Shown: in pieces, positions 1 to 55,612 of the stretch
How positions within the stretch are numbered: the first letter of the stretch is position 1
Layout: every line of letters starts with the position of its first letter
Origin: Bacteroidia bacterium
GTDB taxonomy: Bacteria > Bacteroidota > Bacteroidia > UBA4408
Reading direction: 5' to 3'
Assembly (NCBI GenBank): GCA_044374175.1
Contig: JBILPB010000004.1
Span: 1-55,612, forward strand
Length of the DNA: 55,612 bases
The notes under the pieces: model-generated
What the model was told of the DNA's origin: nothing
Seen by the model: only the letters and a program-made list of their open reading frames with translations
Database searches by the model: none
Position numbers and translations under genes: made by a program

Positions 1-316
1 TTGTTCCTATCCAAATATTACCATCTCTATCTTCTAATAAACAGGTAATATAATTAGATGAAATGCTATTTCTGTTGAGTGGCTCGTGTTTAAAAATTAC
101 AAATTCATATCCATCGTACATGTTTAGCCCATCGCTTGTGCCAAGCCACACAAAACCAAAGCGGTCTTGAATAATGGTAAACACAGAACTTTGCGAAAGC
201 CCTTTATCAATACTTACTTGCTTAAATGTAAGAGCATTGTCAACTGTAATATTTCCGGCTAAAGAAATAGCACAATTGAATAAACATATCCATAAAAAAG
301 CACTTATCTTTTTCAA
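1..316 (-). CDS. Two-component regulator propeller (Reg_prop) sensor protein, 5' part only; runs off the window
   Basis: Manual translation from TTG at 316: MKKISAFLWICLFNCAISLAG...DKGLSQSSVFTIIQDRFGFVWLGTSDGLNMYDG...SISSNYITCLLEDRDGNIWIGT. Signal peptide plus typical propeller blades. Not in the ORF track. Confidence 0.85.
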   Translation of the reverse strand, partial: MKKISAFLWICLFNCAISLAGNITVDNALTFKQVSIDKGLSQSSVFTIIQDRFGFVWLGTSDGLNMYDGYEFVIFKHEPLNRNSISSNYITCLLEDRDGNIWIGT

Positions 317-355
317 CTTAGCAGGTTTATAATATTCAAATGTAAAAAAGAATTG

Positions 356-1405
356 TTATAGTCTAGTAATATTAACCTCTGGATGAATATCTTTTCCTTT
401 GAAAAGATGTTCAAAAAGTTGTTTTGCAAAGTAAGGGGCTAATAAAACAGCCTTTGTGCCCATGCCGTTAAGCAAAGCTAATTGCGGCAGTTTTGGGTGT
501 TTTCCTAAAATAGGTCTTCTGTCTTTTGTGCTAGGCCTTATGCCTGCCTTTTGATCAATAATTGTATAGGATGTTTGTATTAATTTTTCGAGTTTTTGAC
601 ATAATTCTTCTTTGCCATTCGAGGTAATTTCTTCATCAATTTTATCCCATACGTAGGTGGCGCCAACTCTAAACAATTGATGTCCTTCGGGCAGCACAAA
701 TACGCCTTTATTCAATACACTTTCGGCTGTGAAGAGATTATCTATTTTAACAGTAAGCAATTCTCCTTTGGCAGGAACAAATGGAAGGTTGGGGAAGAAT
801 GGATTATTTTTAGCGGTATAACCTTCACAAAAAATTAGATGATTAGCCTCGTAATCCTTCCATTTAACACCATTTTCAGTCAAATGAACATCATCATATT
901 TAAAATGATTGGCTATGTAACTATGCTTTGTTTTTAAATAATTAGCCCAAGTTTCGATCAATAACTTAACATTTACATTGCCAGCATTATTTACAAAAGC
1001 TAAGCCATGATGAGGTTTTATGCAGCCATCAAAATCTTGTTCGCTAATTTCTTTTCCAAGATATTGATTGAAATTTTGATCTTCGCTTTTCTTTAGCCAT
1101 TGGGCTTTTTCCTCTTCATTTACAAACACTTTAACTATTTTTCTTTTTGTATGGAAAGTTTGATTGCAGCATGATTCCATGTAATCATAACTTTCGTTAA
1201 GTACTGGCAATAGTTCATCAATCATCCAACTTTTAACCACTCTTTTAAAAACAATGGGATTGTAAAGGCCAGCCGAAACTTTAGAAGAAGTTATTTCTTT
1301 TTCCTCATCGATTACCAGCACTGTTTTGCCATTTTTTAAAAACTGGGCACTCAGTAAACTGCCGCTAATTCCTTGTCCTACAATAATTGCATCAACTTTT
1401 TCCAT
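356..1405 (-). CDS. FAD-dependent oxidoreductase (DAO/glycine oxidase-like)
   Basis: N-terminal IVGQGISG FAD-binding motif, KGE motif, AGIRP and C-terminal NGMGTK motifs. Confidence 0.85.
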   Translation of the reverse strand: MEKVDAIIVGQGISGSLLSAQFLKNGKTVLVIDEEKEITSSKVSAGLYNPIVFKRVVKSWMIDELLPVLNESYDYMESCCNQTFHTKRKIVKVFVNEEEKAQWLKKSEDQNFNQYLGKEISEQDFDGCIKPHHGLAFVNNAGNVNVKLLIETWANYLKTKHSYIANHFKYDDVHLTENGVKWKDYEANHLIFCEGYTAKNNPFFPNLPFVPAKGELLTVKIDNLFTAESVLNKGVFVLPEGHQLFRVGATYVWDKIDEEITSNGKEELCQKLEKLIQTSYTIIDQKAGIRPSTKDRRPILGKHPKLPQLALLNGMGTKAVLLAPYFAKQLFEHLFKGKDIHPEVNITRL

Positions 1406-1420
1406 CTCATTAAAAATAAA

Positions 1421-1454
1421 AAAGCTGCCTGATTAAATTAATACAGGCAGCTTT
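1421..1454 (-). terminator. Rho-independent terminator after aconitase
   Basis: AAAGCTGCCTG...CAGGCAGCTTT inverted repeat followed by a U-tract on the minus strand. Confidence 0.85.
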
Positions 1455-1473
1455 CTAATAAATTATTTACAAA

Positions 1474-3738
1474 TTATGCTACGCTAGCTCTAATAATATT
1501 TAAAGCGCCTCCAGCTTTAAACCATTCAATTTGTCCTTGATTGTAGCTGTGATTTACTTGTATTTGATCTACTGATCCATCTTTGTGATTGAGCACCATA
1601 GTTAATGCTTGCCCTTGCGTGAAAGAAGTTAAACCAATGATATCAATACTATCATCTTCTTGAATTTTGTTGTAATCTTCTTTATTGGCAAAGGTTAAAG
1701 CCAACATCCCTTGCTTTTTAAGATTTGTTTCGTGAATACGTGCAAATGATTTTACCAGCACTGCTCTTACACCTAAATGACGTGGTTCCATGGCAGCATG
1801 TTCGCGAGAGGAGCCTTCGCCATAATTTTCATCACCTACTACAATTGAACCAATGTTTTGTGCTTTATATGCTCTTTGTACAGCAGGCACAGCCGCATAT
1901 TCACTTGTTAATTGATTTTTTACATTATCGGTTTTATCATTAAATGCATTTACTGCACCAATCAACATATTATTACTGATATTATCGAGATGACCTCTGT
2001 ATTTTAACCAAGGACCAGCCATAGAAATATGATCTGTGGTGCATTTTCCCTTAGCTTTAATCAATAGTTTAAGACCACTAATGTCAACACCTTCCCAAGC
2101 TCTGAAAGGTTCAAGCAATTGCAATCTATCGCTTGTTGGCGATACTAAAACTTGCACTTTACTACCATCTTCGGCAGGCGACTGATAGCCTGCATCCTCA
2201 ACGGCAAAGCCCTTTGGAGGCATTTCCATACCTGTTGGTTCATCTAACTTTACCTTTTCGCCTTTGTCGTTGGTTAAGAAATCGGTTACAGGATTAAAAG
2301 TTAAATCGCCAGCAATGGCAAGCGCAGTAACTATTTCGGGAGATGCTACAAAAGAATGTGTATTTGGATTTCCATCGGCACGCTTGCTGAAGTTTCTATT
2401 GAAAGAGGTGATGATAGAGTTCTTTTCTTGTTTTTCGGCACCATGACGCGCCCATTGTCCTATACAAGGTCCGCATGCATTTGCCAATACCACACCGCCC
2501 ATTTTATCGAAAGTACTTAAGAAGCCATCGCGCTCTACGGTAAATCTTACCTGTTCGGAGCCTGGTGTAATGGTGAATTCTGATTTTGCTTTTAAACCTT
2601 TATCTACCGCTTGTTTAGCCAATGAAGCAGAACGTGAAATATCCTCGTAAGAAGAGTTGGTACAAGAACCAATTAAGCCCACAGATAATTGTTGAGGCCA
2701 GCCATTTTCTTTAACTGCAGCCGCAAATTTGCTTAAAGGCCATGCTAAATCTGGTGTAAAAGGACCATTGATGTGTGGTTCTAATTCAGAAAGATTGATT
2801 TCAATTACCTCATCAAAATATTGTGAAGGATTAGCATACACTTCATCATCGCCTCTTAAATGAGCTGCAACCCCATCGGCTAAATTGGCCACATCGGCTC
2901 TATCAGTACCTTTTAAGTATACACTCATTTTTTCATCATAACAGAAAATTGAAGTGGTTGCTCCAATTTCTGCACCCATATTACAAATAGTTCCTTTACC
3001 TGTGCAGCTTAATGAATCGGCACCTTCGCCAAAATATTCAACTATTTTATCGGTACCACCTTTAACGGTTAATATACCAGCTACTTTTAAGATTACATCC
3101 TTAGCAGAAGCCCATCCACTTAGCTTTCCAGTTAATTTTACACCAATTAATTTTGGAAATTTTAGTTCCCAAGGTAAGCCAGCCATTACATCACAAGCAT
3201 CGGCACCACCAACACCTATGGCAATCATACCTAAACCACCAGCATTTACCGTATGGCTATCTGTACCAATCATCATTCCACCCGGGAACGCATAATTTTC
3301 GAGTACTACTTGGTGAATAATACCAGCCCCTGGTTTCCAGAAACCAATGCCATACTTGTTAGAAACAGAAGCTAAGAAATCATATACTTCTTTATTTTTA
3401 TCATTAGCGGTAGCTAAATCGGCTACAGCACCTTCTTTTGCCTGAATTAAATGATCGCAATGCACAGTACTTGGCACAGCTACTTGCGGACGACCTGCTT
3501 GCATAAATTGCAATAAGGCCATTTGCGCTGTGGCATCCTGCATGGCTACTCTATCGGGATTAAAATCTACATAGGAGTTTCCTCTTGTAAAAGGTGCACC
3601 AGGCAAAGCTTCGGCTAGGTGCGTGTATAATATTTTTTCGGTAAGCGTTAAGGGTTTACCAGTCATTTTACGCGCTGCTTCCACTTTTGAAGGTAATGCT
3701 GCGTAAACTTTTTTAATCATTTCAATATCAAAAGCCAT
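1474..3738 (-). CDS. acnA: Aconitate hydratase (mitochondrial-type AcnA)
   Basis: [43 protein letters not shown] and [10 protein letters not shown] motifs; 754 aa. Confidence 0.97.
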
Positions 3739-3780
3739 GTGTTTATTTTTGAGTGATTTATAGTTTTGTTATAAGGATTG

Positions 3781-3788
3781 CAAATTTA
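3781..3788 (-). promoter_or_regulatory. Bacteroidota -7 promoter box for acnA
   Basis: TAAATTTG matches TAnnTTTG about 45 nt upstream of the start. Confidence 0.6.
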
Positions 3789-3943
3789 TAAAAAATATGT
3801 GGAATGGTAAAGAATGTTTTGAATGTGAAAAATCTAAGCATAATATACATGCCCAAAGCCAATTCTACCAACTAATGGGATTAATAATGAAAACAGTGCG
3901 TCTATGAATTGCTCAGATTTTAAAAAATAATTTTAGGCCTATC

Positions 3944-4153
3944 TTAAAACAAGTCGGAGTGTGTGCCAGTTCTTATTAACTTAATTAACTTTATTGTTTC
4001 TTTTTGTTCCCATACTAGCAACCAATCAGGTTGAATATGGCATTCCCACAAGTTTTTATAATTACCCTTCAACAAATGAGGTTTATACTTAGATGCCAAT
4101 TTTCCATTTTCAAGCAATTGTGAAACTATTAAATCCAATAATTTCATTTTCAA
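3944..4153 (-). CDS. yafQ: YafQ/RelE-family toxin, apparently N-terminally truncated (possible pseudogene)
   Basis: KPHLLKGNYKNLWECHIQPDWLL...RTGTHSDLF. The frame stays open upstream (INNLEVAKKRGL) to the antitoxin stop, with no standard start codon. Confidence 0.8.
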   Translation of the reverse strand: MKMKLLDLIVSQLLENGKLASKYKPHLLKGNYKNLWECHIQPDWLLVWEQKETIKLIKLIRTGTHSDLF

Positions 4154-4186
4154 GCCTCTTTTTTTGGCAACTTCTAAGTTGTTTAT

Positions 4187-4411
4187 TTAAGAATACAAAA
4201 GTTTTCTAAATTCAATAATATTCATTTTTTCGGCTTTAGTTTCTTTGATAGCTTTAAGCGTTGTGGAATTAGGTGTTTTTGTTTTTTTTACTTCTACACT
4301 TTTCTCTATAAGAATGCCTAATTCTTTCGCTAATTCCTCTATTAGGTTTAATTTTTTTTTAGATGTTGTTTTTAATGTAAGTGTTGTCATTCTGAAAGTG
4401 TATTGTAACAC
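4187..4411 (-). CDS. Putative antitoxin (DinJ-like C-terminus)
   Basis: Small ORF directly upstream of the toxin, with PNSTTLKAIKE resembling the DinJ/RelB PNxxTxxAIxE motif. True start is probably MTTLTL. Confidence 0.65.
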   Translation of the reverse strand: MLQYTFRMTTLTLKTTSKKKLNLIEELAKELGILIEKSVEVKKTKTPNSTTLKAIKETKAEKMNIIEFRKLLYS

Positions 4412-4492
4412 AAAAATAACTATTTTTTTACCTACAATGAATTTCTATTTTACATTGATGTTAATTAAATATCCTATACAAAGCTGTTAAAC

Positions 4493-5521
4493 TTAGAATA
4501 CACTCATCTCCCCACGCAAGTTAATTTGCAGGTATTTTTCAATTTCATTTTTATCTGTTAGATTACCAAATAAGTACATCAATTTTGTGATGGCAGCTTC
4601 AAAAGTGATATCATTGCCGCCAATTACTCCTGCTTTTAATAAACCTTTACTCGTGGCGTAGCGCCCTTGATTTACGGCTCCCTGGTTACATTGGGTAACA
4701 TTAAGGATGGTTAAATTTCTGGTTTTAATGGCTTCTTCAATTTCGTGAATAAACCAATCTTGTGTGGGTCCATTGCCTGAGCCAAAGGTTTCGATGATTA
4801 AAGCTTTTAACCCTTTGCTTTGCAACACACTTTGAACCACTGCAGGTGTAATGCCTGGGAAAAGTTTAAGTACACCAATATTTCCATCCATGTTTAGCCT
4901 TACATTTAGATCGGCAGCAGGTTTTGGAAATAAAGCTGATTGATTGTATTCTATTTTGATACCCGCCTCGGCCAACATAGGGTAATTTGGCGATTTAAAG
5001 GCATCGAAATGTTCGGCATTGTACTTATGCGTTCTGTTACCACGGTATAATTTGTATTCGAAATAAATGGCCACTTCATTGATTACAGGAAGGTTGTTGT
5101 GTTTAGCACCAGCAATTTCAATGGCGGTGATGAGATTTTCTTTACCATCAGTTCTTATCATTCCTATTGGCAGCTGTGAACCTGTGAGAATAACAGGCTT
5201 GGCTAAATTTTCGAGCATAAAGCTTAGTGCCGAAGCAGTGTAGGCCATGGTATCGGTGCCATGCAGAATAACAAAACCATCATACGCATTGTAATTATCT
5301 TGTATAATGGTGGCCATTTTTTTCCAAGCTTCGATGGTCATATCTGACGAATCGATTGGTTTTTCAAAAGAATTGACCGATAATTCTAAATCGAATTTTT
5401 CGAGTTCGGGCACTTGTTTATATAAGTGCTCAAAATCGAATGGCACTAAGGTATTGGTGCGAATATCCATGACCATGCCAATGGTACCGCCTGTGTATAT
5501 GATTAGTATTTTTGTTTTCAC
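4493..5521 (-). CDS. ansA: L-asparaginase type I
   Basis: YTGGTIGM, HGTDTMAY and TGSQLP motifs; no signal peptide. Confidence 0.95.
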   Translation of the reverse strand: MKTKILIIYTGGTIGMVMDIRTNTLVPFDFEHLYKQVPELEKFDLELSVNSFEKPIDSSDMTIEAWKKMATIIQDNYNAYDGFVILHGTDTMAYTASALSFMLENLAKPVILTGSQLPIGMIRTDGKENLITAIEIAGAKHNNLPVINEVAIYFEYKLYRGNRTHKYNAEHFDAFKSPNYPMLAEAGIKIEYNQSALFPKPAADLNVRLNMDGNIGVLKLFPGITPAVVQSVLQSKGLKALIIETFGSGNGPTQDWFIHEIEEAIKTRNLTILNVTQCNQGAVNQGRYATSKGLLKAGVIGGNDITFEAAITKLMYLFGNLTDKNEIEKYLQINLRGEMSVF

Positions 5522-6306
5522 ACACCAAATATATGAATAGAATTTTGAGTAGTAATTTCTGCCACCTCAAATAAACTACATTCTTTTAATTCGGCTAATT
5601 TTTCGGCTATATAACGCAAATAAGCGCTTTCATTTCTTTTGCCTCGCATAGGCACTGGCGCAAGGTAAGGTGCATCGGTTTCGAGTACCAAATGTTTTAA
5701 ATCAATATCTTCGATGGCCTTATCTAATCCTGAATTTTTGTAGGTTAACACACCGCCAATGCCTAGATAGAATCCGTATGCGATGAGCTTTTTTGCATCT
5801 TCGTTATTTCCTGAAAAACAATGAAAAATACCTTTGAAGGGCTTGTCTTTATAAGAAGTTGTTTCTTTTAATTCTTCAAGGAGCTCAATAATTTCTTGCA
5901 TGGCATTTCTGCAATGAATGGCGATGGGTAAATTACGCTCTAATGCCCATATAAATTGTGTTTTGAACGCTAATTTTTGTTGCTCGAAAAAAGTTTTATC
6001 CCAATATAAATCGATGCCAATTTCGCCAATGGCTACAAATTTTTGCACCTGTAAAGCTTGTTCAATAGATTGTAGTTGCTCCTGCACATTTTCCTTTACC
6101 GAACATGGATGCAATCCCATCATACCAAAGCAATTATCGGGATAATCTTTCATCAACTGCAACATAGGAATGATACTTTCTTCATCTACATTAGGTAAGA
6201 AAAAACGTTTTACGCCCAATTGCATTGCACGTTTAATCATTTCATTTCTATCTGCATCAAACTCGCTGGAGTAAAGGTGCGCGTGCGTATCTGTAAGTGT
6301 TATCAA
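5518..6306 (-). CDS. tatD: TatD family hydrolase/DNase
   Basis: DTHAHL, GEIGID, IHCR, FHCFSG and LETDAPYL motifs; 4-nt overlap with ansA. Confidence 0.95.
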   Translation of the reverse strand: MITLTDTHAHLYSSEFDADRNEMIKRAMQLGVKRFFLPNVDEESIIPMLQLMKDYPDNCFGMMGLHPCSVKENVQEQLQSIEQALQVQKFVAIGEIGIDLYWDKTFFEQQKLAFKTQFIWALERNLPIAIHCRNAMQEIIELLEELKETTSYKDKPFKGIFHCFSGNNEDAKKLIAYGFYLGIGGVLTYKNSGLDKAIEDIDLKHLVLETDAPYLAPVPMRGKRNESAYLRYIAEKLAELKECSLFEVAEITTQNSIHIFGV

Positions 6307-6322
6307 GTAAAAGTATTTTGTG

Positions 6323-6330
6323 CAAAAGTA
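6323..6330 (-). promoter_or_regulatory. -7 promoter box for tatD-ansA
   Basis: TACTTTTG on the minus strand just upstream of tatD. Confidence 0.55.
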
Positions 6331-6386
6331 GAAAAATTATAGAGATTGAAGTTTCTGCAAAAATTATAGTTTAATAGCTAGAAAAA

Positions 6387-6433
6387 TTTATACTAAAGGA
6401 GTATTTGAAACACTTTACTATTTAATATTTTTG
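6387..6433 (+). promoter_or_regulatory. Putative operator (copy 1) plus promoter of the 1113-aa T9SS gene
   Basis: TTTATACTAAAGGAGTATTT (6387-6406, core palindrome ATACT-N5-AGTAT), identical to 9890-9909. Overlaps TTTG (-33-like, 6404-6407); TATTTTTG -7 box at 6426-6433. Confidence 0.75.
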
Positions 6434-6465
6434 TTGAAATTTTTCTTCAAAATTTACTTGAAATT

Positions 6466-9400
6466 TTGAAGAAAAACACCAAGCTGAAAAAGTTAATTAA
6501 TCCTACAAATAATATTAGTATGCACTCCATTAAAAAAAGTATCAGAATAATTTTATTAGCTATACTTATAATAATTAAGTTCCATTCAGTAAAAGCAACA
6601 AATTACACGGTAACATCAGCATTAGATGCTGGTGCTGGTTCTTTAAGAAGTGCAATTATTTCAGCTAATGCAGATCTTAGTGTTCCACATACTATTCAGT
6701 TTAACTTATCTGCTGGAACTACCATAATTTTATCATCAGTTTTACCTACATTATCTAAAACAACAAAAATAGATGGAACCACAGCATTGGGTTATGTTAA
6801 TAATGTTCCAGGAGTGATTATTGACTGTGGTGGTGCTTCATATGGCATAGGTGTGATTGATGCACCAAATTGTGAGATTTATGGTTTGCAAATTATTAAT
6901 GCTGATAATGGAATTTATATTACAGGAGATAATGCAGATGGCTTTATAATTGGCGGAATTAATAAACGAAATGTAATAAATAGTTGTAATCAGTATCAAT
7001 TATATATTGAGAGTGCCGACAATGGCTTGATTCAGAATAACTATATTGGATGTGATGTAACAGGAAGTAATGGTTTTGCTGCAACAGGCAATGGATTAAC
7101 ATTTATAAGCGGTGCTGATAATAATTTGATTGGAGGAACACAAACAGGAACAGGCAACTTAATTGCCGGTGGAACAAGTGCAGCGGTGCGTATTGGCTCT
7201 TATTTCGGACAAGCTAATTTGGGAAGTTCAGGAAATATCTTTTATGGTAATCAAATTGGAGGTACAGGTACCTTAGCCTGGTATGGCTGGGCTTTTTGGA
7301 TAGACGGCAATTCAGACAACAACATCATTGGCGGGGTTTTGCCTGGTGAAGCAAATAATTTGCAAAATGCAACAAACGGAAATATGGGTAATGGGTATGG
7401 CAATCTGGTTATTGCCGTTAATGAGTTAGAGGCTGAAGGAAATCAAATAAGAGGTAATAACATGGATTGCGCCTTTGGTAATGGCATCATGCTTGTTCCT
7501 AGCAGTAATGGAGGTAACAACAATTTACCTGAACCGGTCATTACTGGAATCAATGCGAACATTTTAAGTGGAACCGCTATACCAGGAACTATCATTGATA
7601 TTTATGAAGGAAGTCTTTGCAATAGTGTTTATGGCAACTGTAAGGGATCAAACTATATTACTTCCACCACAACAGACGGAATTGGTATATGGGCAGTAGA
7701 TCTCACTGCTTTTGCCTCTTACAATGGAGTAAATGTTGTTGTTACTGCAACTACTCCTGCAGAAGGGACAAGCAGTTTTTCTTCATGCTTTGGGCCATTG
7801 GTAATTACTCCTCCTGTGAATATTTCATGCGATCCAACCGGAAATTTAGTTTTGTTTACTAACTATGATGGGGGAGAATTGAATATAAATGTTGATGTAA
7901 ACATTCCTAATTTAAAAATTGGGATTTGCAGTTTTGAACCTGTTACTGTAAATATTACAGGAGCATTCAGCAGCAACGTTACGCAGGTGTTGTACGCAGG
8001 TTTTAATCCTACACAAGGAAATAATAATTGTGGTTTTGGTATAGTAAATACCATTATTAATGGAGTTCCTGCCTCAAATTATAGTATTGAAACTAGTCCT
8101 CCCACAGCAATTAGTAGTCCAAACGGATACAACGCGGGTATAATTTGTGCGTATAGCTGTGATATGAGCGCATGGCAGGGAGGATGTAATACTATTGATC
8201 AGATCATGGATTATTTTACCACTCAACTTGGCGGCACCTTATTCTCACTGAATGCGCAATACTGCTGCTGGCAGCCTTCAAATATTTATTCTGTATCATC
8301 TTTGAGTGGCTCTTGCTGTCTTAGTACATCAACCAATACCGTAATTTCCTATAGCGGCTCTCCCTATTGTACTGGCATTTCAACTCCACAAAATGTTACC
8401 ATCACAGGTTCCACCCTTGGGACATTTTCGGCCATCCCTGCTGGTTTAAATATAGATCCTATTACAGGTTCAATTACACCTTTAGGAAGTGCAGCTGGCA
8501 CCTATCAAGTAACTTTTACCAGCCCTGGTTGTCCTGACTTTACAACATCTGCCACAGTGGTTATCGATAACGGACCAAGTGTTGGTATTAGTTATCCGGG
8601 CACTCAATTTTGTCAGTCGGGAACAAATCCAACAGCCACTATTACAGGGCTTACCGGAGGAACCTTTAGCTCCTTTCCTGCCGGTTTGATTGTTCAGAGT
8701 TCAACAGGTGAAATTAACTTAGTAGCCTCCAATCCGGGCAATTATTCAGTAGTGTATGCCACTCTAGGGAATTGTCCTACAGCAGATACAGTTAACATTA
8801 CGATCATACCTGAAATAAATGCAACTTTTACCTATAGCGACACACTATTTTGTGCGAATGAGGCAGATCCTACAGCATTGCTTAGTTCTGGAGCCACTTA
8901 TGGTTTGTTTACTGCAAGCCCAAACACATTGGTCTTTTCAAATACAAGTGATGGCACCATTGACTTATCTGCCACTGCGGCAGGTTCATACATTGTGATA
9001 AATACAGTGAATGGTTCAAATGGTTGTGCAGCAAGTATAGCCAACTACACCATTAACATTGTTGAAGCGCCTACTGCAAGTTTCAACTATGCGGCCGGAC
9101 CATACTGCGAGGGCGCGCCACAAGTAATTAATGCCAATTTTAGCGGAAGTACGGGTGGCCAATTTTCGGCTGTTCCTGCAGGGTTAAGTATTAATCAAAC
9201 TAATGGAAGCATTAATATTAATTTAAGTAACGCGGGCAATTATACCGTTACCTACAGTATTGCAAATGCAGGTAATTGCGGACCACTTTCAACTTCTACA
9301 AGCTTTCAAATAGCTGCAGCACCTAATGTTCAGCTAACTCCAAGTGTAACCATTGAAGATGGTAATAGTGTCGCGCTAATAGCTAGTGGCGGTGGTTTAT

Positions 9401-9807
9401 ATACATGGAGCACAGGGCAAATAGGAGACTCAATTATTGTTTCACCCGACAGCTCGTCACGCTATTGTGTGAGCGCCAACTTAAATGGATGTGTTGATAC
9501 CGCTTGCACGATGGTATATGTTGAAAGCGCCTGTGGAGAATTGTTTATTCCAAATAGTTTCTCTCCGAATAATGACGCTAATAATGATTTTCAATGTGTG
9601 CTCGGCAATTGTATTGAATCGATGAGTTTTTATATTTACAATCGTTGGGGTGAGCTTATTTTTGAGAGTACAAGCCAATCGATATGTTGGGATGGTACCT
9701 ATAAAGGAAAAGAATGTAATTCCGGTGTTTATTTTTATACCTTCGAAGGGAGAACTATCAAAAGAGAGCAGATTTTCAGGAAGGGAAATATTAATTTATT
9801 CAGGTAA
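6466..9807 (+). CDS. T9SS type-B CTD (gliding motility-associated C-terminal domain) surface protein / putative adhesin
   Basis: Signal peptide (likely start ATG 6520), CSLREA-like GSLRSAI motif, beta-helix-like head, four ~80-aa stalk repeats, C-terminal FIPNSFSPNNDANND...IYNRWG...WDGTYKG...GNINLFR. Confidence 0.88.
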   Translation: MKKNTKLKKLINPTNNISMHSIKKSIRIILLAILIIIKFHSVKATNYTVTSALDAGAGSLRSAIISANADLSVPHTIQFNLSAGTTIILSSVLPTLSKTTKIDGTTALGYVNNVPGVIIDCGGASYGIGVIDAPNCEIYGLQIINADNGIYITGDNADGFIIGGINKRNVINSCNQYQLYIESADNGLIQNNYIGCDVTGSNGFAATGNGLTFISGADNNLIGGTQTGTGNLIAGGTSAAVRIGSYFGQANLGSSGNIFYGNQIGGTGTLAWYGWAFWIDGNSDNNIIGGVLPGEANNLQNATNGNMGNGYGNLVIAVNELEAEGNQIRGNNMDCAFGNGIMLVPSSNGGNNNLPEPVITGINANILSGTAIPGTIIDIYEGSLCNSVYGNCKGSNYITSTTTDGIGIWAVDLTAFASYNGVNVVVTATTPAEGTSSFSSCFGPLVITPPVNISCDPTGNLVLFTNYDGGELNINVDVNIPNLKIGICSFEPVTVNITGAFSSNVTQVLYAGFNPTQGNNNCGFGIVNTIINGVPASNYSIETSPPTAISSPNGYNAGIICAYSCDMSAWQGGCNTIDQIMDYFTTQLGGTLFSLNAQYCCWQPSNIYSVSSLSGSCCLSTSTNTVISYSGSPYCTGISTPQNVTITGSTLGTFSAIPAGLNIDPITGSITPLGSAAGTYQVTFTSPGCPDFTTSATVVIDNGPSVGISYPGTQFCQSGTNPTATITGLTGGTFSSFPAGLIVQSSTGEINLVASNPGNYSVVYATLGNCPTADTVNITIIPEINATFTYSDTLFCANEADPTALLSSGATYGLFTASPNTLVFSNTSDGTIDLSATAAGSYIVINTVNGSNGCAASIANYTINIVEAPTASFNYAAGPYCEGAPQVINANFSGSTGGQFSAVPAGLSINQTNGSININLSNAGNYTVTYSIANAGNCGPLSTSTSFQIAAAPNVQLTPSVTIEDGNSVALIASGGGLYTWSTGQIGDSIIVSPDSSSRYCVSANLNGCVDTACTMVYVESACGELFIPNSFSPNNDANNDFQCVLGNCIESMSFYIYNRWGELIFESTSQSICWDGTYKGKECNSGVYFYTFEGRTIKREQIFRKGNINLFR
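8341..9320 (+). repeat. Four degenerate ~80-85 aa Ig/PKD-like repeats in the 1113-aa protein
   Basis: Units start ISYSGSPYC / ISYPGTQFC / FTYSDTLFC / FNYAAGPYC, with a recurring FS..PAGL.I...TG.I....S.AG.Y.V pattern. Confidence 0.75.
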
Positions 9808-9889
9808 TACTATACAATTTTTTGTGCTCATAAATTGGGCACGAAAATTAATTATAGTTGGAATAACTTTCAATTTAAGGTTACTATTT

Positions 9890-9937
9890 TTTATACTAAA
9901 GGAGTATTTCCAAATCCTTTGATATTGAATATTTTGG
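9890..9937 (+). promoter_or_regulatory. Putative operator (copy 2) plus promoter of the 3155-aa T9SS gene
   Basis: TTTATACTAAAGGAGTATTT at 9890-9909. Near-consensus -7 box TATTTTGG at 9930-9937, spaced within 1 nt of copy 1. Confidence 0.75.
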
Positions 9938-10003
9938 CTGCGGCATAAAATACAATGCTTCGTTAAAAAATAATTAAATAACCTTTAAATAACTATCACA
10001 ACA

Positions 10004-13000
10004 ATGAAAAAATTTATTCAAACAATGCAATACTTAGCAAAGTGTTGTAATGTGCCTCTGGGTGTTATTGCAGCAATGCTAATTTTACTTCCTCAGTATT
10101 TGTTTGCAACCGTTTTTACAGTATCCAGCACTGCCGATAGTGGGCCAGGTACACTTAGGCAGGCAATTACTAATGCGAATGCAGATGTTGCAGTGCCCCA
10201 TACCATTAACTTTTCAATTGCTGCAGGAAGTACCATCACTTTGGCCGCAACTGCTTTACCGAATATAACGCGCACCATGATAATTGATGCAACCACCACG
10301 GCTGGCTGGACATCCAACGCCATAGGTGTAACCCTTGATGCAACAAGCAATACAGGCAATCAGGTATTTAATGTGGTAAACGTGCCTGGGTTTGAGATTT
10401 ATGGTTTTCAAATTATTGGTGGAGCATCCACAAGCTTCGGGATTTTAATCAATGGCGATAATGCCGATAATTTTAAAATTGGCGCCATCAATAAGCGCAA
10501 TGTAATCAACAGAGCAGGCAATACGGTTATAAAAGTTATTAGTGCCGATAACGGCTTTATTCAAAACAATTATATCGGCTGCGATGTAACTGGCACGTTT
10601 GGTTACTATGGCACGCCTACACTCACCCCGCCCAATTCAGGTAGTGGTTTACAGCTTACTGATGGTGCCAATGGCAATACTGTTGGAGGAAGTACTGCTG
10701 GACAAGGAAATTTGATTGCCGGAGGAACGGGCATTGCGCTTTTATTAGGTATTACTAATGATGCGAGCCCAGGCCTAAGCGGATGCTCGAACAATATTAT
10801 TTATGGCAACAGAATTGGCGGCCCCGGCACCTTGCAGTTTTGGAATTGTATAGGTATTTGGTTAGATGGAAATTCTGATAACAATATTATTGGAGGTGTG
10901 CTTGCTGGGCAAGCCAATGACCTTTCGTATTGTTCGAATGGAAATTCTTGCGATGGTCAGGGAACATCAGCAATCCGCATTCGCAGTGCAGAGGCGCAAG
11001 GAAATACCATACGGGGCAATGTTATGCAGTGCGCTCCCGGAGCGGGAATTAGGTTAATATCTACAGGTTCGAATAACAACCAATCATCCCCCGTACTTTC
11101 TGCTTTTAATATTACAACCAATATTTTAACAGGGACAAGTACAACACCCAATGCTATTATTGATGTGTATTTGGGTAGTGATTGTAATGGAGATTATGCA
11201 TTTAATATTAAAAGTAAACAATATTTGGCGAGCACCACAGCCGATGCAAGTGGCAACTGGAGTGTTAACTTATCTTCCGTTACGTGCTTCTTAAATGGAG
11301 AATATTTGACAGCAACAGCAACAAACCCTACTAATGGAAGCACTGGTCAATTTGCAAGCGGCTTATTGGTTACGCTGCCCACCCCCGCTGTTTATTATCC
11401 TCCGGGAACGTACACAGTAGGACCTACCGGCACATTTTGTTCTTTGAAAGGGGTTGCTGCATTTTTAAATCTTTTTACGATTTCGGGGGCCTATATTTTT
11501 GAGTTGCAGCCAACTTACAATGGTTCAACAGAGGCTACACCGATTGTTTTTAACAACAACGCAGGCTCATCTGCAACTAATACAGTAACGATTAGACCTG
11601 CAGTAGGAGCGACCAACTTACAAATTACAAACGGAAATGCCGACAATACCATTCGTTTAAATGGTATGGACTTTTTAACCATTGACGGACGCGCAGGAGG
11701 AACAGGCACCAGCCGCAACCTTTCAATTGAAACACTCAATGATATGGGTGCATCAATTATGCTTACCAATGATGCAGTAAGTAACACCATTCGCTTTTGC
11801 AATGTGCGAGGTGGTGCTGCATACACTGGGGCAGGCGGAAGTTCAGGTGGTATGATCGGTATCATTGAAATTAATACACTTGCCGGAAGTACAACAGGAT
11901 GCGATAACAATACAATTGCTAACTGCTTAATCGCAAACAACAATTCTTCCACACTGAGTCCAATATGTGGTGTTTATTGCAGAGGATTGTCAAACGCAGC
12001 TACCAATAATAACATCGTTATTCGCAATAACGAATTTAATGGAATCAGAGAATATGGCTACAATGGTGCAAATAAATATTCCGGAATCATTCATTTTGAT
12101 GCTTTTAACTCAGCTGCTGTGATTGAGGGGAATAGCATTTATCAATCGGCAGCTTACGATATTCCATTGCAATCGGGCTCACAAGTCGTAACTCAGTATG
12201 GTATATTTGTCCACAATGGAGCAGGTTATAATATTTCAGCAGCCAATGTGACCAATTTGACAGGCAATGGCAATAACTTTATTATTAGAGATAATTTTAT
12301 TGGAGGTAGTGGTCCGAATTGCACAGGAACATGGACTGTAAACACGCCAGTGACAACAAGCGGTCAGTATCGATTTATTGGTATTTATGTTCAAGGCACC
12401 ATCAATACCCCTGCAGGCAGTTTAGCAAGCATAGAGGGCAATACCATTAAAAATATTTCGTGGGGGACAACCTCACCCTTTGCAAATACAGCTCCGCAAC
12501 TGGCTGTGTGGGGCGGTATTGTTGTAGTTGGAGGACAGGCTGTTGGAGTAACAGGAAGAACTGTTACCATTGGAACCTTGAGCAAACCAAATATTATTGG
12601 GGATAACCTTTCTAATGGCTCAATTACTGTTACAAATGCTGGCTCAGCTGCAGGAAATGGGATGAACCTTATCGGTATACAGGTTCAAAGTATGGGTTCA
12701 GGGAATACAACTATTGAGTATAATCAAATTGGAGGTATCACAGCAAGTTCAATAACAGGAGCTGGTCGTGTTTCAACAATTGAGGGAATTCGGGTGGATG
12801 ATGGAAACAATGTAATTCGTTTTAATACCATTGGAAGTACTACGTTGGCCAATAGTTTTAACATTACCGCCTCGGCTACAACTTATAATGCTACAGCGGC
12901 TAACAATCAGATTCAGCGTGTGCGAGGCATTGTTCATTCGGGCGGAACGGCAACTACCGCATCAACAACCATTGCCAACAATACTATTGCTAATCTGCGA

Positions 13001-16000
13001 ATGAATTATGCTGCCACAGCTACCGGGCCTGGTGCAGCGAGAGGTATTGTGTTTGATAATCCAACACCGGCCAATCTTCGCGGAGCCATTCAAATTCAAA
13101 ACAATACCATTTTTAACCTCGCATCCAATCAAAATTTTGCAGCAAGCGGAGCTACGGCCAATGTGGTAGGGATTGATTTCAATTTATCGGGGAATTCCGA
13201 GGTGGCCAATACCAATATTTCGGGCAATACCATTTATGGCTTAACCACCAATGGTTCGACTGTAATTACAAATGCCCTTGGTATTTACTATTCAGGAAGA
13301 TCGGCAGGTACACAAACCATTAATGGTAATTATATCAGAGATTTCAATTCAACAAACACTAGCCAAAGTCAAACTGGTATTTTGGTGGAAGGTGGTGTCT
13401 CAACGTATTCAAACAACATCATTTTCCTTGGCAATGGTATTAGTACGCACCCTAGTATAAATGGCATCCGCGAGACAAGCGGTACCAATCAGTTTTATTT
13501 TAACACAGCCAGGATAGTCGGAGTGCCAACAGGAACTGCTACCAATAGTACTTTTGCTTTTATATCAATGGTAAATGCGGGAACACGCAATATTCGCAAC
13601 AATATTTTCGCTAACGCAAGAAGTTCTTTTGTGGATGCTACAAGTAGACATTATGCCATTAGCTTAATCGGAAATACAGGCCTTACCATTAACTTTAACA
13701 ATTACGTTGCATCGGGTGCAAATGGAGCGGTTTTAGGTCGTTATAATGCTGTTAATAATACATCACTTGCTACATGGCAAACATCAACTACACAGGATGC
13801 AGCCAGTCAATCAATAAATCCTAATTTTTTTGGCCCAGGTCCAACTGCAACACATCATAGACCCACCGGAACAGGAATTATTGCAGGTGTTGCCGTTGCA
13901 AGTGTTACCACCGATTATTCTGGAACTTACAGATCGTGCAACAACACCCTTGGTGCATTTGAGATAGCGCCCACGGCACCTAATTTACAAATTACCAATC
14001 CTGCTGCAGTATGCTCACCCAATACTGTCAACTTGAATGCTGTTGGCGTAATCACCGACCTCAATAGCACCACTGGCACTACAAGTTATTTTTCAAGTCT
14101 TGCCAATGCCATTAGTAATACCTCGCCCATAGCTATTACTACTGCTGTTTCAGCATCAGGGACTTACTTTATAAGAAAAACAGCGGGTTGCGGATTCGAT
14201 GTGAAGCCTGTGACAGTAACGATAAATCCACTGCCAAATCCTTCGTTTACCGTTTCATCATCTTCTCTTTGCGCAGGTTCAACAGGTGTTGTTTTTACCA
14301 CGCAAAGTGGTATGACTGGCTACACCTGGAATATTACAGGAGTAGGTAATAGTATTTCCTCTGGTTCGGGAACAAACTCTGTTATAACCTCATGGGGATC
14401 GAACGGAGGGAACGTTACCTTAAACTATACAAACCCAAATGGTTGTTCAGCTGCAAGTGCCATTAGTCAGGCAGTAACCATTACCCCTCTTGCTACACCT
14501 ACTTTTACAGTTACTGGCGCAAGTCCGGTTTGTCAGGGTGCAACAGCACAAACATTTACCACGCAAACAGGCCGGTCTAATTATTTATGGTCGGTTGTTG
14601 GCGGTAACATTACAGCGGGTGGCACATCAACAAGTAATTCTGCAACAATTACATGGAATACCCCTGGTGCTGGTGTTGTAGCAGTAAACTATTCTAATGC
14701 TGCAAGTCCGCTTTGTTTTGCTAGTTCATATACCTCTGCTAACATCACAGTTAATGCCCCTCCAGCTATTACTGCGCAGCCAACTGCCCCAACAGTTGTA
14801 TGCAGTGGAGCAGGAACACAAACACTGAGTGTAACTGCCACAGGAGCTGGTTTAAATTATTCTTGGAGAAAGGGTGGAACACCGGTCACAAATGGAACCG
14901 TATATTCTGGACAAGGCACAAGCACATTAACTTTAACCAATCCTACGGTTGCAGATGCTGGAAGTTATGATGTAGTAATTACAGGTACTTGCACACCTGC
15001 AGTTACTTCAAGTGCAGTAACAGTAAGTGTAAATCCTTTGCCGCAAGGCAGCATTTCGGGCAATACTGTTTGTATAGGAGGCCAAAGTCAATTTACATTT
15101 ACGGCAACTGCAGGTACGGGACCATATACTTTAATCATAGATGGAACAACTTACACCAACGTAGTAAGCGGCACTCCTTTTAATGGACCATCGCCAAGCT
15201 CTAACACATCCTATACATTAACATCTATAACTGGCTCCAATGGTTGTGTTAGGACATCAGGTTTTACCGGTGCAACTGCCACATTAACAATTAATACCGC
15301 ACCAGCCATTACCACTCAACCCTCTGCTCCAAGTTCTACTTGCACCAGCAGTGGCACTCAAACCCTAAGTGTTGCAGCTACTGGAACAGGCTTAACCTAT
15401 TCTTGGAGAAAGGGAGGAGTAGCGATTACCAATGGAGGAGTTTTTTCAGGTCAAGGAACTAATACATTAACCTTAACAAATCCTGTGATTGCAGATGCCG
15501 GTAGTTACGATGTAGTGATTAGTGGGACTTGTCCTTCTCCTGTAACTTCCAATGCAGTTAATGTAACTGTAAATCCATTGCCGCAAGGCAGTATTGCCGG
15601 TAACACTATTTGCTCAGGCAACCAAAGTCAATTTACCTTTACCGCAAGCACAGGTATAGGGCCATTTACATTAATCGTTGGAGGTACAACCTATACCAAT
15701 GTGATAAGCGGCACGTCTTTTAATGGTCCATCGCCAACTACTACTACTCCGTACACATTAACCTCTATTACTGATGCCAATGGTTGTGTGAGAACAACAG
15801 GCATAACCGCAGCAACAGCTACTGTAACTGTAAACACAGCACCCTCAATTATCACTCAGCCACTGCAGCCAGCAGCAACTTGCACAGGTTCAGGTACACG
15901 CACCATTTCTGTTCTTGCTACCGGAACTGGACTAACCTATTCTTGGAGAAAAGATGGATTAGCTGTTGCTAACGGAGGAATATATTCCGGACAAGGCACA

Positions 16001-19000
16001 AATACATTGACAATAACCAATCCTGTGGTGGCAGATGCAGGTAGTTATGATGTTGTAATCAGTGGAACTTGCACACCTGATGTTACTTCTAATGCAGTAT
16101 TATTAAATGTGAGCGCCACACCAACAGCCAGCGGCACAGGTCCTTTACAAACTTGTGAGAATGGAGCTATCACCGTGAGTGGAGTCAGCGCAACTAATGG
16201 CACTATCTCTTGGAGCATTCTTAACGGGAATGGCAATTTAGCTAACACAAGCACCTTAACACCAACCTATACGCCAGTGGCAGCTGATGCGGGGACAACG
16301 GTTGTATTAAGACTTTCTGTATCAAATCCTCCTTGTGCCGATGCAATTTATGATCAACAAATTCAAATTAGACCTAGGCCTACTTTAAGCACAGCTGCTG
16401 TCAACATCTGCACAGGCAATCCTTTTCAACAAATTGATGTTGTGTCGCCTCAACCAAATACAGATTATAAATGGTCGCCAGTCAATGATTTATATCTTGA
16501 TATGGGATTAACTGTTCCTTACACTTTAGGAACAGCCGCATCAACAGTATGGACTGCTCCTTTTGGAAACGTAACCTACAATGTATCTGCTACTAATACA
16601 ACAGATAATTGCGTTACTGGTGCCACACCAGTAGCAGTGACCGTTTGTCCAGCTGCCAATGATGCCATCTGTCAAGCTCTTCCTGTAAATGTGACAAGCA
16701 CCGCAACTTTTGTAAATTACAGCTTAACAGGATCTACTCCATCAATATTTGCTGCTTGTGCACCTGTGGCCAGAGATATTTATTTCTCTGCAGTGGTTCC
16801 TGCCAATGGCGAGATTAATGTAATCACCTTAGCGGGCAATAATAGTAATGCTTCATTAAATATTGTGAGTAGTGTAGTACAAATTTTAACTGGAGCTTGT
16901 ACTTCACCAACAGCGGTATATTGTGATGCTAATGGAGGTGCAGGCAATATGAGCTTTGCTCATGCCAGTGGTTTAAGCCCTGGATCAACTGTTTATATTC
17001 GTTTAGCAAGAACAGGTGGCCTTTCAACTGCACAATTTGTGAGAATGGCAGTTACAAACGGTTTGATTTGGACAGCAGCAGCAGATGACGACTTTAATAA
17101 TCCAGCCAACTGGCATGGAGGTGATGCTACTGCTTTAACAAAACCAGATGCGACAATTTCTGCTATCATTCCATCAACCGTAACAAAACCTAAATTATAC
17201 GCTAATAGCACAGTAAGAGGCATGAACTTTACAACTGGAGCGCCTTACTTTGTTTCTCCAGGAATCAATTTAAATGCATTTACCTTAAATGTAAAAGGCT
17301 CTTGGTTAGTAGGTCCTTCAGTAGCTTCAACTTTAGTTTTAGATTGCAATGGAACGGTAGAATTTAATGGGTCAGGGGCTTCGGCTCAAACCATTGGAGG
17401 CAAAAATACCTTTGGTAATTTAACGGCCAACAATACTGTTGGAGGTATAACTTTGAATGCAAGCACTGGTGTTACTTGTATTTTAAAAACAACTGCTGGT
17501 ACCTTGAATAGTGCTGGTAATTTAATACTGCGCTCAAATGCTACTACAACAGCTTTGGTAGATCCTCTTGCTGGCACTGTAAATGGGAATGTGAGTGTTG
17601 AGCGTAAAATTGGTACAACATCTGGCTATCATTATTTATCGAGTCCAGTGGCTAATGCCTTTGTTAACAATACGGTTAATGGTTGGCGCGATGATTTTAC
17701 AATTCTTTCGGCTCTTGATGGTTTAGTATTTATACCAGGCAATACCTATTCAACCTTGCCTACTGTTTGGGAATACAATGAACCTAATTTAAATCCAAAC
17801 GCAGCATATGGATGGATTGCTGCTACAGCAGGTGATGATGAGATTAAACCTTTGAAAGGTTTTGCATGTGTTGTAACAGGAAATACGGTAGTTGATGTAG
17901 TAGGAGCTTTAAACAATGGCACCATAGCCGGAGGTTATAACATTACAAGAACAACTGGAACTGGTGTTGGCGAAGGCTTAAATGCCATAGGAAATCCTTA
18001 TCCATCACCTATAAGTTGGAATGCCTTTAGAGCTTTACCAGCAAATAGTGGCTTGCTATCAACAAGTGGCTATCAGGCTTTCATCTCTTCGGGAGGATAT
18101 AACGGTGCTTATGGTAGCTGGGATGGCGCTGTTGGTTCACCTGTGAGTGTTACAGATAAAATAGCTTCATCACAGGGAGTTATGATTACCGCTTTGGCCA
18201 CCGGAAATATCAATGCTGCAAACAGCGTTCGTTTAACTAGTGCTGCCGATTTAAATGCAACCTTCTTCAATGGTTACAATAGCGTTCCTGATTTAATGAG
18301 AATAGAAGTGCAAGGCAATGCTTATACGAATGAAACCGCTATTTATTTTGATCCAACAGGAAATGATGTTTTTGATATTCATCGTGATGCAAGGTTGATT
18401 TATACACCAGTAGCTGGCGTGCCAAATATTTATTCGAAAATAGATAACACCCCATTAAATATCAATGTAATGGGTAAACTAGATATGGATAAAGTGGTTT
18501 CATTAGGCGTAAAAATACAAACAGCAGGTACTTATAATTTAGTGGCAACAGATATGACAACATTTGCTCCATCTGTAATTGCTTATTTAGAAGATACACA
18601 AGCTGGAACCATGACTAACTTACGCACTAATCCATCTTACAATGTTACTTTACCAGTAGGAGAAATCAACAATCGTTTCTACTTACATTTCCATCCAGCG
18701 GTTGAGTTAAATACAATCAATGAAACATGCGCAGGTAACGATGGTAAATTATTGATTAACTATCCTACCACAAATACAGTAGATATTATCATTAAAGATG
18801 AAAACGGGAATGTGGTAAGCACACAAAACAACTTAACAGGAACAGTAACCATCAACAACTTGCTTTCAGGAAATTATGTAGCTGAAATGACTTTTGGTGT
18901 AGCTCCAAATATTTACACAACTGCTGACTACTTCACAGTAGCTGGTGGAAATGCAGTGTTTGCTAACCTAAGTGCTAGTGCTACTTCAGTAGATATGAAT

Positions 19001-19471
19001 GCAAATACAACAGTTAACTTTACTGCAACCGCTCAGGGAGCAACTAGCTTTAACTGGAACTTTGGAGATGGCACTGTTGTAACAAATGGTCCAGCTAACA
19101 TGGCTCATACCTTTGCATCAGTAGGTACTTATACTGTAACTTTTGAAGCTAGCAACGGCATTTGTAATACAGTAGCAACTACAACGGTAGAAGTTACAAA
19201 TGCTACAGGTTTAGTGGCTATCAATAACAGCAAATTGCAAGTTGTTGGTGTTGGAAGCAAAGTAACAGTTCGTTTTGGCAACAAAATGGAAGGTACAGGC
19301 AACATCGAAGTCATTAATATGTTAGGCGAGGTAGTAGCTCATCTTGACAATGTATCAATGAAAGGCACAAGAGAAATCGAAATGTCAAACATTGCTGCTG
19401 GTCAATATTTAGTTAAAATAACTAACGGTAATAAATTGTATACTGATAAGGTTTTCTTGAGCCGTCAGTAG
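10004..19471 (+). CDS. Giant T9SS type-A CTD surface protein / putative adhesin (beta-helix, Ig-like, PKD domains)
   Basis: Signal peptide, GTLRQAI (CSLREA-like) motif, long N/G/T-rich parallel beta-helix-like repeats, three Ig repeats (YSWRK..DAGSYDVVI), GNPYPSPI, PKD WNFGDG, C-terminal IEVINMLGE...AGQYLVKI...DKVFL. Confidence 0.9.
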   Translation: MKKFIQTMQYLAKCCNVPLGVIAAMLILLPQYLFATVFTVSSTADSGPGTLRQAITNANADVAVPHTINFSIAAGSTITLAATALPNITRTMIIDATTTAGWTSNAIGVTLDATSNTGNQVFNVVNVPGFEIYGFQIIGGASTSFGILINGDNADNFKIGAINKRNVINRAGNTVIKVISADNGFIQNNYIGCDVTGTFGYYGTPTLTPPNSGSGLQLTDGANGNTVGGSTAGQGNLIAGGTGIALLLGITNDASPGLSGCSNNIIYGNRIGGPGTLQFWNCIGIWLDGNSDNNIIGGVLAGQANDLSYCSNGNSCDGQGTSAIRIRSAEAQGNTIRGNVMQCAPGAGIRLISTGSNNNQSSPVLSAFNITTNILTGTSTTPNAIIDVYLGSDCNGDYAFNIKSKQYLASTTADASGNWSVNLSSVTCFLNGEYLTATATNPTNGSTGQFASGLLVTLPTPAVYYPPGTYTVGPTGTFCSLKGVAAFLNLFTISGAYIFELQPTYNGSTEATPIVFNNNAGSSATNTVTIRPAVGATNLQITNGNADNTIRLNGMDFLTIDGRAGGTGTSRNLSIETLNDMGASIMLTNDAVSNTIRFCNVRGGAAYTGAGGSSGGMIGIIEINTLAGSTTGCDNNTIANCLIANNNSSTLSPICGVYCRGLSNAATNNNIVIRNNEFNGIREYGYNGANKYSGIIHFDAFNSAAVIEGNSIYQSAAYDIPLQSGSQVVTQYGIFVHNGAGYNISAANVTNLTGNGNNFIIRDNFIGGSGPNCTGTWTVNTPVTTSGQYRFIGIYVQGTINTPAGSLASIEGNTIKNISWGTTSPFANTAPQLAVWGGIVVVGGQAVGVTGRTVTIGTLSKPNIIGDNLSNGSITVTNAGSAAGNGMNLIGIQVQSMGSGNTTIEYNQIGGITASSITGAGRVSTIEGIRVDDGNNVIRFNTIGSTTLANSFNITASATTYNATAANNQIQRVRGIVHSGGTATTASTTIANNTIANLRMNYAATATGPGAARGIVFDNPTPANLRGAIQIQNNTIFNLASNQNFAASGATANVVGIDFNLSGNSEVANTNISGNTIYGLTTNGSTVITNALGIYYSGRSAGTQTINGNYIRDFNSTNTSQSQTGILVEGGVSTYSNNIIFLGNGISTHPSINGIRETSGTNQFYFNTARIVGVPTGTATNSTFAFISMVNAGTRNIRNNIFANARSSFVDATSRHYAISLIGNTGLTINFNNYVASGANGAVLGRYNAVNNTSLATWQTSTTQDAASQSINPNFFGPGPTATHHRPTGTGIIAGVAVASVTTDYSGTYRSCNNTLGAFEIAPTAPNLQITNPAAVCSPNTVNLNAVGVITDLNSTTGTTSYFSSLANAISNTSPIAITTAVSASGTYFIRKTAGCGFDVKPVTVTINPLPNPSFTVSSSSLCAGSTGVVFTTQSGMTGYTWNITGVGNSISSGSGTNSVITSWGSNGGNVTLNYTNPNGCSAASAISQAVTITPLATPTFTVTGASPVCQGATAQTFTTQTGRSNYLWSVVGGNITAGGTSTSNSATITWNTPGAGVVAVNYSNAASPLCFASSYTSANITVNAPPAITAQPTAPTVVCSGAGTQTLSVTATGAGLNYSWRKGGTPVTNGTVYSGQGTSTLTLTNPTVADAGSYDVVITGTCTPAVTSSAVTVSVNPLPQGSISGNTVCIGGQSQFTFTATAGTGPYTLIIDGTTYTNVVSGTPFNGPSPSSNTSYTLTSITGSNGCVRTSGFTGATATLTINTAPAITTQPSAPSSTCTSSGTQTLSVAATGTGLTYSWRKGGVAITNGGVFSGQGTNTLTLTNPVIADAGSYDVVISGTCPSPVTSNAVNVTVNPLPQGSIAGNTICSGNQSQFTFTASTGIGPFTLIVGGTTYTNVISGTSFNGPSPTTTTPYTLTSITDANGCVRTTGITAATATVTVNTAPSIITQPLQPAATCTGSGTRTISVLATGTGLTYSWRKDGLAVANGGIYSGQGTNTLTITNPVVADAGSYDVVISGTCTPDVTSNAVLLNVSATPTASGTGPLQTCENGAITVSGVSATNGTISWSILNGNGNLANTSTLTPTYTPVAADAGTTVVLRLSVSNPPCADAIYDQQIQIRPRPTLSTAAVNICTGNPFQQIDVVSPQPNTDYKWSPVNDLYLDMGLTVPYTLGTAASTVWTAPFGNVTYNVSATNTTDNCVTGATPVAVTVCPAANDAICQALPVNVTSTATFVNYSLTGSTPSIFAACAPVARDIYFSAVVPANGEINVITLAGNNSNASLNIVSSVVQILTGACTSPTAVYCDANGGAGNMSFAHASGLSPGSTVYIRLARTGGLSTAQFVRMAVTNGLIWTAAADDDFNNPANWHGGDATALTKPDATISAIIPSTVTKPKLYANSTVRGMNFTTGAPYFVSPGINLNAFTLNVKGSWLVGPSVASTLVLDCNGTVEFNGSGASAQTIGGKNTFGNLTANNTVGGITLNASTGVTCILKTTAGTLNSAGNLILRSNATTTALVDPLAGTVNGNVSVERKIGTTSGYHYLSSPVANAFVNNTVNGWRDDFTILSALDGLVFIPGNTYSTLPTVWEYNEPNLNPNAAYGWIAATAGDDEIKPLKGFACVVTGNTVVDVVGALNNGTIAGGYNITRTTGTGVGEGLNAIGNPYPSPISWNAFRALPANSGLLSTSGYQAFISSGGYNGAYGSWDGAVGSPVSVTDKIASSQGVMITALATGNINAANSVRLTSAADLNATFFNGYNSVPDLMRIEVQGNAYTNETAIYFDPTGNDVFDIHRDARLIYTPVAGVPNIYSKIDNTPLNINVMGKLDMDKVVSLGVKIQTAGTYNLVATDMTTFAPSVIAYLEDTQAGTMTNLRTNPSYNVTLPVGEINNRFYLHFHPAVELNTINETCAGNDGKLLINYPTTNTVDIIIKDENGNVVSTQNNLTGTVTINNLLSGNYVAEMTFGVAPNIYTTADYFTVAGGNAVFANLSASATSVDMNANTTVNFTATAQGATSFNWNFGDGTVVTNGPANMAHTFASVGTYTVTFEASNGICNTVATTTVEVTNATGLVAINNSKLQVVGVGSKVTVRFGNKMEGTGNIEVINMLGEVVAHLDNVSMKGTREIEMSNIAAGQYLVKITNGNKLYTDKVFLSRQ
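14753..16110 (+). repeat. 540-bp (180-aa) tandem repeat, 2.5 units (Ig-X-Ig-X-Ig)
   Basis: Units start at 14753, 15293 and 15833. TCTTGGAGAA recurs at 14861, 15401 and 15941, an exact 540-bp period. Confidence 0.92.
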
Positions 19472-19507
19472 TAAAAAACATTGTAATTGTTTAAATTCAA
19501 TGGTAAG

Positions 19508-19545
19508 CAAAACCCTGAAGTTTTTTCTTTAGGGTTTTGTTTTTT
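19508..19545 (+). terminator. Rho-independent terminator after the giant gene
   Basis: CAAAACCCTGAAG...CTTTAGGGTTTTG followed by TTTTTT. Confidence 0.85.
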
Positions 19546-19587
19546 GATAAAGAAATTATTTATTTTAGGTGACTCAATTAACTCATT

Positions 19588-21597
19588 TTGACTTTCATTA
19601 TTTCTAGAATACATATTTTTCAGTTTTATGTAATATTACTACCTTTTATTGCACAAGCCAGATTTTCTGATGTTTCAAACGAAATTGAAACGAAGATTTC
19701 TTTAATAAAAGTCGAGAAAGAAGATACAAGCGAAGTAAACAGACTTAATGCTATTGGTTTAAAATTAAAGAAAAAAGGCGATTTTAAGGATGGTCTGAAA
19801 ATTACCCAACAAGCTATCAATATTGCACGCAAAATAAACTATGATAAAGGACTAATAGATGCCTATATTAATGAGGTTGGATTGTATGAAGCACTTGGTA
19901 ACAATCAACGTGCAAAGGAAAGCTTAAATAAGGGATTTAATATTGCAAAAAAAATTAAGTATAAAAAAGGATTAGTCTTACTTTATAGAAATTCGGGAGT
20001 ACTTAATATTGTAGAAAATAATTACCCGAAAGCAATCGAAGACTTTTATAAATCGCTAAAAATAGCTGAGGAAATAAACTATAAAGATGGTATTACCTAT
20101 GCATACAATAATATAGGAAATCTTAACTTTGAACAGGGCAATTATGGGGAAGCGAAAAAAAATTACCTCAGCACATTAAAGCTTTCAGAAGAGTTAAAAG
20201 ATTCTTTCAGTTTGGGCTATGCTTATAACAACCTAGGTTATGTTGCAAGCAAATTAGGGAAGTATTCGGAAGCAATGGAATTTTACAAAAAGTCAATTGA
20301 TATAAAAGAAAAAACAGGTGATAAACGAGGCATTTGTAATGTAAAAAGAAATATTGGAGATATAAATCAGGCAACAGGAAATTACAAAGACGCATTGATT
20401 GAATATAATGAAGCATTAATGATTGCTACTCAGATTAATGATCAGAAGGCGATCTCTGAAATATCTGTCAATTTAGGACGATTAAATTTGATGCTAAAAA
20501 ATTATATTAAATCAAGAGAATATCTTCAAAAGGCATTAAAACTTTCAAATGAAATTGGAGGAAAGTTATTAAAGATTGAGATTTACAATTTACAATCAAA
20601 ACTTGATAGCTGTGAAGGTAACTTTAAATCTGCTTTTGAAAATTCAAAGCTAGAGTTGATTTTAATGGACAGTATTAAAAATGAAAAATCAACACTTCAA
20701 ATAGAACAACTTAAAATTCAGTACGAGACAGAGAAAAAGACCAAGGAACTTGCTGCATTGCGTTACGAAAATGAAATTCAAAAACAAAATACCTATCAAA
20801 TGAATTTGCTGATTTTATTAATTACTGCAGCTTCTTTGTTCATTATTATTTTAATTGCTATTCAAAATATTAGCCGCAAGAAAGAGCTCATTATTGCAAA
20901 AAATGCACTAGAGCTTAAATCACTTGAAATACAAAAAGCAAAGGTAGAAGAACGTGTAAAGGTACAACGCGAAATTTCTGAGCAATATCATGATATTTTA
21001 GGGTATAAAATTACAAGCATTTTACTGATGTGCGAAAATGCCAAGAAAAATTTATTTGATGACAATAAGGTTTTGTATGATTTTGTAATTAGAATAGGAA
21101 ATAAATTGAAAGAGGTTGCAGAAACAAATCGTAGCGGTATTATTGCCTTGTCTTCAGATTCAGATGAACTTGAGTCATTTATTGGAGAACTTCGTGCAGA
21201 TTTAAGTGATTTAGCAGAAACTACTGGAAAGGAAATAAGTTTTCAAATCACTGAAAATATTCCTTCAATTACTGTTGAACCTGTCTTTAAATTTAACATC
21301 TCCGCTGCAATGAAGGAAGCAATAAACAACTCGTTAAAGTATGCAAACTGTGACTTTGTTGAAGTAAAAATTGAAGTTACAGAGCACATCTATAAGATTG
21401 CCATTTCAGATTCAGGCATTGGCATAAGCAACAATCAAAAAAAACATCATGGCTATGGCATGATTAATATGAAAAACCGTATTAAAAGCATTGGAGGAGC
21501 TATTTTTATTGATTCAAAGGAAGGACATGGTACTAAAGTAGTATTTGAAGGTGATTTTAATAGAAGTAATTTCACAAACGAAACATTCACTATTTAA
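19588..21597 (+). CDS. TPR-repeat sensor histidine kinase (HisKA_3/NarX-like)
   Basis: Multiple TPR repeats (AYNNIGNL, AYNNLGYV), one TM helix, H-box YHDILG, N-box EAINNSLKY, DSGIG, GYGMINM, GHGT. Confidence 0.92.
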   Translation: MTFIISRIHIFQFYVILLPFIAQARFSDVSNEIETKISLIKVEKEDTSEVNRLNAIGLKLKKKGDFKDGLKITQQAINIARKINYDKGLIDAYINEVGLYEALGNNQRAKESLNKGFNIAKKIKYKKGLVLLYRNSGVLNIVENNYPKAIEDFYKSLKIAEEINYKDGITYAYNNIGNLNFEQGNYGEAKKNYLSTLKLSEELKDSFSLGYAYNNLGYVASKLGKYSEAMEFYKKSIDIKEKTGDKRGICNVKRNIGDINQATGNYKDALIEYNEALMIATQINDQKAISEISVNLGRLNLMLKNYIKSREYLQKALKLSNEIGGKLLKIEIYNLQSKLDSCEGNFKSAFENSKLELILMDSIKNEKSTLQIEQLKIQYETEKKTKELAALRYENEIQKQNTYQMNLLILLITAASLFIIILIAIQNISRKKELIIAKNALELKSLEIQKAKVEERVKVQREISEQYHDILGYKITSILLMCENAKKNLFDDNKVLYDFVIRIGNKLKEVAETNRSGIIALSSDSDELESFIGELRADLSDLAETTGKEISFQITENIPSITVEPVFKFNISAAMKEAINNSLKYANCDFVEVKIEVTEHIYKIAISDSGIGISNNQKKHHGYGMINMKNRIKSIGGAIFIDSKEGHGTKVVFEGDFNRSNFTNETFTI

Positions 21598-21606
21598 TTT
21601 ATTAAG

Positions 21607-22242
21607 ATGGAGGAGAATCCAATGATAAGCATAGTAATAGTTGAGGATGATATGGAAACTAGGAACTTAGTTGCAAACTATTTAGAATCTGTTCCACATT
21701 TTAAAGTCATTGAAACTTTTGGCTCTGCAGAAGCAACCGCTTTAAAATTTAATGAACTTGAAATTGATGTTTGCCTAGTTGATATTGGTTTACCAGGAAT
21801 GAATGGAATAGAATGTATAAACAAACTTAAAGCAATAAAACCCAAAGTGAATTTTATTGTTTTTTCAACTGCCAATAATAATGAGCAACTATTTAATGCA
21901 CTGGCGGCAGGGGCTACAAGCTATATCCTCAAGCATCAGATTTCAAAATTACAGCAAGCAATAGAAGATGCAGTTGAAGGAACAGGAACTTTTTCACCTG
22001 GAGTTATTAATCGTTTGAGAGACTATTTTCTTGGACTAAAGTCCGAAAATCAACTTGTAAAAAAACTAACAGAAAGAGAAATGGAGGTGCTTGTAATTGC
22101 AAGTAAAGGAAAGAGAAACAAAGAAATTGCTGCTGACCTGAATATTGATGAAACTACTGTTAAAAAGCATATGTCAAATATTATATCTAAGTTGCATGTT
22201 GGAAATAGAGTTGAGGCAATCAATATGCTCCTAGGGCATTAA
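21607..22242 (+). CDS. NarL/FixJ-family response regulator (REC + LuxR HTH)
   Basis: VEDD, DIGLPGMNG, YILK, LTEREMEVL...GKRNKEIA...TVKKHMSNI..KL motifs. Confidence 0.95.
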   Translation: MEENPMISIVIVEDDMETRNLVANYLESVPHFKVIETFGSAEATALKFNELEIDVCLVDIGLPGMNGIECINKLKAIKPKVNFIVFSTANNNEQLFNALAAGATSYILKHQISKLQQAIEDAVEGTGTFSPGVINRLRDYFLGLKSENQLVKKLTEREMEVLVIASKGKRNKEIAADLNIDETTVKKHMSNIISKLHVGNRVEAINMLLGH

Positions 22243-22285
22243 AGACAATTTTACCATTGTATAAATTTGGAATGATATAGTGTTC

Positions 22286-22393
22286 TTAATTCACTTTAAT
22301 CAAATTATCTTCTCCATCCTTGCCAATCAGTTGGTTCAATGGGTCAATTCCTGCTTTATATTGTTCATTATTCATCACAAATTTATAGGTCAT
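22286..22393 (-). pseudogene. 3'-terminal gene relic resembling the C-terminus of Bacteroidota ABC-permease/M1 aminopeptidase proteins
   Basis: Manual translation MTYKFVMNNEQYKAGIDPLNQLIGKDGEDNLIKVN* resembles the AGIDPxNxLIDxxxxDN terminal motif as I recall it; in-frame stop shortly upstream. Confidence 0.55.
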
Positions 22394-22516
22394 TTTATTT
22401 TTAACCTTAGTTCAATTAATAAAAGCACATCAATTGATTAGTCTTCTATGTTTAACATTTTATAAATGATAATATTTAGCATAGAAAAATGATAGGGTTG
22501 ATCCCCAATTATTGTT

Positions 22517-24025
22517 TTAACTTACCAATACTTCTCCAGTCATTTCAGCGGGTTGGTTAAGGTGCATCATTTTTAAAATGCTAGGCGCTACATCTGCTAA
22601 GCGACCGTTTTTGATATGTTTAAATTCATTACTCACTAAAATGCATGGCACAGGATTTAAGGAATGCGCTGTGTTGGGGCTTCCATCGTCATTCAACATA
22701 AAATCGGCATTACCATGATCAGCAATAATGATGAATGAATAGCCATGTTGCATGCCAGTTTGCACTACATCTTGTAAACACGCATCAACTGTTTCGAGGG
22801 CTTTTATAACTGCGCTAAAAACACCTGTATGCCCTACCATATCTGGATTGGCAAAGTTTAAACAAATAAAATCGGGCTGAACAGCTTTGATCGTTTTTAC
22901 AATTTTATCTTTAAGTGGATTGGCACTCATTTCGGGTTGTAAATCGTAAGTTGCTACTTTGGGCGAAGGCTCCATGATGCGCATTTCGCCATCAAAGGCG
23001 GCTTCTCGTCCACCTGAAAAAAAGAAAGTAACATGTGGATATTTTTCGGTTTCAGCTGCACGCAATTGTGTTTTTTTGGCCGCTGCAATTACTTCGCCTA
23101 AGGTTTTACTGAGGTTATCTTTTTCGTAACATACGTGTACATTTTTGTAATTTTCATCATAGCGGGTCATTGTGGTGTAATGCAGTTTCAAGGTATGCAT
23201 GTCATGCTCAGGCATCTCTTTTTGTGTAAGTACTTCGGTAATTTCTCTGCATCTATCAGTACGAAAATTAAAGCAAATTACAGCATCATTTTCTTGCATA
23301 ATTCCATCTGAAATGATATTACAAGGTTTAATAAATTCATCAGTTACCTCATTGTTATATGAGGCCATTATTGCTTCTTGAGCCGTATTAAATTTATTGC
23401 CTTTGGCGTGTAATAATAAATCGTAAGCCAATTTTATTCTTTCCCATCTTTTATCTCTATCCATGGCATAGTAGCGGCCACAAACAGAAGCAATTTTTGC
23501 TGTGGAATTTATTTGAGCGAGGTAATTTTCGAGTGCTTGAATAAATCCTAAACCGCTTTTAGGATCAGTGTCGCGGCCATCCATAAAGGCATGAATATAA
23601 ACCTCTTTTAGCCCCATTGTTTTTGCCATATCGCAAAGTGCATACACATGTTTATTACTGCTATGCACGCCACCATCACTTATTAAGCCCATCAAATGTA
23701 AGGCTTTATTATTTTCGAGGGCATATTGCATGGCAGTTTTTAGCGCCTCGTTCTTAAAAAAACTTTGGTCTTTAATGGCTAAATTTATTTTAACTAAATC
23801 TTGGTAAACCACACGACCTGCACCTATGTTAAGATGTCCAACTTCTGAGTTGCCCATTTGTCCTTCGGGCAAGCCCACATCCTCGCCACAAGCCATGAGC
23901 TGACTATTGGGATATTGTTTCATTAATGAGCGATAAAAAGGCACGTTAGCATGTGCTACTGCATCAGATTTTGAACCATTTCCTAAACCCCATCCATCTA
24001 AAATTATTAGTGCTGTTTTACTCAT
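22517..24025 (-). CDS. gpmI: 2,3-bisphosphoglycerate-independent phosphoglycerate mutase
   Basis: ILDGWG, GQMGNSEVGH, DGRD, AETEKYPHVTFF, NPDMVGHTG and ADHGNAD motifs. Confidence 0.97.
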   Translation of the reverse strand: MSKTALIILDGWGLGNGSKSDAVAHANVPFYRSLMKQYPNSQLMACGEDVGLPEGQMGNSEVGHLNIGAGRVVYQDLVKINLAIKDQSFFKNEALKTAMQYALENNKALHLMGLISDGGVHSSNKHVYALCDMAKTMGLKEVYIHAFMDGRDTDPKSGLGFIQALENYLAQINSTAKIASVCGRYYAMDRDKRWERIKLAYDLLLHAKGNKFNTAQEAIMASYNNEVTDEFIKPCNIISDGIMQENDAVICFNFRTDRCREITEVLTQKEMPEHDMHTLKLHYTTMTRYDENYKNVHVCYEKDNLSKTLGEVIAAAKKTQLRAAETEKYPHVTFFFSGGREAAFDGEMRIMEPSPKVATYDLQPEMSANPLKDKIVKTIKAVQPDFICLNFANPDMVGHTGVFSAVIKALETVDACLQDVVQTGMQHGYSFIIIADHGNADFMLNDDGSPNTAHSLNPVPCILVSNEFKHIKNGRLADVAPSILKMMHLNQPAEMTGEVLVS

Positions 24026-24027
24026 TT

Positions 24028-25020
24028 TTATGCGTTGTTTGTGCTATTTAATTGAATTGTAAATATTGTTCCTTTTGGTTGATTGGCGGCTATTTTGATA
24101 GTGCCTTGATGCATTTTCACTAAATTTTTTACGATATATAAACCAAGCCCTGTGCCTTTGGTATTGCGTGTTTCTTCATTACCAGAACGATAAAATTTAT
24201 TAAAAACCATTTGTTCTTCGGAAGTAGAAATACCTATGCCTTGATCTTTAATGATGAGTGTAATAATATCATTTTCTTTTTTTAAAATAACATCAATTGT
24301 ACTTTGTGCAGGTGAGTATTTACTGGCGTTATCGAGTAAATTTGTAATGATAGATGTAAAGGCCATAGCATCACCCTTAATTTTAATATCAGGAATTATA
24401 TCGGTATTTATTTGATGATTTTTGAGTAATGCTATTTTCAAATTATCGATTATTTTTTGACACAAGGCTGATAGGTTGAAATTTTCTTTTTGAATAAGAT
24501 AGGCACTACTTTCAATGCGATTCGCTAATAATATTTTTTCTACCAAGGCATCTAATCTTTCGGTTTCTTGTAAAGCCTGATTTAATACAAACTCTTGCTT
24601 GTCTTGCGATAACTGGTGCTTAAGCAATGTTTCTATTTGCAAACGGGCGGAGGCTATTGGTGATTTTAATTCATGTGTGATAGAGAGCATGAAATTTTTT
24701 TGCTGTTTGCTCAACTCAAATTCCTTTTTGAAAGTATTTCTTGTGCGATAAATTCCTAAGCCTAAAATAAGTGCAAACACAGTTCCTTCACCAGCAATCA
24801 TAAGCCAACGCTTGTGTAATTTAGCATTGAGTTGTTCTTGTGCAATTACTAAATCATCTGCATTTTTATTGGTGTATACTTCAATTTTTAGTTTTAAATC
24901 ATGTACCTCTTTGTTGAGGTTGGTAATCATGTATGCCCACCAACAAAATTGTAACAACACATAAATTACTAGTAAGTAAAATTGTAGCAAAACCTTGCTC
25001 GAAGTGTTGTTGGGCTTCAT
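24028..25020 (-). CDS. Sensor histidine kinase (2 TM, HisKA + HATPase)
   Basis: THELKSP H-box, NLLDNASKY, DQGIG, FYR, GTGLGLYIV motifs. Confidence 0.93.
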   Translation of the reverse strand: MKPNNTSSKVLLQFYLLVIYVLLQFCWWAYMITNLNKEVHDLKLKIEVYTNKNADDLVIAQEQLNAKLHKRWLMIAGEGTVFALILGLGIYRTRNTFKKEFELSKQQKNFMLSITHELKSPIASARLQIETLLKHQLSQDKQEFVLNQALQETERLDALVEKILLANRIESSAYLIQKENFNLSALCQKIIDNLKIALLKNHQINTDIIPDIKIKGDAMAFTSIITNLLDNASKYSPAQSTIDVILKKENDIITLIIKDQGIGISTSEEQMVFNKFYRSGNEETRNTKGTGLGLYIVKNLVKMHQGTIKIAANQPKGTIFTIQLNSTNNA

Positions 25021-25030
25021 TTAAAAATTA

Positions 25031-25810
25031 TTATTCGCCTTTAAAAACGGGGGATCTTTTTTCTAAAAAAGCACTTACACCTTCGTTATAATCATAGGTT
25101 TCAGCGGCTTTCACTTGTAATTCGCCTTCAGCTTCCAATTGCCTTTCTAGGCTATTTGTTGCCGATATATACACCAATTGTTTGGTGTAGGCCAATGCTT
25201 TGGTTGGCATAGCAGCAAGCTTATGCGCTAATGCTAATGCATCTTCCATTAATTTATCGGCAGGTGTAACTTTGTACAACATACCCATTTGCAAGGCGTC
25301 ATTGGCGCTTACTTTATCGCCTAACATCATTAGGGCTAAAGCTCTTTGAGTGCCAATTAATCTTGGTAAAAAGAAAGTTCCACCACTATCAGGTATTAAT
25401 CCTATTTTACTGAATGCTTGAATAAAAGAAGCTTGTTCGGAGGCAATTACAATATCGCATGCCAATGCAATATTTGCTCCGGCACCAGCTGCAACACCAT
25501 TTACAGCACAAACAATGGGTTTTTCGATGTGCCTTAATCTTGTGATAATTGGATTATAATGTTCGACCACAATATTTTTAATGCCTGGGCCTGAGTCGTC
25601 AATTGCTTCAGATAAATCTTGACCTGCACAAAATGCTTTTCCGTTACCTGTAATAAGCACCGCTCTTATATTGCTATTATGCCTTGCTTTATCAAGCTCT
25701 GCTTGCAGCGACAAGGCCATTGTTCGGTTAAAACTGTTTAAAACATCCGGTCTATTCAACTTAATAATTTGAACATTGCCATCAATAGTTACTTCAATTC
25801 CTGAGTTCAT
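25031..25810 (-). CDS. paaG: Enoyl-CoA hydratase/isomerase, PaaG-like
   Basis: FCAGQDL, NGVAAGAGANIALACD and IGLIPDSGGT motifs; adjacent to paaD. Confidence 0.85.
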   Translation of the reverse strand: MNSGIEVTIDGNVQIIKLNRPDVLNSFNRTMALSLQAELDKARHNSNIRAVLITGNGKAFCAGQDLSEAIDDSGPGIKNIVVEHYNPIITRLRHIEKPIVCAVNGVAAGAGANIALACDIVIASEQASFIQAFSKIGLIPDSGGTFFLPRLIGTQRALALMMLGDKVSANDALQMGMLYKVTPADKLMEDALALAHKLAAMPTKALAYTKQLVYISATNSLERQLEAEGELQVKAAETYDYNEGVSAFLEKRSPVFKGE

Positions 25811-25822
25811 ATTTTTTTATAA

Positions 25823-26320
25823 TTATAGACATTTAAAATAGTCGAAAGGCTCCATGCATTGTTTGCATTTGTAGAGTGCTTTGCAAGCAGTGCTTCCAAA
25901 TTGATTAATCATTTCAGTATCCGCTGAGCCACATTGAGGGCATTTTACAACGCGCTCTGCCTTTCCTAACAATACCGCTTTGTTGACTGAGGTTTTTTCG
26001 GGTGGTGCAATGCCATAGGTTCTTAATTTTTCTTTGGCAGCGTCTGTAATCCAGTCGGTAGTCCATGCTGGAGAGAGCACAGTGTTTATTTTATAATTAG
26101 TAAGCAAGTGTTTTTCAGCAATTTTTTTGATGTCGTTTTCGATATGCTGCATGGCAGGACAACCAGTGTATGTTGGGGTTATGGTAACATTAAGGATATT
26201 ATTTTCTAAACTTATATTTTTTAATATCCCTAATTCTTCGATGGTAATCACAGGAATTTCAGGATCTGGAATTGCCTTAATTTCATTTATAATAGCTTCT
26301 TGTTGTGGTGTCATTTGCAT
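25823..26320 (-). CDS. paaD: 1,2-phenylacetyl-CoA epoxidase subunit PaaD (PaaJ)
   Basis: DPEIPV, TPTYTGCPAM, WTTDWI, CPQCGS, FGSTACKA and C.EPFDYFKC motifs. Confidence 0.95.
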   Translation of the reverse strand: MQMTPQQEAIINEIKAIPDPEIPVITIEELGILKNISLENNILNVTITPTYTGCPAMQHIENDIKKIAEKHLLTNYKINTVLSPAWTTDWITDAAKEKLRTYGIAPPEKTSVNKAVLLGKAERVVKCPQCGSADTEMINQFGSTACKALYKCKQCMEPFDYFKCL

Positions 26321-26408
26321 TTAAAATTCACTACAAAATTAACATAAAGATGCTTCAATGTAAAGAAAAATTGAGGGAAATTTGTTTTAGTGTTTCAATT
26401 TAAATTTA

Positions 26409-26666
26409 TTGATTTTCAACACTTACATTTGCATGATGAATATGATGGGACCGGACGCCAATTTACTTTTGCAACTTACAACAATACGCATGCCTTTTGG
26501 AAAGTATAAAGACAGTTTTATTTATAAACTTCCGGTTTCATACTTAGAATGGTTTCAGAGAAAGGGATTTCCGAAAGGAAAGCTAGGAATTTTACTTCAA
26601 ACGATGTATGAAATTAAGTTGAATGGGTTAGAATATTTGCTACAACCCTTATTAGATAAAAAGTAA
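26409..26666 (+). CDS. DUF3820-family small protein
   Basis: MPFGKYK...LP..YLEWF..KGFP.GKLG.LL..MYEIK.NGL pattern. True start is probably ATG 26442/26445, just after the TACATTTG -7 box at 26424-26431. Confidence 0.85.
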   Translation: MIFNTYICMMNMMGPDANLLLQLTTIRMPFGKYKDSFIYKLPVSYLEWFQRKGFPKGKLGILLQTMYEIKLNGLEYLLQPLLDKK

Positions 26667-27016
26667 GCATTATTATTTTACTGCTTAGCTCTTTTTTTTC
26701 GCTAGCTATTGTAATATTTTTTAAACGTTCTTATTTTAACATATGATGCATTTGTAACAAGTGAAAACTTTTGTGAACTTAATTATGCATTTTAAACTTA
26801 CTTAGCTAAGTGATGTATCGTGGTTCTTATTTTATAACGCACATATTATCATTATTAATTTCAAAATAGCCAGCAATTCTCTCAATCCAAAACAGTCGGT
26901 GAACACTTGATATTATTATAAAATTTTGTTGACCAACGATTCCTACAGCATAATTTGGGTTAAAAAAGTTCTTGTAAAAAATATAATAAAAATCATTGTT
27001 GTCCGATAAAAAAATA

Positions 27017-27046
27017 GAAGGAAGTAATTAAACTTCCTTCCTTTTT
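27017..27046 (+). terminator. Terminator-like hairpin inside the IS left end
   Basis: GAAGGAAGT-aattaa-ACTTCCTTC followed by cTTTTT. Confidence 0.6.
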
Positions 27047-27079
27047 GTAGTTTTGTTTTCGCTAAAAAAATCAATCTAC

Positions 27080-28279
27080 ATGACCAAAACTACACATTTT
27101 TTTGGGAATTCGGTTTTCGGACAGCTGATTTCCTTAATTGGTTCAAGTATTATTTCTAAAGCAGTCCAAGAATGTAATTCAGATTACTATGTAAAGAAGT
27201 TTACTACAAAAGATCATCTCATAAGCATGCTATTTTGTACTGTTGCTAAATGTGTTTCACTTCGTGAAGTCTGTGGAGCTATGTTAGGTTTGTCAGGTAA
27301 AACAGAACATTTTCAACTTAGTCATATTCCCAAAAAAAGTACACTGGCTGATGCAAATGAAAGACGGGATGTAGAGGTGTTTGGCAAAATTTACGAAGGT
27401 TTGCTAAAAAAATATGGTCATCTTTTATCGGACAGCCGAATTAAAGCAGTCATTAAAAAGCAAATTAAATTATTTGATAGTACTACTGTAAGCCTCTTTC
27501 ACGACATCCTAAAATGCGTAGGAAGGCCTGCTCAAAATGGTAAAAAGAAAGGGGGAATTAAAGTTCACACCGTTATCAATGTAGATGAAATGGTTCCTGA
27601 TCTAATTTGGTTTACAGAAGCTGCAAAACATGATCATATTTTGTTAGAGAAATTAAAACTGGATAGCAATACAATTTATGTGTTTGATAAAGGGTATAAT
27701 GATTATAAAGCCTTTAAACTATTTAGTGAAAATAAAACAGGTTTTGTTACCAGAATAAAAGATAATGCAGTTTACCAAACAGTTGAAATCAACGAACTAG
27801 ATGAGCATATTCACTCAGGAGTATTACAAGATGAAATAATAGAAATCAACGTAAAGGAAAATGGAACTGAAAGCAAATTAAAGTTGCGAAAAATCAGATT
27901 TTACGATCGTGTATTAAAAAGAGAGTTTGAGTTTTTAACTAATTTATTCGAGATGAGACCTGATTTGGTTTCCGCAATCTATAAACTACGCTGGCAAATT
28001 GAAATATTATTCAAACAATTGAAACAAAATTTCCCACTTAAGTATTTTTTAGGCGATAACGAAAATGCTATTAAAATCCAGATATATTGTGCCTTGATAA
28101 CAAATTTATTGATGACCGTGATTCAAAAATCAGTAAAAAGATCATGGGCGTTTTCAAATTTGGTGAGCTTTTGCAGGATACACTTATTCAACTACATTCA
28201 TTTATTGTTGTTCCTTGAAAATCCAGATAAAGATTGGCAAAAACAAAAAAATGAAGCTGGGCAATATGCGCTTTTTTAG
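27080..28279 (+). CDS. IS4-family transposase (DUF4372 + DDE_Tnp_1)
   Basis: FDSTTV, FDKGY and YKLRWQIEILFKQLKQ (YREK signature). Start moved from TTG 27053 to ATG 27080. Confidence 0.95.
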   Translation: MTKTTHFFGNSVFGQLISLIGSSIISKAVQECNSDYYVKKFTTKDHLISMLFCTVAKCVSLREVCGAMLGLSGKTEHFQLSHIPKKSTLADANERRDVEVFGKIYEGLLKKYGHLLSDSRIKAVIKKQIKLFDSTTVSLFHDILKCVGRPAQNGKKKGGIKVHTVINVDEMVPDLIWFTEAAKHDHILLEKLKLDSNTIYVFDKGYNDYKAFKLFSENKTGFVTRIKDNAVYQTVEINELDEHIHSGVLQDEIIEINVKENGTESKLKLRKIRFYDRVLKREFEFLTNLFEMRPDLVSAIYKLRWQIEILFKQLKQNFPLKYFLGDNENAIKIQIYCALITNLLMTVIQKSVKRSWAFSNLVSFCRIHLFNYIHLLLFLENPDKDWQKQKNEAGQYALF

Positions 28280-28509
28280 GGGGCTTGATTTTTAAAAAAC
28301 CTAAACTGGGTTTGAAAACAATTGAAAATCAATTACTTGAAAAAGCTAAAATTCATTTTTGTACTTTTAGCGGACAACAATGATACTTAAAATAGTTTTA
28401 CCATGATTCAAAGAAAAGATTTTACAATTTTCGTTCTAACTATAGAAACAAAAAAGCCACATATTTATATTTTTGTATTTTAGCCGCTCAAATCAAAAAG
28501 AAAGAATTT

Positions 28510-29466
28510 ATGGCAACCATGTTAGATTTTGAAAAACCAATATCGGATTTAATAGAGCAGCGCGAGAAAGTGGAGCAAGTGGCCGCTAAAAGTGGTGTTG
28601 ATGTTTCTAAAACAATCAAAGACTTAGACGATAAAATTAAAACTGCCAGAAAACAGGTGTACGATAATCTCACCCCTTGGCAAAGAGTAATGGTTAGTCG
28701 TCATCCTGATAGGCCTTATGCTATTAGTTATATCAATGCCTTGAGCGATAACACCTGGATTGAATTACATGGCGATCGTACGGTAAAAGATGATAAAGCG
28801 ATGGTTGGTGGTTTTGGCAGTTTGGATGGTAGAACAGTAATGTTTATTGGACAGCAAAAAGGCATCAATACAAAAATGCGCCAATACCGTAACTTTGGCA
28901 TGCCAAATCCAGAGGGTTACAGAAAGGCTTTACGCTTAATGAAATTAGCTGAAAAATTTAATAAACCCATTGTTACATTTATTGATACGCCCGGTGCCTA
29001 CCCGGGATTGGAAGCCGAAGAGCGCGGCCAAGGCGAAGCCATTGCACGCAATTTAATTGAAATGGCACAATTAAAAGTGCCAGTAATTTGCATCATTATT
29101 GGCGAAGGTGCCTCTGGAGGAGCCTTAGGTATTGGCATTGGCGATAAAGTATTGATGTTAGAAAACACCTGGTATTCGGTAATTTCGCCTGAATCATGCT
29201 CTTCTATTTTATGGAGAAGTTGGGATTTTAAAGAAAGAGCTGCTGAAGCGCTAAAATTGACTGCTACCGATATGTATGCCAATAAATTAGTTGATGGAAT
29301 TATTAAAGAACCACTCGGAGGAGCGCATACCAACATTCCTGAAGCGCATAAAATTGTGAAGGCAGAAGTTAAAAAACAACTCGAAAAATTAGATGCTTTA
29401 ACTCCAGATCAAAGGATTGATAAAAGAATAAAAAAATTCTGCGCCATGGGCGTTGTTATTGAATAA
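28510..29466 (+). CDS. accA: Acetyl-CoA carboxylase carboxyltransferase alpha subunit
   Basis: [35 protein letters not shown] and GEGASGGAL motifs. Confidence 0.97.
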
Positions 29467-29496
29467 ATATCATTTTTAAACCAACTCATAAATAAG

Positions 29497-30243
29497 ATGA
29501 AATTACTTCAAGGGAAATCGGCATTAATTACAGGAGCCTCTAGAGGCATTGGTAAAGGAATAGCTTTAAAATTTGCCGAGCATGGCGCCAATGTGGCTTT
29601 TACCTATCTTTCTTCTGTTGAGAAAGGCATTGAGTTAGAAAATGAATTGAAGGCTTTTGGCGTAAATGCCAAAGGTTATCGTTCTGATGCTGCCGATTTT
29701 AAAGCTGCAGATGAATTGATTACTCAAATGGTTGCTGATTTTGGTACTATTGATATCGTTGTAAACAATGCTGGCATCACCAGAGATGGTTTGTTAATGC
29801 GTATGTCAGAAGAAAATTTTGATGAAGTAATTAAAACCAATTTAAAATCGGTCTTCAACATTACTAAAGCAGTGCAAAAAATTATGTTGAAACAAAGAAG
29901 AGGTTCAATCATTAATATTAGTTCTGTGGTGGGTGTGAAGGGCAATGCAGGACAAGCGAATTATGCCGCTTCAAAGGCTGGTATCATTGGGTTTACAAAA
30001 TCGGTAGCTTTAGAATTAGGCTCCAGAAATATACGTTGCAATGCTGTGGCTCCTGGTTTTATTGAAACAGAAATGACAGCCGTGCTTGACGAAAAAGTAG
30101 TGCAGGGTTGGCGAGATGCTATTCCTTTAAAAAGAGGTGGTAATGTTGATGATGTGGCCAATTTATGTGCTTTTTTAGGTAGTGATATGAGCGGTTATAT
30201 AACTGGCCAGTGCATTAATGTATGTGGTGGTATGCTAACTTAA
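29497..30243 (+). CDS. fabG: 3-oxoacyl-ACP reductase
   Basis: TGASRGIG, NNAGITRD, GNAGQANYAASKAG and APGFIETEMT motifs. Confidence 0.95.
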   Translation: MKLLQGKSALITGASRGIGKGIALKFAEHGANVAFTYLSSVEKGIELENELKAFGVNAKGYRSDAADFKAADELITQMVADFGTIDIVVNNAGITRDGLLMRMSEENFDEVIKTNLKSVFNITKAVQKIMLKQRRGSIINISSVVGVKGNAGQANYAASKAGIIGFTKSVALELGSRNIRCNAVAPGFIETEMTAVLDEKVVQGWRDAIPLKRGGNVDDVANLCAFLGSDMSGYITGQCINVCGGMLT

Positions 30244-30447
30244 GGAGTGTTTAAAAAGTATTTTATTGTTAAATAATATTGATCTTCTGCTATATAGTTA
30301 GTGAGAATTATTTTTTACAATTTACTGCAAGTGCACTCTAAAAAATATTTATAGTCAGGCTTGAACACCATTTGAAATTCCACAATCTTATATTTCAAAA
30401 TTCTTATTGTTCAGTCTCATCTATTTAATGATTCATATTTTAATCTA

Positions 30448-31491
30448 TCAATTCCCTGATTTAATATATTGAATGCCACGCTCTATTATATCATCAAAAC
30501 CACTATTAACAGTGCTGTCTTGCATCCAAATGGTAACATCTGGAGGTATCCCATTTTCAAAGTTTTTACCATCAGGTGTTAAGGTTTTAGTCACCGAAAA
30601 ACGATAAGTCCAGGCATTGGGCAATTGACCACCATTGGGCACACCTAAGCCACCTCCTGTAGTATCGCCAATTAGTTTTACATAAGGAAAGTTTTTCATC
30701 GCCAAGGTAAAAAATGATGTCGCACTATAGCAACTCCTATTGGTTAAAAGTGCAATGCGCTTGGTAAATTGTTTATTGCCTTTGGGCTCAACAAACAAAT
30801 CATTACCCTGGTCAAAAGCATCGAGAGCAACACCATTCTTTGCAAAAGTGCGATATGCTAACCTTTTACTATCTGCAAACCGACCAGCTAATGCAAATAC
30901 ATTGGAAGAGGAACCACCACCATTGCTTCGCACATCTAGTAATAATCCATCACAGGCTTGCATTTTATTTAATACATAGTCTAAATCTTCGGGATATAAT
31001 TTTTCACTGAAAGAAGTATAACGGATATAACCTATTTTTAATCCCAGTGTGTCTAGTATACAATTGTCGAGCGCGCCCGTACTTTGCATATTAGCGCCAT
31101 TACGCATCAGGTATTTGGTAAGTACCAAACGAGAATTAAAATTTTGAGGACTATTTAAAAAAATAGGGTAGTAGTTTGATACATCAAAAGGAGCAATCAA
31201 ATTGGCATGTCCATCGCGCAATTCATTCATCATATTGGCACAAACTTTAAAAAGTGCTTCTTGCTCCATGCCATCATATACTTGGCTTTGGTATTTATTT
31301 TTAATGCTGTTCCAATCTAATTGTTTGTATTCAATAAAGGAATATTTACTATTGATTTCGTTCCATAAATAGTTGAAAACAGCTGTTGCATTATTACTTG
31401 TTTTTTTGTTGTTTACCAATTTATTGCAACTGAAAAAAAGCATAGAAAAAAAAAGCAAAATCAAATATTTATGTTTCATTTTACATGGCAT
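30448..31491 (-). CDS. S41-family peptidase lipoprotein (Tricorn C1-like N-domain)
   Basis: Lipobox LFFSC (likely start MKHKY), ELRDGH, DVRSNGGG, YSATS, GDTTGGG and GIPPD motifs. Confidence 0.9.
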   Translation of the reverse strand: MPCKMKHKYLILLFFSMLFFSCNKLVNNKKTSNNATAVFNYLWNEINSKYSFIEYKQLDWNSIKNKYQSQVYDGMEQEALFKVCANMMNELRDGHANLIAPFDVSNYYPIFLNSPQNFNSRLVLTKYLMRNGANMQSTGALDNCILDTLGLKIGYIRYTSFSEKLYPEDLDYVLNKMQACDGLLLDVRSNGGGSSSNVFALAGRFADSKRLAYRTFAKNGVALDAFDQGNDLFVEPKGNKQFTKRIALLTNRSCYSATSFFTLAMKNFPYVKLIGDTTGGGLGVPNGGQLPNAWTYRFSVTKTLTPDGKNFENGIPPDVTIWMQDSTVNSGFDDIIERGIQYIKSGN

Positions 31492-32368
31492 TTAAACGTG
31501 TGTGCAAGCTTATTTGAAAACCTGTTTGGCTTACTTTATATGCTTTATTTTCTACTTTGAAGTTTTCGAAATTCCATAAATATTGGAGAGAAATTCTTGT
31601 GCTATTTTTTAAAAAATATTCAAAAGCCAAATTGCTATTCAAAGCAAAAAAATGATTTATTGTATAAAATTTATAATTACTAATTACTTCTTGCACCACA
31701 GTGTTTTCATAGGCATTTCCCGAACCATCATGTAATTTTCTTATAGCATTAAATGGGGGTCTTGATACACCCGCAAATAAAGGAACTGCAAGTTGATAGG
31801 CTAAACGCATGGAGCGCTGTTTTTTAAACAATTTACGTTGTGGGTTTTCTTTGATTGAAAGCCATTTTTCAAAATGAATAATAGGTGATAAGGTATTGCT
31901 AAAATTATAGGTTATACTAGCGTTTTGTAATTGAATGTTCTGCCTATAATCACTTTGATGAGCCAACTGCCAACCTGCGCGTGTTTTAATATTTTTGAAT
32001 TGAATCCTGTTAATTAAATAACAAGTTGATACACCCAAATTAACATGTGTAAGCGCTGATGAATATTGTTTTGGTTGAATAGAATTATATAAATTGGCTT
32101 TACTCCAATGGGTATAAAATGAAGTTATTCTTTCCTTTTTTCTTCTTTGTAAACCTAAGCTTGCTCCAGCACCAATACCCTTGTATACTAGGGGTGACAC
32201 CATGGTTTCTAATTGTGCAAACTGATTTAAATGGACGCTGGTTATTAAGTATGTTTCTTTTACTGGGACATAAAGTAAAATAACTTCACGCTTAATTTCA
32301 TTGTCAACTTGCGCCATCACACAAATTGAAATTAAATTCAAAAAACAAATTAAAATATATTTGCGCAC
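31481..32368 (-). CDS. Putative outer-membrane beta-barrel protein (DUF3316-like partner of the S41 peptidase)
   Basis: Signal peptide, SPLVYKG motif, alternating amphipathic strands; tightly coupled to the S41 gene. Confidence 0.5.
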   Translation of the reverse strand: MRKYILICFLNLISICVMAQVDNEIKREVILLYVPVKETYLITSVHLNQFAQLETMVSPLVYKGIGAGASLGLQRRKKERITSFYTHWSKANLYNSIQPKQYSSALTHVNLGVSTCYLINRIQFKNIKTRAGWQLAHQSDYRQNIQLQNASITYNFSNTLSPIIHFEKWLSIKENPQRKLFKKQRSMRLAYQLAVPLFAGVSRPPFNAIRKLHDGSGNAYENTVVQEVISNYKFYTINHFFALNSNLAFEYFLKNSTRISLQYLWNFENFKVENKAYKVSQTGFQISLHTRLNAM

Positions 32369-32380
32369 TGCAAGAAATAT

Positions 32381-34708
32381 TTACTCTTTCACAATTTTTA
32401 AAGTGCTTAACTCTTTGCTAGTATTTACTCTTGCAAAGTAAATGCCATTTCCACTTTCGCTGATATTAATATTGATAACAGTTAATCCGGCATTAATTTG
32501 CTCCACAGAATTTTTAATTATTCTTCCTGTAATATCTGTAATGATAAGGCTAGCGAAATCATTTTCCTTTGAAATAATTTCTAATTGATAATGGCCATTG
32601 CCTGGATTTGGAAAAATATGGCAAGGTAATGAGGCTGTGCCATTTTTTACTGATAGCACACCTAGCAAGGAGGCCATAGCGCCATATGCATTTACTTTGC
32701 CATGTCCCCAAATAGTACTTCCCGAATCAGGAATTGCACCTGTTTTACTATCTAAAATGGCTGTGCTAAAAAGTAAATCTTTTACTTCTGTAGGATTTAA
32801 TGTACTGTCCACTTGTAATAACAGCGCCACAATGCCACTCACAGCTGGGCTCGACATAGATGTACCACCTGCTACAGCATAACTGTAAGTTTGCCCATTG
32901 ATAGGCGATACAGCACTCGCAATTACTGAACTGTAATCGGTGCCACCAACAATATAGGTTGAATCTACACCACTTACAGAAGAAGCAACAACAAGCCCTG
33001 GGCCTGCAATATCAGGCTTCACACGACCATCGGCTGTTGGTCCTTTGCTACTAAAAGAAGCAATGGCGCCCTTGGTATATCCTTGATAAGTTAAACTTTG
33101 CCCTGAAATATTTGTAAATGTTGGTTTGCTATTATAGGCGGCTACTGCAAGCGCTTTTTCAGTGCTCACTAAATCACCACAAGTCATTAAATTATCACCG
33201 TTAACGGCCCATGTATAAATTGTTTTTGCAAAGGTGCCATAATGCCCCGAAGTATTAATGACTATACCTTGCCACATGTTTACTGTGCCACTGTTGCTTG
33301 TGATACTTACAAGAAGTCTATCTGTTACTCTTGTGTAAAGTTGCACCAACATGTGTGGTTTGCCATTAAACTCACTTGCAACCGTTGTAATGGTAATAAA
33401 ACAGGTGTCGCCATTACTACCAATCAAATTATATTGATGGGTTGAATCATCCAAACATATGGTTGCTGTACTGTCAATTTTATTATAACCAGTGTATAAG
33501 CTAAAATTCATGCAAAATGATTTACCTGCCTCGCCCCAAATATCCAATTGATTTTTTTTGTCGGTCAAGGTTGTTGGGAAAGTGCAAACAGTATGCACAC
33601 TGGTATCTGCGGATGTAAAGGTCTTTTTTAAATGAATCGTATTACCACCATTATTTCCACCCGATAGTACAAATATTTTACCAGGTCCAACTAAATTATT
33701 GCAAGCCTGACTAAATAAAGAAGTTCCATCTCTTGGCCCCAATGGACAGCCCCAGCTGAGGTTTGCCACTGCAGGTTTATTTACTGCATCGGCATAATTA
33801 AAAACATAATTAATGCCATCTAAAAAATCAACACTACCTGTATTAAGCCAGTGTGCAGCAGATGGGTAAATGGCCACAGCCACCAGTTCACTTTCAAAAG
33901 CCATGCCTCTGAAACGTTTATTATTGGCACTACTTCCACCGCCAGAGCCACCTGCAATGCCCATCACATGGGTTCCGTGAGTGGTTTCGGTAACATCATA
34001 ATGTTTGTTCCAGATACTTAATGAATCACTATACTCTGAGCCAAAACCAAAGTTGATGGGCGCTGTGCCTGTGTTGTTTTTTTGCTCCCAAACCCTTTTA
34101 ATTCTATAGTGCGTGAGTGTTGTATCAAAAAAGGTGGGATGTGTATAATCAAAACCTGCATCAACAATACCAACAACTACATTCTTTCCTGTATAAGATT
34201 GCGGCAAATAAATGCCCTGATGCACCGAATCAACTCTTGTTACTTTTCTTGCTGTATCTAACTCAGGATAACATGGTTGATCCATATCGATATATTGTAT
34301 ACCTTGTGTTTTTACAAATTGATGAATAGCATTTAATGGGATTTTGGCGGTCCAAATATCTTTGGCTTTGGTGCCAATTTTTATGCCTTGTTGCGTAAGT
34401 TTTGAAGCATCAAAATAAGGCTCAACTTTCATGATGGCATTTACATAAATAACATTTTGTTGATTCATACTGTATACATATTGCTCTAAAACTTTATCCT
34501 TATTTTGTTTAAGATTATTGAGAAACAAATATTGTTTTACTGCTGCTGATAATTGAGGTGCACTATTTTGTGCATGCATATTACTAGTGATAAATAGGAG
34601 GAAAAAGAAAGAGGTGTATATTTTATTCATATCAATGATTTTTTTAAGCATGTTCAAAAGTAAGAAAATGATTGAATCTAAAAGGAATAAAAAACAAAAA
34701 GGCAGCAC
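32381..34708 (-). CDS. S8 (subtilisin-like) serine peptidase with T9SS type-A CTD
   Basis: Catalytic VGIVDAG / THGTHVMG / GGTSMSSP, KPDIAGPG; CTD IFPNP...GIYF...KIVKE. Probable start is MNKIY (~34630). Confidence 0.93.
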   Translation of the reverse strand: MLPFCFLFLLDSIIFLLLNMLKKIIDMNKIYTSFFFLLFITSNMHAQNSAPQLSAAVKQYLFLNNLKQNKDKVLEQYVYSMNQQNVIYVNAIMKVEPYFDASKLTQQGIKIGTKAKDIWTAKIPLNAIHQFVKTQGIQYIDMDQPCYPELDTARKVTRVDSVHQGIYLPQSYTGKNVVVGIVDAGFDYTHPTFFDTTLTHYRIKRVWEQKNNTGTAPINFGFGSEYSDSLSIWNKHYDVTETTHGTHVMGIAGGSGGGSSANNKRFRGMAFESELVAVAIYPSAAHWLNTGSVDFLDGINYVFNYADAVNKPAVANLSWGCPLGPRDGTSLFSQACNNLVGPGKIFVLSGGNNGGNTIHLKKTFTSADTSVHTVCTFPTTLTDKKNQLDIWGEAGKSFCMNFSLYTGYNKIDSTATICLDDSTHQYNLIGSNGDTCFITITTVASEFNGKPHMLVQLYTRVTDRLLVSITSNSGTVNMWQGIVINTSGHYGTFAKTIYTWAVNGDNLMTCGDLVSTEKALAVAAYNSKPTFTNISGQSLTYQGYTKGAIASFSSKGPTADGRVKPDIAGPGLVVASSVSGVDSTYIVGGTDYSSVIASAVSPINGQTYSYAVAGGTSMSSPAVSGIVALLLQVDSTLNPTEVKDLLFSTAILDSKTGAIPDSGSTIWGHGKVNAYGAMASLLGVLSVKNGTASLPCHIFPNPGNGHYQLEIISKENDFASLIITDITGRIIKNSVEQINAGLTVININISESGNGIYFARVNTSKELSTLKIVKE

Positions 34709-34730
34709 TGTTTTTCAGTGCTGCCTTTTT
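34696..34730 (-). terminator. Strong Rho-independent terminator after the fibre gene
   Basis: Perfect inverted repeat AAAAAGGCAGCACTG-ttttt-CAGTGCTGCCTTTTT. Confidence 0.9.
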
Positions 34731-34757
34731 AAAATACATTTGAAAAAAAACTGAAGC

Positions 34758-36221
34758 TTATTTTTTAGCCTTTAATAATTCAATTTCTTTTTTCAAAAGT
34801 TCAATTTGTTCTTGTTGCTCTTGAATTGCTTTAGTTAAAACAGGTATCAATTCATTATATTTCATAGCATAAGGATCTGTAATTGCTGGTATTGGTTTAC
34901 CATTAGCTTTTGCATTTGCTAATTGTTTTTCAGTAGTAAAACTATGCACTACTGCTTCCGGTACAACTTTTTCTACTTCCTGCGCAATAAAACCAATTTC
35001 TTTTCCAGTACCATCTTTAGGGTTAATCCAGTTGTAACTAACAGGACGTAATTGCATTACTTTAGATAAACCACTTTCTAAACCATTGATGTTTGTTTTT
35101 AAACGAGCATCCGAAGTTTGAATTACACCATTACCTGAGTAAATATTTCCCCAACGGTAAATAGGCGTACCTAATTCAGTTAAATTGTCGTCCCAAGGCT
35201 CAATATCATTGTCGGCTTTGTTAATCCAATGACCAATGAAATTAGCACCATCATTGTTGAAATAAGTAGCAGCAAAACCTTGATTAGCAAAAGTAATTAC
35301 AGAGTCGGTTGCTAATCCAGTCTTCCAAGTAATTGCGGGATTTGCTGTTCCTAAATTATCTCCAATAACTATGTTATTTACACGAACATCAAATTGTTGA
35401 CGAGGCGTGTTGGTAGCAATACCAATCTTATTTCCGTTATCATAAAATCTAGAATCTCCACCAGTTGTTGCACCGGTAAATTTTACCAAATTATTTGTTG
35501 TTCCGTTAATGTTAGCACTTCCGGGTGCTCCAGCAGGTCCTTGTGCTCCAGCTGCACCATTGGCGCCAGCTGCACCCTGAGGTCCTTGTGGTCCTTGCGG
35601 TCCTTGTGGTCCTTGCGGTCCTTGTGGGCCTTGCGGGCCTTGGGCACCGGCTGCTCCAGGTGCGCCATCATTTCCATTTGCCCCGGCAGGTCCAGCAGGT
35701 CCTTGTGCACCAGGTGCACCATCATTTCCATTTGCCCCGGCAGGTCCTTGTGCTCCAGGTGCACCATCATTACCATTTGCGCCAGCAGGTCCCTGTGGTC
35801 CTTGTGGACCAGGAGTTCCACCATTGGCTGCATATAAAGCATAAGGTACAGATAATAACTCAGATGTTCCCATCAAAGCATAATTTGAACCACCTGCAGC
35901 ATCTAATTCTACTTTTACAAAATAAGGACCATTGGCCCAGTTAATACCATTCATCGTGCCCGATACCACAGTACCAGCACCAATTGCTAAATTAGCCAAT
36001 CCATAGGCATTGGTTGATAAATTGTGTGTTTCGGAATACACTGATGTACCAGAAGCACTGCCTTGTAAAACGCTTAAACGAAAGCTCACTGCAGTGTTTG
36101 GTAAAGTATTACCACTGTTATCTCTGGCCACAGCCTGATAGTTAATTTTATTTGGTGATTGAGCAAAGATGGCAGCACTGCACATCATAGCCATAGCAAC
36201 GGTTAGGAAAATTTTTTTCAT
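34758..36221 (-). CDS. Collagen-like fibre protein with C-terminal intramolecular chaperone (Peptidase_S74, tail-fibre type)
   Basis: Signal peptide, N-domain INYQAVARD...SVPYALYA, 34 Gly-X-Y triplets, then TSDARLK...GFIAQEVE...[14 protein letters not shown] and a coiled-coil end. Confidence 0.92.
35514..35819 (-). repeat. Uninterrupted collagen (Gly-X-Y)34 tract
   Basis: 306 nt, including three [12 protein letters not shown] blocks and seven consecutive GPQ. Confidence 0.95.
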
Positions 36222-36229
36222 GTTTAAAA

Positions 36230-36715
36230 TTAGTTTTGTTTAATGATTGAAATACTTTGTTGTTTTGAATTTTGATTTAATAAACTAATGGTATACTGAC
36301 CAGAAGCTAAACCTTGAAATGAAATGTTTGGATTAGCAGCAGTGGCTTTACCTTCGCTAACTAATTTACCAGCACTGTCAAATACCCTATAACTATAGGC
36401 TGTTTGATTTGATTGATCCATCTTTAGCGTAACATAATCTGCTGTTGGATTTGGATAAACCAATAAACTTGTTAATTCATTGTTCTCTTTTTGTGCAGTG
36501 GCAATAAGCAATGTAGGTTGCTGGAAACCTTGTGTTAAGGTTGAGGTGCCATCAGAAACAGTTGTTGTAACAGGTTCTCCAATGGTCCAAGCTAAACTTA
36601 CTTGTGCTGTTTGTCCACTACCACCCGATGACGACAGCACTTCTGGCATCACCGTTTGCGCTTTTATAGCCCCAAATAAGGCCATAGCTGCAATGGTTAG
36701 TAATTGTTTTTTCAT
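36230..36715 (-). CDS. Small T9SS type-A CTD protein (about 50-aa passenger)
   Basis: Signal peptide, EVLSSSGG...WTIGEP...LTQGFQQP, then VYPNPT...GQYTI...IIKQN; ends 8 nt before the fibre gene. Confidence 0.88.
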
Positions 36716-36817
36716 AGCATTATATTTATTTGTGGTAAATCTATAATTATTCTGTTTATTTTAAAAGAAAGTAAGTTGAATTAACATTTGAAATTTATAA
36801 AATTAACAAAATGAGAA

Positions 36818-37672
36818 TTAACTGCTTACCAAAAATAGACTTAAGGCCTGACCGGCTATACACCCATCAATTCCTATGATAAAATAAAAGTAACTATTTT
36901 TAGGCTGCAGTTGACGAATAAACAAGATACAAAACAAGGAGATAGCCACAAATGCCTCTAACTGAGCGATATTAATGTATGACAAGTTAAAAAGAATAAA
37001 CAAGAATGTGAGTTGAATCGTTAACAGTAAAACTATGGTGTTTTTAGAAAACGGAAGTCCAGCAGCCACTGGAATTGTTTTAATTCCATCTTCTTTATCT
37101 TCTTCAACATCCCTTATGTCTGCAGCGATGCATAGAGCAGAAATAAAAAATAATTGAGACAAAGAAAAAAGTAATAAAAACAATGTTGAGATGCCTTGAT
37201 ATAATTGATCTGTAGCTGGAATTAAAACACCAGTTATTATAGCCACCATGCCAATGGTAAATGCTTTAAGTCCTTTTAAACTGCGCAAATGTATTCCTAA
37301 TATTTTTTGATTGTATAATAGCGAAAGCAAAGCAGCTAAAAATCCTAAAATTATTTTAAGGGGATTGTTTAACCCAAATGATATTAATGCTGCACTGCCA
37401 GCAAATCCAATAATCAAACAAAGCATTAATACTCCGGGGTATTGAGCGGGCCATAAATACTTAAAATTATTTTTTTGAAACATTCTATAATGCCCAAACC
37501 AAGTAATTTTATGTAAATTGTAGTAAAGAAAGGTTGTAAAAAAAAGAAAACTAAAATAAGGCCAATCGGGGGCTTTTTTAAGAAGAATAACATCTGTGCT
37601 TAAACTCAAAGTGGCTAAACACAAAGCAGTATAAAAGCCTGAAGCTGTTACATGAAATAGAAATTTATTCAA
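36818..37672 (-). CDS. UbiA prenyltransferase-like membrane protein
   Basis: Multi-TM protein with Asp-rich DIRDVEEDKEDGIKTIP motif. Confidence 0.75.
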   Translation of the reverse strand: MNKFLFHVTASGFYTALCLATLSLSTDVILLKKAPDWPYFSFLFFTTFLYYNLHKITWFGHYRMFQKNNFKYLWPAQYPGVLMLCLIIGFAGSAALISFGLNNPLKIILGFLAALLSLLYNQKILGIHLRSLKGLKAFTIGMVAIITGVLIPATDQLYQGISTLFLLLFSLSQLFFISALCIAADIRDVEEDKEDGIKTIPVAAGLPFSKNTIVLLLTIQLTFLFILFNLSYINIAQLEAFVAISLFCILFIRQLQPKNSYFYFIIGIDGCIAGQALSLFLVSS

Positions 37673-38296
37673 TTATTCGAGTAATGTATATCGGGCTACA
37701 GCACCAATTAATACGCCTATAACAGCTCCTTTTATCACATTTTGCACCCTCGCTTGTCGAGCTGCATTCTCATATCCACTGATGTAATTAGGGTCTTTTA
37801 AATATTTGGGGTCTGAAATGTGCGCACGATTAATTTTTATCCATCTTGAACCTAATAAAAAAGCGCCAGCACCGGCACCAACAGGAGCAAGCCATGCTGG
37901 CAAAACAATACCAGAACCTGCACCTATGCCAAAACTTCCCCAAAATGCTAATGGAGAGCTATATCTGCTATTGGCATCATGCGCACCAGCAATGTAACTT
38001 CTCATTTCCTCTGCTGCTAAATAATTATCTTCTGATAAAGTATCCTGCTTATAAATAAAAACCTCCTGGCCGCTTTTGTAAAGGATAGAAAATATTCTAT
38101 TTTTTTCCATATCAACAATTTCATCTTTCTTAGATTCTGGGTCAATCATTTTGATAAAATCGCCAGCAGTATCACCAACATTCACAAAAAATATATTACC
38201 ATTCATCATGGTTACCCTCTCCTGTGCTAAAATGGGAGCAGTGTTTGATAATAAAAAACAAAGAAATAAAATTATTAATTTAAGCATATTTTTCAT
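37673..38296 (-). CDS. Hypothetical exported/membrane protein with Gly-rich hydrophobic segments
   Basis: Signal peptide, C-terminal GxxxG-rich helices; abuts the UbiA-like gene. Confidence 0.7.
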   Translation of the reverse strand: MKNMLKLIILFLCFLLSNTAPILAQERVTMMNGNIFFVNVGDTAGDFIKMIDPESKKDEIVDMEKNRIFSILYKSGQEVFIYKQDTLSEDNYLAAEEMRSYIAGAHDANSRYSSPLAFWGSFGIGAGSGIVLPAWLAPVGAGAGAFLLGSRWIKINRAHISDPKYLKDPNYISGYENAARQARVQNVIKGAVIGVLIGAVARYTLLE

Positions 38297-38347
38297 GCTT
38301 CAAACATACATTTTAAAACGCAAAAAGACAAAAACGAAAAAGTAAAA

Positions 38348-39772
38348 TTATACGATCCCTAATTTTATCATATTTGCACGTCCCCTTTCTTTCATTGGAA
38401 TGCTTGCAATATGTATCAATAGGTCATTTTCTTTCACTAAATTTTGATGCTTTAAAAATTCTTTTACGTCAGCAATTGTTTTGTCGGTGCTTTCATATTT
38501 ATCATAATAAAATCCTCTTACACCCCATACTAAATTTAAGGTGTTCAACAAAGATGGGTTATCAGTAAAAATAAAAATATTTGCTAAAGGACGCTGACTA
38601 CTAAGTCTAAAGGCAGTATAACCACTATTGGTCATACTTACAATACCTTTGGCTCCACTGTGTTGAGCCATTACACATGCATTAAAACAAATTGAATCAG
38701 AAATAAATGTGTGGTTTTTTACTACAGGTGGATGATCCTTAAAATAAATATTTCCATCACTTTCTACGGCAGCTAAGATTTTATTCATGTGTTGTATTAC
38801 AACCACAGGGAATTTACCTACAGAAGTCTCGCCACTTAACATTACAGCATCAGCGCCATCAAGCACAGCATTGGCCACATCATTAACTTCTGCTCTTGTT
38901 GGTGTATAATTCGTAATCATGCTTTCCATCATTTGAGTAGCAATAATTACCGGCTTTGACGCTTTTATACATTTATTGACAATCATTTTTTGAATCAATG
39001 GCACTTTTTCCATCGGCAACTCAACACCTAAGTCACCTCTTGCAACCATTATGCCGTCTGCCATATCAATGATGTTGTCAATTTCTTCTATGGCTTCAGG
39101 TTTTTCAATTTTAGCAATTACACGTGTTGTTTTTTTTGCATTTTTAATTCTTTCCTTTAAATCAATTACATCGGTTACCGAACGCACAAAAGACAAACCA
39201 ATCCATTCAACATTATTGCTTAAAGCAAAGTCTAAATCTTCCAGATCTTTTTTGGTAAGCGAAGGCAAGGATATTTTAGTGTTGGGTAAATTAACTCCTT
39301 TTTTTGAAGATAATACACCACCATTCACTATTACTGCTTTAACGGTATCTTTTCTGTTTGTTTCTGTTACCCGTAGTTCTAATTTTCCATCATCAATTTT
39401 TACGCTATCGCCCACTGCTACATCCTTTGGAAATTCCGGATAAGTAATATAGATTTTTGCCGCAGTGCCCACACATTCTTCGGTGGTAATTATTATTTCT
39501 TTGCCATCCAATAAAATAATTTCATTGTTTTCAACATTGCCAATGCGTAATTTAGGACCTTGCAAATCAACTAAAATGGCAACATTGCCTTTTTTTGCGT
39601 GATTTAACTCACGAATAATATTGATCGTTTGTTGATGAAAATCATAGCTCCCGTGTGATGAGTTAATGCGCGCTACATCCATTCCTGCATCCATCATAGC
39701 ACTTAAAACTGGGCGTGTGTTTGATGATGGGCCCAAGGTGGCTACTATTTTAGTTTTTGTCCAATGATCCAT
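38348..39772 (-). CDS. pyk: Pyruvate kinase
   Basis: TKIVATLGP, DLQGPKLR, IAKIE, MVARGDLGVE and DAVMLSGET motifs. Confidence 0.97.
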   Translation of the reverse strand: MDHWTKTKIVATLGPSSNTRPVLSAMMDAGMDVARINSSHGSYDFHQQTINIIRELNHAKKGNVAILVDLQGPKLRIGNVENNEIILLDGKEIIITTEECVGTAAKIYITYPEFPKDVAVGDSVKIDDGKLELRVTETNRKDTVKAVIVNGGVLSSKKGVNLPNTKISLPSLTKKDLEDLDFALSNNVEWIGLSFVRSVTDVIDLKERIKNAKKTTRVIAKIEKPEAIEEIDNIIDMADGIMVARGDLGVELPMEKVPLIQKMIVNKCIKASKPVIIATQMMESMITNYTPTRAEVNDVANAVLDGADAVMLSGETSVGKFPVVVIQHMNKILAAVESDGNIYFKDHPPVVKNHTFISDSICFNACVMAQHSGAKGIVSMTNSGYTAFRLSSQRPLANIFIFTDNPSLLNTLNLVWGVRGFYYDKYESTDKTIADVKEFLKHQNLVKENDLLIHIASIPMKERGRANMIKLGIV

Positions 39773-39786
39773 ATGTTATTTTTTTG

Positions 39787-39794
39787 CAAATTTA
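39787..39794 (-). promoter_or_regulatory. -7 promoter box for pyk
   Basis: TAAATTTG about 15 nt upstream of the start. Confidence 0.55.
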
Positions 39795-39846
39795 GTAATA
39801 AAAAGTTAATAGTGTATAAGTGACACTAAAATATTTGTAAGCACTG

Positions 39847-40335
39847 TCAAATAAGTAATTGAAGTTTATTGATGATACTTTCTTTCCCAATTAAATACGC
39901 CATTTCTATCGGCTCAATGGCATTCATATCAAATATTATTTGTTCGATATTTTCGGTATCTGCACCGCTTATTTCTAGGAAGTATGTTACCTTTTTTAAT
40001 TGTGGTTCTAGGTTAACACGGGTGCCTTTGTTTACAATTAAATAATAATCGCAAAAAAGTTGCTCATTAAAATATTTAAAAACATGATGTTCTGAATAAG
40101 CTGGTTCTTGCACAGATAAATTTTCTTGTGCCGAAAAAAGATCAGGTAAAACTTCCTTTTTATTTTTTTGAATGACATCAAATTTTAAATCAACACACCT
40201 GCTCAAATTAATTTGCAGTTGATTATTGATGTGCCAACATACTGTGTAGTCAGGTGCTGAAGAAATAATGCCAATAAGTATGCTTTCATTTGCTTCAGCA
40301 AAATCATCTAATTTATATTTGATGGTGGTTGACAT
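39847..40335 (-). CDS. IPExxxVDY-family-like protein
   Basis: LIGIIS..PDY.VCW.IN..L.I.L and YLIVNK...LEPQLKKVTYFL; sits upstream of pyk as is usual in Bacteroidota. Confidence 0.7.
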   Translation of the reverse strand: MSTTIKYKLDDFAEANESILIGIISSAPDYTVCWHINNQLQINLSRCVDLKFDVIQKNKKEVLPDLFSAQENLSVQEPAYSEHHVFKYFNEQLFCDYYLIVNKGTRVNLEPQLKKVTYFLEISGADTENIEQIIFDMNAIEPIEMAYLIGKESIINKLQLLI

Positions 40336-40474
40336 AGTTTATAAACACGAAGTAAATTAATTTTATTGGATAATGATGTAAAGACTTGTTAATTTAAAAT
40401 TAAATTTACTCATCCCTTTTTCTCAATAAATTCAATTACTTTGTGAATTATTACTCAATATATAATTAAACGCA

Positions 40475-41419
40475 ATGGATATTTTTTCGGCAAAAGATGT
40501 GGTAAAAAAGTACGATAAACATACTGCTCTTGATGGTGTAAGTATTAACGTTAAAAAAAATAGTATTTTCGGACTTCTTGGTCCTAATGGTGCGGGAAAA
40601 ACATCATTAATAAGAATTATCAATCAAATTACCGGCCCCGATAGTGGAGAATTATTTTTTAATGGCGAAAAACTGCAACAACACCATATTGAGCGCATAG
40701 GATATTTGCCTGAAGAAAGAGGCCTTTACAAAAAAATGGAAGTTGGTGAACAAGCGCTCTACCTGGCACGACTTAAAGGTTTAAGCAAACATGATGCTAC
40801 AAAAAGATTGAAATATTGGTTCGAAAAATTTGAGATAACAACCTGGTGGAATAAAAAAATAGAAGAGCTTAGTAAAGGTATGCAGCAAAAAGTACAATTT
40901 ATTGTTACTGTGCTGCACGAGCCCGAATTATTAATTTTAGATGAACCTTTTAGCGGCTTTGATCCTATTAATGCCAATCTAATTAAAAATGAAATTTTAG
41001 AATTAAAACAAAAAGGAACAAGTATTATTTTTTCGACACATAATATGGCTTCTGTAGAAGAACTTTGCGATGATATTGCTTTGATAAACCGCTCCAAAAA
41101 AATTCTTGAAGGAAGCGTAAAAGATATCAGAAAAGAACACAGAACAAATACTTACAAGGTGGAGTTCATAGGTAATATCATCTCTTTTACCAACGCCATT
41201 TGGACAGGTTGTGAATTATTAGAAAAGCATACCGAAGGAAACGTGAACATTGCAACAATTAAACTATTATATGATGCAACTCCAAATCAGTTGCTACAAG
41301 CTATAATGCCGCATGTTATGGTCAATGGTTTGCAAGAAATAATACCAAGCATGAACGATATTTTCATTTCAAAAGTGAGTAATGAAAAGTTACACAGCGA
41401 ATCAAATTTTACGGAATAA
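40475..41419 (+). CDS. ABC transporter ATP-binding protein (NatA-like)
   Basis: GPNGAGKT, YLPEERGLY, LSKGMQQK and LDEPFSG motifs. Confidence 0.95.
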   Translation: MDIFSAKDVVKKYDKHTALDGVSINVKKNSIFGLLGPNGAGKTSLIRIINQITGPDSGELFFNGEKLQQHHIERIGYLPEERGLYKKMEVGEQALYLARLKGLSKHDATKRLKYWFEKFEITTWWNKKIEELSKGMQQKVQFIVTVLHEPELLILDEPFSGFDPINANLIKNEILELKQKGTSIIFSTHNMASVEELCDDIALINRSKKILEGSVKDIRKEHRTNTYKVEFIGNIISFTNAIWTGCELLEKHTEGNVNIATIKLLYDATPNQLLQAIMPHVMVNGLQEIIPSMNDIFISKVSNEKLHSESNFTE

Positions 41420-41424
41420 ATTTA

Positions 41425-42762
41425 GTGTTAAAAAGCATAGCGATGAACAAGATATTATTAATCATACAAAGAGAATATTTAACAAGAGTAAAGAAAAAGT
41501 CATTTATTGTAATGACCATACTTGGGCCCATTTTAATGGTTGGATTAGTGTTTGCTCAATTTTGGATAAAGATGATTCCTGAAGAAAAGCAAAAGATTTT
41601 GGTAGTAGATGAATCTCAATTGTTTTTTAATAAATTAGAGAATACACCCAACCAGACTTTTTCTTATAGTAAAAATACTTTGGCCTTTGAACAGGGTAAT
41701 TTTTACAAAACAGATCATAATGTAATTTTATACATTCCTGCCAATATTATTGATTCTCAAAAGATACAAATATTTTACAAAAAGCAGCCAGGGCTTGGAA
41801 TGCAGGATTATATCAACACTATTGTAAGTAAGAAATTAGAAGAAATGAAGTTAATTGCTTCCGGCATACAAATCAATCAACTTAATTCCATTAAAACTAA
41901 GCTTAATTTAACCACAACCAAAATTGAAAAAAGTGGTGATTTTGAAACTAAAAATAATGAAGTAAGCATGGCCTTAGGCTTTGTGGCAGGTATACTCATT
42001 TACATTTTTATTTTTTTGTATGGTGCGCAAGTTATGCGTGGTGTTATTGAAGAAAAAACAAGCAGAATTGTTGAAGTAATTATTTCTTCTGTAAAGCCCT
42101 TTGAATTAATGATGGGGAAAATTGTAGGCATTGCGGCTGTTGGCTTAACGCAGTTTTTACTATGGATTATTTTAAGTGCAGTTGGTACAAGTTTAGTAGG
42201 CAATTTTTTTATTAAAGACAAGGTTAATGTTGACCAAATGGAACAAACATTTAAAACCAATATGCCTCAAAAAGCTGCCTTCAAAGAAATGTCATCTGAT
42301 AATAAAGCTGAAATTATGGATTCATTTTTCGATCAGGTAAATTTACCAATTATGCTTTTCTCTTTTCTGTTTTATTTTTTAGGTGGTTATTTGTTATATG
42401 GTGCACTATTTGCTGCTGTTGGTTCAGCGGTAGATAATGAGGCAGATACCCAGCAATTTATGATTCCTTTGACGATCCCATTAATTTTATCTTTTACATT
42501 AGCACAAAATGTAATGACAAATCCAGAAAGTTCACTGGCTTTTTGGTTGTCGGTGTTCCCGCTTACAAGCCCAGTAATTATGATGGTTCGAATACCATTT
42601 GGGGTACCCTATTTTGAGTTAATATTTTCTATGTTGATGCTTGTGCTTGGTTTTATTTGTGCAACCTGGGTTTCAGCCAAAATATATAGAACTGGAATTT
42701 TAATGTATGGTAAGAAAAGTACTTACAAAGAACTATGGAAGTGGCTATTTTATAAAGGATAG
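41425..42762 (+). CDS. ABC-2 permease (NatB-like)
   Basis: REYLTRVKKKSF, EEKTSRIVEVIISSV and multiple TMs; likely start ATG 41443. Confidence 0.92.
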   Translation: MLKSIAMNKILLIIQREYLTRVKKKSFIVMTILGPILMVGLVFAQFWIKMIPEEKQKILVVDESQLFFNKLENTPNQTFSYSKNTLAFEQGNFYKTDHNVILYIPANIIDSQKIQIFYKKQPGLGMQDYINTIVSKKLEEMKLIASGIQINQLNSIKTKLNLTTTKIEKSGDFETKNNEVSMALGFVAGILIYIFIFLYGAQVMRGVIEEKTSRIVEVIISSVKPFELMMGKIVGIAAVGLTQFLLWIILSAVGTSLVGNFFIKDKVNVDQMEQTFKTNMPQKAAFKEMSSDNKAEIMDSFFDQVNLPIMLFSFLFYFLGGYLLYGALFAAVGSAVDNEADTQQFMIPLTIPLILSFTLAQNVMTNPESSLAFWLSVFPLTSPVIMMVRIPFGVPYFELIFSMLMLVLGFICATWVSAKIYRTGILMYGKKSTYKELWKWLFYKG

Positions 42763-42826
42763 TATTTTGAATTTTAAATGTTAGAATTTTTATTTTAACT
42801 TTGATTTATTCACAGCTAACATAAGT

Positions 42827-43750
42827 ATGCGCATTGCGGTTATAGATTTAGGTACAAACACATTTAATTTGGTCATAGCCGATCATAATAAATCGCATTA
42901 TACAATCATTCATCAGGATAAATTTCCAGTGAAGTTGGGCGAAGGTGGTATCAATCAAAACATCATTCAACCAGTCCCTTTTTGGCGAGGAATTGATAAT
43001 ATTGAAAAGATACTTTCAATCATTAAATCATATAGTGTAAACAAGATTTACGCCTTTGCTACTTCCGCTATCAGAGATGCCGCTAACGGAAGTCAACTTG
43101 TTTCTACCATTTATAAATTATTTCAATTAAAGATAAATGTAATTACCGGAAATAAGGAGGCTGAATTAATTTATTTGGGCGTAAAATCGGGATTGAGCAT
43201 AGGTAAACAAAACGTACTAATTATGGATATTGGAGGAGGAAGTACAGAGTTTATCATTGCCAACGAAGAGGAGATATTTTGGAAGAAAAGTTACAAATTG
43301 GGGGCTGCGCGTTTATTGTGTAAGTTTGATCCAATGGAACCTATCACAAAACAATGTGTTGAAGCTATCGAATTGTATTTAACAGAAGTATTAAAAACGC
43401 TTACAAAGGCCCTTAAAAAGTTTAAAGTACATGAACTAATTGGCTCCTCAGGTTCGTTTGATACCTTTGCTGAAATGATTTGTCATCAGTACTATTCGCC
43501 CGATTTGTTGGAAGGCAAAACGAGCTTTGATTACAGAATTAATGATATGTTAGATATTCATCAACAGCTTTTAATTTCTACCAAAGCCGAACGTTTAAAA
43601 ATGAATGGGCTCATTGCGATGAGAGTTGATATGATAGTAATTGCCTCTATTTTTACGCAATTTGTGATAAAAAAATATCAAATAGAAAAGGTGCGTCTTT
43701 CTACCTATTCATTAAAAGAAGGTGTATTATATAAAATGATTCAGAAATAA
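42827..43750 (+). CDS. ppx: Ppx/GppA-family exopolyphosphatase
   Basis: IDLGTNT, ATSAIRDA, EAELI, DIGGGSTE and LKEG motifs. Confidence 0.93.
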   Translation: MRIAVIDLGTNTFNLVIADHNKSHYTIIHQDKFPVKLGEGGINQNIIQPVPFWRGIDNIEKILSIIKSYSVNKIYAFATSAIRDAANGSQLVSTIYKLFQLKINVITGNKEAELIYLGVKSGLSIGKQNVLIMDIGGGSTEFIIANEEEIFWKKSYKLGAARLLCKFDPMEPITKQCVEAIELYLTEVLKTLTKALKKFKVHELIGSSGSFDTFAEMICHQYYSPDLLEGKTSFDYRINDMLDIHQQLLISTKAERLKMNGLIAMRVDMIVIASIFTQFVIKKYQIEKVRLSTYSLKEGVLYKMIQK

Positions 43751-43756
43751 AAATAT

Positions 43757-44917
43757 ATGACTAAAGTTTTAATTATTGATGATGAGAAGCCAATCAGGAA
43801 TGCACTACGTGATATTCTTGAATATGAAAAAATGCAGGTTGATGAAGCTGCAACTGGAACTGACGGATTGCAAAAGCTTGAAAAAGAGAAATACGATTTG
43901 GTGTTGTGTGATATAAAAATGCCCGGTATTGATGGTATTGAAGTACTTGAAAAAATTATGGAAAGTGGATATGCCACACCAGTGGTAATTATTTCGGGAC
44001 ATGGCAATATTGAAACAGCGGTTGAAGCTGTGAAGAAAGGTGCCTTTGATTTTATTGCAAAGCCCTTGGATTTAAATCGTTTGTTGGTTACGGTTAGAAA
44101 TGCACTTGATAAGTCGATTATTGTCAATGAAAACAAAGTACTTAAAAAGAAAATAAGTAAAACCTTTGAAATGGTTGGTAATTCAGTAGCCATCAACGAA
44201 ATCAAGGAAATGATTGAAAAGGTTGCTCCAACAGATGCGCGTGTACTTATAACAGGTGGAAACGGCACTGGAAAAGAGTTGGTTGCACGCTGGTTACATG
44301 AAAAAAGCAATAGAAGTAAATTTCCTATTGTAGAAGTAAACTGTGCGGCTATTCCATCAGAATTAATAGAAAGTGAATTATTTGGTCACGAAAAAGGAGC
44401 TTTTACATCGGCAGTTAATCAGCGAAAAGGCAAATTTGAATTGGCCGAGGGTGGCACTTTATTTTTAGATGAAATTGGAGATATGAGTTTGTCGGCTCAA
44501 GCAAAAGTTTTAAGAGCCTTGCAAGAGAATAAAATTGCAAGGGTAGGAGGCGAAAAAGAGATTAAAGTAAATGTTAGAGTGGTTGCGGCTACCAACAAAA
44601 ATTTAAAAGAAGAAATACAAAAAGGAAACTTCAGGGAAGATTTATTCCATCGTTTAAGTGTTATTCCTATTCATGTTCCGTCCTTAAATCAAAGAACAGA
44701 AGACATTCCTTTGTTGACTGAACACTTTGTAAAATTATTGAGCGATGAGCATGGTATACCTCCAAAAAAGTTTACTAAAGAAGCCATTACAGCACTTCAA
44801 AAGATAGATTGGACGGGGAATATACGAGAATTTAAAAACGTTATCGAACGTTTATTAATTCTATGCGATAAAGTTATTTCAGATAAAGATATAAAACAAT
44901 ACGCCAGTAAAAATTAG
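43757..44917 (+). CDS. Sigma-54-interaction-domain response regulator (NtrX-like), no C-terminal HTH
   Basis: REC (IDDE, DIKMP), GGNGTGKE, ELFGHEKGAFTSA, LFLDEIG and WTGNIRE motifs. Confidence 0.93.
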   Translation: MTKVLIIDDEKPIRNALRDILEYEKMQVDEAATGTDGLQKLEKEKYDLVLCDIKMPGIDGIEVLEKIMESGYATPVVIISGHGNIETAVEAVKKGAFDFIAKPLDLNRLLVTVRNALDKSIIVNENKVLKKKISKTFEMVGNSVAINEIKEMIEKVAPTDARVLITGGNGTGKELVARWLHEKSNRSKFPIVEVNCAAIPSELIESELFGHEKGAFTSAVNQRKGKFELAEGGTLFLDEIGDMSLSAQAKVLRALQENKIARVGGEKEIKVNVRVVAATNKNLKEEIQKGNFREDLFHRLSVIPIHVPSLNQRTEDIPLLTEHFVKLLSDEHGIPPKKFTKEAITALQKIDWTGNIREFKNVIERLLILCDKVISDKDIKQYASKN

Positions 44918-44932
44918 GCTAATTATTTAGTG

Positions 44933-45163
44933 CTATTTTTCTGTACAACTTACTGTTGCTCCATTATCAGCAGATGCATCAGCATTTACTTTTTGACGAT
45001 AATTGTCTAATTCTTTTTTGTTACCACATTGCTCAGGATAATTTCTTGCAGAATCTTTTCCCAAATACTTATAAGAATAAGAACAAGTACTGCACTTGGT
45101 ACATGATGCAAATAGCATAGAAGTAATTACTGCTGAGGCAAAAAATGTAAATATGTTTTTCAT
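44933..45163 (-). CDS. Small Cys-rich lipoprotein, paralog 3
   Basis: Lipobox LFASC then TKCSTC-x18-C-x26-C; own TATTTTTG box at 45181-45188. Confidence 0.8.
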   Translation of the reverse strand: MKNIFTFFASAVITSMLFASCTKCSTCSYSYKYLGKDSARNYPEQCGNKKELDNYRQKVNADASADNGATVSCTEK

Positions 45164-45227
45164 TGCTGATAAATTTGTTTCAAAAATAATTTATAAAATT
45201 GAATAATATTGAACTTGTTTTATGTTA

Positions 45228-45461
45228 TTAAAAAAGGGTAGTTTTTCTTTCGGTACACTGTATTTTATTGTTTGGGTTAACAATACTTTCTATGTATTTG
45301 CGATAATCATCGATTACTTTTTTCTTACCACACGTCTCAGGCCATTGCAATACTTTTTTTCCTGCACTGTTAAACTCGGTGCATTCAACACACTTATGAC
45401 AGGCAGTATTTAAGAATATGGATAATGTGATGGCTAAAAAAGCGAGTGATTTATGTTTCAT
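45228..45461 (-). CDS. Small Cys-rich lipoprotein, paralog 2
   Basis: Start moved to MKHKS (TAATG overlap with the upstream stop); NTAC then HKCVEC-x16-C-x24-C. Confidence 0.8.
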   Translation of the reverse strand: MKHKSLAFLAITLSIFLNTACHKCVECTEFNSAGKKVLQWPETCGKKKVIDDYRKYIESIVNPNNKIQCTERKTTLF

Positions 45462-45685
45462 TATTTGTCTTTGTCTATACAAGTGGACGATGTGCCTTTG
45501 CTTTGTGCTTCATCGGAAACTGATTTTTTAAAAGCATCTATATCTTTTGATCTTTTACTGCAATAATCTCCAGAATAGGGATTTGGATAACCTGGAGCTT
45601 GGTAAGTGCAACTAACACATTTTTCACATGAACTAAAAAGCATTGAGCTTACTCCTAGTATTACAATTAATTTTATTATTTTCAT
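45461..45685 (-). CDS. Small Cys-rich lipoprotein, paralog 1
   Basis: MKIIK...LFSSC then EKCVSC-x15-C-x26-C. Confidence 0.8.
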   Translation of the reverse strand: MKIIKLIVILGVSSMLFSSCEKCVSCTYQAPGYPNPYSGDYCSKRSKDIDAFKKSVSDEAQSKGTSSTCIDKDK

Positions 45686-45851
45686 ATTCAATATTAATTT
45701 CGTGGCTAAAATAGAAAAAACAATTAAATAAATCCTATTTTTAAGTTTAATTTATTCATAATGACTTCTAAATTGTTGATTTAGTTGCTTATTTAATTAA
45801 ATTAAGTTTATTTACTTTATTTGAAATCATTCCTCTGGTAATGCTTTCTTA

Positions 45852-46148
45852 TTAATTTCTGAATAACTTTTTATCGGCATAAAAGGTTCCAAAAGGAATA
45901 ATTGATGCTAAAAAAGCCCAAAATGTTTTCATCATGGGCCATTTTTCTTGCATGGCTACTTTGATTACTAATAAAATGTATAACACAAACAAAATGCCAT
46001 GTGCCATTCCAATTACTTTATTGGGCCCTTTGATATCACACATGTATTTTAATGGCATGGTGATGGCAAAAAGCAAATAGGAACATCCTTCGGTAAAGGC
46101 TATAATTCTTAGTTTTCCAAGCCATGTTTGAGATAATTCTTTTAGCAT
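45852..46148 (-). CDS. DUF3817-family membrane protein
   Basis: RIIAF.EG.SY..L...MPLKY...GMAHG.LF..Y...ASIIPFGTF pattern. Confidence 0.85.
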   Translation of the reverse strand: MLKELSQTWLGKLRIIAFTEGCSYLLFAITMPLKYMCDIKGPNKVIGMAHGILFVLYILLVIKVAMQEKWPMMKTFWAFLASIIPFGTFYADKKLFRN

Positions 46149-46263
46149 ATATCGTATTATTTTTGGCCAAAGTTAATACAAGAACTGGTATTGTAAAAGC
46201 TATTTTTTTAGCACAGAACTTTTGCTTAAAATAGTAGTAGTAATTTAAAATGATTGAATGTTG

Positions 46264-46695
46264 TTACATGTACCTAATTTTCATTTTGGTTTTGTTCAAC
46301 ACTTGTTTATTAATTTGAAGTTTAAAGGCTTCAAACTTTGGCTTTGTAAAGCCTGAATGATAATAATTCGAGAAACCAAAACCTTCTTGAGGAATGCCTA
46401 AAAAACTATACTTCATTTTGCTATCATTGTTTTCATCATACAATAAGGCAAATCCATAAACCCCTTCTTCTAAATTAAATTTAGCAATTAAATGCTCATT
46501 GTGCATTTCTTTTTTATCGAATTTTTTTGAGGTAAATGGTTTTTCTTTTTCAAAACTAGCTTGGTCCTTAAAAACAGAAATGATTATAAACCCTCTGTTA
46601 TTTCTAATGCCTGAAACGTTTACTTCAACATTTTGTGTTAATTCTGTCGATGTAAAAATAGAAAGAATAATTAATGCAAAGTGAGTGATGATCAT
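46264..46695 (-). CDS. DUF2141-family protein
   Basis: G.Y..A..DEN...KM....LGIPQEGFGFSN...P.FE pattern. Confidence 0.85.
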   Translation of the reverse strand: MIITHFALIILSIFTSTELTQNVEVNVSGIRNNRGFIIISVFKDQASFEKEKPFTSKKFDKKEMHNEHLIAKFNLEEGVYGFALLYDENNDSKMKYSFLGIPQEGFGFSNYYHSGFTKPKFEAFKLQINKQVLNKTKMKIRYM

Positions 46696-47345
46696 AGGAG
46701 AAATTTATGTTGCAATGTCTTGTTTATATAAAAAACTAAAATTCAATAACAAAAATAATTAAGCTTCCCTTCCAAATTAGCTCAAGTTAAAAATCCATAA
46801 ATTAGCATTGTTGAGCTACTTGGTTCTTCCATTTACTATTTTATCAAATTCTATATCTTTGAGCTCACAGAGTGCAATTTTATTGCCTTAGGCCATCAAT
46901 TAATACCCTTTGTATTTGATAAATAGCCCAAAGCTATTTAATAAAATTACAATAGCTAATGCCGATATAACAAAATATAGTTCAATAAAATTTGACTATT
47001 TATTTTGTATAATCGGTATAATGAACAAATTTTCAATAATCAAATCGCTCAATTTCATTTGTTAATGCTATACCTTTCTGTTTCATAATTTCAACATTAA
47101 GCATAAAGACCACACCATTTGTTCCAAGAATAAAAAGTGCAAATTTTAATTTATTAGCCATTTAATACAGTTTAACGTCATAAAAATAATAATTTTTAAT
47201 GATTTACTTTAACAGGTAAATTTCACTAAAATACCTCTTTTACAATTCAGTGAGCCTCAAACACTCAATATAATAAATAAATTTCAAAAATTAGATTTTA
47301 ATTTTAAAATAGAAATTACGAACTTTAAACATTAATTTATTTAGT

Positions 47346-49019
47346 GTGACAATATTCAATTTTTGGCAAATATTAGCTGGCTTAAGCCTATTTTTATATG
47401 GTATGTTTCACTTGGAGGATTCCTTGAAACAGCAGGAGGGAAGAGCGTTTAAACTATTTCTTAAAAAGCACACTAAAAATAAACTCAGCGCTATTTTTAG
47501 TGGAACTTTTGTTACTGCTATCTTACAAAGTAGCTCAATTGTAAATCTAATGGTTTTATCATTTGTTGGTGCCGGAATACTGAGTATGCGCAATGCAATT
47601 GGTGTAGTACTTGGCGCAAATATTGGGGGTACCGTTAACAGTTGGCTGGTTGCTTTGCTTGGTTTTAAAGTTGATATGGGAGAAGCAACCTTACCAATAA
47701 TTGGTATTGCGGGCATAGGATTAGTGATTTTTAAAAGCAATAAAAACTATTACAATTTATGTAGGTTTTTTTTAGGGTTTGGCTTATTGTTTATGGGCCT
47801 CGATTACATGAAACAAAGTATGGATACTGCTATTCTAAACTTTGATTTTAAGCCTTTTCTAAAGTATCACAAAATTGTATTTTTATTGATTGGCTTTGCA
47901 ATAACAGCTTTAATTCAAACAAGTGCTGCCACCATTGTCATCGTTTTGAGTGCACTCCATGCAAAAATAATTCCTATCGAAACTGCGGTGGCTGTTGTTT
48001 TAGGGGCCGAATTAGGCACAACATTAAAAATAATTATTGGCGCAATTGGTGGTATTGGGGCTAAAAAAAAGGTGGCATTGAGTAATGTAATTTTTAATTT
48101 AGTAAGCACTCTTTTAGGTTTTGTTTTGCTAAGTACAATTGTTAAATTTCTTGAACAAATCATTGGCATCAAAGACCCGCTTATTATCCTGGTGGCCTTT
48201 CAATCTTTTGTGAATATTGCTGGTGCTATTTTATTTTATTTTTTCTTAAATCAATTAGGCGATTTTTTGGAGAAAAGCTTTGTGAAAAGCGAAAAGTACG
48301 CTACTGTGTTTTTAAAAAATGCTTCTCCTGATATACCTGATACGGCAACAGAGATATTTGAAAAAGAAGTAGAAGTATTTATTCAAAGGGTATTATTAAT
48401 CAATGAAGAAATTTTTCTAATGCATGAAATCAAAGGCAATGCTTATTTTGAAACCCAAAATAAATTACTTTTTGAAACTACTTTAACCATATTAGAAAAA
48501 TACAATTTAATTAAAAGAGCTGAAGGTGAGATGCAGCAATTTTATGCACGCTTATTAAACGAAAATATTGATAATAAAATTTTGAATAGAATAAATCAAT
48601 TACTATCAGCAGTCAGGAGCGCCTTGTTTGCAGCCAAGAGCTTGAAAGACGTTAATCCAAATATAAAAGACTTCAGTAATTCAACCAACGAAATTAAATA
48701 CAATCGCTTTAAAGAATTTCAACTAGCTATCTATAAATTTAATACTTCTTTTAATGATATACTTTTGGATAAAAATAAGGTAAACGCTGCAGAGCGACTC
48801 CAAAAAATGCTCAGTAAAGTTGAACAAGACTATCAAAAAAATATTATAAAAACCTACCATCAAGTAAGCAAAGGAGCATTAACAGAAATGGCCATTTCTA
48901 ATGACTTTAATCTCAATAAAGAAGTTCACGATTCATGTAAATCACTTATCCTGTCGGCTAAAAACTTTTTGCTAAGTGAAAATGAAATTGCCGAATTTAA
49001 CAATACAACAACAAAATAG
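47346..49019 (+). CDS. Na/Pi cotransporter family protein
   Basis: Duplicated TAILQSSS...GANIG / TALIQTSAA...GAELGTT repeats plus a helical PhoU-like tail. Confidence 0.9.
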   Translation: MTIFNFWQILAGLSLFLYGMFHLEDSLKQQEGRAFKLFLKKHTKNKLSAIFSGTFVTAILQSSSIVNLMVLSFVGAGILSMRNAIGVVLGANIGGTVNSWLVALLGFKVDMGEATLPIIGIAGIGLVIFKSNKNYYNLCRFFLGFGLLFMGLDYMKQSMDTAILNFDFKPFLKYHKIVFLLIGFAITALIQTSAATIVIVLSALHAKIIPIETAVAVVLGAELGTTLKIIIGAIGGIGAKKKVALSNVIFNLVSTLLGFVLLSTIVKFLEQIIGIKDPLIILVAFQSFVNIAGAILFYFFLNQLGDFLEKSFVKSEKYATVFLKNASPDIPDTATEIFEKEVEVFIQRVLLINEEIFLMHEIKGNAYFETQNKLLFETTLTILEKYNLIKRAEGEMQQFYARLLNENIDNKILNRINQLLSAVRSALFAAKSLKDVNPNIKDFSNSTNEIKYNRFKEFQLAIYKFNTSFNDILLDKNKVNAAERLQKMLSKVEQDYQKNIIKTYHQVSKGALTEMAISNDFNLNKEVHDSCKSLILSAKNFLLSENEIAEFNNTTTK

Positions 49020-49031
49020 GAATAAAATAAA

Positions 49032-50642
49032 TTATTCTAGATGCCCTTCAGTAATTACAATTTTTTTATTGAAAACTATTCCATTGGAAATTCCATTCAT
49101 ATAATACACACCTGCTTTTAAATCACCAATTGCCAATACTATTGTGTTTCCTTTATTAATTTGGGTTATATATTTTGTTAATACTGTTTTACCTGTGGCA
49201 TCAGTTATTTTGAGGTTAAGCGCATTAAAATCATTATTAAATTTAAGAAATAAATTTTTACTAGCAGGATTTGGATAAAGTTCTAATGTTACCTCTTGAT
49301 GATTTTTATCTAATGAAAAAGGTACATCTTTTATGAGCTGCCAGGCACCTTTTGTATCGTAGCCTGCTGAAATTGGTGTGGCTAATGATGCAGCAACAGC
49401 TGTAACTGCTTGAATATTTCTAACCATAAATGGAATATCTAAGGTGCCTAAACTATCACTAGTGGTGTGATAATTAGCATTTCTAAAATCTGCTCCATCG
49501 GTAAGCATTAAAGCTTTATAGCCAGCATCCCAAAAAGGAGCATGGTCGCTACGTCTTAAATCCGGTGCTATTTGCCCTGTTCCTGGTACATTCAACACCA
49601 GAGATTTTACATTCGGAACATAATTTCTAGCTATAGTATCAAAGGCTAATGATAATGAGGCGCTATTGGTATTTCCTACGGTAAAGAGCCATACACCTTG
49701 GTTTCCACCAGTTGTAATTGAATCAACTGCCGCTGGAAATAATTGTGAAAAACCATTTGGTATCGATTGAGAATTTGGCGCATCACTATAATAACCAATC
49801 ATCTCCATGTTAAGCACCGCCTCAGTTTGCTGAAAGGATGGTATGCTATTATTGATATAATACAAGGAGCCAATCAAGCCGCTTTCTTCTTTATCAAATC
49901 CAATAAATTGAATTGTTTTTTCAAAGTTATAATCACTCAAAATTTTAGAAGCAATCAATACAGCCGCCACAGATGATCCATTGTCATCAGCACCTGGTGA
50001 GTTTACCACAGCATCAAAATGTGCATCCACAATAAGTGTCTTTTTTTCTTGCCATAAACCTGGTTTACGTCCCAAAATATTTTCGGATGCTACATTCCCA
50101 AAGTTAAAGGCACTTCTGGTCGTTTGCAAATGATGATGTGCAAAGTTGGCTTCAATACTATCTTTTATCATTATTAACCCTTGCGGTGCAGCTGTGTGAT
50201 GCCTTGGCTGTGCAATGTATTGCATATATTCATAAACCAAAGTACTGTCAATAGCAGGTAACATGTTTTGTACTGAAACAGGTTTTCTATCGATTGCTAC
50301 TATTTTTATCATAAACCAGGCATTGGCATTGCCATTTGCAGCATAATATAGGCTATCGGTATTGTAGTTAATTACAATTGTTTTATTGCTACCAGGTGTT
50401 ACAGGATAACCTAATGCGCCAGTGGCCAATTGAATTGGCGAAACATAACTAAGGCCACTATCGGCCGATAGCCATGCTTTTACCTCCATCAAATCATTGT
50501 CTAAATCAAGCGCATTGTAATTAATGTTGATTGTTTTTGCAGTAGTATCAATTGTTGCATTATTGATGGTAATTATTGGCGCTGTATTTTGCGCTAGGCC
50601 CAAAAGAGGTATAAAAAAAAGTAGCGTAATAATTCTTTTCAT
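49032..50642 (-). CDS. M28-family metallopeptidase with T9SS type-A CTD
   Basis: AHFD, GADDNGS, DKEESGL, NMEMIGY, RSDH and YHTTSD motifs; CTD LYPNPA...GVYY...KKIVI. Confidence 0.92.
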   Translation of the reverse strand: MKRIITLLFFIPLLGLAQNTAPIITINNATIDTTAKTININYNALDLDNDLMEVKAWLSADSGLSYVSPIQLATGALGYPVTPGSNKTIVINYNTDSLYYAANGNANAWFMIKIVAIDRKPVSVQNMLPAIDSTLVYEYMQYIAQPRHHTAAPQGLIMIKDSIEANFAHHHLQTTRSAFNFGNVASENILGRKPGLWQEKKTLIVDAHFDAVVNSPGADDNGSSVAAVLIASKILSDYNFEKTIQFIGFDKEESGLIGSLYYINNSIPSFQQTEAVLNMEMIGYYSDAPNSQSIPNGFSQLFPAAVDSITTGGNQGVWLFTVGNTNSASLSLAFDTIARNYVPNVKSLVLNVPGTGQIAPDLRRSDHAPFWDAGYKALMLTDGADFRNANYHTTSDSLGTLDIPFMVRNIQAVTAVAASLATPISAGYDTKGAWQLIKDVPFSLDKNHQEVTLELYPNPASKNLFLKFNNDFNALNLKITDATGKTVLTKYITQINKGNTIVLAIGDLKAGVYYMNGISNGIVFNKKIVITEGHLE

Positions 50643-50794
50643 GGTAAAATGATAAGTTTTAAATTATTTTAAATCAAATATATGAAAAGTAATGTATTGG
50701 ATAATAAATAGATTGTCTTTATGCTTTTTCGTGAATACCATACCATTTGCCGCTTTTGGGCATAAATTTTAAACATGCCAATTAATTTCATTTA

Positions 50795-50828
50795 TTTGAT
50801 GCTACTATCCTCAAAAAAAATATCTTTG
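50795..50828 (+). promoter_or_regulatory. Bacteroidota housekeeping promoter of sucD
   Basis: TTTG at 50795-50798 and TATCTTTG at 50821-50828. Confidence 0.65.
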
Positions 50829-50855
50829 CACTTCAAATTCAAAAAATAAAAATAC

Positions 50856-51737
50856 ATGGGTGTTTTAGTAAATAAAAATTCAAAAGTAATTGTTCAAGGT
50901 TTTACAGGTAGTGAAGGTACTTTTCATGCTACCCAAATGATTGAGTATGGAACCAATGTTGTTGGCGGTGTAACCCCAGGTAAAGGTGGACAAAAACATC
51001 TTGAAAAACCTGTTTTTAATACGGTAGCTGATGCTGTTGCTAAAGCGGGTGCAGATACTTCAATAATTTTTGTACCTCCCGCATTTGCTGGAGATGCCAT
51101 TATGGAAGCAGCAGAAGCTGGTATCAAAGTAATAATATGTATCACCGAAGGTATTCCAACCAAAGATATGATTACAGTGAAGGAATATTTAAAAGACCGT
51201 GATTGTAGATTAGTAGGCCCTAATTGCCCAGGTGTAATTACGGCAGATGAGGCTAAAGTAGGGATTATGCCTGGTTTTGTTTTCAAAAAAGGTAAAATTG
51301 GTATCGTTTCTAAATCTGGTACTTTAACTTATGAAGCTGCTGATCAAATTGTAAAAGCAGGAATGGGAATTACCACTGCCATAGGCATAGGTGGCGATCC
51401 AATTATTGGAACAACAACCAAAGAAGCAGTTGAATTATTGATGAATGATCCTGAAACAGATGGTATAATTATGATTGGCGAAATTGGTGGTGGTATGGAA
51501 GCAGAGGCAGCACATTGGATAAAAGCCAATGGTACTAAGCCTGTTGTTGGTTTTATTGCTGGACAAACTGCCCCTCCGGGACGTAGAATGGGCCATGCAG
51601 GTGCTATTGTTGGTGGTGCAGATGATACTGCTGCTGCAAAAATGAAAATTATGCGCGAGTGTGGTATCACTGTGGTTGACAGCCCTGCAGGGATTGGCGC
51701 TGCAATGGCAAAAGTTTTAAATACAGTTACAGCTTAA
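50856..51737 (+). CDS. sucD: Succinyl-CoA ligase alpha subunit
   Basis: QGFTG, GGVTPGKGG, GPNCPG, SKSGTLTYE and RMGHAGA motifs. Confidence 0.97.
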   Translation: MGVLVNKNSKVIVQGFTGSEGTFHATQMIEYGTNVVGGVTPGKGGQKHLEKPVFNTVADAVAKAGADTSIIFVPPAFAGDAIMEAAEAGIKVIICITEGIPTKDMITVKEYLKDRDCRLVGPNCPGVITADEAKVGIMPGFVFKKGKIGIVSKSGTLTYEAADQIVKAGMGITTAIGIGGDPIIGTTTKEAVELLMNDPETDGIIMIGEIGGGMEAEAAHWIKANGTKPVVGFIAGQTAPPGRRMGHAGAIVGGADDTAAAKMKIMRECGITVVDSPAGIGAAMAKVLNTVTA

Positions 51738-51754
51738 TCATTAATATAAATATT

Positions 51755-51790
51755 AAAAAAAAGGCATCCTTAAAAAGGGTGCCTTTTTTT
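51755..51790 (+). terminator. Rho-independent terminator after sucD
   Basis: AAAAAAAGGCATCCT...AGGGTGCCTTTTTTT. Confidence 0.88.
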
Positions 51791-51805
51791 GTGACCACCT
51801 AAGCC

Positions 51806-52552
51806 ATGTGTGCAATTTTTACAGGAAATCACTTAATAAAACTCAAAGAAGTAGATTCTACAAATACTTACTTAAGTAATTTAGCAGGTCATGAAAAACT
51901 TCCGGATGGCACTGTTGTGATTGCCCAACATCAATATGCCGGCAAAGGTCAAAGAGGCAATGTTTGGCTGGTCGATAAAAATAAAAACCTCACTTTTTCA
52001 ATATTGTATTATCCTGCCACAATAAACATCAACAAGCAGTTTTTATTAACGCAGGCCATTTCATTGGGGGTTCATGATTATTTAAATACAAAGTGTAAAT
52101 ATGCAAAAATCAAGTGGCCTAATGATTTGTATATTGCTGATAAAAAAATAGGAGGATTGTTAATCGAAAATTCAATTAAAGGCGAAGTTATTGCTCAAGT
52201 TGTAATTGGTGTTGGATTAAACATAAATCAAGAATTATTTGATCTGCCTGTTGCAAAGGCCACCTCTCTTAAATTGGAAAACGATGATTATTATGACTTA
52301 GAAGCTGAGTTTTCAGTATTATTAACTTGTATAGAAAGAAGATATTTACAATGGAAAAACGGACAATATGATAGTTTAAATGACCAATATTTAAAAGCTT
52401 TATACCTGTCTCAATCGTGGCACATTTACAAACTACCGGATGGTACTTATTTCGATGGCAAAATAATTGGAATCAATGAAATTGGTGAATTACTCATTGA
52501 AGATTTGGATGGAGATTTGCGTAAATTTGGTCATAAGGAAATTATCTTTTAA
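51806..52552 (+). CDS. birA: Biotin--protein ligase (no N-terminal HTH)
   Basis: DSTN, QYAGKGQRGN.W, KWPND, KIGGLLIE and GVGLNIN motifs. Confidence 0.93.
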   Translation: MCAIFTGNHLIKLKEVDSTNTYLSNLAGHEKLPDGTVVIAQHQYAGKGQRGNVWLVDKNKNLTFSILYYPATININKQFLLTQAISLGVHDYLNTKCKYAKIKWPNDLYIADKKIGGLLIENSIKGEVIAQVVIGVGLNINQELFDLPVAKATSLKLENDDYYDLEAEFSVLLTCIERRYLQWKNGQYDSLNDQYLKALYLSQSWHIYKLPDGTYFDGKIIGINEIGELLIEDLDGDLRKFGHKEIIF

Positions 52553-52661
52553 CCCAAATTAAAACGATAGCATTGCAGCTCAATAATATTTTTCAATAAG
52601 ACAGAAGTTAAATGGGAGTAAAATAGATTAACTTGTTTAAAAAGAATGTGTTTAGTAAAAA

Positions 52662-52694
52662 CAAAAATGGCCCACTAAGGAGTGAGCCATTTTG
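52662..52694. terminator. Hairpin terminator between convergent birA and lipoprotein genes
   Basis: AAAATGGCCCACT-aagg-AGTGAGCCATTTT. Confidence 0.75.
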
Positions 52695-52711
52695 CTATTA
52701 TTTATGTATGC

Positions 52712-53257
52712 TTATTTTAAAGGAACAACATTGGCTGTCATTTTATAGTTAAGCGTTATTTTAACAGGTTGTGCTATTAATACCTTAGCATTATTGAAGC
52801 CTTTTGAAACCATATAAAAGGTTTTTTGAGATAAAAATTGTTTTAAATCGTTACCAGAAGAAGTTAATCTGATAGTTTTACTACCATCATGAGCCACTGG
52901 ATTTAAATAGGCAATTTTACTTTCACTTCCACCTTCCAGAGCAAAGTATGAATCAACATAATCAATAGCATCAAAAGTCATGGTGCTGCCGTTAATTAAA
53001 ACCCATTCAACTGATTCAACAACTAATGATTTAACATCCTCTAAACTTCCATTGTATTCATTTAGCTTAGCCTCTAAATTAGAGTTTACAATTTGCTTGT
53101 TGTATTCTTTGTATCCCGGCAACGTATCAACTGGGATAGAGAAATTAATAGATAAACTACCTAAAATATCAGTTTCTACCTTAACTGCATCTTTTTTGCA
53201 TGAGCTAATAAATAAACCAGCCACAGCGAGCATGGATAAAATAATTGCTTTTTTTAT
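52712..53257 (-). CDS. Hypothetical lipoprotein
   Basis: Lipobox ISSC followed by KKD. The in-frame ATA-KKAIILS extension upstream of ATG 53233 completes a typical signal peptide. Confidence 0.7.
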   Translation of the reverse strand: MKKAIILSMLAVAGLFISSCKKDAVKVETDILGSLSINFSIPVDTLPGYKEYNKQIVNSNLEAKLNEYNGSLEDVKSLVVESVEWVLINGSTMTFDAIDYVDSYFALEGGSESKIAYLNPVAHDGSKTIRLTSSGNDLKQFLSQKTFYMVSKGFNNAKVLIAQPVKITLNYKMTANVVPLK

Positions 53258-53385
53258 TTTAGTACGAGGTTAGTGATTAATGATAGAACTAATGTAAATC
53301 AGAATTATAACTTTTGTAAGAAAACTGATTAAAATCATGTTTTATCTGTTTTATTTGGAAATTTTGTAGGGAAATAAACAACTTG

Positions 53386-54066
53386 TTAATTTTCCTTTAA
53401 AAGATCGGGTCTTTTACTTTTTGTGCGGTTTATGGCTTGTTCAAATCGCCATTTTTCTATTTCACCCGCATGGCCACTTAAAAGTACATCGGGCACTTTA
53501 TAACCTTTATAATCTGCTGGTCTGGTGTATACAGGTGGCGATAATAAATCGTCTTGAAATGAATCTGATAAAGCAGAAGTTTCATCGTTAAGTACACCAG
53601 GAATTAATCGAATAACACTATCGCAAAAAACTGCCGCAGCAAGCTCACCACCACTTAAAACATAATCGCCCACTGAAATTTCCTTGGTAATATAAATTTC
53701 TCTGATACGCTCATCAATGCCTTTGTAATGGCCACATAATACTAAAATGTTATTTAATGTTGAATAGGTGTTAGCCATTTTTTGATTCAGCGTTTCGCCA
53801 TCAGGCGTCATATAAATTATTTCATCATAATTTCTTTTAGTTTTTAAATCTTCAATACAATTAGCGATGGGCTCAATCATCATAACCATGCCAGCGCCAC
53901 CACCATAGCAATAATCATCAACATTTTTATGTTTACTGGTGGCATAATCTCGTAAATTAATTAAATTAACACTTACCAATCCCTTTTGTTGTGCACGTTT
54001 TAAAATTGAGTGATCAAAAGGACTTTGAATTAATTCGGGTAAAACGGTGATAATATCAATATGCAT
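53386..54066 (-). CDS. trmD: tRNA (guanine37-N1)-methyltransferase
   Basis: [31 protein letters not shown] and YTRP motifs; start moved to MHIDII. Confidence 0.97.
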
Positions 54067-54157
54067 TTTGCGAAATTTAAAGTACAAAGTAACTTATTTA
54101 TGCACAAATATTTGACAAATCATTAAATTATATTCCCTTTGTACTTTAAAATACAAT

Positions 54158-55111
54158 ATGCGCATCATTTTTATGGGAACGCCTGCATTTGCAGTGCCAA
54201 TTTTGGATATTTTAATCAAGCACAACTATAATATTGTTGGCGTAATTACAGCGCCCGACAAGCCTAGCGGTAGAGGATTGAAGATGCATCAATCGGCAGT
54301 TAAAGAATATGCTTTAAGCCAGCATTTACATGTGATGCAGCCCGAAAAATTAAAAAATCCTGATTTTATTAAAGAACTAAGTGATTTAAAAGCCGATTTG
54401 CAAATAGTGGTAGCATTTAGAATGTTGCCCGAAATTGTTTGGAATATGCCGCCAAAAGGTACATTTAATCTGCATGCTTCTTTGTTGCCTCAATACCGCG
54501 GTGCTGCACCTATAAATTATGCACTCATCAACGGTGAAAAAGAAACGGGTGTGACCTCTTTTTTCTTAACCCATGAGATCGATACAGGGCATATAATTAT
54601 GCAACAAAAGTGTGACATTGGACCATATGAAACGGCTGGAGAATTGCATGATAAACTCATGAACTTAGGTGCAGAAACTGTATTAAAAACAGTTCAATTG
54701 ATTGAAAGCAATGAGTTTGAGCCTGTTTCACAAAATAGCATAATCCATGGAGAATTAAAAGCTGCGCATAAAATTTTTAAAGAAGATTGTATTATAAAAT
54801 GGGAAAAGGATGCACAAACTATACATAATTTTATTAGAGGTTTAAGTCCTTTTCCGACTGCTTTTACCAACCTGTGTCTTGAAAAAAATGAGAAAATACT
54901 GTTCAAAATATACAAAGCAGATTTTGAAATTAAAGCACATCAGATGCCAGTTGGTTCAATTGATACTGACGGAAAAATTTTTTTAAAAGTCGCTTGTAAA
55001 GATGGCTTTATTAATTTAATTCATGTGCAAATGGCAGGTAAAAAAGCGATGTCTATTGGGGAGTTCCTGAGAGGTTTTGATGTACACAAAATACAAATGA
55101 TGGAAGTATAA
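54158..55111 (+). CDS. fmt: Methionyl-tRNA formyltransferase
   Basis: FMGTPAFA, PDKPSGRG, NLHASLLPQYRGAAPI and DTG motifs. Confidence 0.97.
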   Translation: MRIIFMGTPAFAVPILDILIKHNYNIVGVITAPDKPSGRGLKMHQSAVKEYALSQHLHVMQPEKLKNPDFIKELSDLKADLQIVVAFRMLPEIVWNMPPKGTFNLHASLLPQYRGAAPINYALINGEKETGVTSFFLTHEIDTGHIIMQQKCDIGPYETAGELHDKLMNLGAETVLKTVQLIESNEFEPVSQNSIIHGELKAAHKIFKEDCIIKWEKDAQTIHNFIRGLSPFPTAFTNLCLEKNEKILFKIYKADFEIKAHQMPVGSIDTDGKIFLKVACKDGFINLIHVQMAGKKAMSIGEFLRGFDVHKIQMMEV

Positions 55112-55166
55112 TTACGAATTGTTATTTTTATTTATAAACTTGCAGAGCAAATTAATTTATAACATT

Positions 55167-55612
55167 ATGAAACAAAATATAATAGGTATTCAACAAGTTG
55201 GTGTAGGTATTCCTGATGTTCATAAAGCATGGGCATATTATCGTAAACACTTTGGTATGGACATTCCCATTTTTCAGGAAAGTGCAGAGGCTAAGTTGAT
55301 GACACCATACACCGGAGGTAAAGTTCATAGTAGAAGTGCTGTGTTAGCCATTAACATTAAAGGTGGAAGTGGTTTAGAGATTTGGCAATTTACAAGCCGC
55401 AAAACTGAAGCGCCATCTTTTGAAATATTGTTAGGCGATTATGGTATTATGATTACAAAAATTAAAGCACATGATGTAAAGCTGTCTTATCAACAATTAA
55501 AAAGTAATGGCGCCCTTATCATTGGGGATTTGCAGAAAGCGCCAGATCAAACTGATTGTTTTTATGTGAAAGATGAATTTGGTTCCATTTTTCAAGTAGT
55601 ACAAGGTAAAGA
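55167..55612 (+). CDS. VOC/glyoxalase-family protein, 5' part only; runs off the window
   Basis: Manual translation MKQNIIGIQQVGVGIPDVHKAWAYYRKHFGM...GLEIWQF...FYVKDEFGSIFQVV; open to the window end; not in the ORF track. Confidence 0.8.
   Translation, partial: MKQNIIGIQQVGVGIPDVHKAWAYYRKHFGMDIPIFQESAEAKLMTPYTGGKVHSRSAVLAINIKGGSGLEIWQFTSRKTEAPSFEILLGDYGIMITKIKAHDVKLSYQQLKSNGALIIGDLQKAPDQTDCFYVKDEFGSIFQVVQGK

What the first reader, a model, noticed from the sequence alone, without database searches (positions are those of the whole stretch)
6387..22242. Candidate self-contained system: two T9SS adhesins sharing an operator, plus an adjacent TPR kinase / NarL regulator
Seen: four co-oriented genes lie between housekeeping tatD and gpmI. 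Both surface-protein genes carry the same upstream 20-mer, and a terminator separates them from a TPR-sensor kinase and a LuxR-HTH regulator. Established: NarL-family regulators bind short inverted repeats near promoters, and TPR arrays commonly bind peptides or proteins. Inference: an extracytoplasmic protein/peptide or contact signal switches on a short and a long version of one adhesin. I know of no described system with this layout.
Basis: partly seen in the sequence, partly recalled or inferred. Interest (0 to 1): 0.78.

Follow-up and report, generated by a model that had tools for sequence, protein, structure and literature searches.

The report
Kinase-regulator pair with conserved operator box
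A sensor kinase and its DNA-binding partner sit beside two secreted surface-protein genes that carry the same conserved palindromic box at their promoters, a box that also lies inside the kinase gene, so this is probably an ordinary but neatly defined local switch like one known from Porphyromonas.

Summary
The 20-mer TTTATACTAAAGGAGTATTT occurs exactly twice in the window, at 6387 and 9890, upstream of two co-oriented type IX secretion (T9SS) cargo genes. These are followed by a terminator, a TPR histidine kinase and a NarL/LuxR response regulator.

New evidence:
- The box is nearly invariant upstream of all five homologous cargo genes in three genomes, while the flanking sequence has diverged.
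- It always lies 21-22 nt before a TAnnTT -7-like element.
- A third copy (21531-21546) lies inside the 3' end of the kinase gene, 61 nt before the regulator's ATG. It sits in the longest fully conserved DNA run of the operon.
- The core has only these three perfect hits in the 3.58-Mb genome.
- Kinase, cargo head domain and box co-occur in 3 of 27 family genomes and stay linked where gene order differs.

Best reading (about 0.55): the regulator binds the box, activates the cargo promoters and autoregulates.

Caveats:
- Nothing was tested experimentally.
- One relative without the kinase-regulator pair has a box-like cargo promoter.
- "Adhesin" is unproven, because the shared head is a beta-helix resembling polysaccharide lyases.
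- The layout is not unprecedented. Porphyromonas FimS/FimR is a periplasmic-TPR kinase plus LuxR-family regulator that activates adhesin genes.

Verdict: a new member of a known kind, of moderate interest.

The parts
6387..6406 (+). Box 1, TTTATACTAAAGGAGTATTT (inverted repeat ATACT-N5-AGTAT), upstream of the short cargo gene
6426..6433 (+). -7-like element TATTTTTG, 21 nt after the AGTAT of box 1
   Evidence: The consensus TAnnTTTG for Bacteroidota promoters is recalled, not from a call.
6520..9807 (+). Short T9SS cargo gene (1095 aa from ATG 6520; ORF opens at 6466). It has a signal peptide, a beta-helix head (about residues 25-440) and a type B CTD.
9819..9847 (+). Terminator-like hairpin between the two cargo genes
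9890..9909 (+). Box 2, identical 20-mer, upstream of the long cargo gene
9930..9937 (+). -7-like element TATTTTGG, 22 nt after the AGTAT of box 2
10004..19471 (+). Long T9SS cargo gene (3155 aa) with a homologous beta-helix head, Ig/PKD repeats and a type A CTD
19505..19542 (+). Intrinsic terminator hairpin followed by a T run, separating the cargo genes from the kinase
19588..21597 (+). Sensor histidine kinase. It has an N-terminal hydrophobic segment (residues 3-24), a TPR array, a transmembrane segment (residues 405-427), an H-box (YHDILG) and HATPase_c. The start codon is uncertain (TTG).
21527..21552 (+). 26-nt stretch identical in all four orthologous operons. It contains box 3 (core TACTAAAGTAGTATTT, 21531-21546), which overlaps the codons for G-T-K-V-V-F of the kinase ATP-binding domain.
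21567..21574 (+). Weak -7-like element TAATTTCA, 22 nt after box 3. This is a candidate internal promoter for the regulator gene.
21607..22242 (+). NarL/LuxR-family response regulator (receiver + GerE helix-turn-helix). The helix-turn-helix is invariant among the three orthologues.

Best explanation
This is a FimS/FimR-like two-component switch with a small local regulon.

Proposed mechanism:
1. The kinase exposes a TPR array to the periplasm between two membrane segments and senses an unknown ligand.
2. It phosphorylates the NarL/LuxR-type regulator.
3. A dimer of the regulator binds the palindrome ATACT-N5-AGTAT. In the relatives this reads ATACTA-AAG-TAGTAT.
4. The palindrome centre lies about 42 bp upstream of the start site, overlapping the -33 region.
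5. Binding switches on two separately transcribed T9SS cargo genes that share a beta-helix head.
6. A third copy of the box inside the 3' end of the kinase gene, with the same spacing to a weak -7-like element, gives the regulator gene its own feedback input.

What is shown: the sequence features, their conservation, their positions and their co-occurrence.

What is inferred: binding by this regulator, the sign of regulation (activation), the internal promoter and the signal.
For: 1. Conservation. The box is conserved upstream of all 5 head-domain cargo genes found in genomes G000, G007 and G024. 18 of 20 positions are invariant, while mean column identity of the regions is 48%. The proteins themselves are only about 46-62% identical in places, so this is a footprint and not a recent duplication.

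2. Unrelated cargo genes. Two further cargo genes in G024 that lack the head domain carry the box. One has PKD/SprB/Por_Secre_tail, the other DUF4886+PKD.

3. Fixed architecture. In 11 of 11 sites, TAnnTT follows the AGTAT at 21 or 22 nt. The genomic background for this is 2.3%.

4. Restriction to the locus. The core TACTAAAGNAGTAT has exactly 3 perfect hits in the 3.58-Mb genome. All three are in this 16-kb locus on the gene strand. There are 18 one-mismatch hits versus 12 hits at up to one mismatch for a reversed control.

5. Conservation of the third site. It lies in the kinase gene, 61 nt before the regulator's ATG. It falls in the longest run of perfect identity (26 nt; next longest 16) in the three-way operon alignment, where 73% of 2519 columns are identical. 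It is also identical in the fourth orthologue. Synonymous positions are therefore frozen there.

6. Co-occurrence. Kinase orthologues (81% identity) were found only in G007 and G024 among 40 relatives; all other matches were at most 39% identical. The head domain was found in the same 3 of 27 family genomes.

7. Linkage through rearrangement:
- G000 has tatD | cargo cargo kinase regulator | gpmI.
- G007 has the same internal order, but an M1 peptidase lies beside the regulator.
- G024 has kinase, regulator, then box, then cargo.
- The closest relative, G002, has three unrelated genes between tatD and gpmI.

8. Heads without the pair lack the box. Genomes of another family (G167, G232, G341) carry tandem head-domain genes at 49-53% identity but have no kinase orthologue and no exact box.

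9. Coherent pair. The kinase core resembles DesK/VraS and the regulator resembles VraR/NarL/DesR. The regulator's helix-turn-helix is invariant in the three orthologues.

10. Precedent. FimR, a LuxR-family regulator, binds and activates adhesin promoters (PMC1974823 and PMC2637884, passages read).
Against: - No binding or expression data exist. No RNA run could be listed.
- The association is not exclusive. G006 is 99% complete and has no kinase or regulator orthologue; its best regulator match is 35% identical with a different recognition helix. It nevertheless has the core, followed by 22 nt, then TATTTTTG, upstream of a 378-aa Por_Secre_tail gene.
- G018 keeps a box without the pair and without a cargo gene downstream.
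- The core 16-mer has 6 hits in 5 of the 24 family genomes that lack the pair, against 2 hits for the reversed control.
- The three genomes with the system are related, and two share a genus. Co-occurrence of physically linked genes is expected from co-inheritance alone.
- The -7-like element after the internal box is poor (TAATTTCA, TAACTTCA, TACCTTCA), so an internal promoter is uncertain.
- Part of the internal site's conservation comes from coding a conserved kinase motif.
- A site overlapping the -33 region could repress as easily as activate.
Confidence: 0.55

Rival explanations
1. The adjacent regulator does bind the box, but as a repressor. Because the site overlaps the -33 region, it keeps the cargo genes off until the signal removes it, and the intragenic copy acts as a brake or roadblock on regulator expression.
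For: - The box ends at or overlaps a TTTG in the short-gene promoter, and the -7-like elements are good (TATTTTTG, TACATTTG), so RNA polymerase might not need help.
- The internal site has only a weak -7-like element, so a roadblock is as plausible there as a promoter.
Against: - The closest characterised analogue, FimR, is an activator (PMC1974823 and PMC5706477, passages).
- A palindrome centred near -42 is the classical activator position. This is recalled from LuxR and class II activators, not from a call.
- Several of the promoters have imperfect -7 elements (TATTTTGG, TAATTTGG, TATATTTA), which is typical of activator-dependent promoters.
Confidence: 0.15
2. The box is the site of a different DNA-binding protein encoded elsewhere, for example another LuxR-type regulator or a general regulator of T9SS cargo. 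On this view, its closeness to this kinase-regulator pair reflects co-inheritance of an island.
For: - G006 has a box-like cargo promoter without the pair, and G018 retains a box without the pair.
- Bacteroidota genomes hold many paralogous TPR kinases and LuxR regulators, up to 21 matches in one relative.
Against: - 9 of the 15 core hits in the family lie in the three genomes that have the pair.
- The third copy sits inside the pair's own operon, in its most conserved DNA stretch.
- Head-domain genes in genomes without the pair lack the box.
- The 20-mer scan of 185,579 species genomes found it beside head-domain genes only on contigs matching G007 and G024.
Confidence: 0.17
3. The shared 20-mer is a neutral leftover of the tandem duplication that produced the two cargo genes, or it acts at the RNA level as a small 5' hairpin. 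In either case it is not a protein operator.
For: - The two genes are paralogues in their 5' parts, and similarity extends about 30 nt beyond the box.
- The box can form a short hairpin.
Against: - The flanks have diverged to about 48% column identity while the box stays 18/20 invariant across five promoters.
- The box also occurs at non-homologous genes and inside the kinase gene.
- It lies upstream of the -7-like element and so is probably not transcribed.
- The one variable position is in the spacer of the palindrome (G, T or A), as expected for a dimer site.
- No Rfam family matches in the window.
Confidence: 0.05

Closest known systems
FimS/FimR two-component system of Porphyromonas gingivalis
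   Same: - The kinase has two membrane segments flanking a periplasmic array of TPR motifs whose signal is unknown.
- The regulator belongs to the LuxR family.
- The system positively controls genes for surface adhesive structures, and the regulator binds target promoters directly.
Sources: PMC11053733, PMC5706477, PMC1974823 and PMC2637884, passages read. FimS is the top NCBIfam hit of this kinase.
   Different: - The FimS model scores only 115 bits against a cut-off of 600, so this kinase is not an orthologue.
- The targets here are T9SS cargo proteins encoded next to the system, not fimbrial (type V pilus) genes elsewhere in the genome.
- A precise operator with three copies, one of them intragenic, is seen here. 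I saw no operator sequence for FimR in the passages read.
NarL/FixJ (LuxR-type helix-turn-helix) response regulators with HisKA_3 kinases, such as NarX/NarL, VraS/VraR and DesK/DesR
   Same: - Domain make-up matches, and these are the closest solved relatives: VraR E 9e-29 and NarL 3e-23 for the regulator, DesK and VraS for the kinase core.
- Dimers of this family bind short inverted repeats near promoters and often autoregulate (established knowledge, recalled).
- VraR sites are recalled as ACT-Nn-AGT, which resembles the ACT...AGT of this box. I could not verify this in the paper I opened.
   Different: - The sensor here is a periplasmic TPR array, not a P-box, membrane or lipid sensor.
- All NCBIfam equivalog scores are far below their cut-offs.
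- The host is a member of Bacteroidota, with -33/-7 type promoters.
PorX/PorY regulation of the type IX secretion system
   Same: It is a two-component system tied to T9SS in the same phylum. A CTD-bearing protein, PorA, is reported as a ligand of that system (PMC12152298, title and abstract seen in listings only).
   Different: - PorX is not a LuxR-type DNA binder, and PorY has no TPR sensor (recalled).
- PorXY controls the secretion machinery through a sigma factor (PMC4800418, abstract in listing).
- The system here would control individual cargo genes.

Membership tests
FimS/FimR-type system (Porphyromonas) | Kinase architecture: membrane segment, periplasmic TPR array, membrane segment, then histidine kinase core | tested here: met
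   TPR_12 at 157 bits in 6 stretches, plus HATPase_c. Hydrophobic segments at residues 3-24 and 405-427. The FimS architecture is taken from PMC11053733.
FimS/FimR-type system (Porphyromonas) | Cognate regulator of the LuxR/NarL family | tested here: met
   Response_reg 75 bits and GerE 69.5 bits. FimR (PG1431) is described as LuxR family in PMC2637884.
FimS/FimR-type system (Porphyromonas) | Orthology to FimS (NCBIfam NF053520 equivalog cut-off of 600 bits) | tested here: not met
   115.2 bits, covering only residues 181-431.
FimS/FimR-type system (Porphyromonas) | Controls fimbrial (FimA/Mfa1) genes | tested here: not met
   The box-bearing genes encode T9SS CTD proteins, not fimbrilins.
NarL/FixJ-family response regulator | Receiver domain with acidic pocket and phospho-acceptor Asp, plus C-terminal GerE helix-turn-helix | tested here: met
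   Pfam domains. E13-D14-D15, D59 (in the motif CLVDIGLPG), T88 and K109 were read from the sequences. Best solved relatives are VraR and NarL.
NarL/FixJ-family response regulator | Binds an inverted repeat at its target promoters | not testable with these tools
   Only indirect evidence: a conserved palindrome at a fixed promoter position and inside the system's own operon.
T9SS cargo (type A CTD) | C-terminal Por_Secre_tail domain above cut-off, an N-terminal signal peptide, and secretion machinery in the genome | tested here: met
   Long protein: PF18962 30.5 vs 27 and TIGR04183 26.3 vs 23. A hydrophobic N-terminus was read. SprA (2640 bits) and GldM are present in the genome.
T9SS cargo (type B CTD) | C-terminal CHU_C / TIGR04131 domain; often a PorP/SprF-like partner gene lies adjacent | tested here: inconclusive
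   The domain is met: 57.5 vs 27 and 51.1 vs 35. No fifth gene lies in the module, so no adjacent PorP/SprF-like partner exists. The genome was not searched for one.
Adhesin | Demonstrated or fold-supported binding function | tested here: inconclusive
   The head model (pLDDT 81, pTM 0.81) is a right-handed beta-helix. Best Foldseek matches are lyases, depolymerases, epimerases and tailspikes at a modest query-normalised TM-score of 0.15-0.44. An enzymatic role is as likely as a binding role.

The most novel reading that the evidence does not exclude
The module is a closed loop. The periplasmic TPR sensor monitors its own cargo, either pre-secretion intermediates or CTDs waiting at the T9SS, or a contact signal passed on by the beta-helix surface proteins. 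The operator written into the codons of the kinase's ATP-binding motif gives the regulator alone a positive feedback, making the switch bistable. With only two or three outputs and a defined 15-bp palindrome, this would be a minimal model for finding what FimS-like TPR kinases sense. The FimS signal is still stated to be unknown (PMC11053733).
Probability: 0.1. Interest if true: 0.65.

Novelty: new member of a known kind. Interest (0 to 1): 0.42.

Why it matters
TPR-sensor kinases paired with LuxR-type regulators are very numerous in Bacteroidota; one relative alone gave 21 matches. Almost none has a known operator, regulon or signal. The signal of the one studied case, FimS, is still unknown. 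Here comparison alone yields a candidate operator, its position in the promoter, a two- to four-gene regulon of secreted surface proteins, and a probable autoregulatory site. That makes a compact and directly testable case. It is not surprising in kind, and the organism appears to be known only from assembled genomes, which limits experiments to heterologous hosts.

Tried and rejected
- **Metagenome scan with the kinase:** only 1 orthologue among 7 confirmed loci, on a 2.5-kb contig. It added no new context beyond the internal box.
- **Scan of 185,579 species genomes for the 20-mer:** 16 hits. 3 lie beside head-domain genes, on contigs matching those of G007 and G024. The other 13 have no head, kinase or regulator nearby and look like chance; several are ribosome-binding-site-like in Firmicutes.
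- **RNA evidence:** no RNA holder was listed.
- **Complex prediction:** kinase TPR domain (residues 26-400) against the type A CTD. The result was no verdict (score 0.00), which is no evidence either way.
- **Rfam on the whole window:** no match. **tRNA scan:** none.
- **Sigma-70 promoter scan:** uninformative, with 41 sites found against 53.7 expected. Bacteroidota promoters are not covered by that tool.
- **Autoregulatory box upstream of the kinase:** none within 3 mismatches. The kinase appears to have its own promoter.
- **Upstream regions of head-domain genes in family f21:** no shared box. One partial left half (TTTATACTAAAT) was seen in G167 and judged insignificant.
- **VraR operator motif:** not found in the passages of the paper I opened, so it is cited only as recalled.
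- **Paper PMC2838039:** not held.
- **Supplementary files of papers:** not consulted. They could hold FimR regulon tables or binding sites that bear on the comparison.
- **Literature on this layout:** one full-text search (type IX secretion, two-component, LuxR, Flavobacterium, adhesin) and two on FimS/FimR. None listed a TPR-kinase/LuxR pair shown to control adjacent T9SS cargo. This is a limited search, not proof of absence.
Full report
**1. The observation**

The region holds four co-oriented genes between tatD (5518-6306, minus strand) and gpmI (22517-24025, minus strand):
- A 1095-aa protein (ATG 6520 to 9807) with a type B T9SS sorting domain.
- A 3155-aa protein (10004-19471) with Ig and PKD domains and a type A sorting domain.
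- A 669-aa TPR histidine kinase (19588-21597).
- A 211-aa receiver plus GerE/LuxR regulator (21607-22242).

The genome encodes the secretion machinery, with SprA at 2640 bits and GldM present.

The 20-mer TTTATACTAAAGGAGTATTT matches exactly at 6387 and 9890 and nowhere else in the window at up to three mismatches. The chance expectation is 0.02, and 0 of 100 shuffles gave two matches. Strong hairpins follow each cargo gene.

**2. The two cargo proteins**

They share only an N-terminal head (46% identity over 472 columns). This head occurs in no other gene of the genome.

A model built from ten homologues (pLDDT 81, pTM 0.81) is a right-handed beta-helix. Its best matches among solved structures are polysaccharide lyases, capsule depolymerases, epimerases and phage tailspikes, at modest TM-scores. 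"Adhesin" is therefore a guess. A glycan-binding or glycan-cutting surface protein is equally possible.

**3. The box is a conserved promoter element**

The head domain was found in 3 of 27 genomes of the family: G000, G007 and G024. I aligned the upstream regions of all five head-domain genes. The box is 18/20 invariant, while the regions as a whole have 48% column identity. The consensus is TTTATACTAAAG[G/T]AGTAT[T/G]T.

In the relatives the palindrome is better, reading ATACTA-AAG-TAGTAT. The one freely varying position (G, T or A) lies in the spacer.

Two more genes in G024 carry the box with A at that position. They lack the head domain. One has PKD, SprB and Por_Secre_tail domains, the other DUF4886 and PKD.

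In all 11 sites examined, a TAnnTT element follows the AGTAT at 21 or 22 nt, against a genomic background of 2.3%. I recall the Bacteroidota promoter consensus as TTTG at -33 and TAnnTTTG at -7. On that basis the centre of the palindrome falls near -42 and overlaps the -33 region. That is the position used by LuxR-type and other class II activators (recalled knowledge).

**4. A third box inside the kinase gene**

Two relatives gave a two-mismatch hit inside the kinase gene, which led to window 21531-21546, TACTAAAGTAGTATTT. It lies 61 nt before the regulator's start codon and overlaps the codons for G-T-K-V-V-F in the ATP-binding domain.

Three results mark it as special:
- Genome-wide, the core TACTAAAGNAGTAT has three perfect hits, all in this locus and all on the gene strand.
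- In the alignment of three orthologous operons (73% of 2519 columns identical), the longest run of perfect identity is the 26 nt at 21527-21552. The next longest is 16 nt.
- The fourth orthologue is identical there too, while neighbouring codons show many synonymous changes.

The site has the same 22-nt spacing to a TAnnTT element, but that element is weak (TAATTTCA, TAACTTCA, TACCTTCA). This ties the box to the two-component operon itself. Autoregulation is the simplest reading. Whether it works as an internal promoter or as a brake is open.

**5. Linkage and co-occurrence**

Kinase orthologues (81% identity) occur in G007 and G024 only, among 40 relatives. All other matches are paralogues at 39% identity or less. 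One more orthologue (86%) came from metagenomes.

The module keeps together while its surroundings change:
- In G007, the end of a type A CTD gene lies directly upstream of the kinase, as in G000. The regulator's neighbour there is an M1 peptidase, not gpmI.
- In G024, the order is kinase, regulator, box, then cargo. A divergent gene lies upstream of the kinase.
- In the closest relative, G002 (tatD and gpmI both 90% identical), three unrelated genes lie between tatD and gpmI. In G000 those three genes sit on another contig.

In a sample of 401 genomes of the class, near-full-length head homologues (49-53% identity) occur in three genomes of another family. There they are in tandem, once as a three-gene operon. 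Those genomes have no kinase orthologue and no exact box. So the box goes with the two-component system rather than with the head domain.

**6. Evidence against**

The association is not exclusive. The 16-mer core without mismatches gives 15 hits in 8 of 27 family genomes. Nine fall in the three genomes with the system. Six fall in five genomes without it. A reversed control gave 2 hits.

Of those six:
- Four lie in coding sequence or lack the spaced -7 element.
- One, in G018, is the orthologous remnant of a G024 promoter with no cargo gene left.
- One, in G006, looks real. It is intergenic, followed by 22 nt, TATTTTTG and a 378-aa Por_Secre_tail gene.

G006 is 99% complete and has no orthologue of the pair. 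Its best regulator match is 35% identical, has a different recognition helix, and sits beside a 26%-identical TPR kinase 70 kb away. This may be a relic of a lost system or the target of another regulator. It keeps the rival "other regulator" alive.

All comparisons rest on three related, fragmentary assemblies, and there are no expression data.

**7. Mechanism**

Most likely (0.55), a FimS/FimR-like switch operates as follows:
- The TPR array, placed between hydrophobic segments 3-24 and 405-427, senses a periplasmic ligand.
- The HisKA_3-type core (nearest solved relatives DesK and VraS) phosphorylates D59 of the regulator (nearest VraR, NarL and DesR).
- A dimer binds the palindrome at about -42 and activates the two cargo promoters.
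- The intragenic copy feeds back on the regulator gene.

The regulator's helix-turn-helix is invariant in the three orthologues, matching the invariant half-sites.

Rivals are the same binding with repression (0.15), another regulator (0.17), and a duplication relic or RNA element (0.05).

**8. Comparison with known systems**

FimS/FimR of Porphyromonas gingivalis has the same kinase architecture, with eight periplasmic TPR motifs between two membrane helices and an unknown signal. It has a LuxR-family regulator and activates adhesin genes by direct promoter binding (PMC11053733, PMC5706477, PMC1974823 and PMC2637884, passages read).

FimS is the kinase's best NCBIfam hit, but at 115 bits against a cut-off of 600. 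The system therefore works like FimS/FimR and is not an orthologue.

It differs in three ways. The outputs are T9SS cargo, the target genes lie next to the system, and there is a defined operator with an intragenic copy. My three literature searches listed no TPR-kinase/LuxR pair shown to control adjacent T9SS cargo.

**9. Verdict**

This is a new member of a known kind. Interest is moderate (0.42). It is a clean, testable regulon prediction for a very common and poorly understood class of Bacteroidota sensors, but it is not a new type of system.

Noticed in passing
L041 / G007:C235 versus window 10004-14950: The long cargo protein of G007 is 98.3% identical to that of G000 over 1648 aa. The neighbouring kinase is 81% identical, tatD 76%, and the short head 62-91%. 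This suggests either recent exchange of this gene between species or a mixed bin.
   Followed up: partly
L096 (G024:C428) 2666-2681 and 4262-4277, minus strand: Two tandem box-bearing promoters (TTTATACTAAAGAAGTATTT) sit upstream of a 620-aa PKD/SprB/Por_Secre_tail protein and a 431-aa DUF4886+PKD protein, next to pirin and alanine dehydrogenase genes. This enlarges the candidate regulon in that genome.
   Followed up: yes
L106 (G018:C41) 2546-2561, minus strand: The same promoter and box sit beside the pirin gene, but no cargo gene lies downstream and this genome has no kinase-regulator pair. It looks like a relic.
   Followed up: partly
L105 (G006:C17:187951-187966), minus strand: A box-like core, followed by 22 nt and TATTTTTG, lies upstream of a 378-aa type A CTD protein in a genome without an orthologue of the pair. 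This is unexplained.
   Followed up: partly
L088 (G167:C42) 7700-13610; L090 (G232:C78); L091 (G341:C17): Another family carries two or three tandem head-domain genes, overlapping like an operon in G167, without the box or the pair. A TPR-only protein (638 aa) lies directly upstream in G167.
   Followed up: partly
window 6306-6520 and 22242-22517; G000:C159: In the closest relative, three genes lie between tatD and gpmI: an FtsX-like permease, a methyltransferase and a 166-aa protein. In G000 they sit on another contig, near the M1 peptidase gene that flanks the module in G007. The locus is a rearrangement point.
   Followed up: partly
window 6520-9807: The short protein has a type B sorting domain, but no PorP/SprF-like partner gene lies in the module. 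Such partners are reported for type B cargo (PMC9143113, abstract in listing). The genome was not searched for one.
   Followed up: no
window 44900-47350: A stretch of about 2.4 kb with low G+C (about 0.285) holds only small ORFs of at most 143 aa. It has no Rfam or tRNA match.
   Followed up: no
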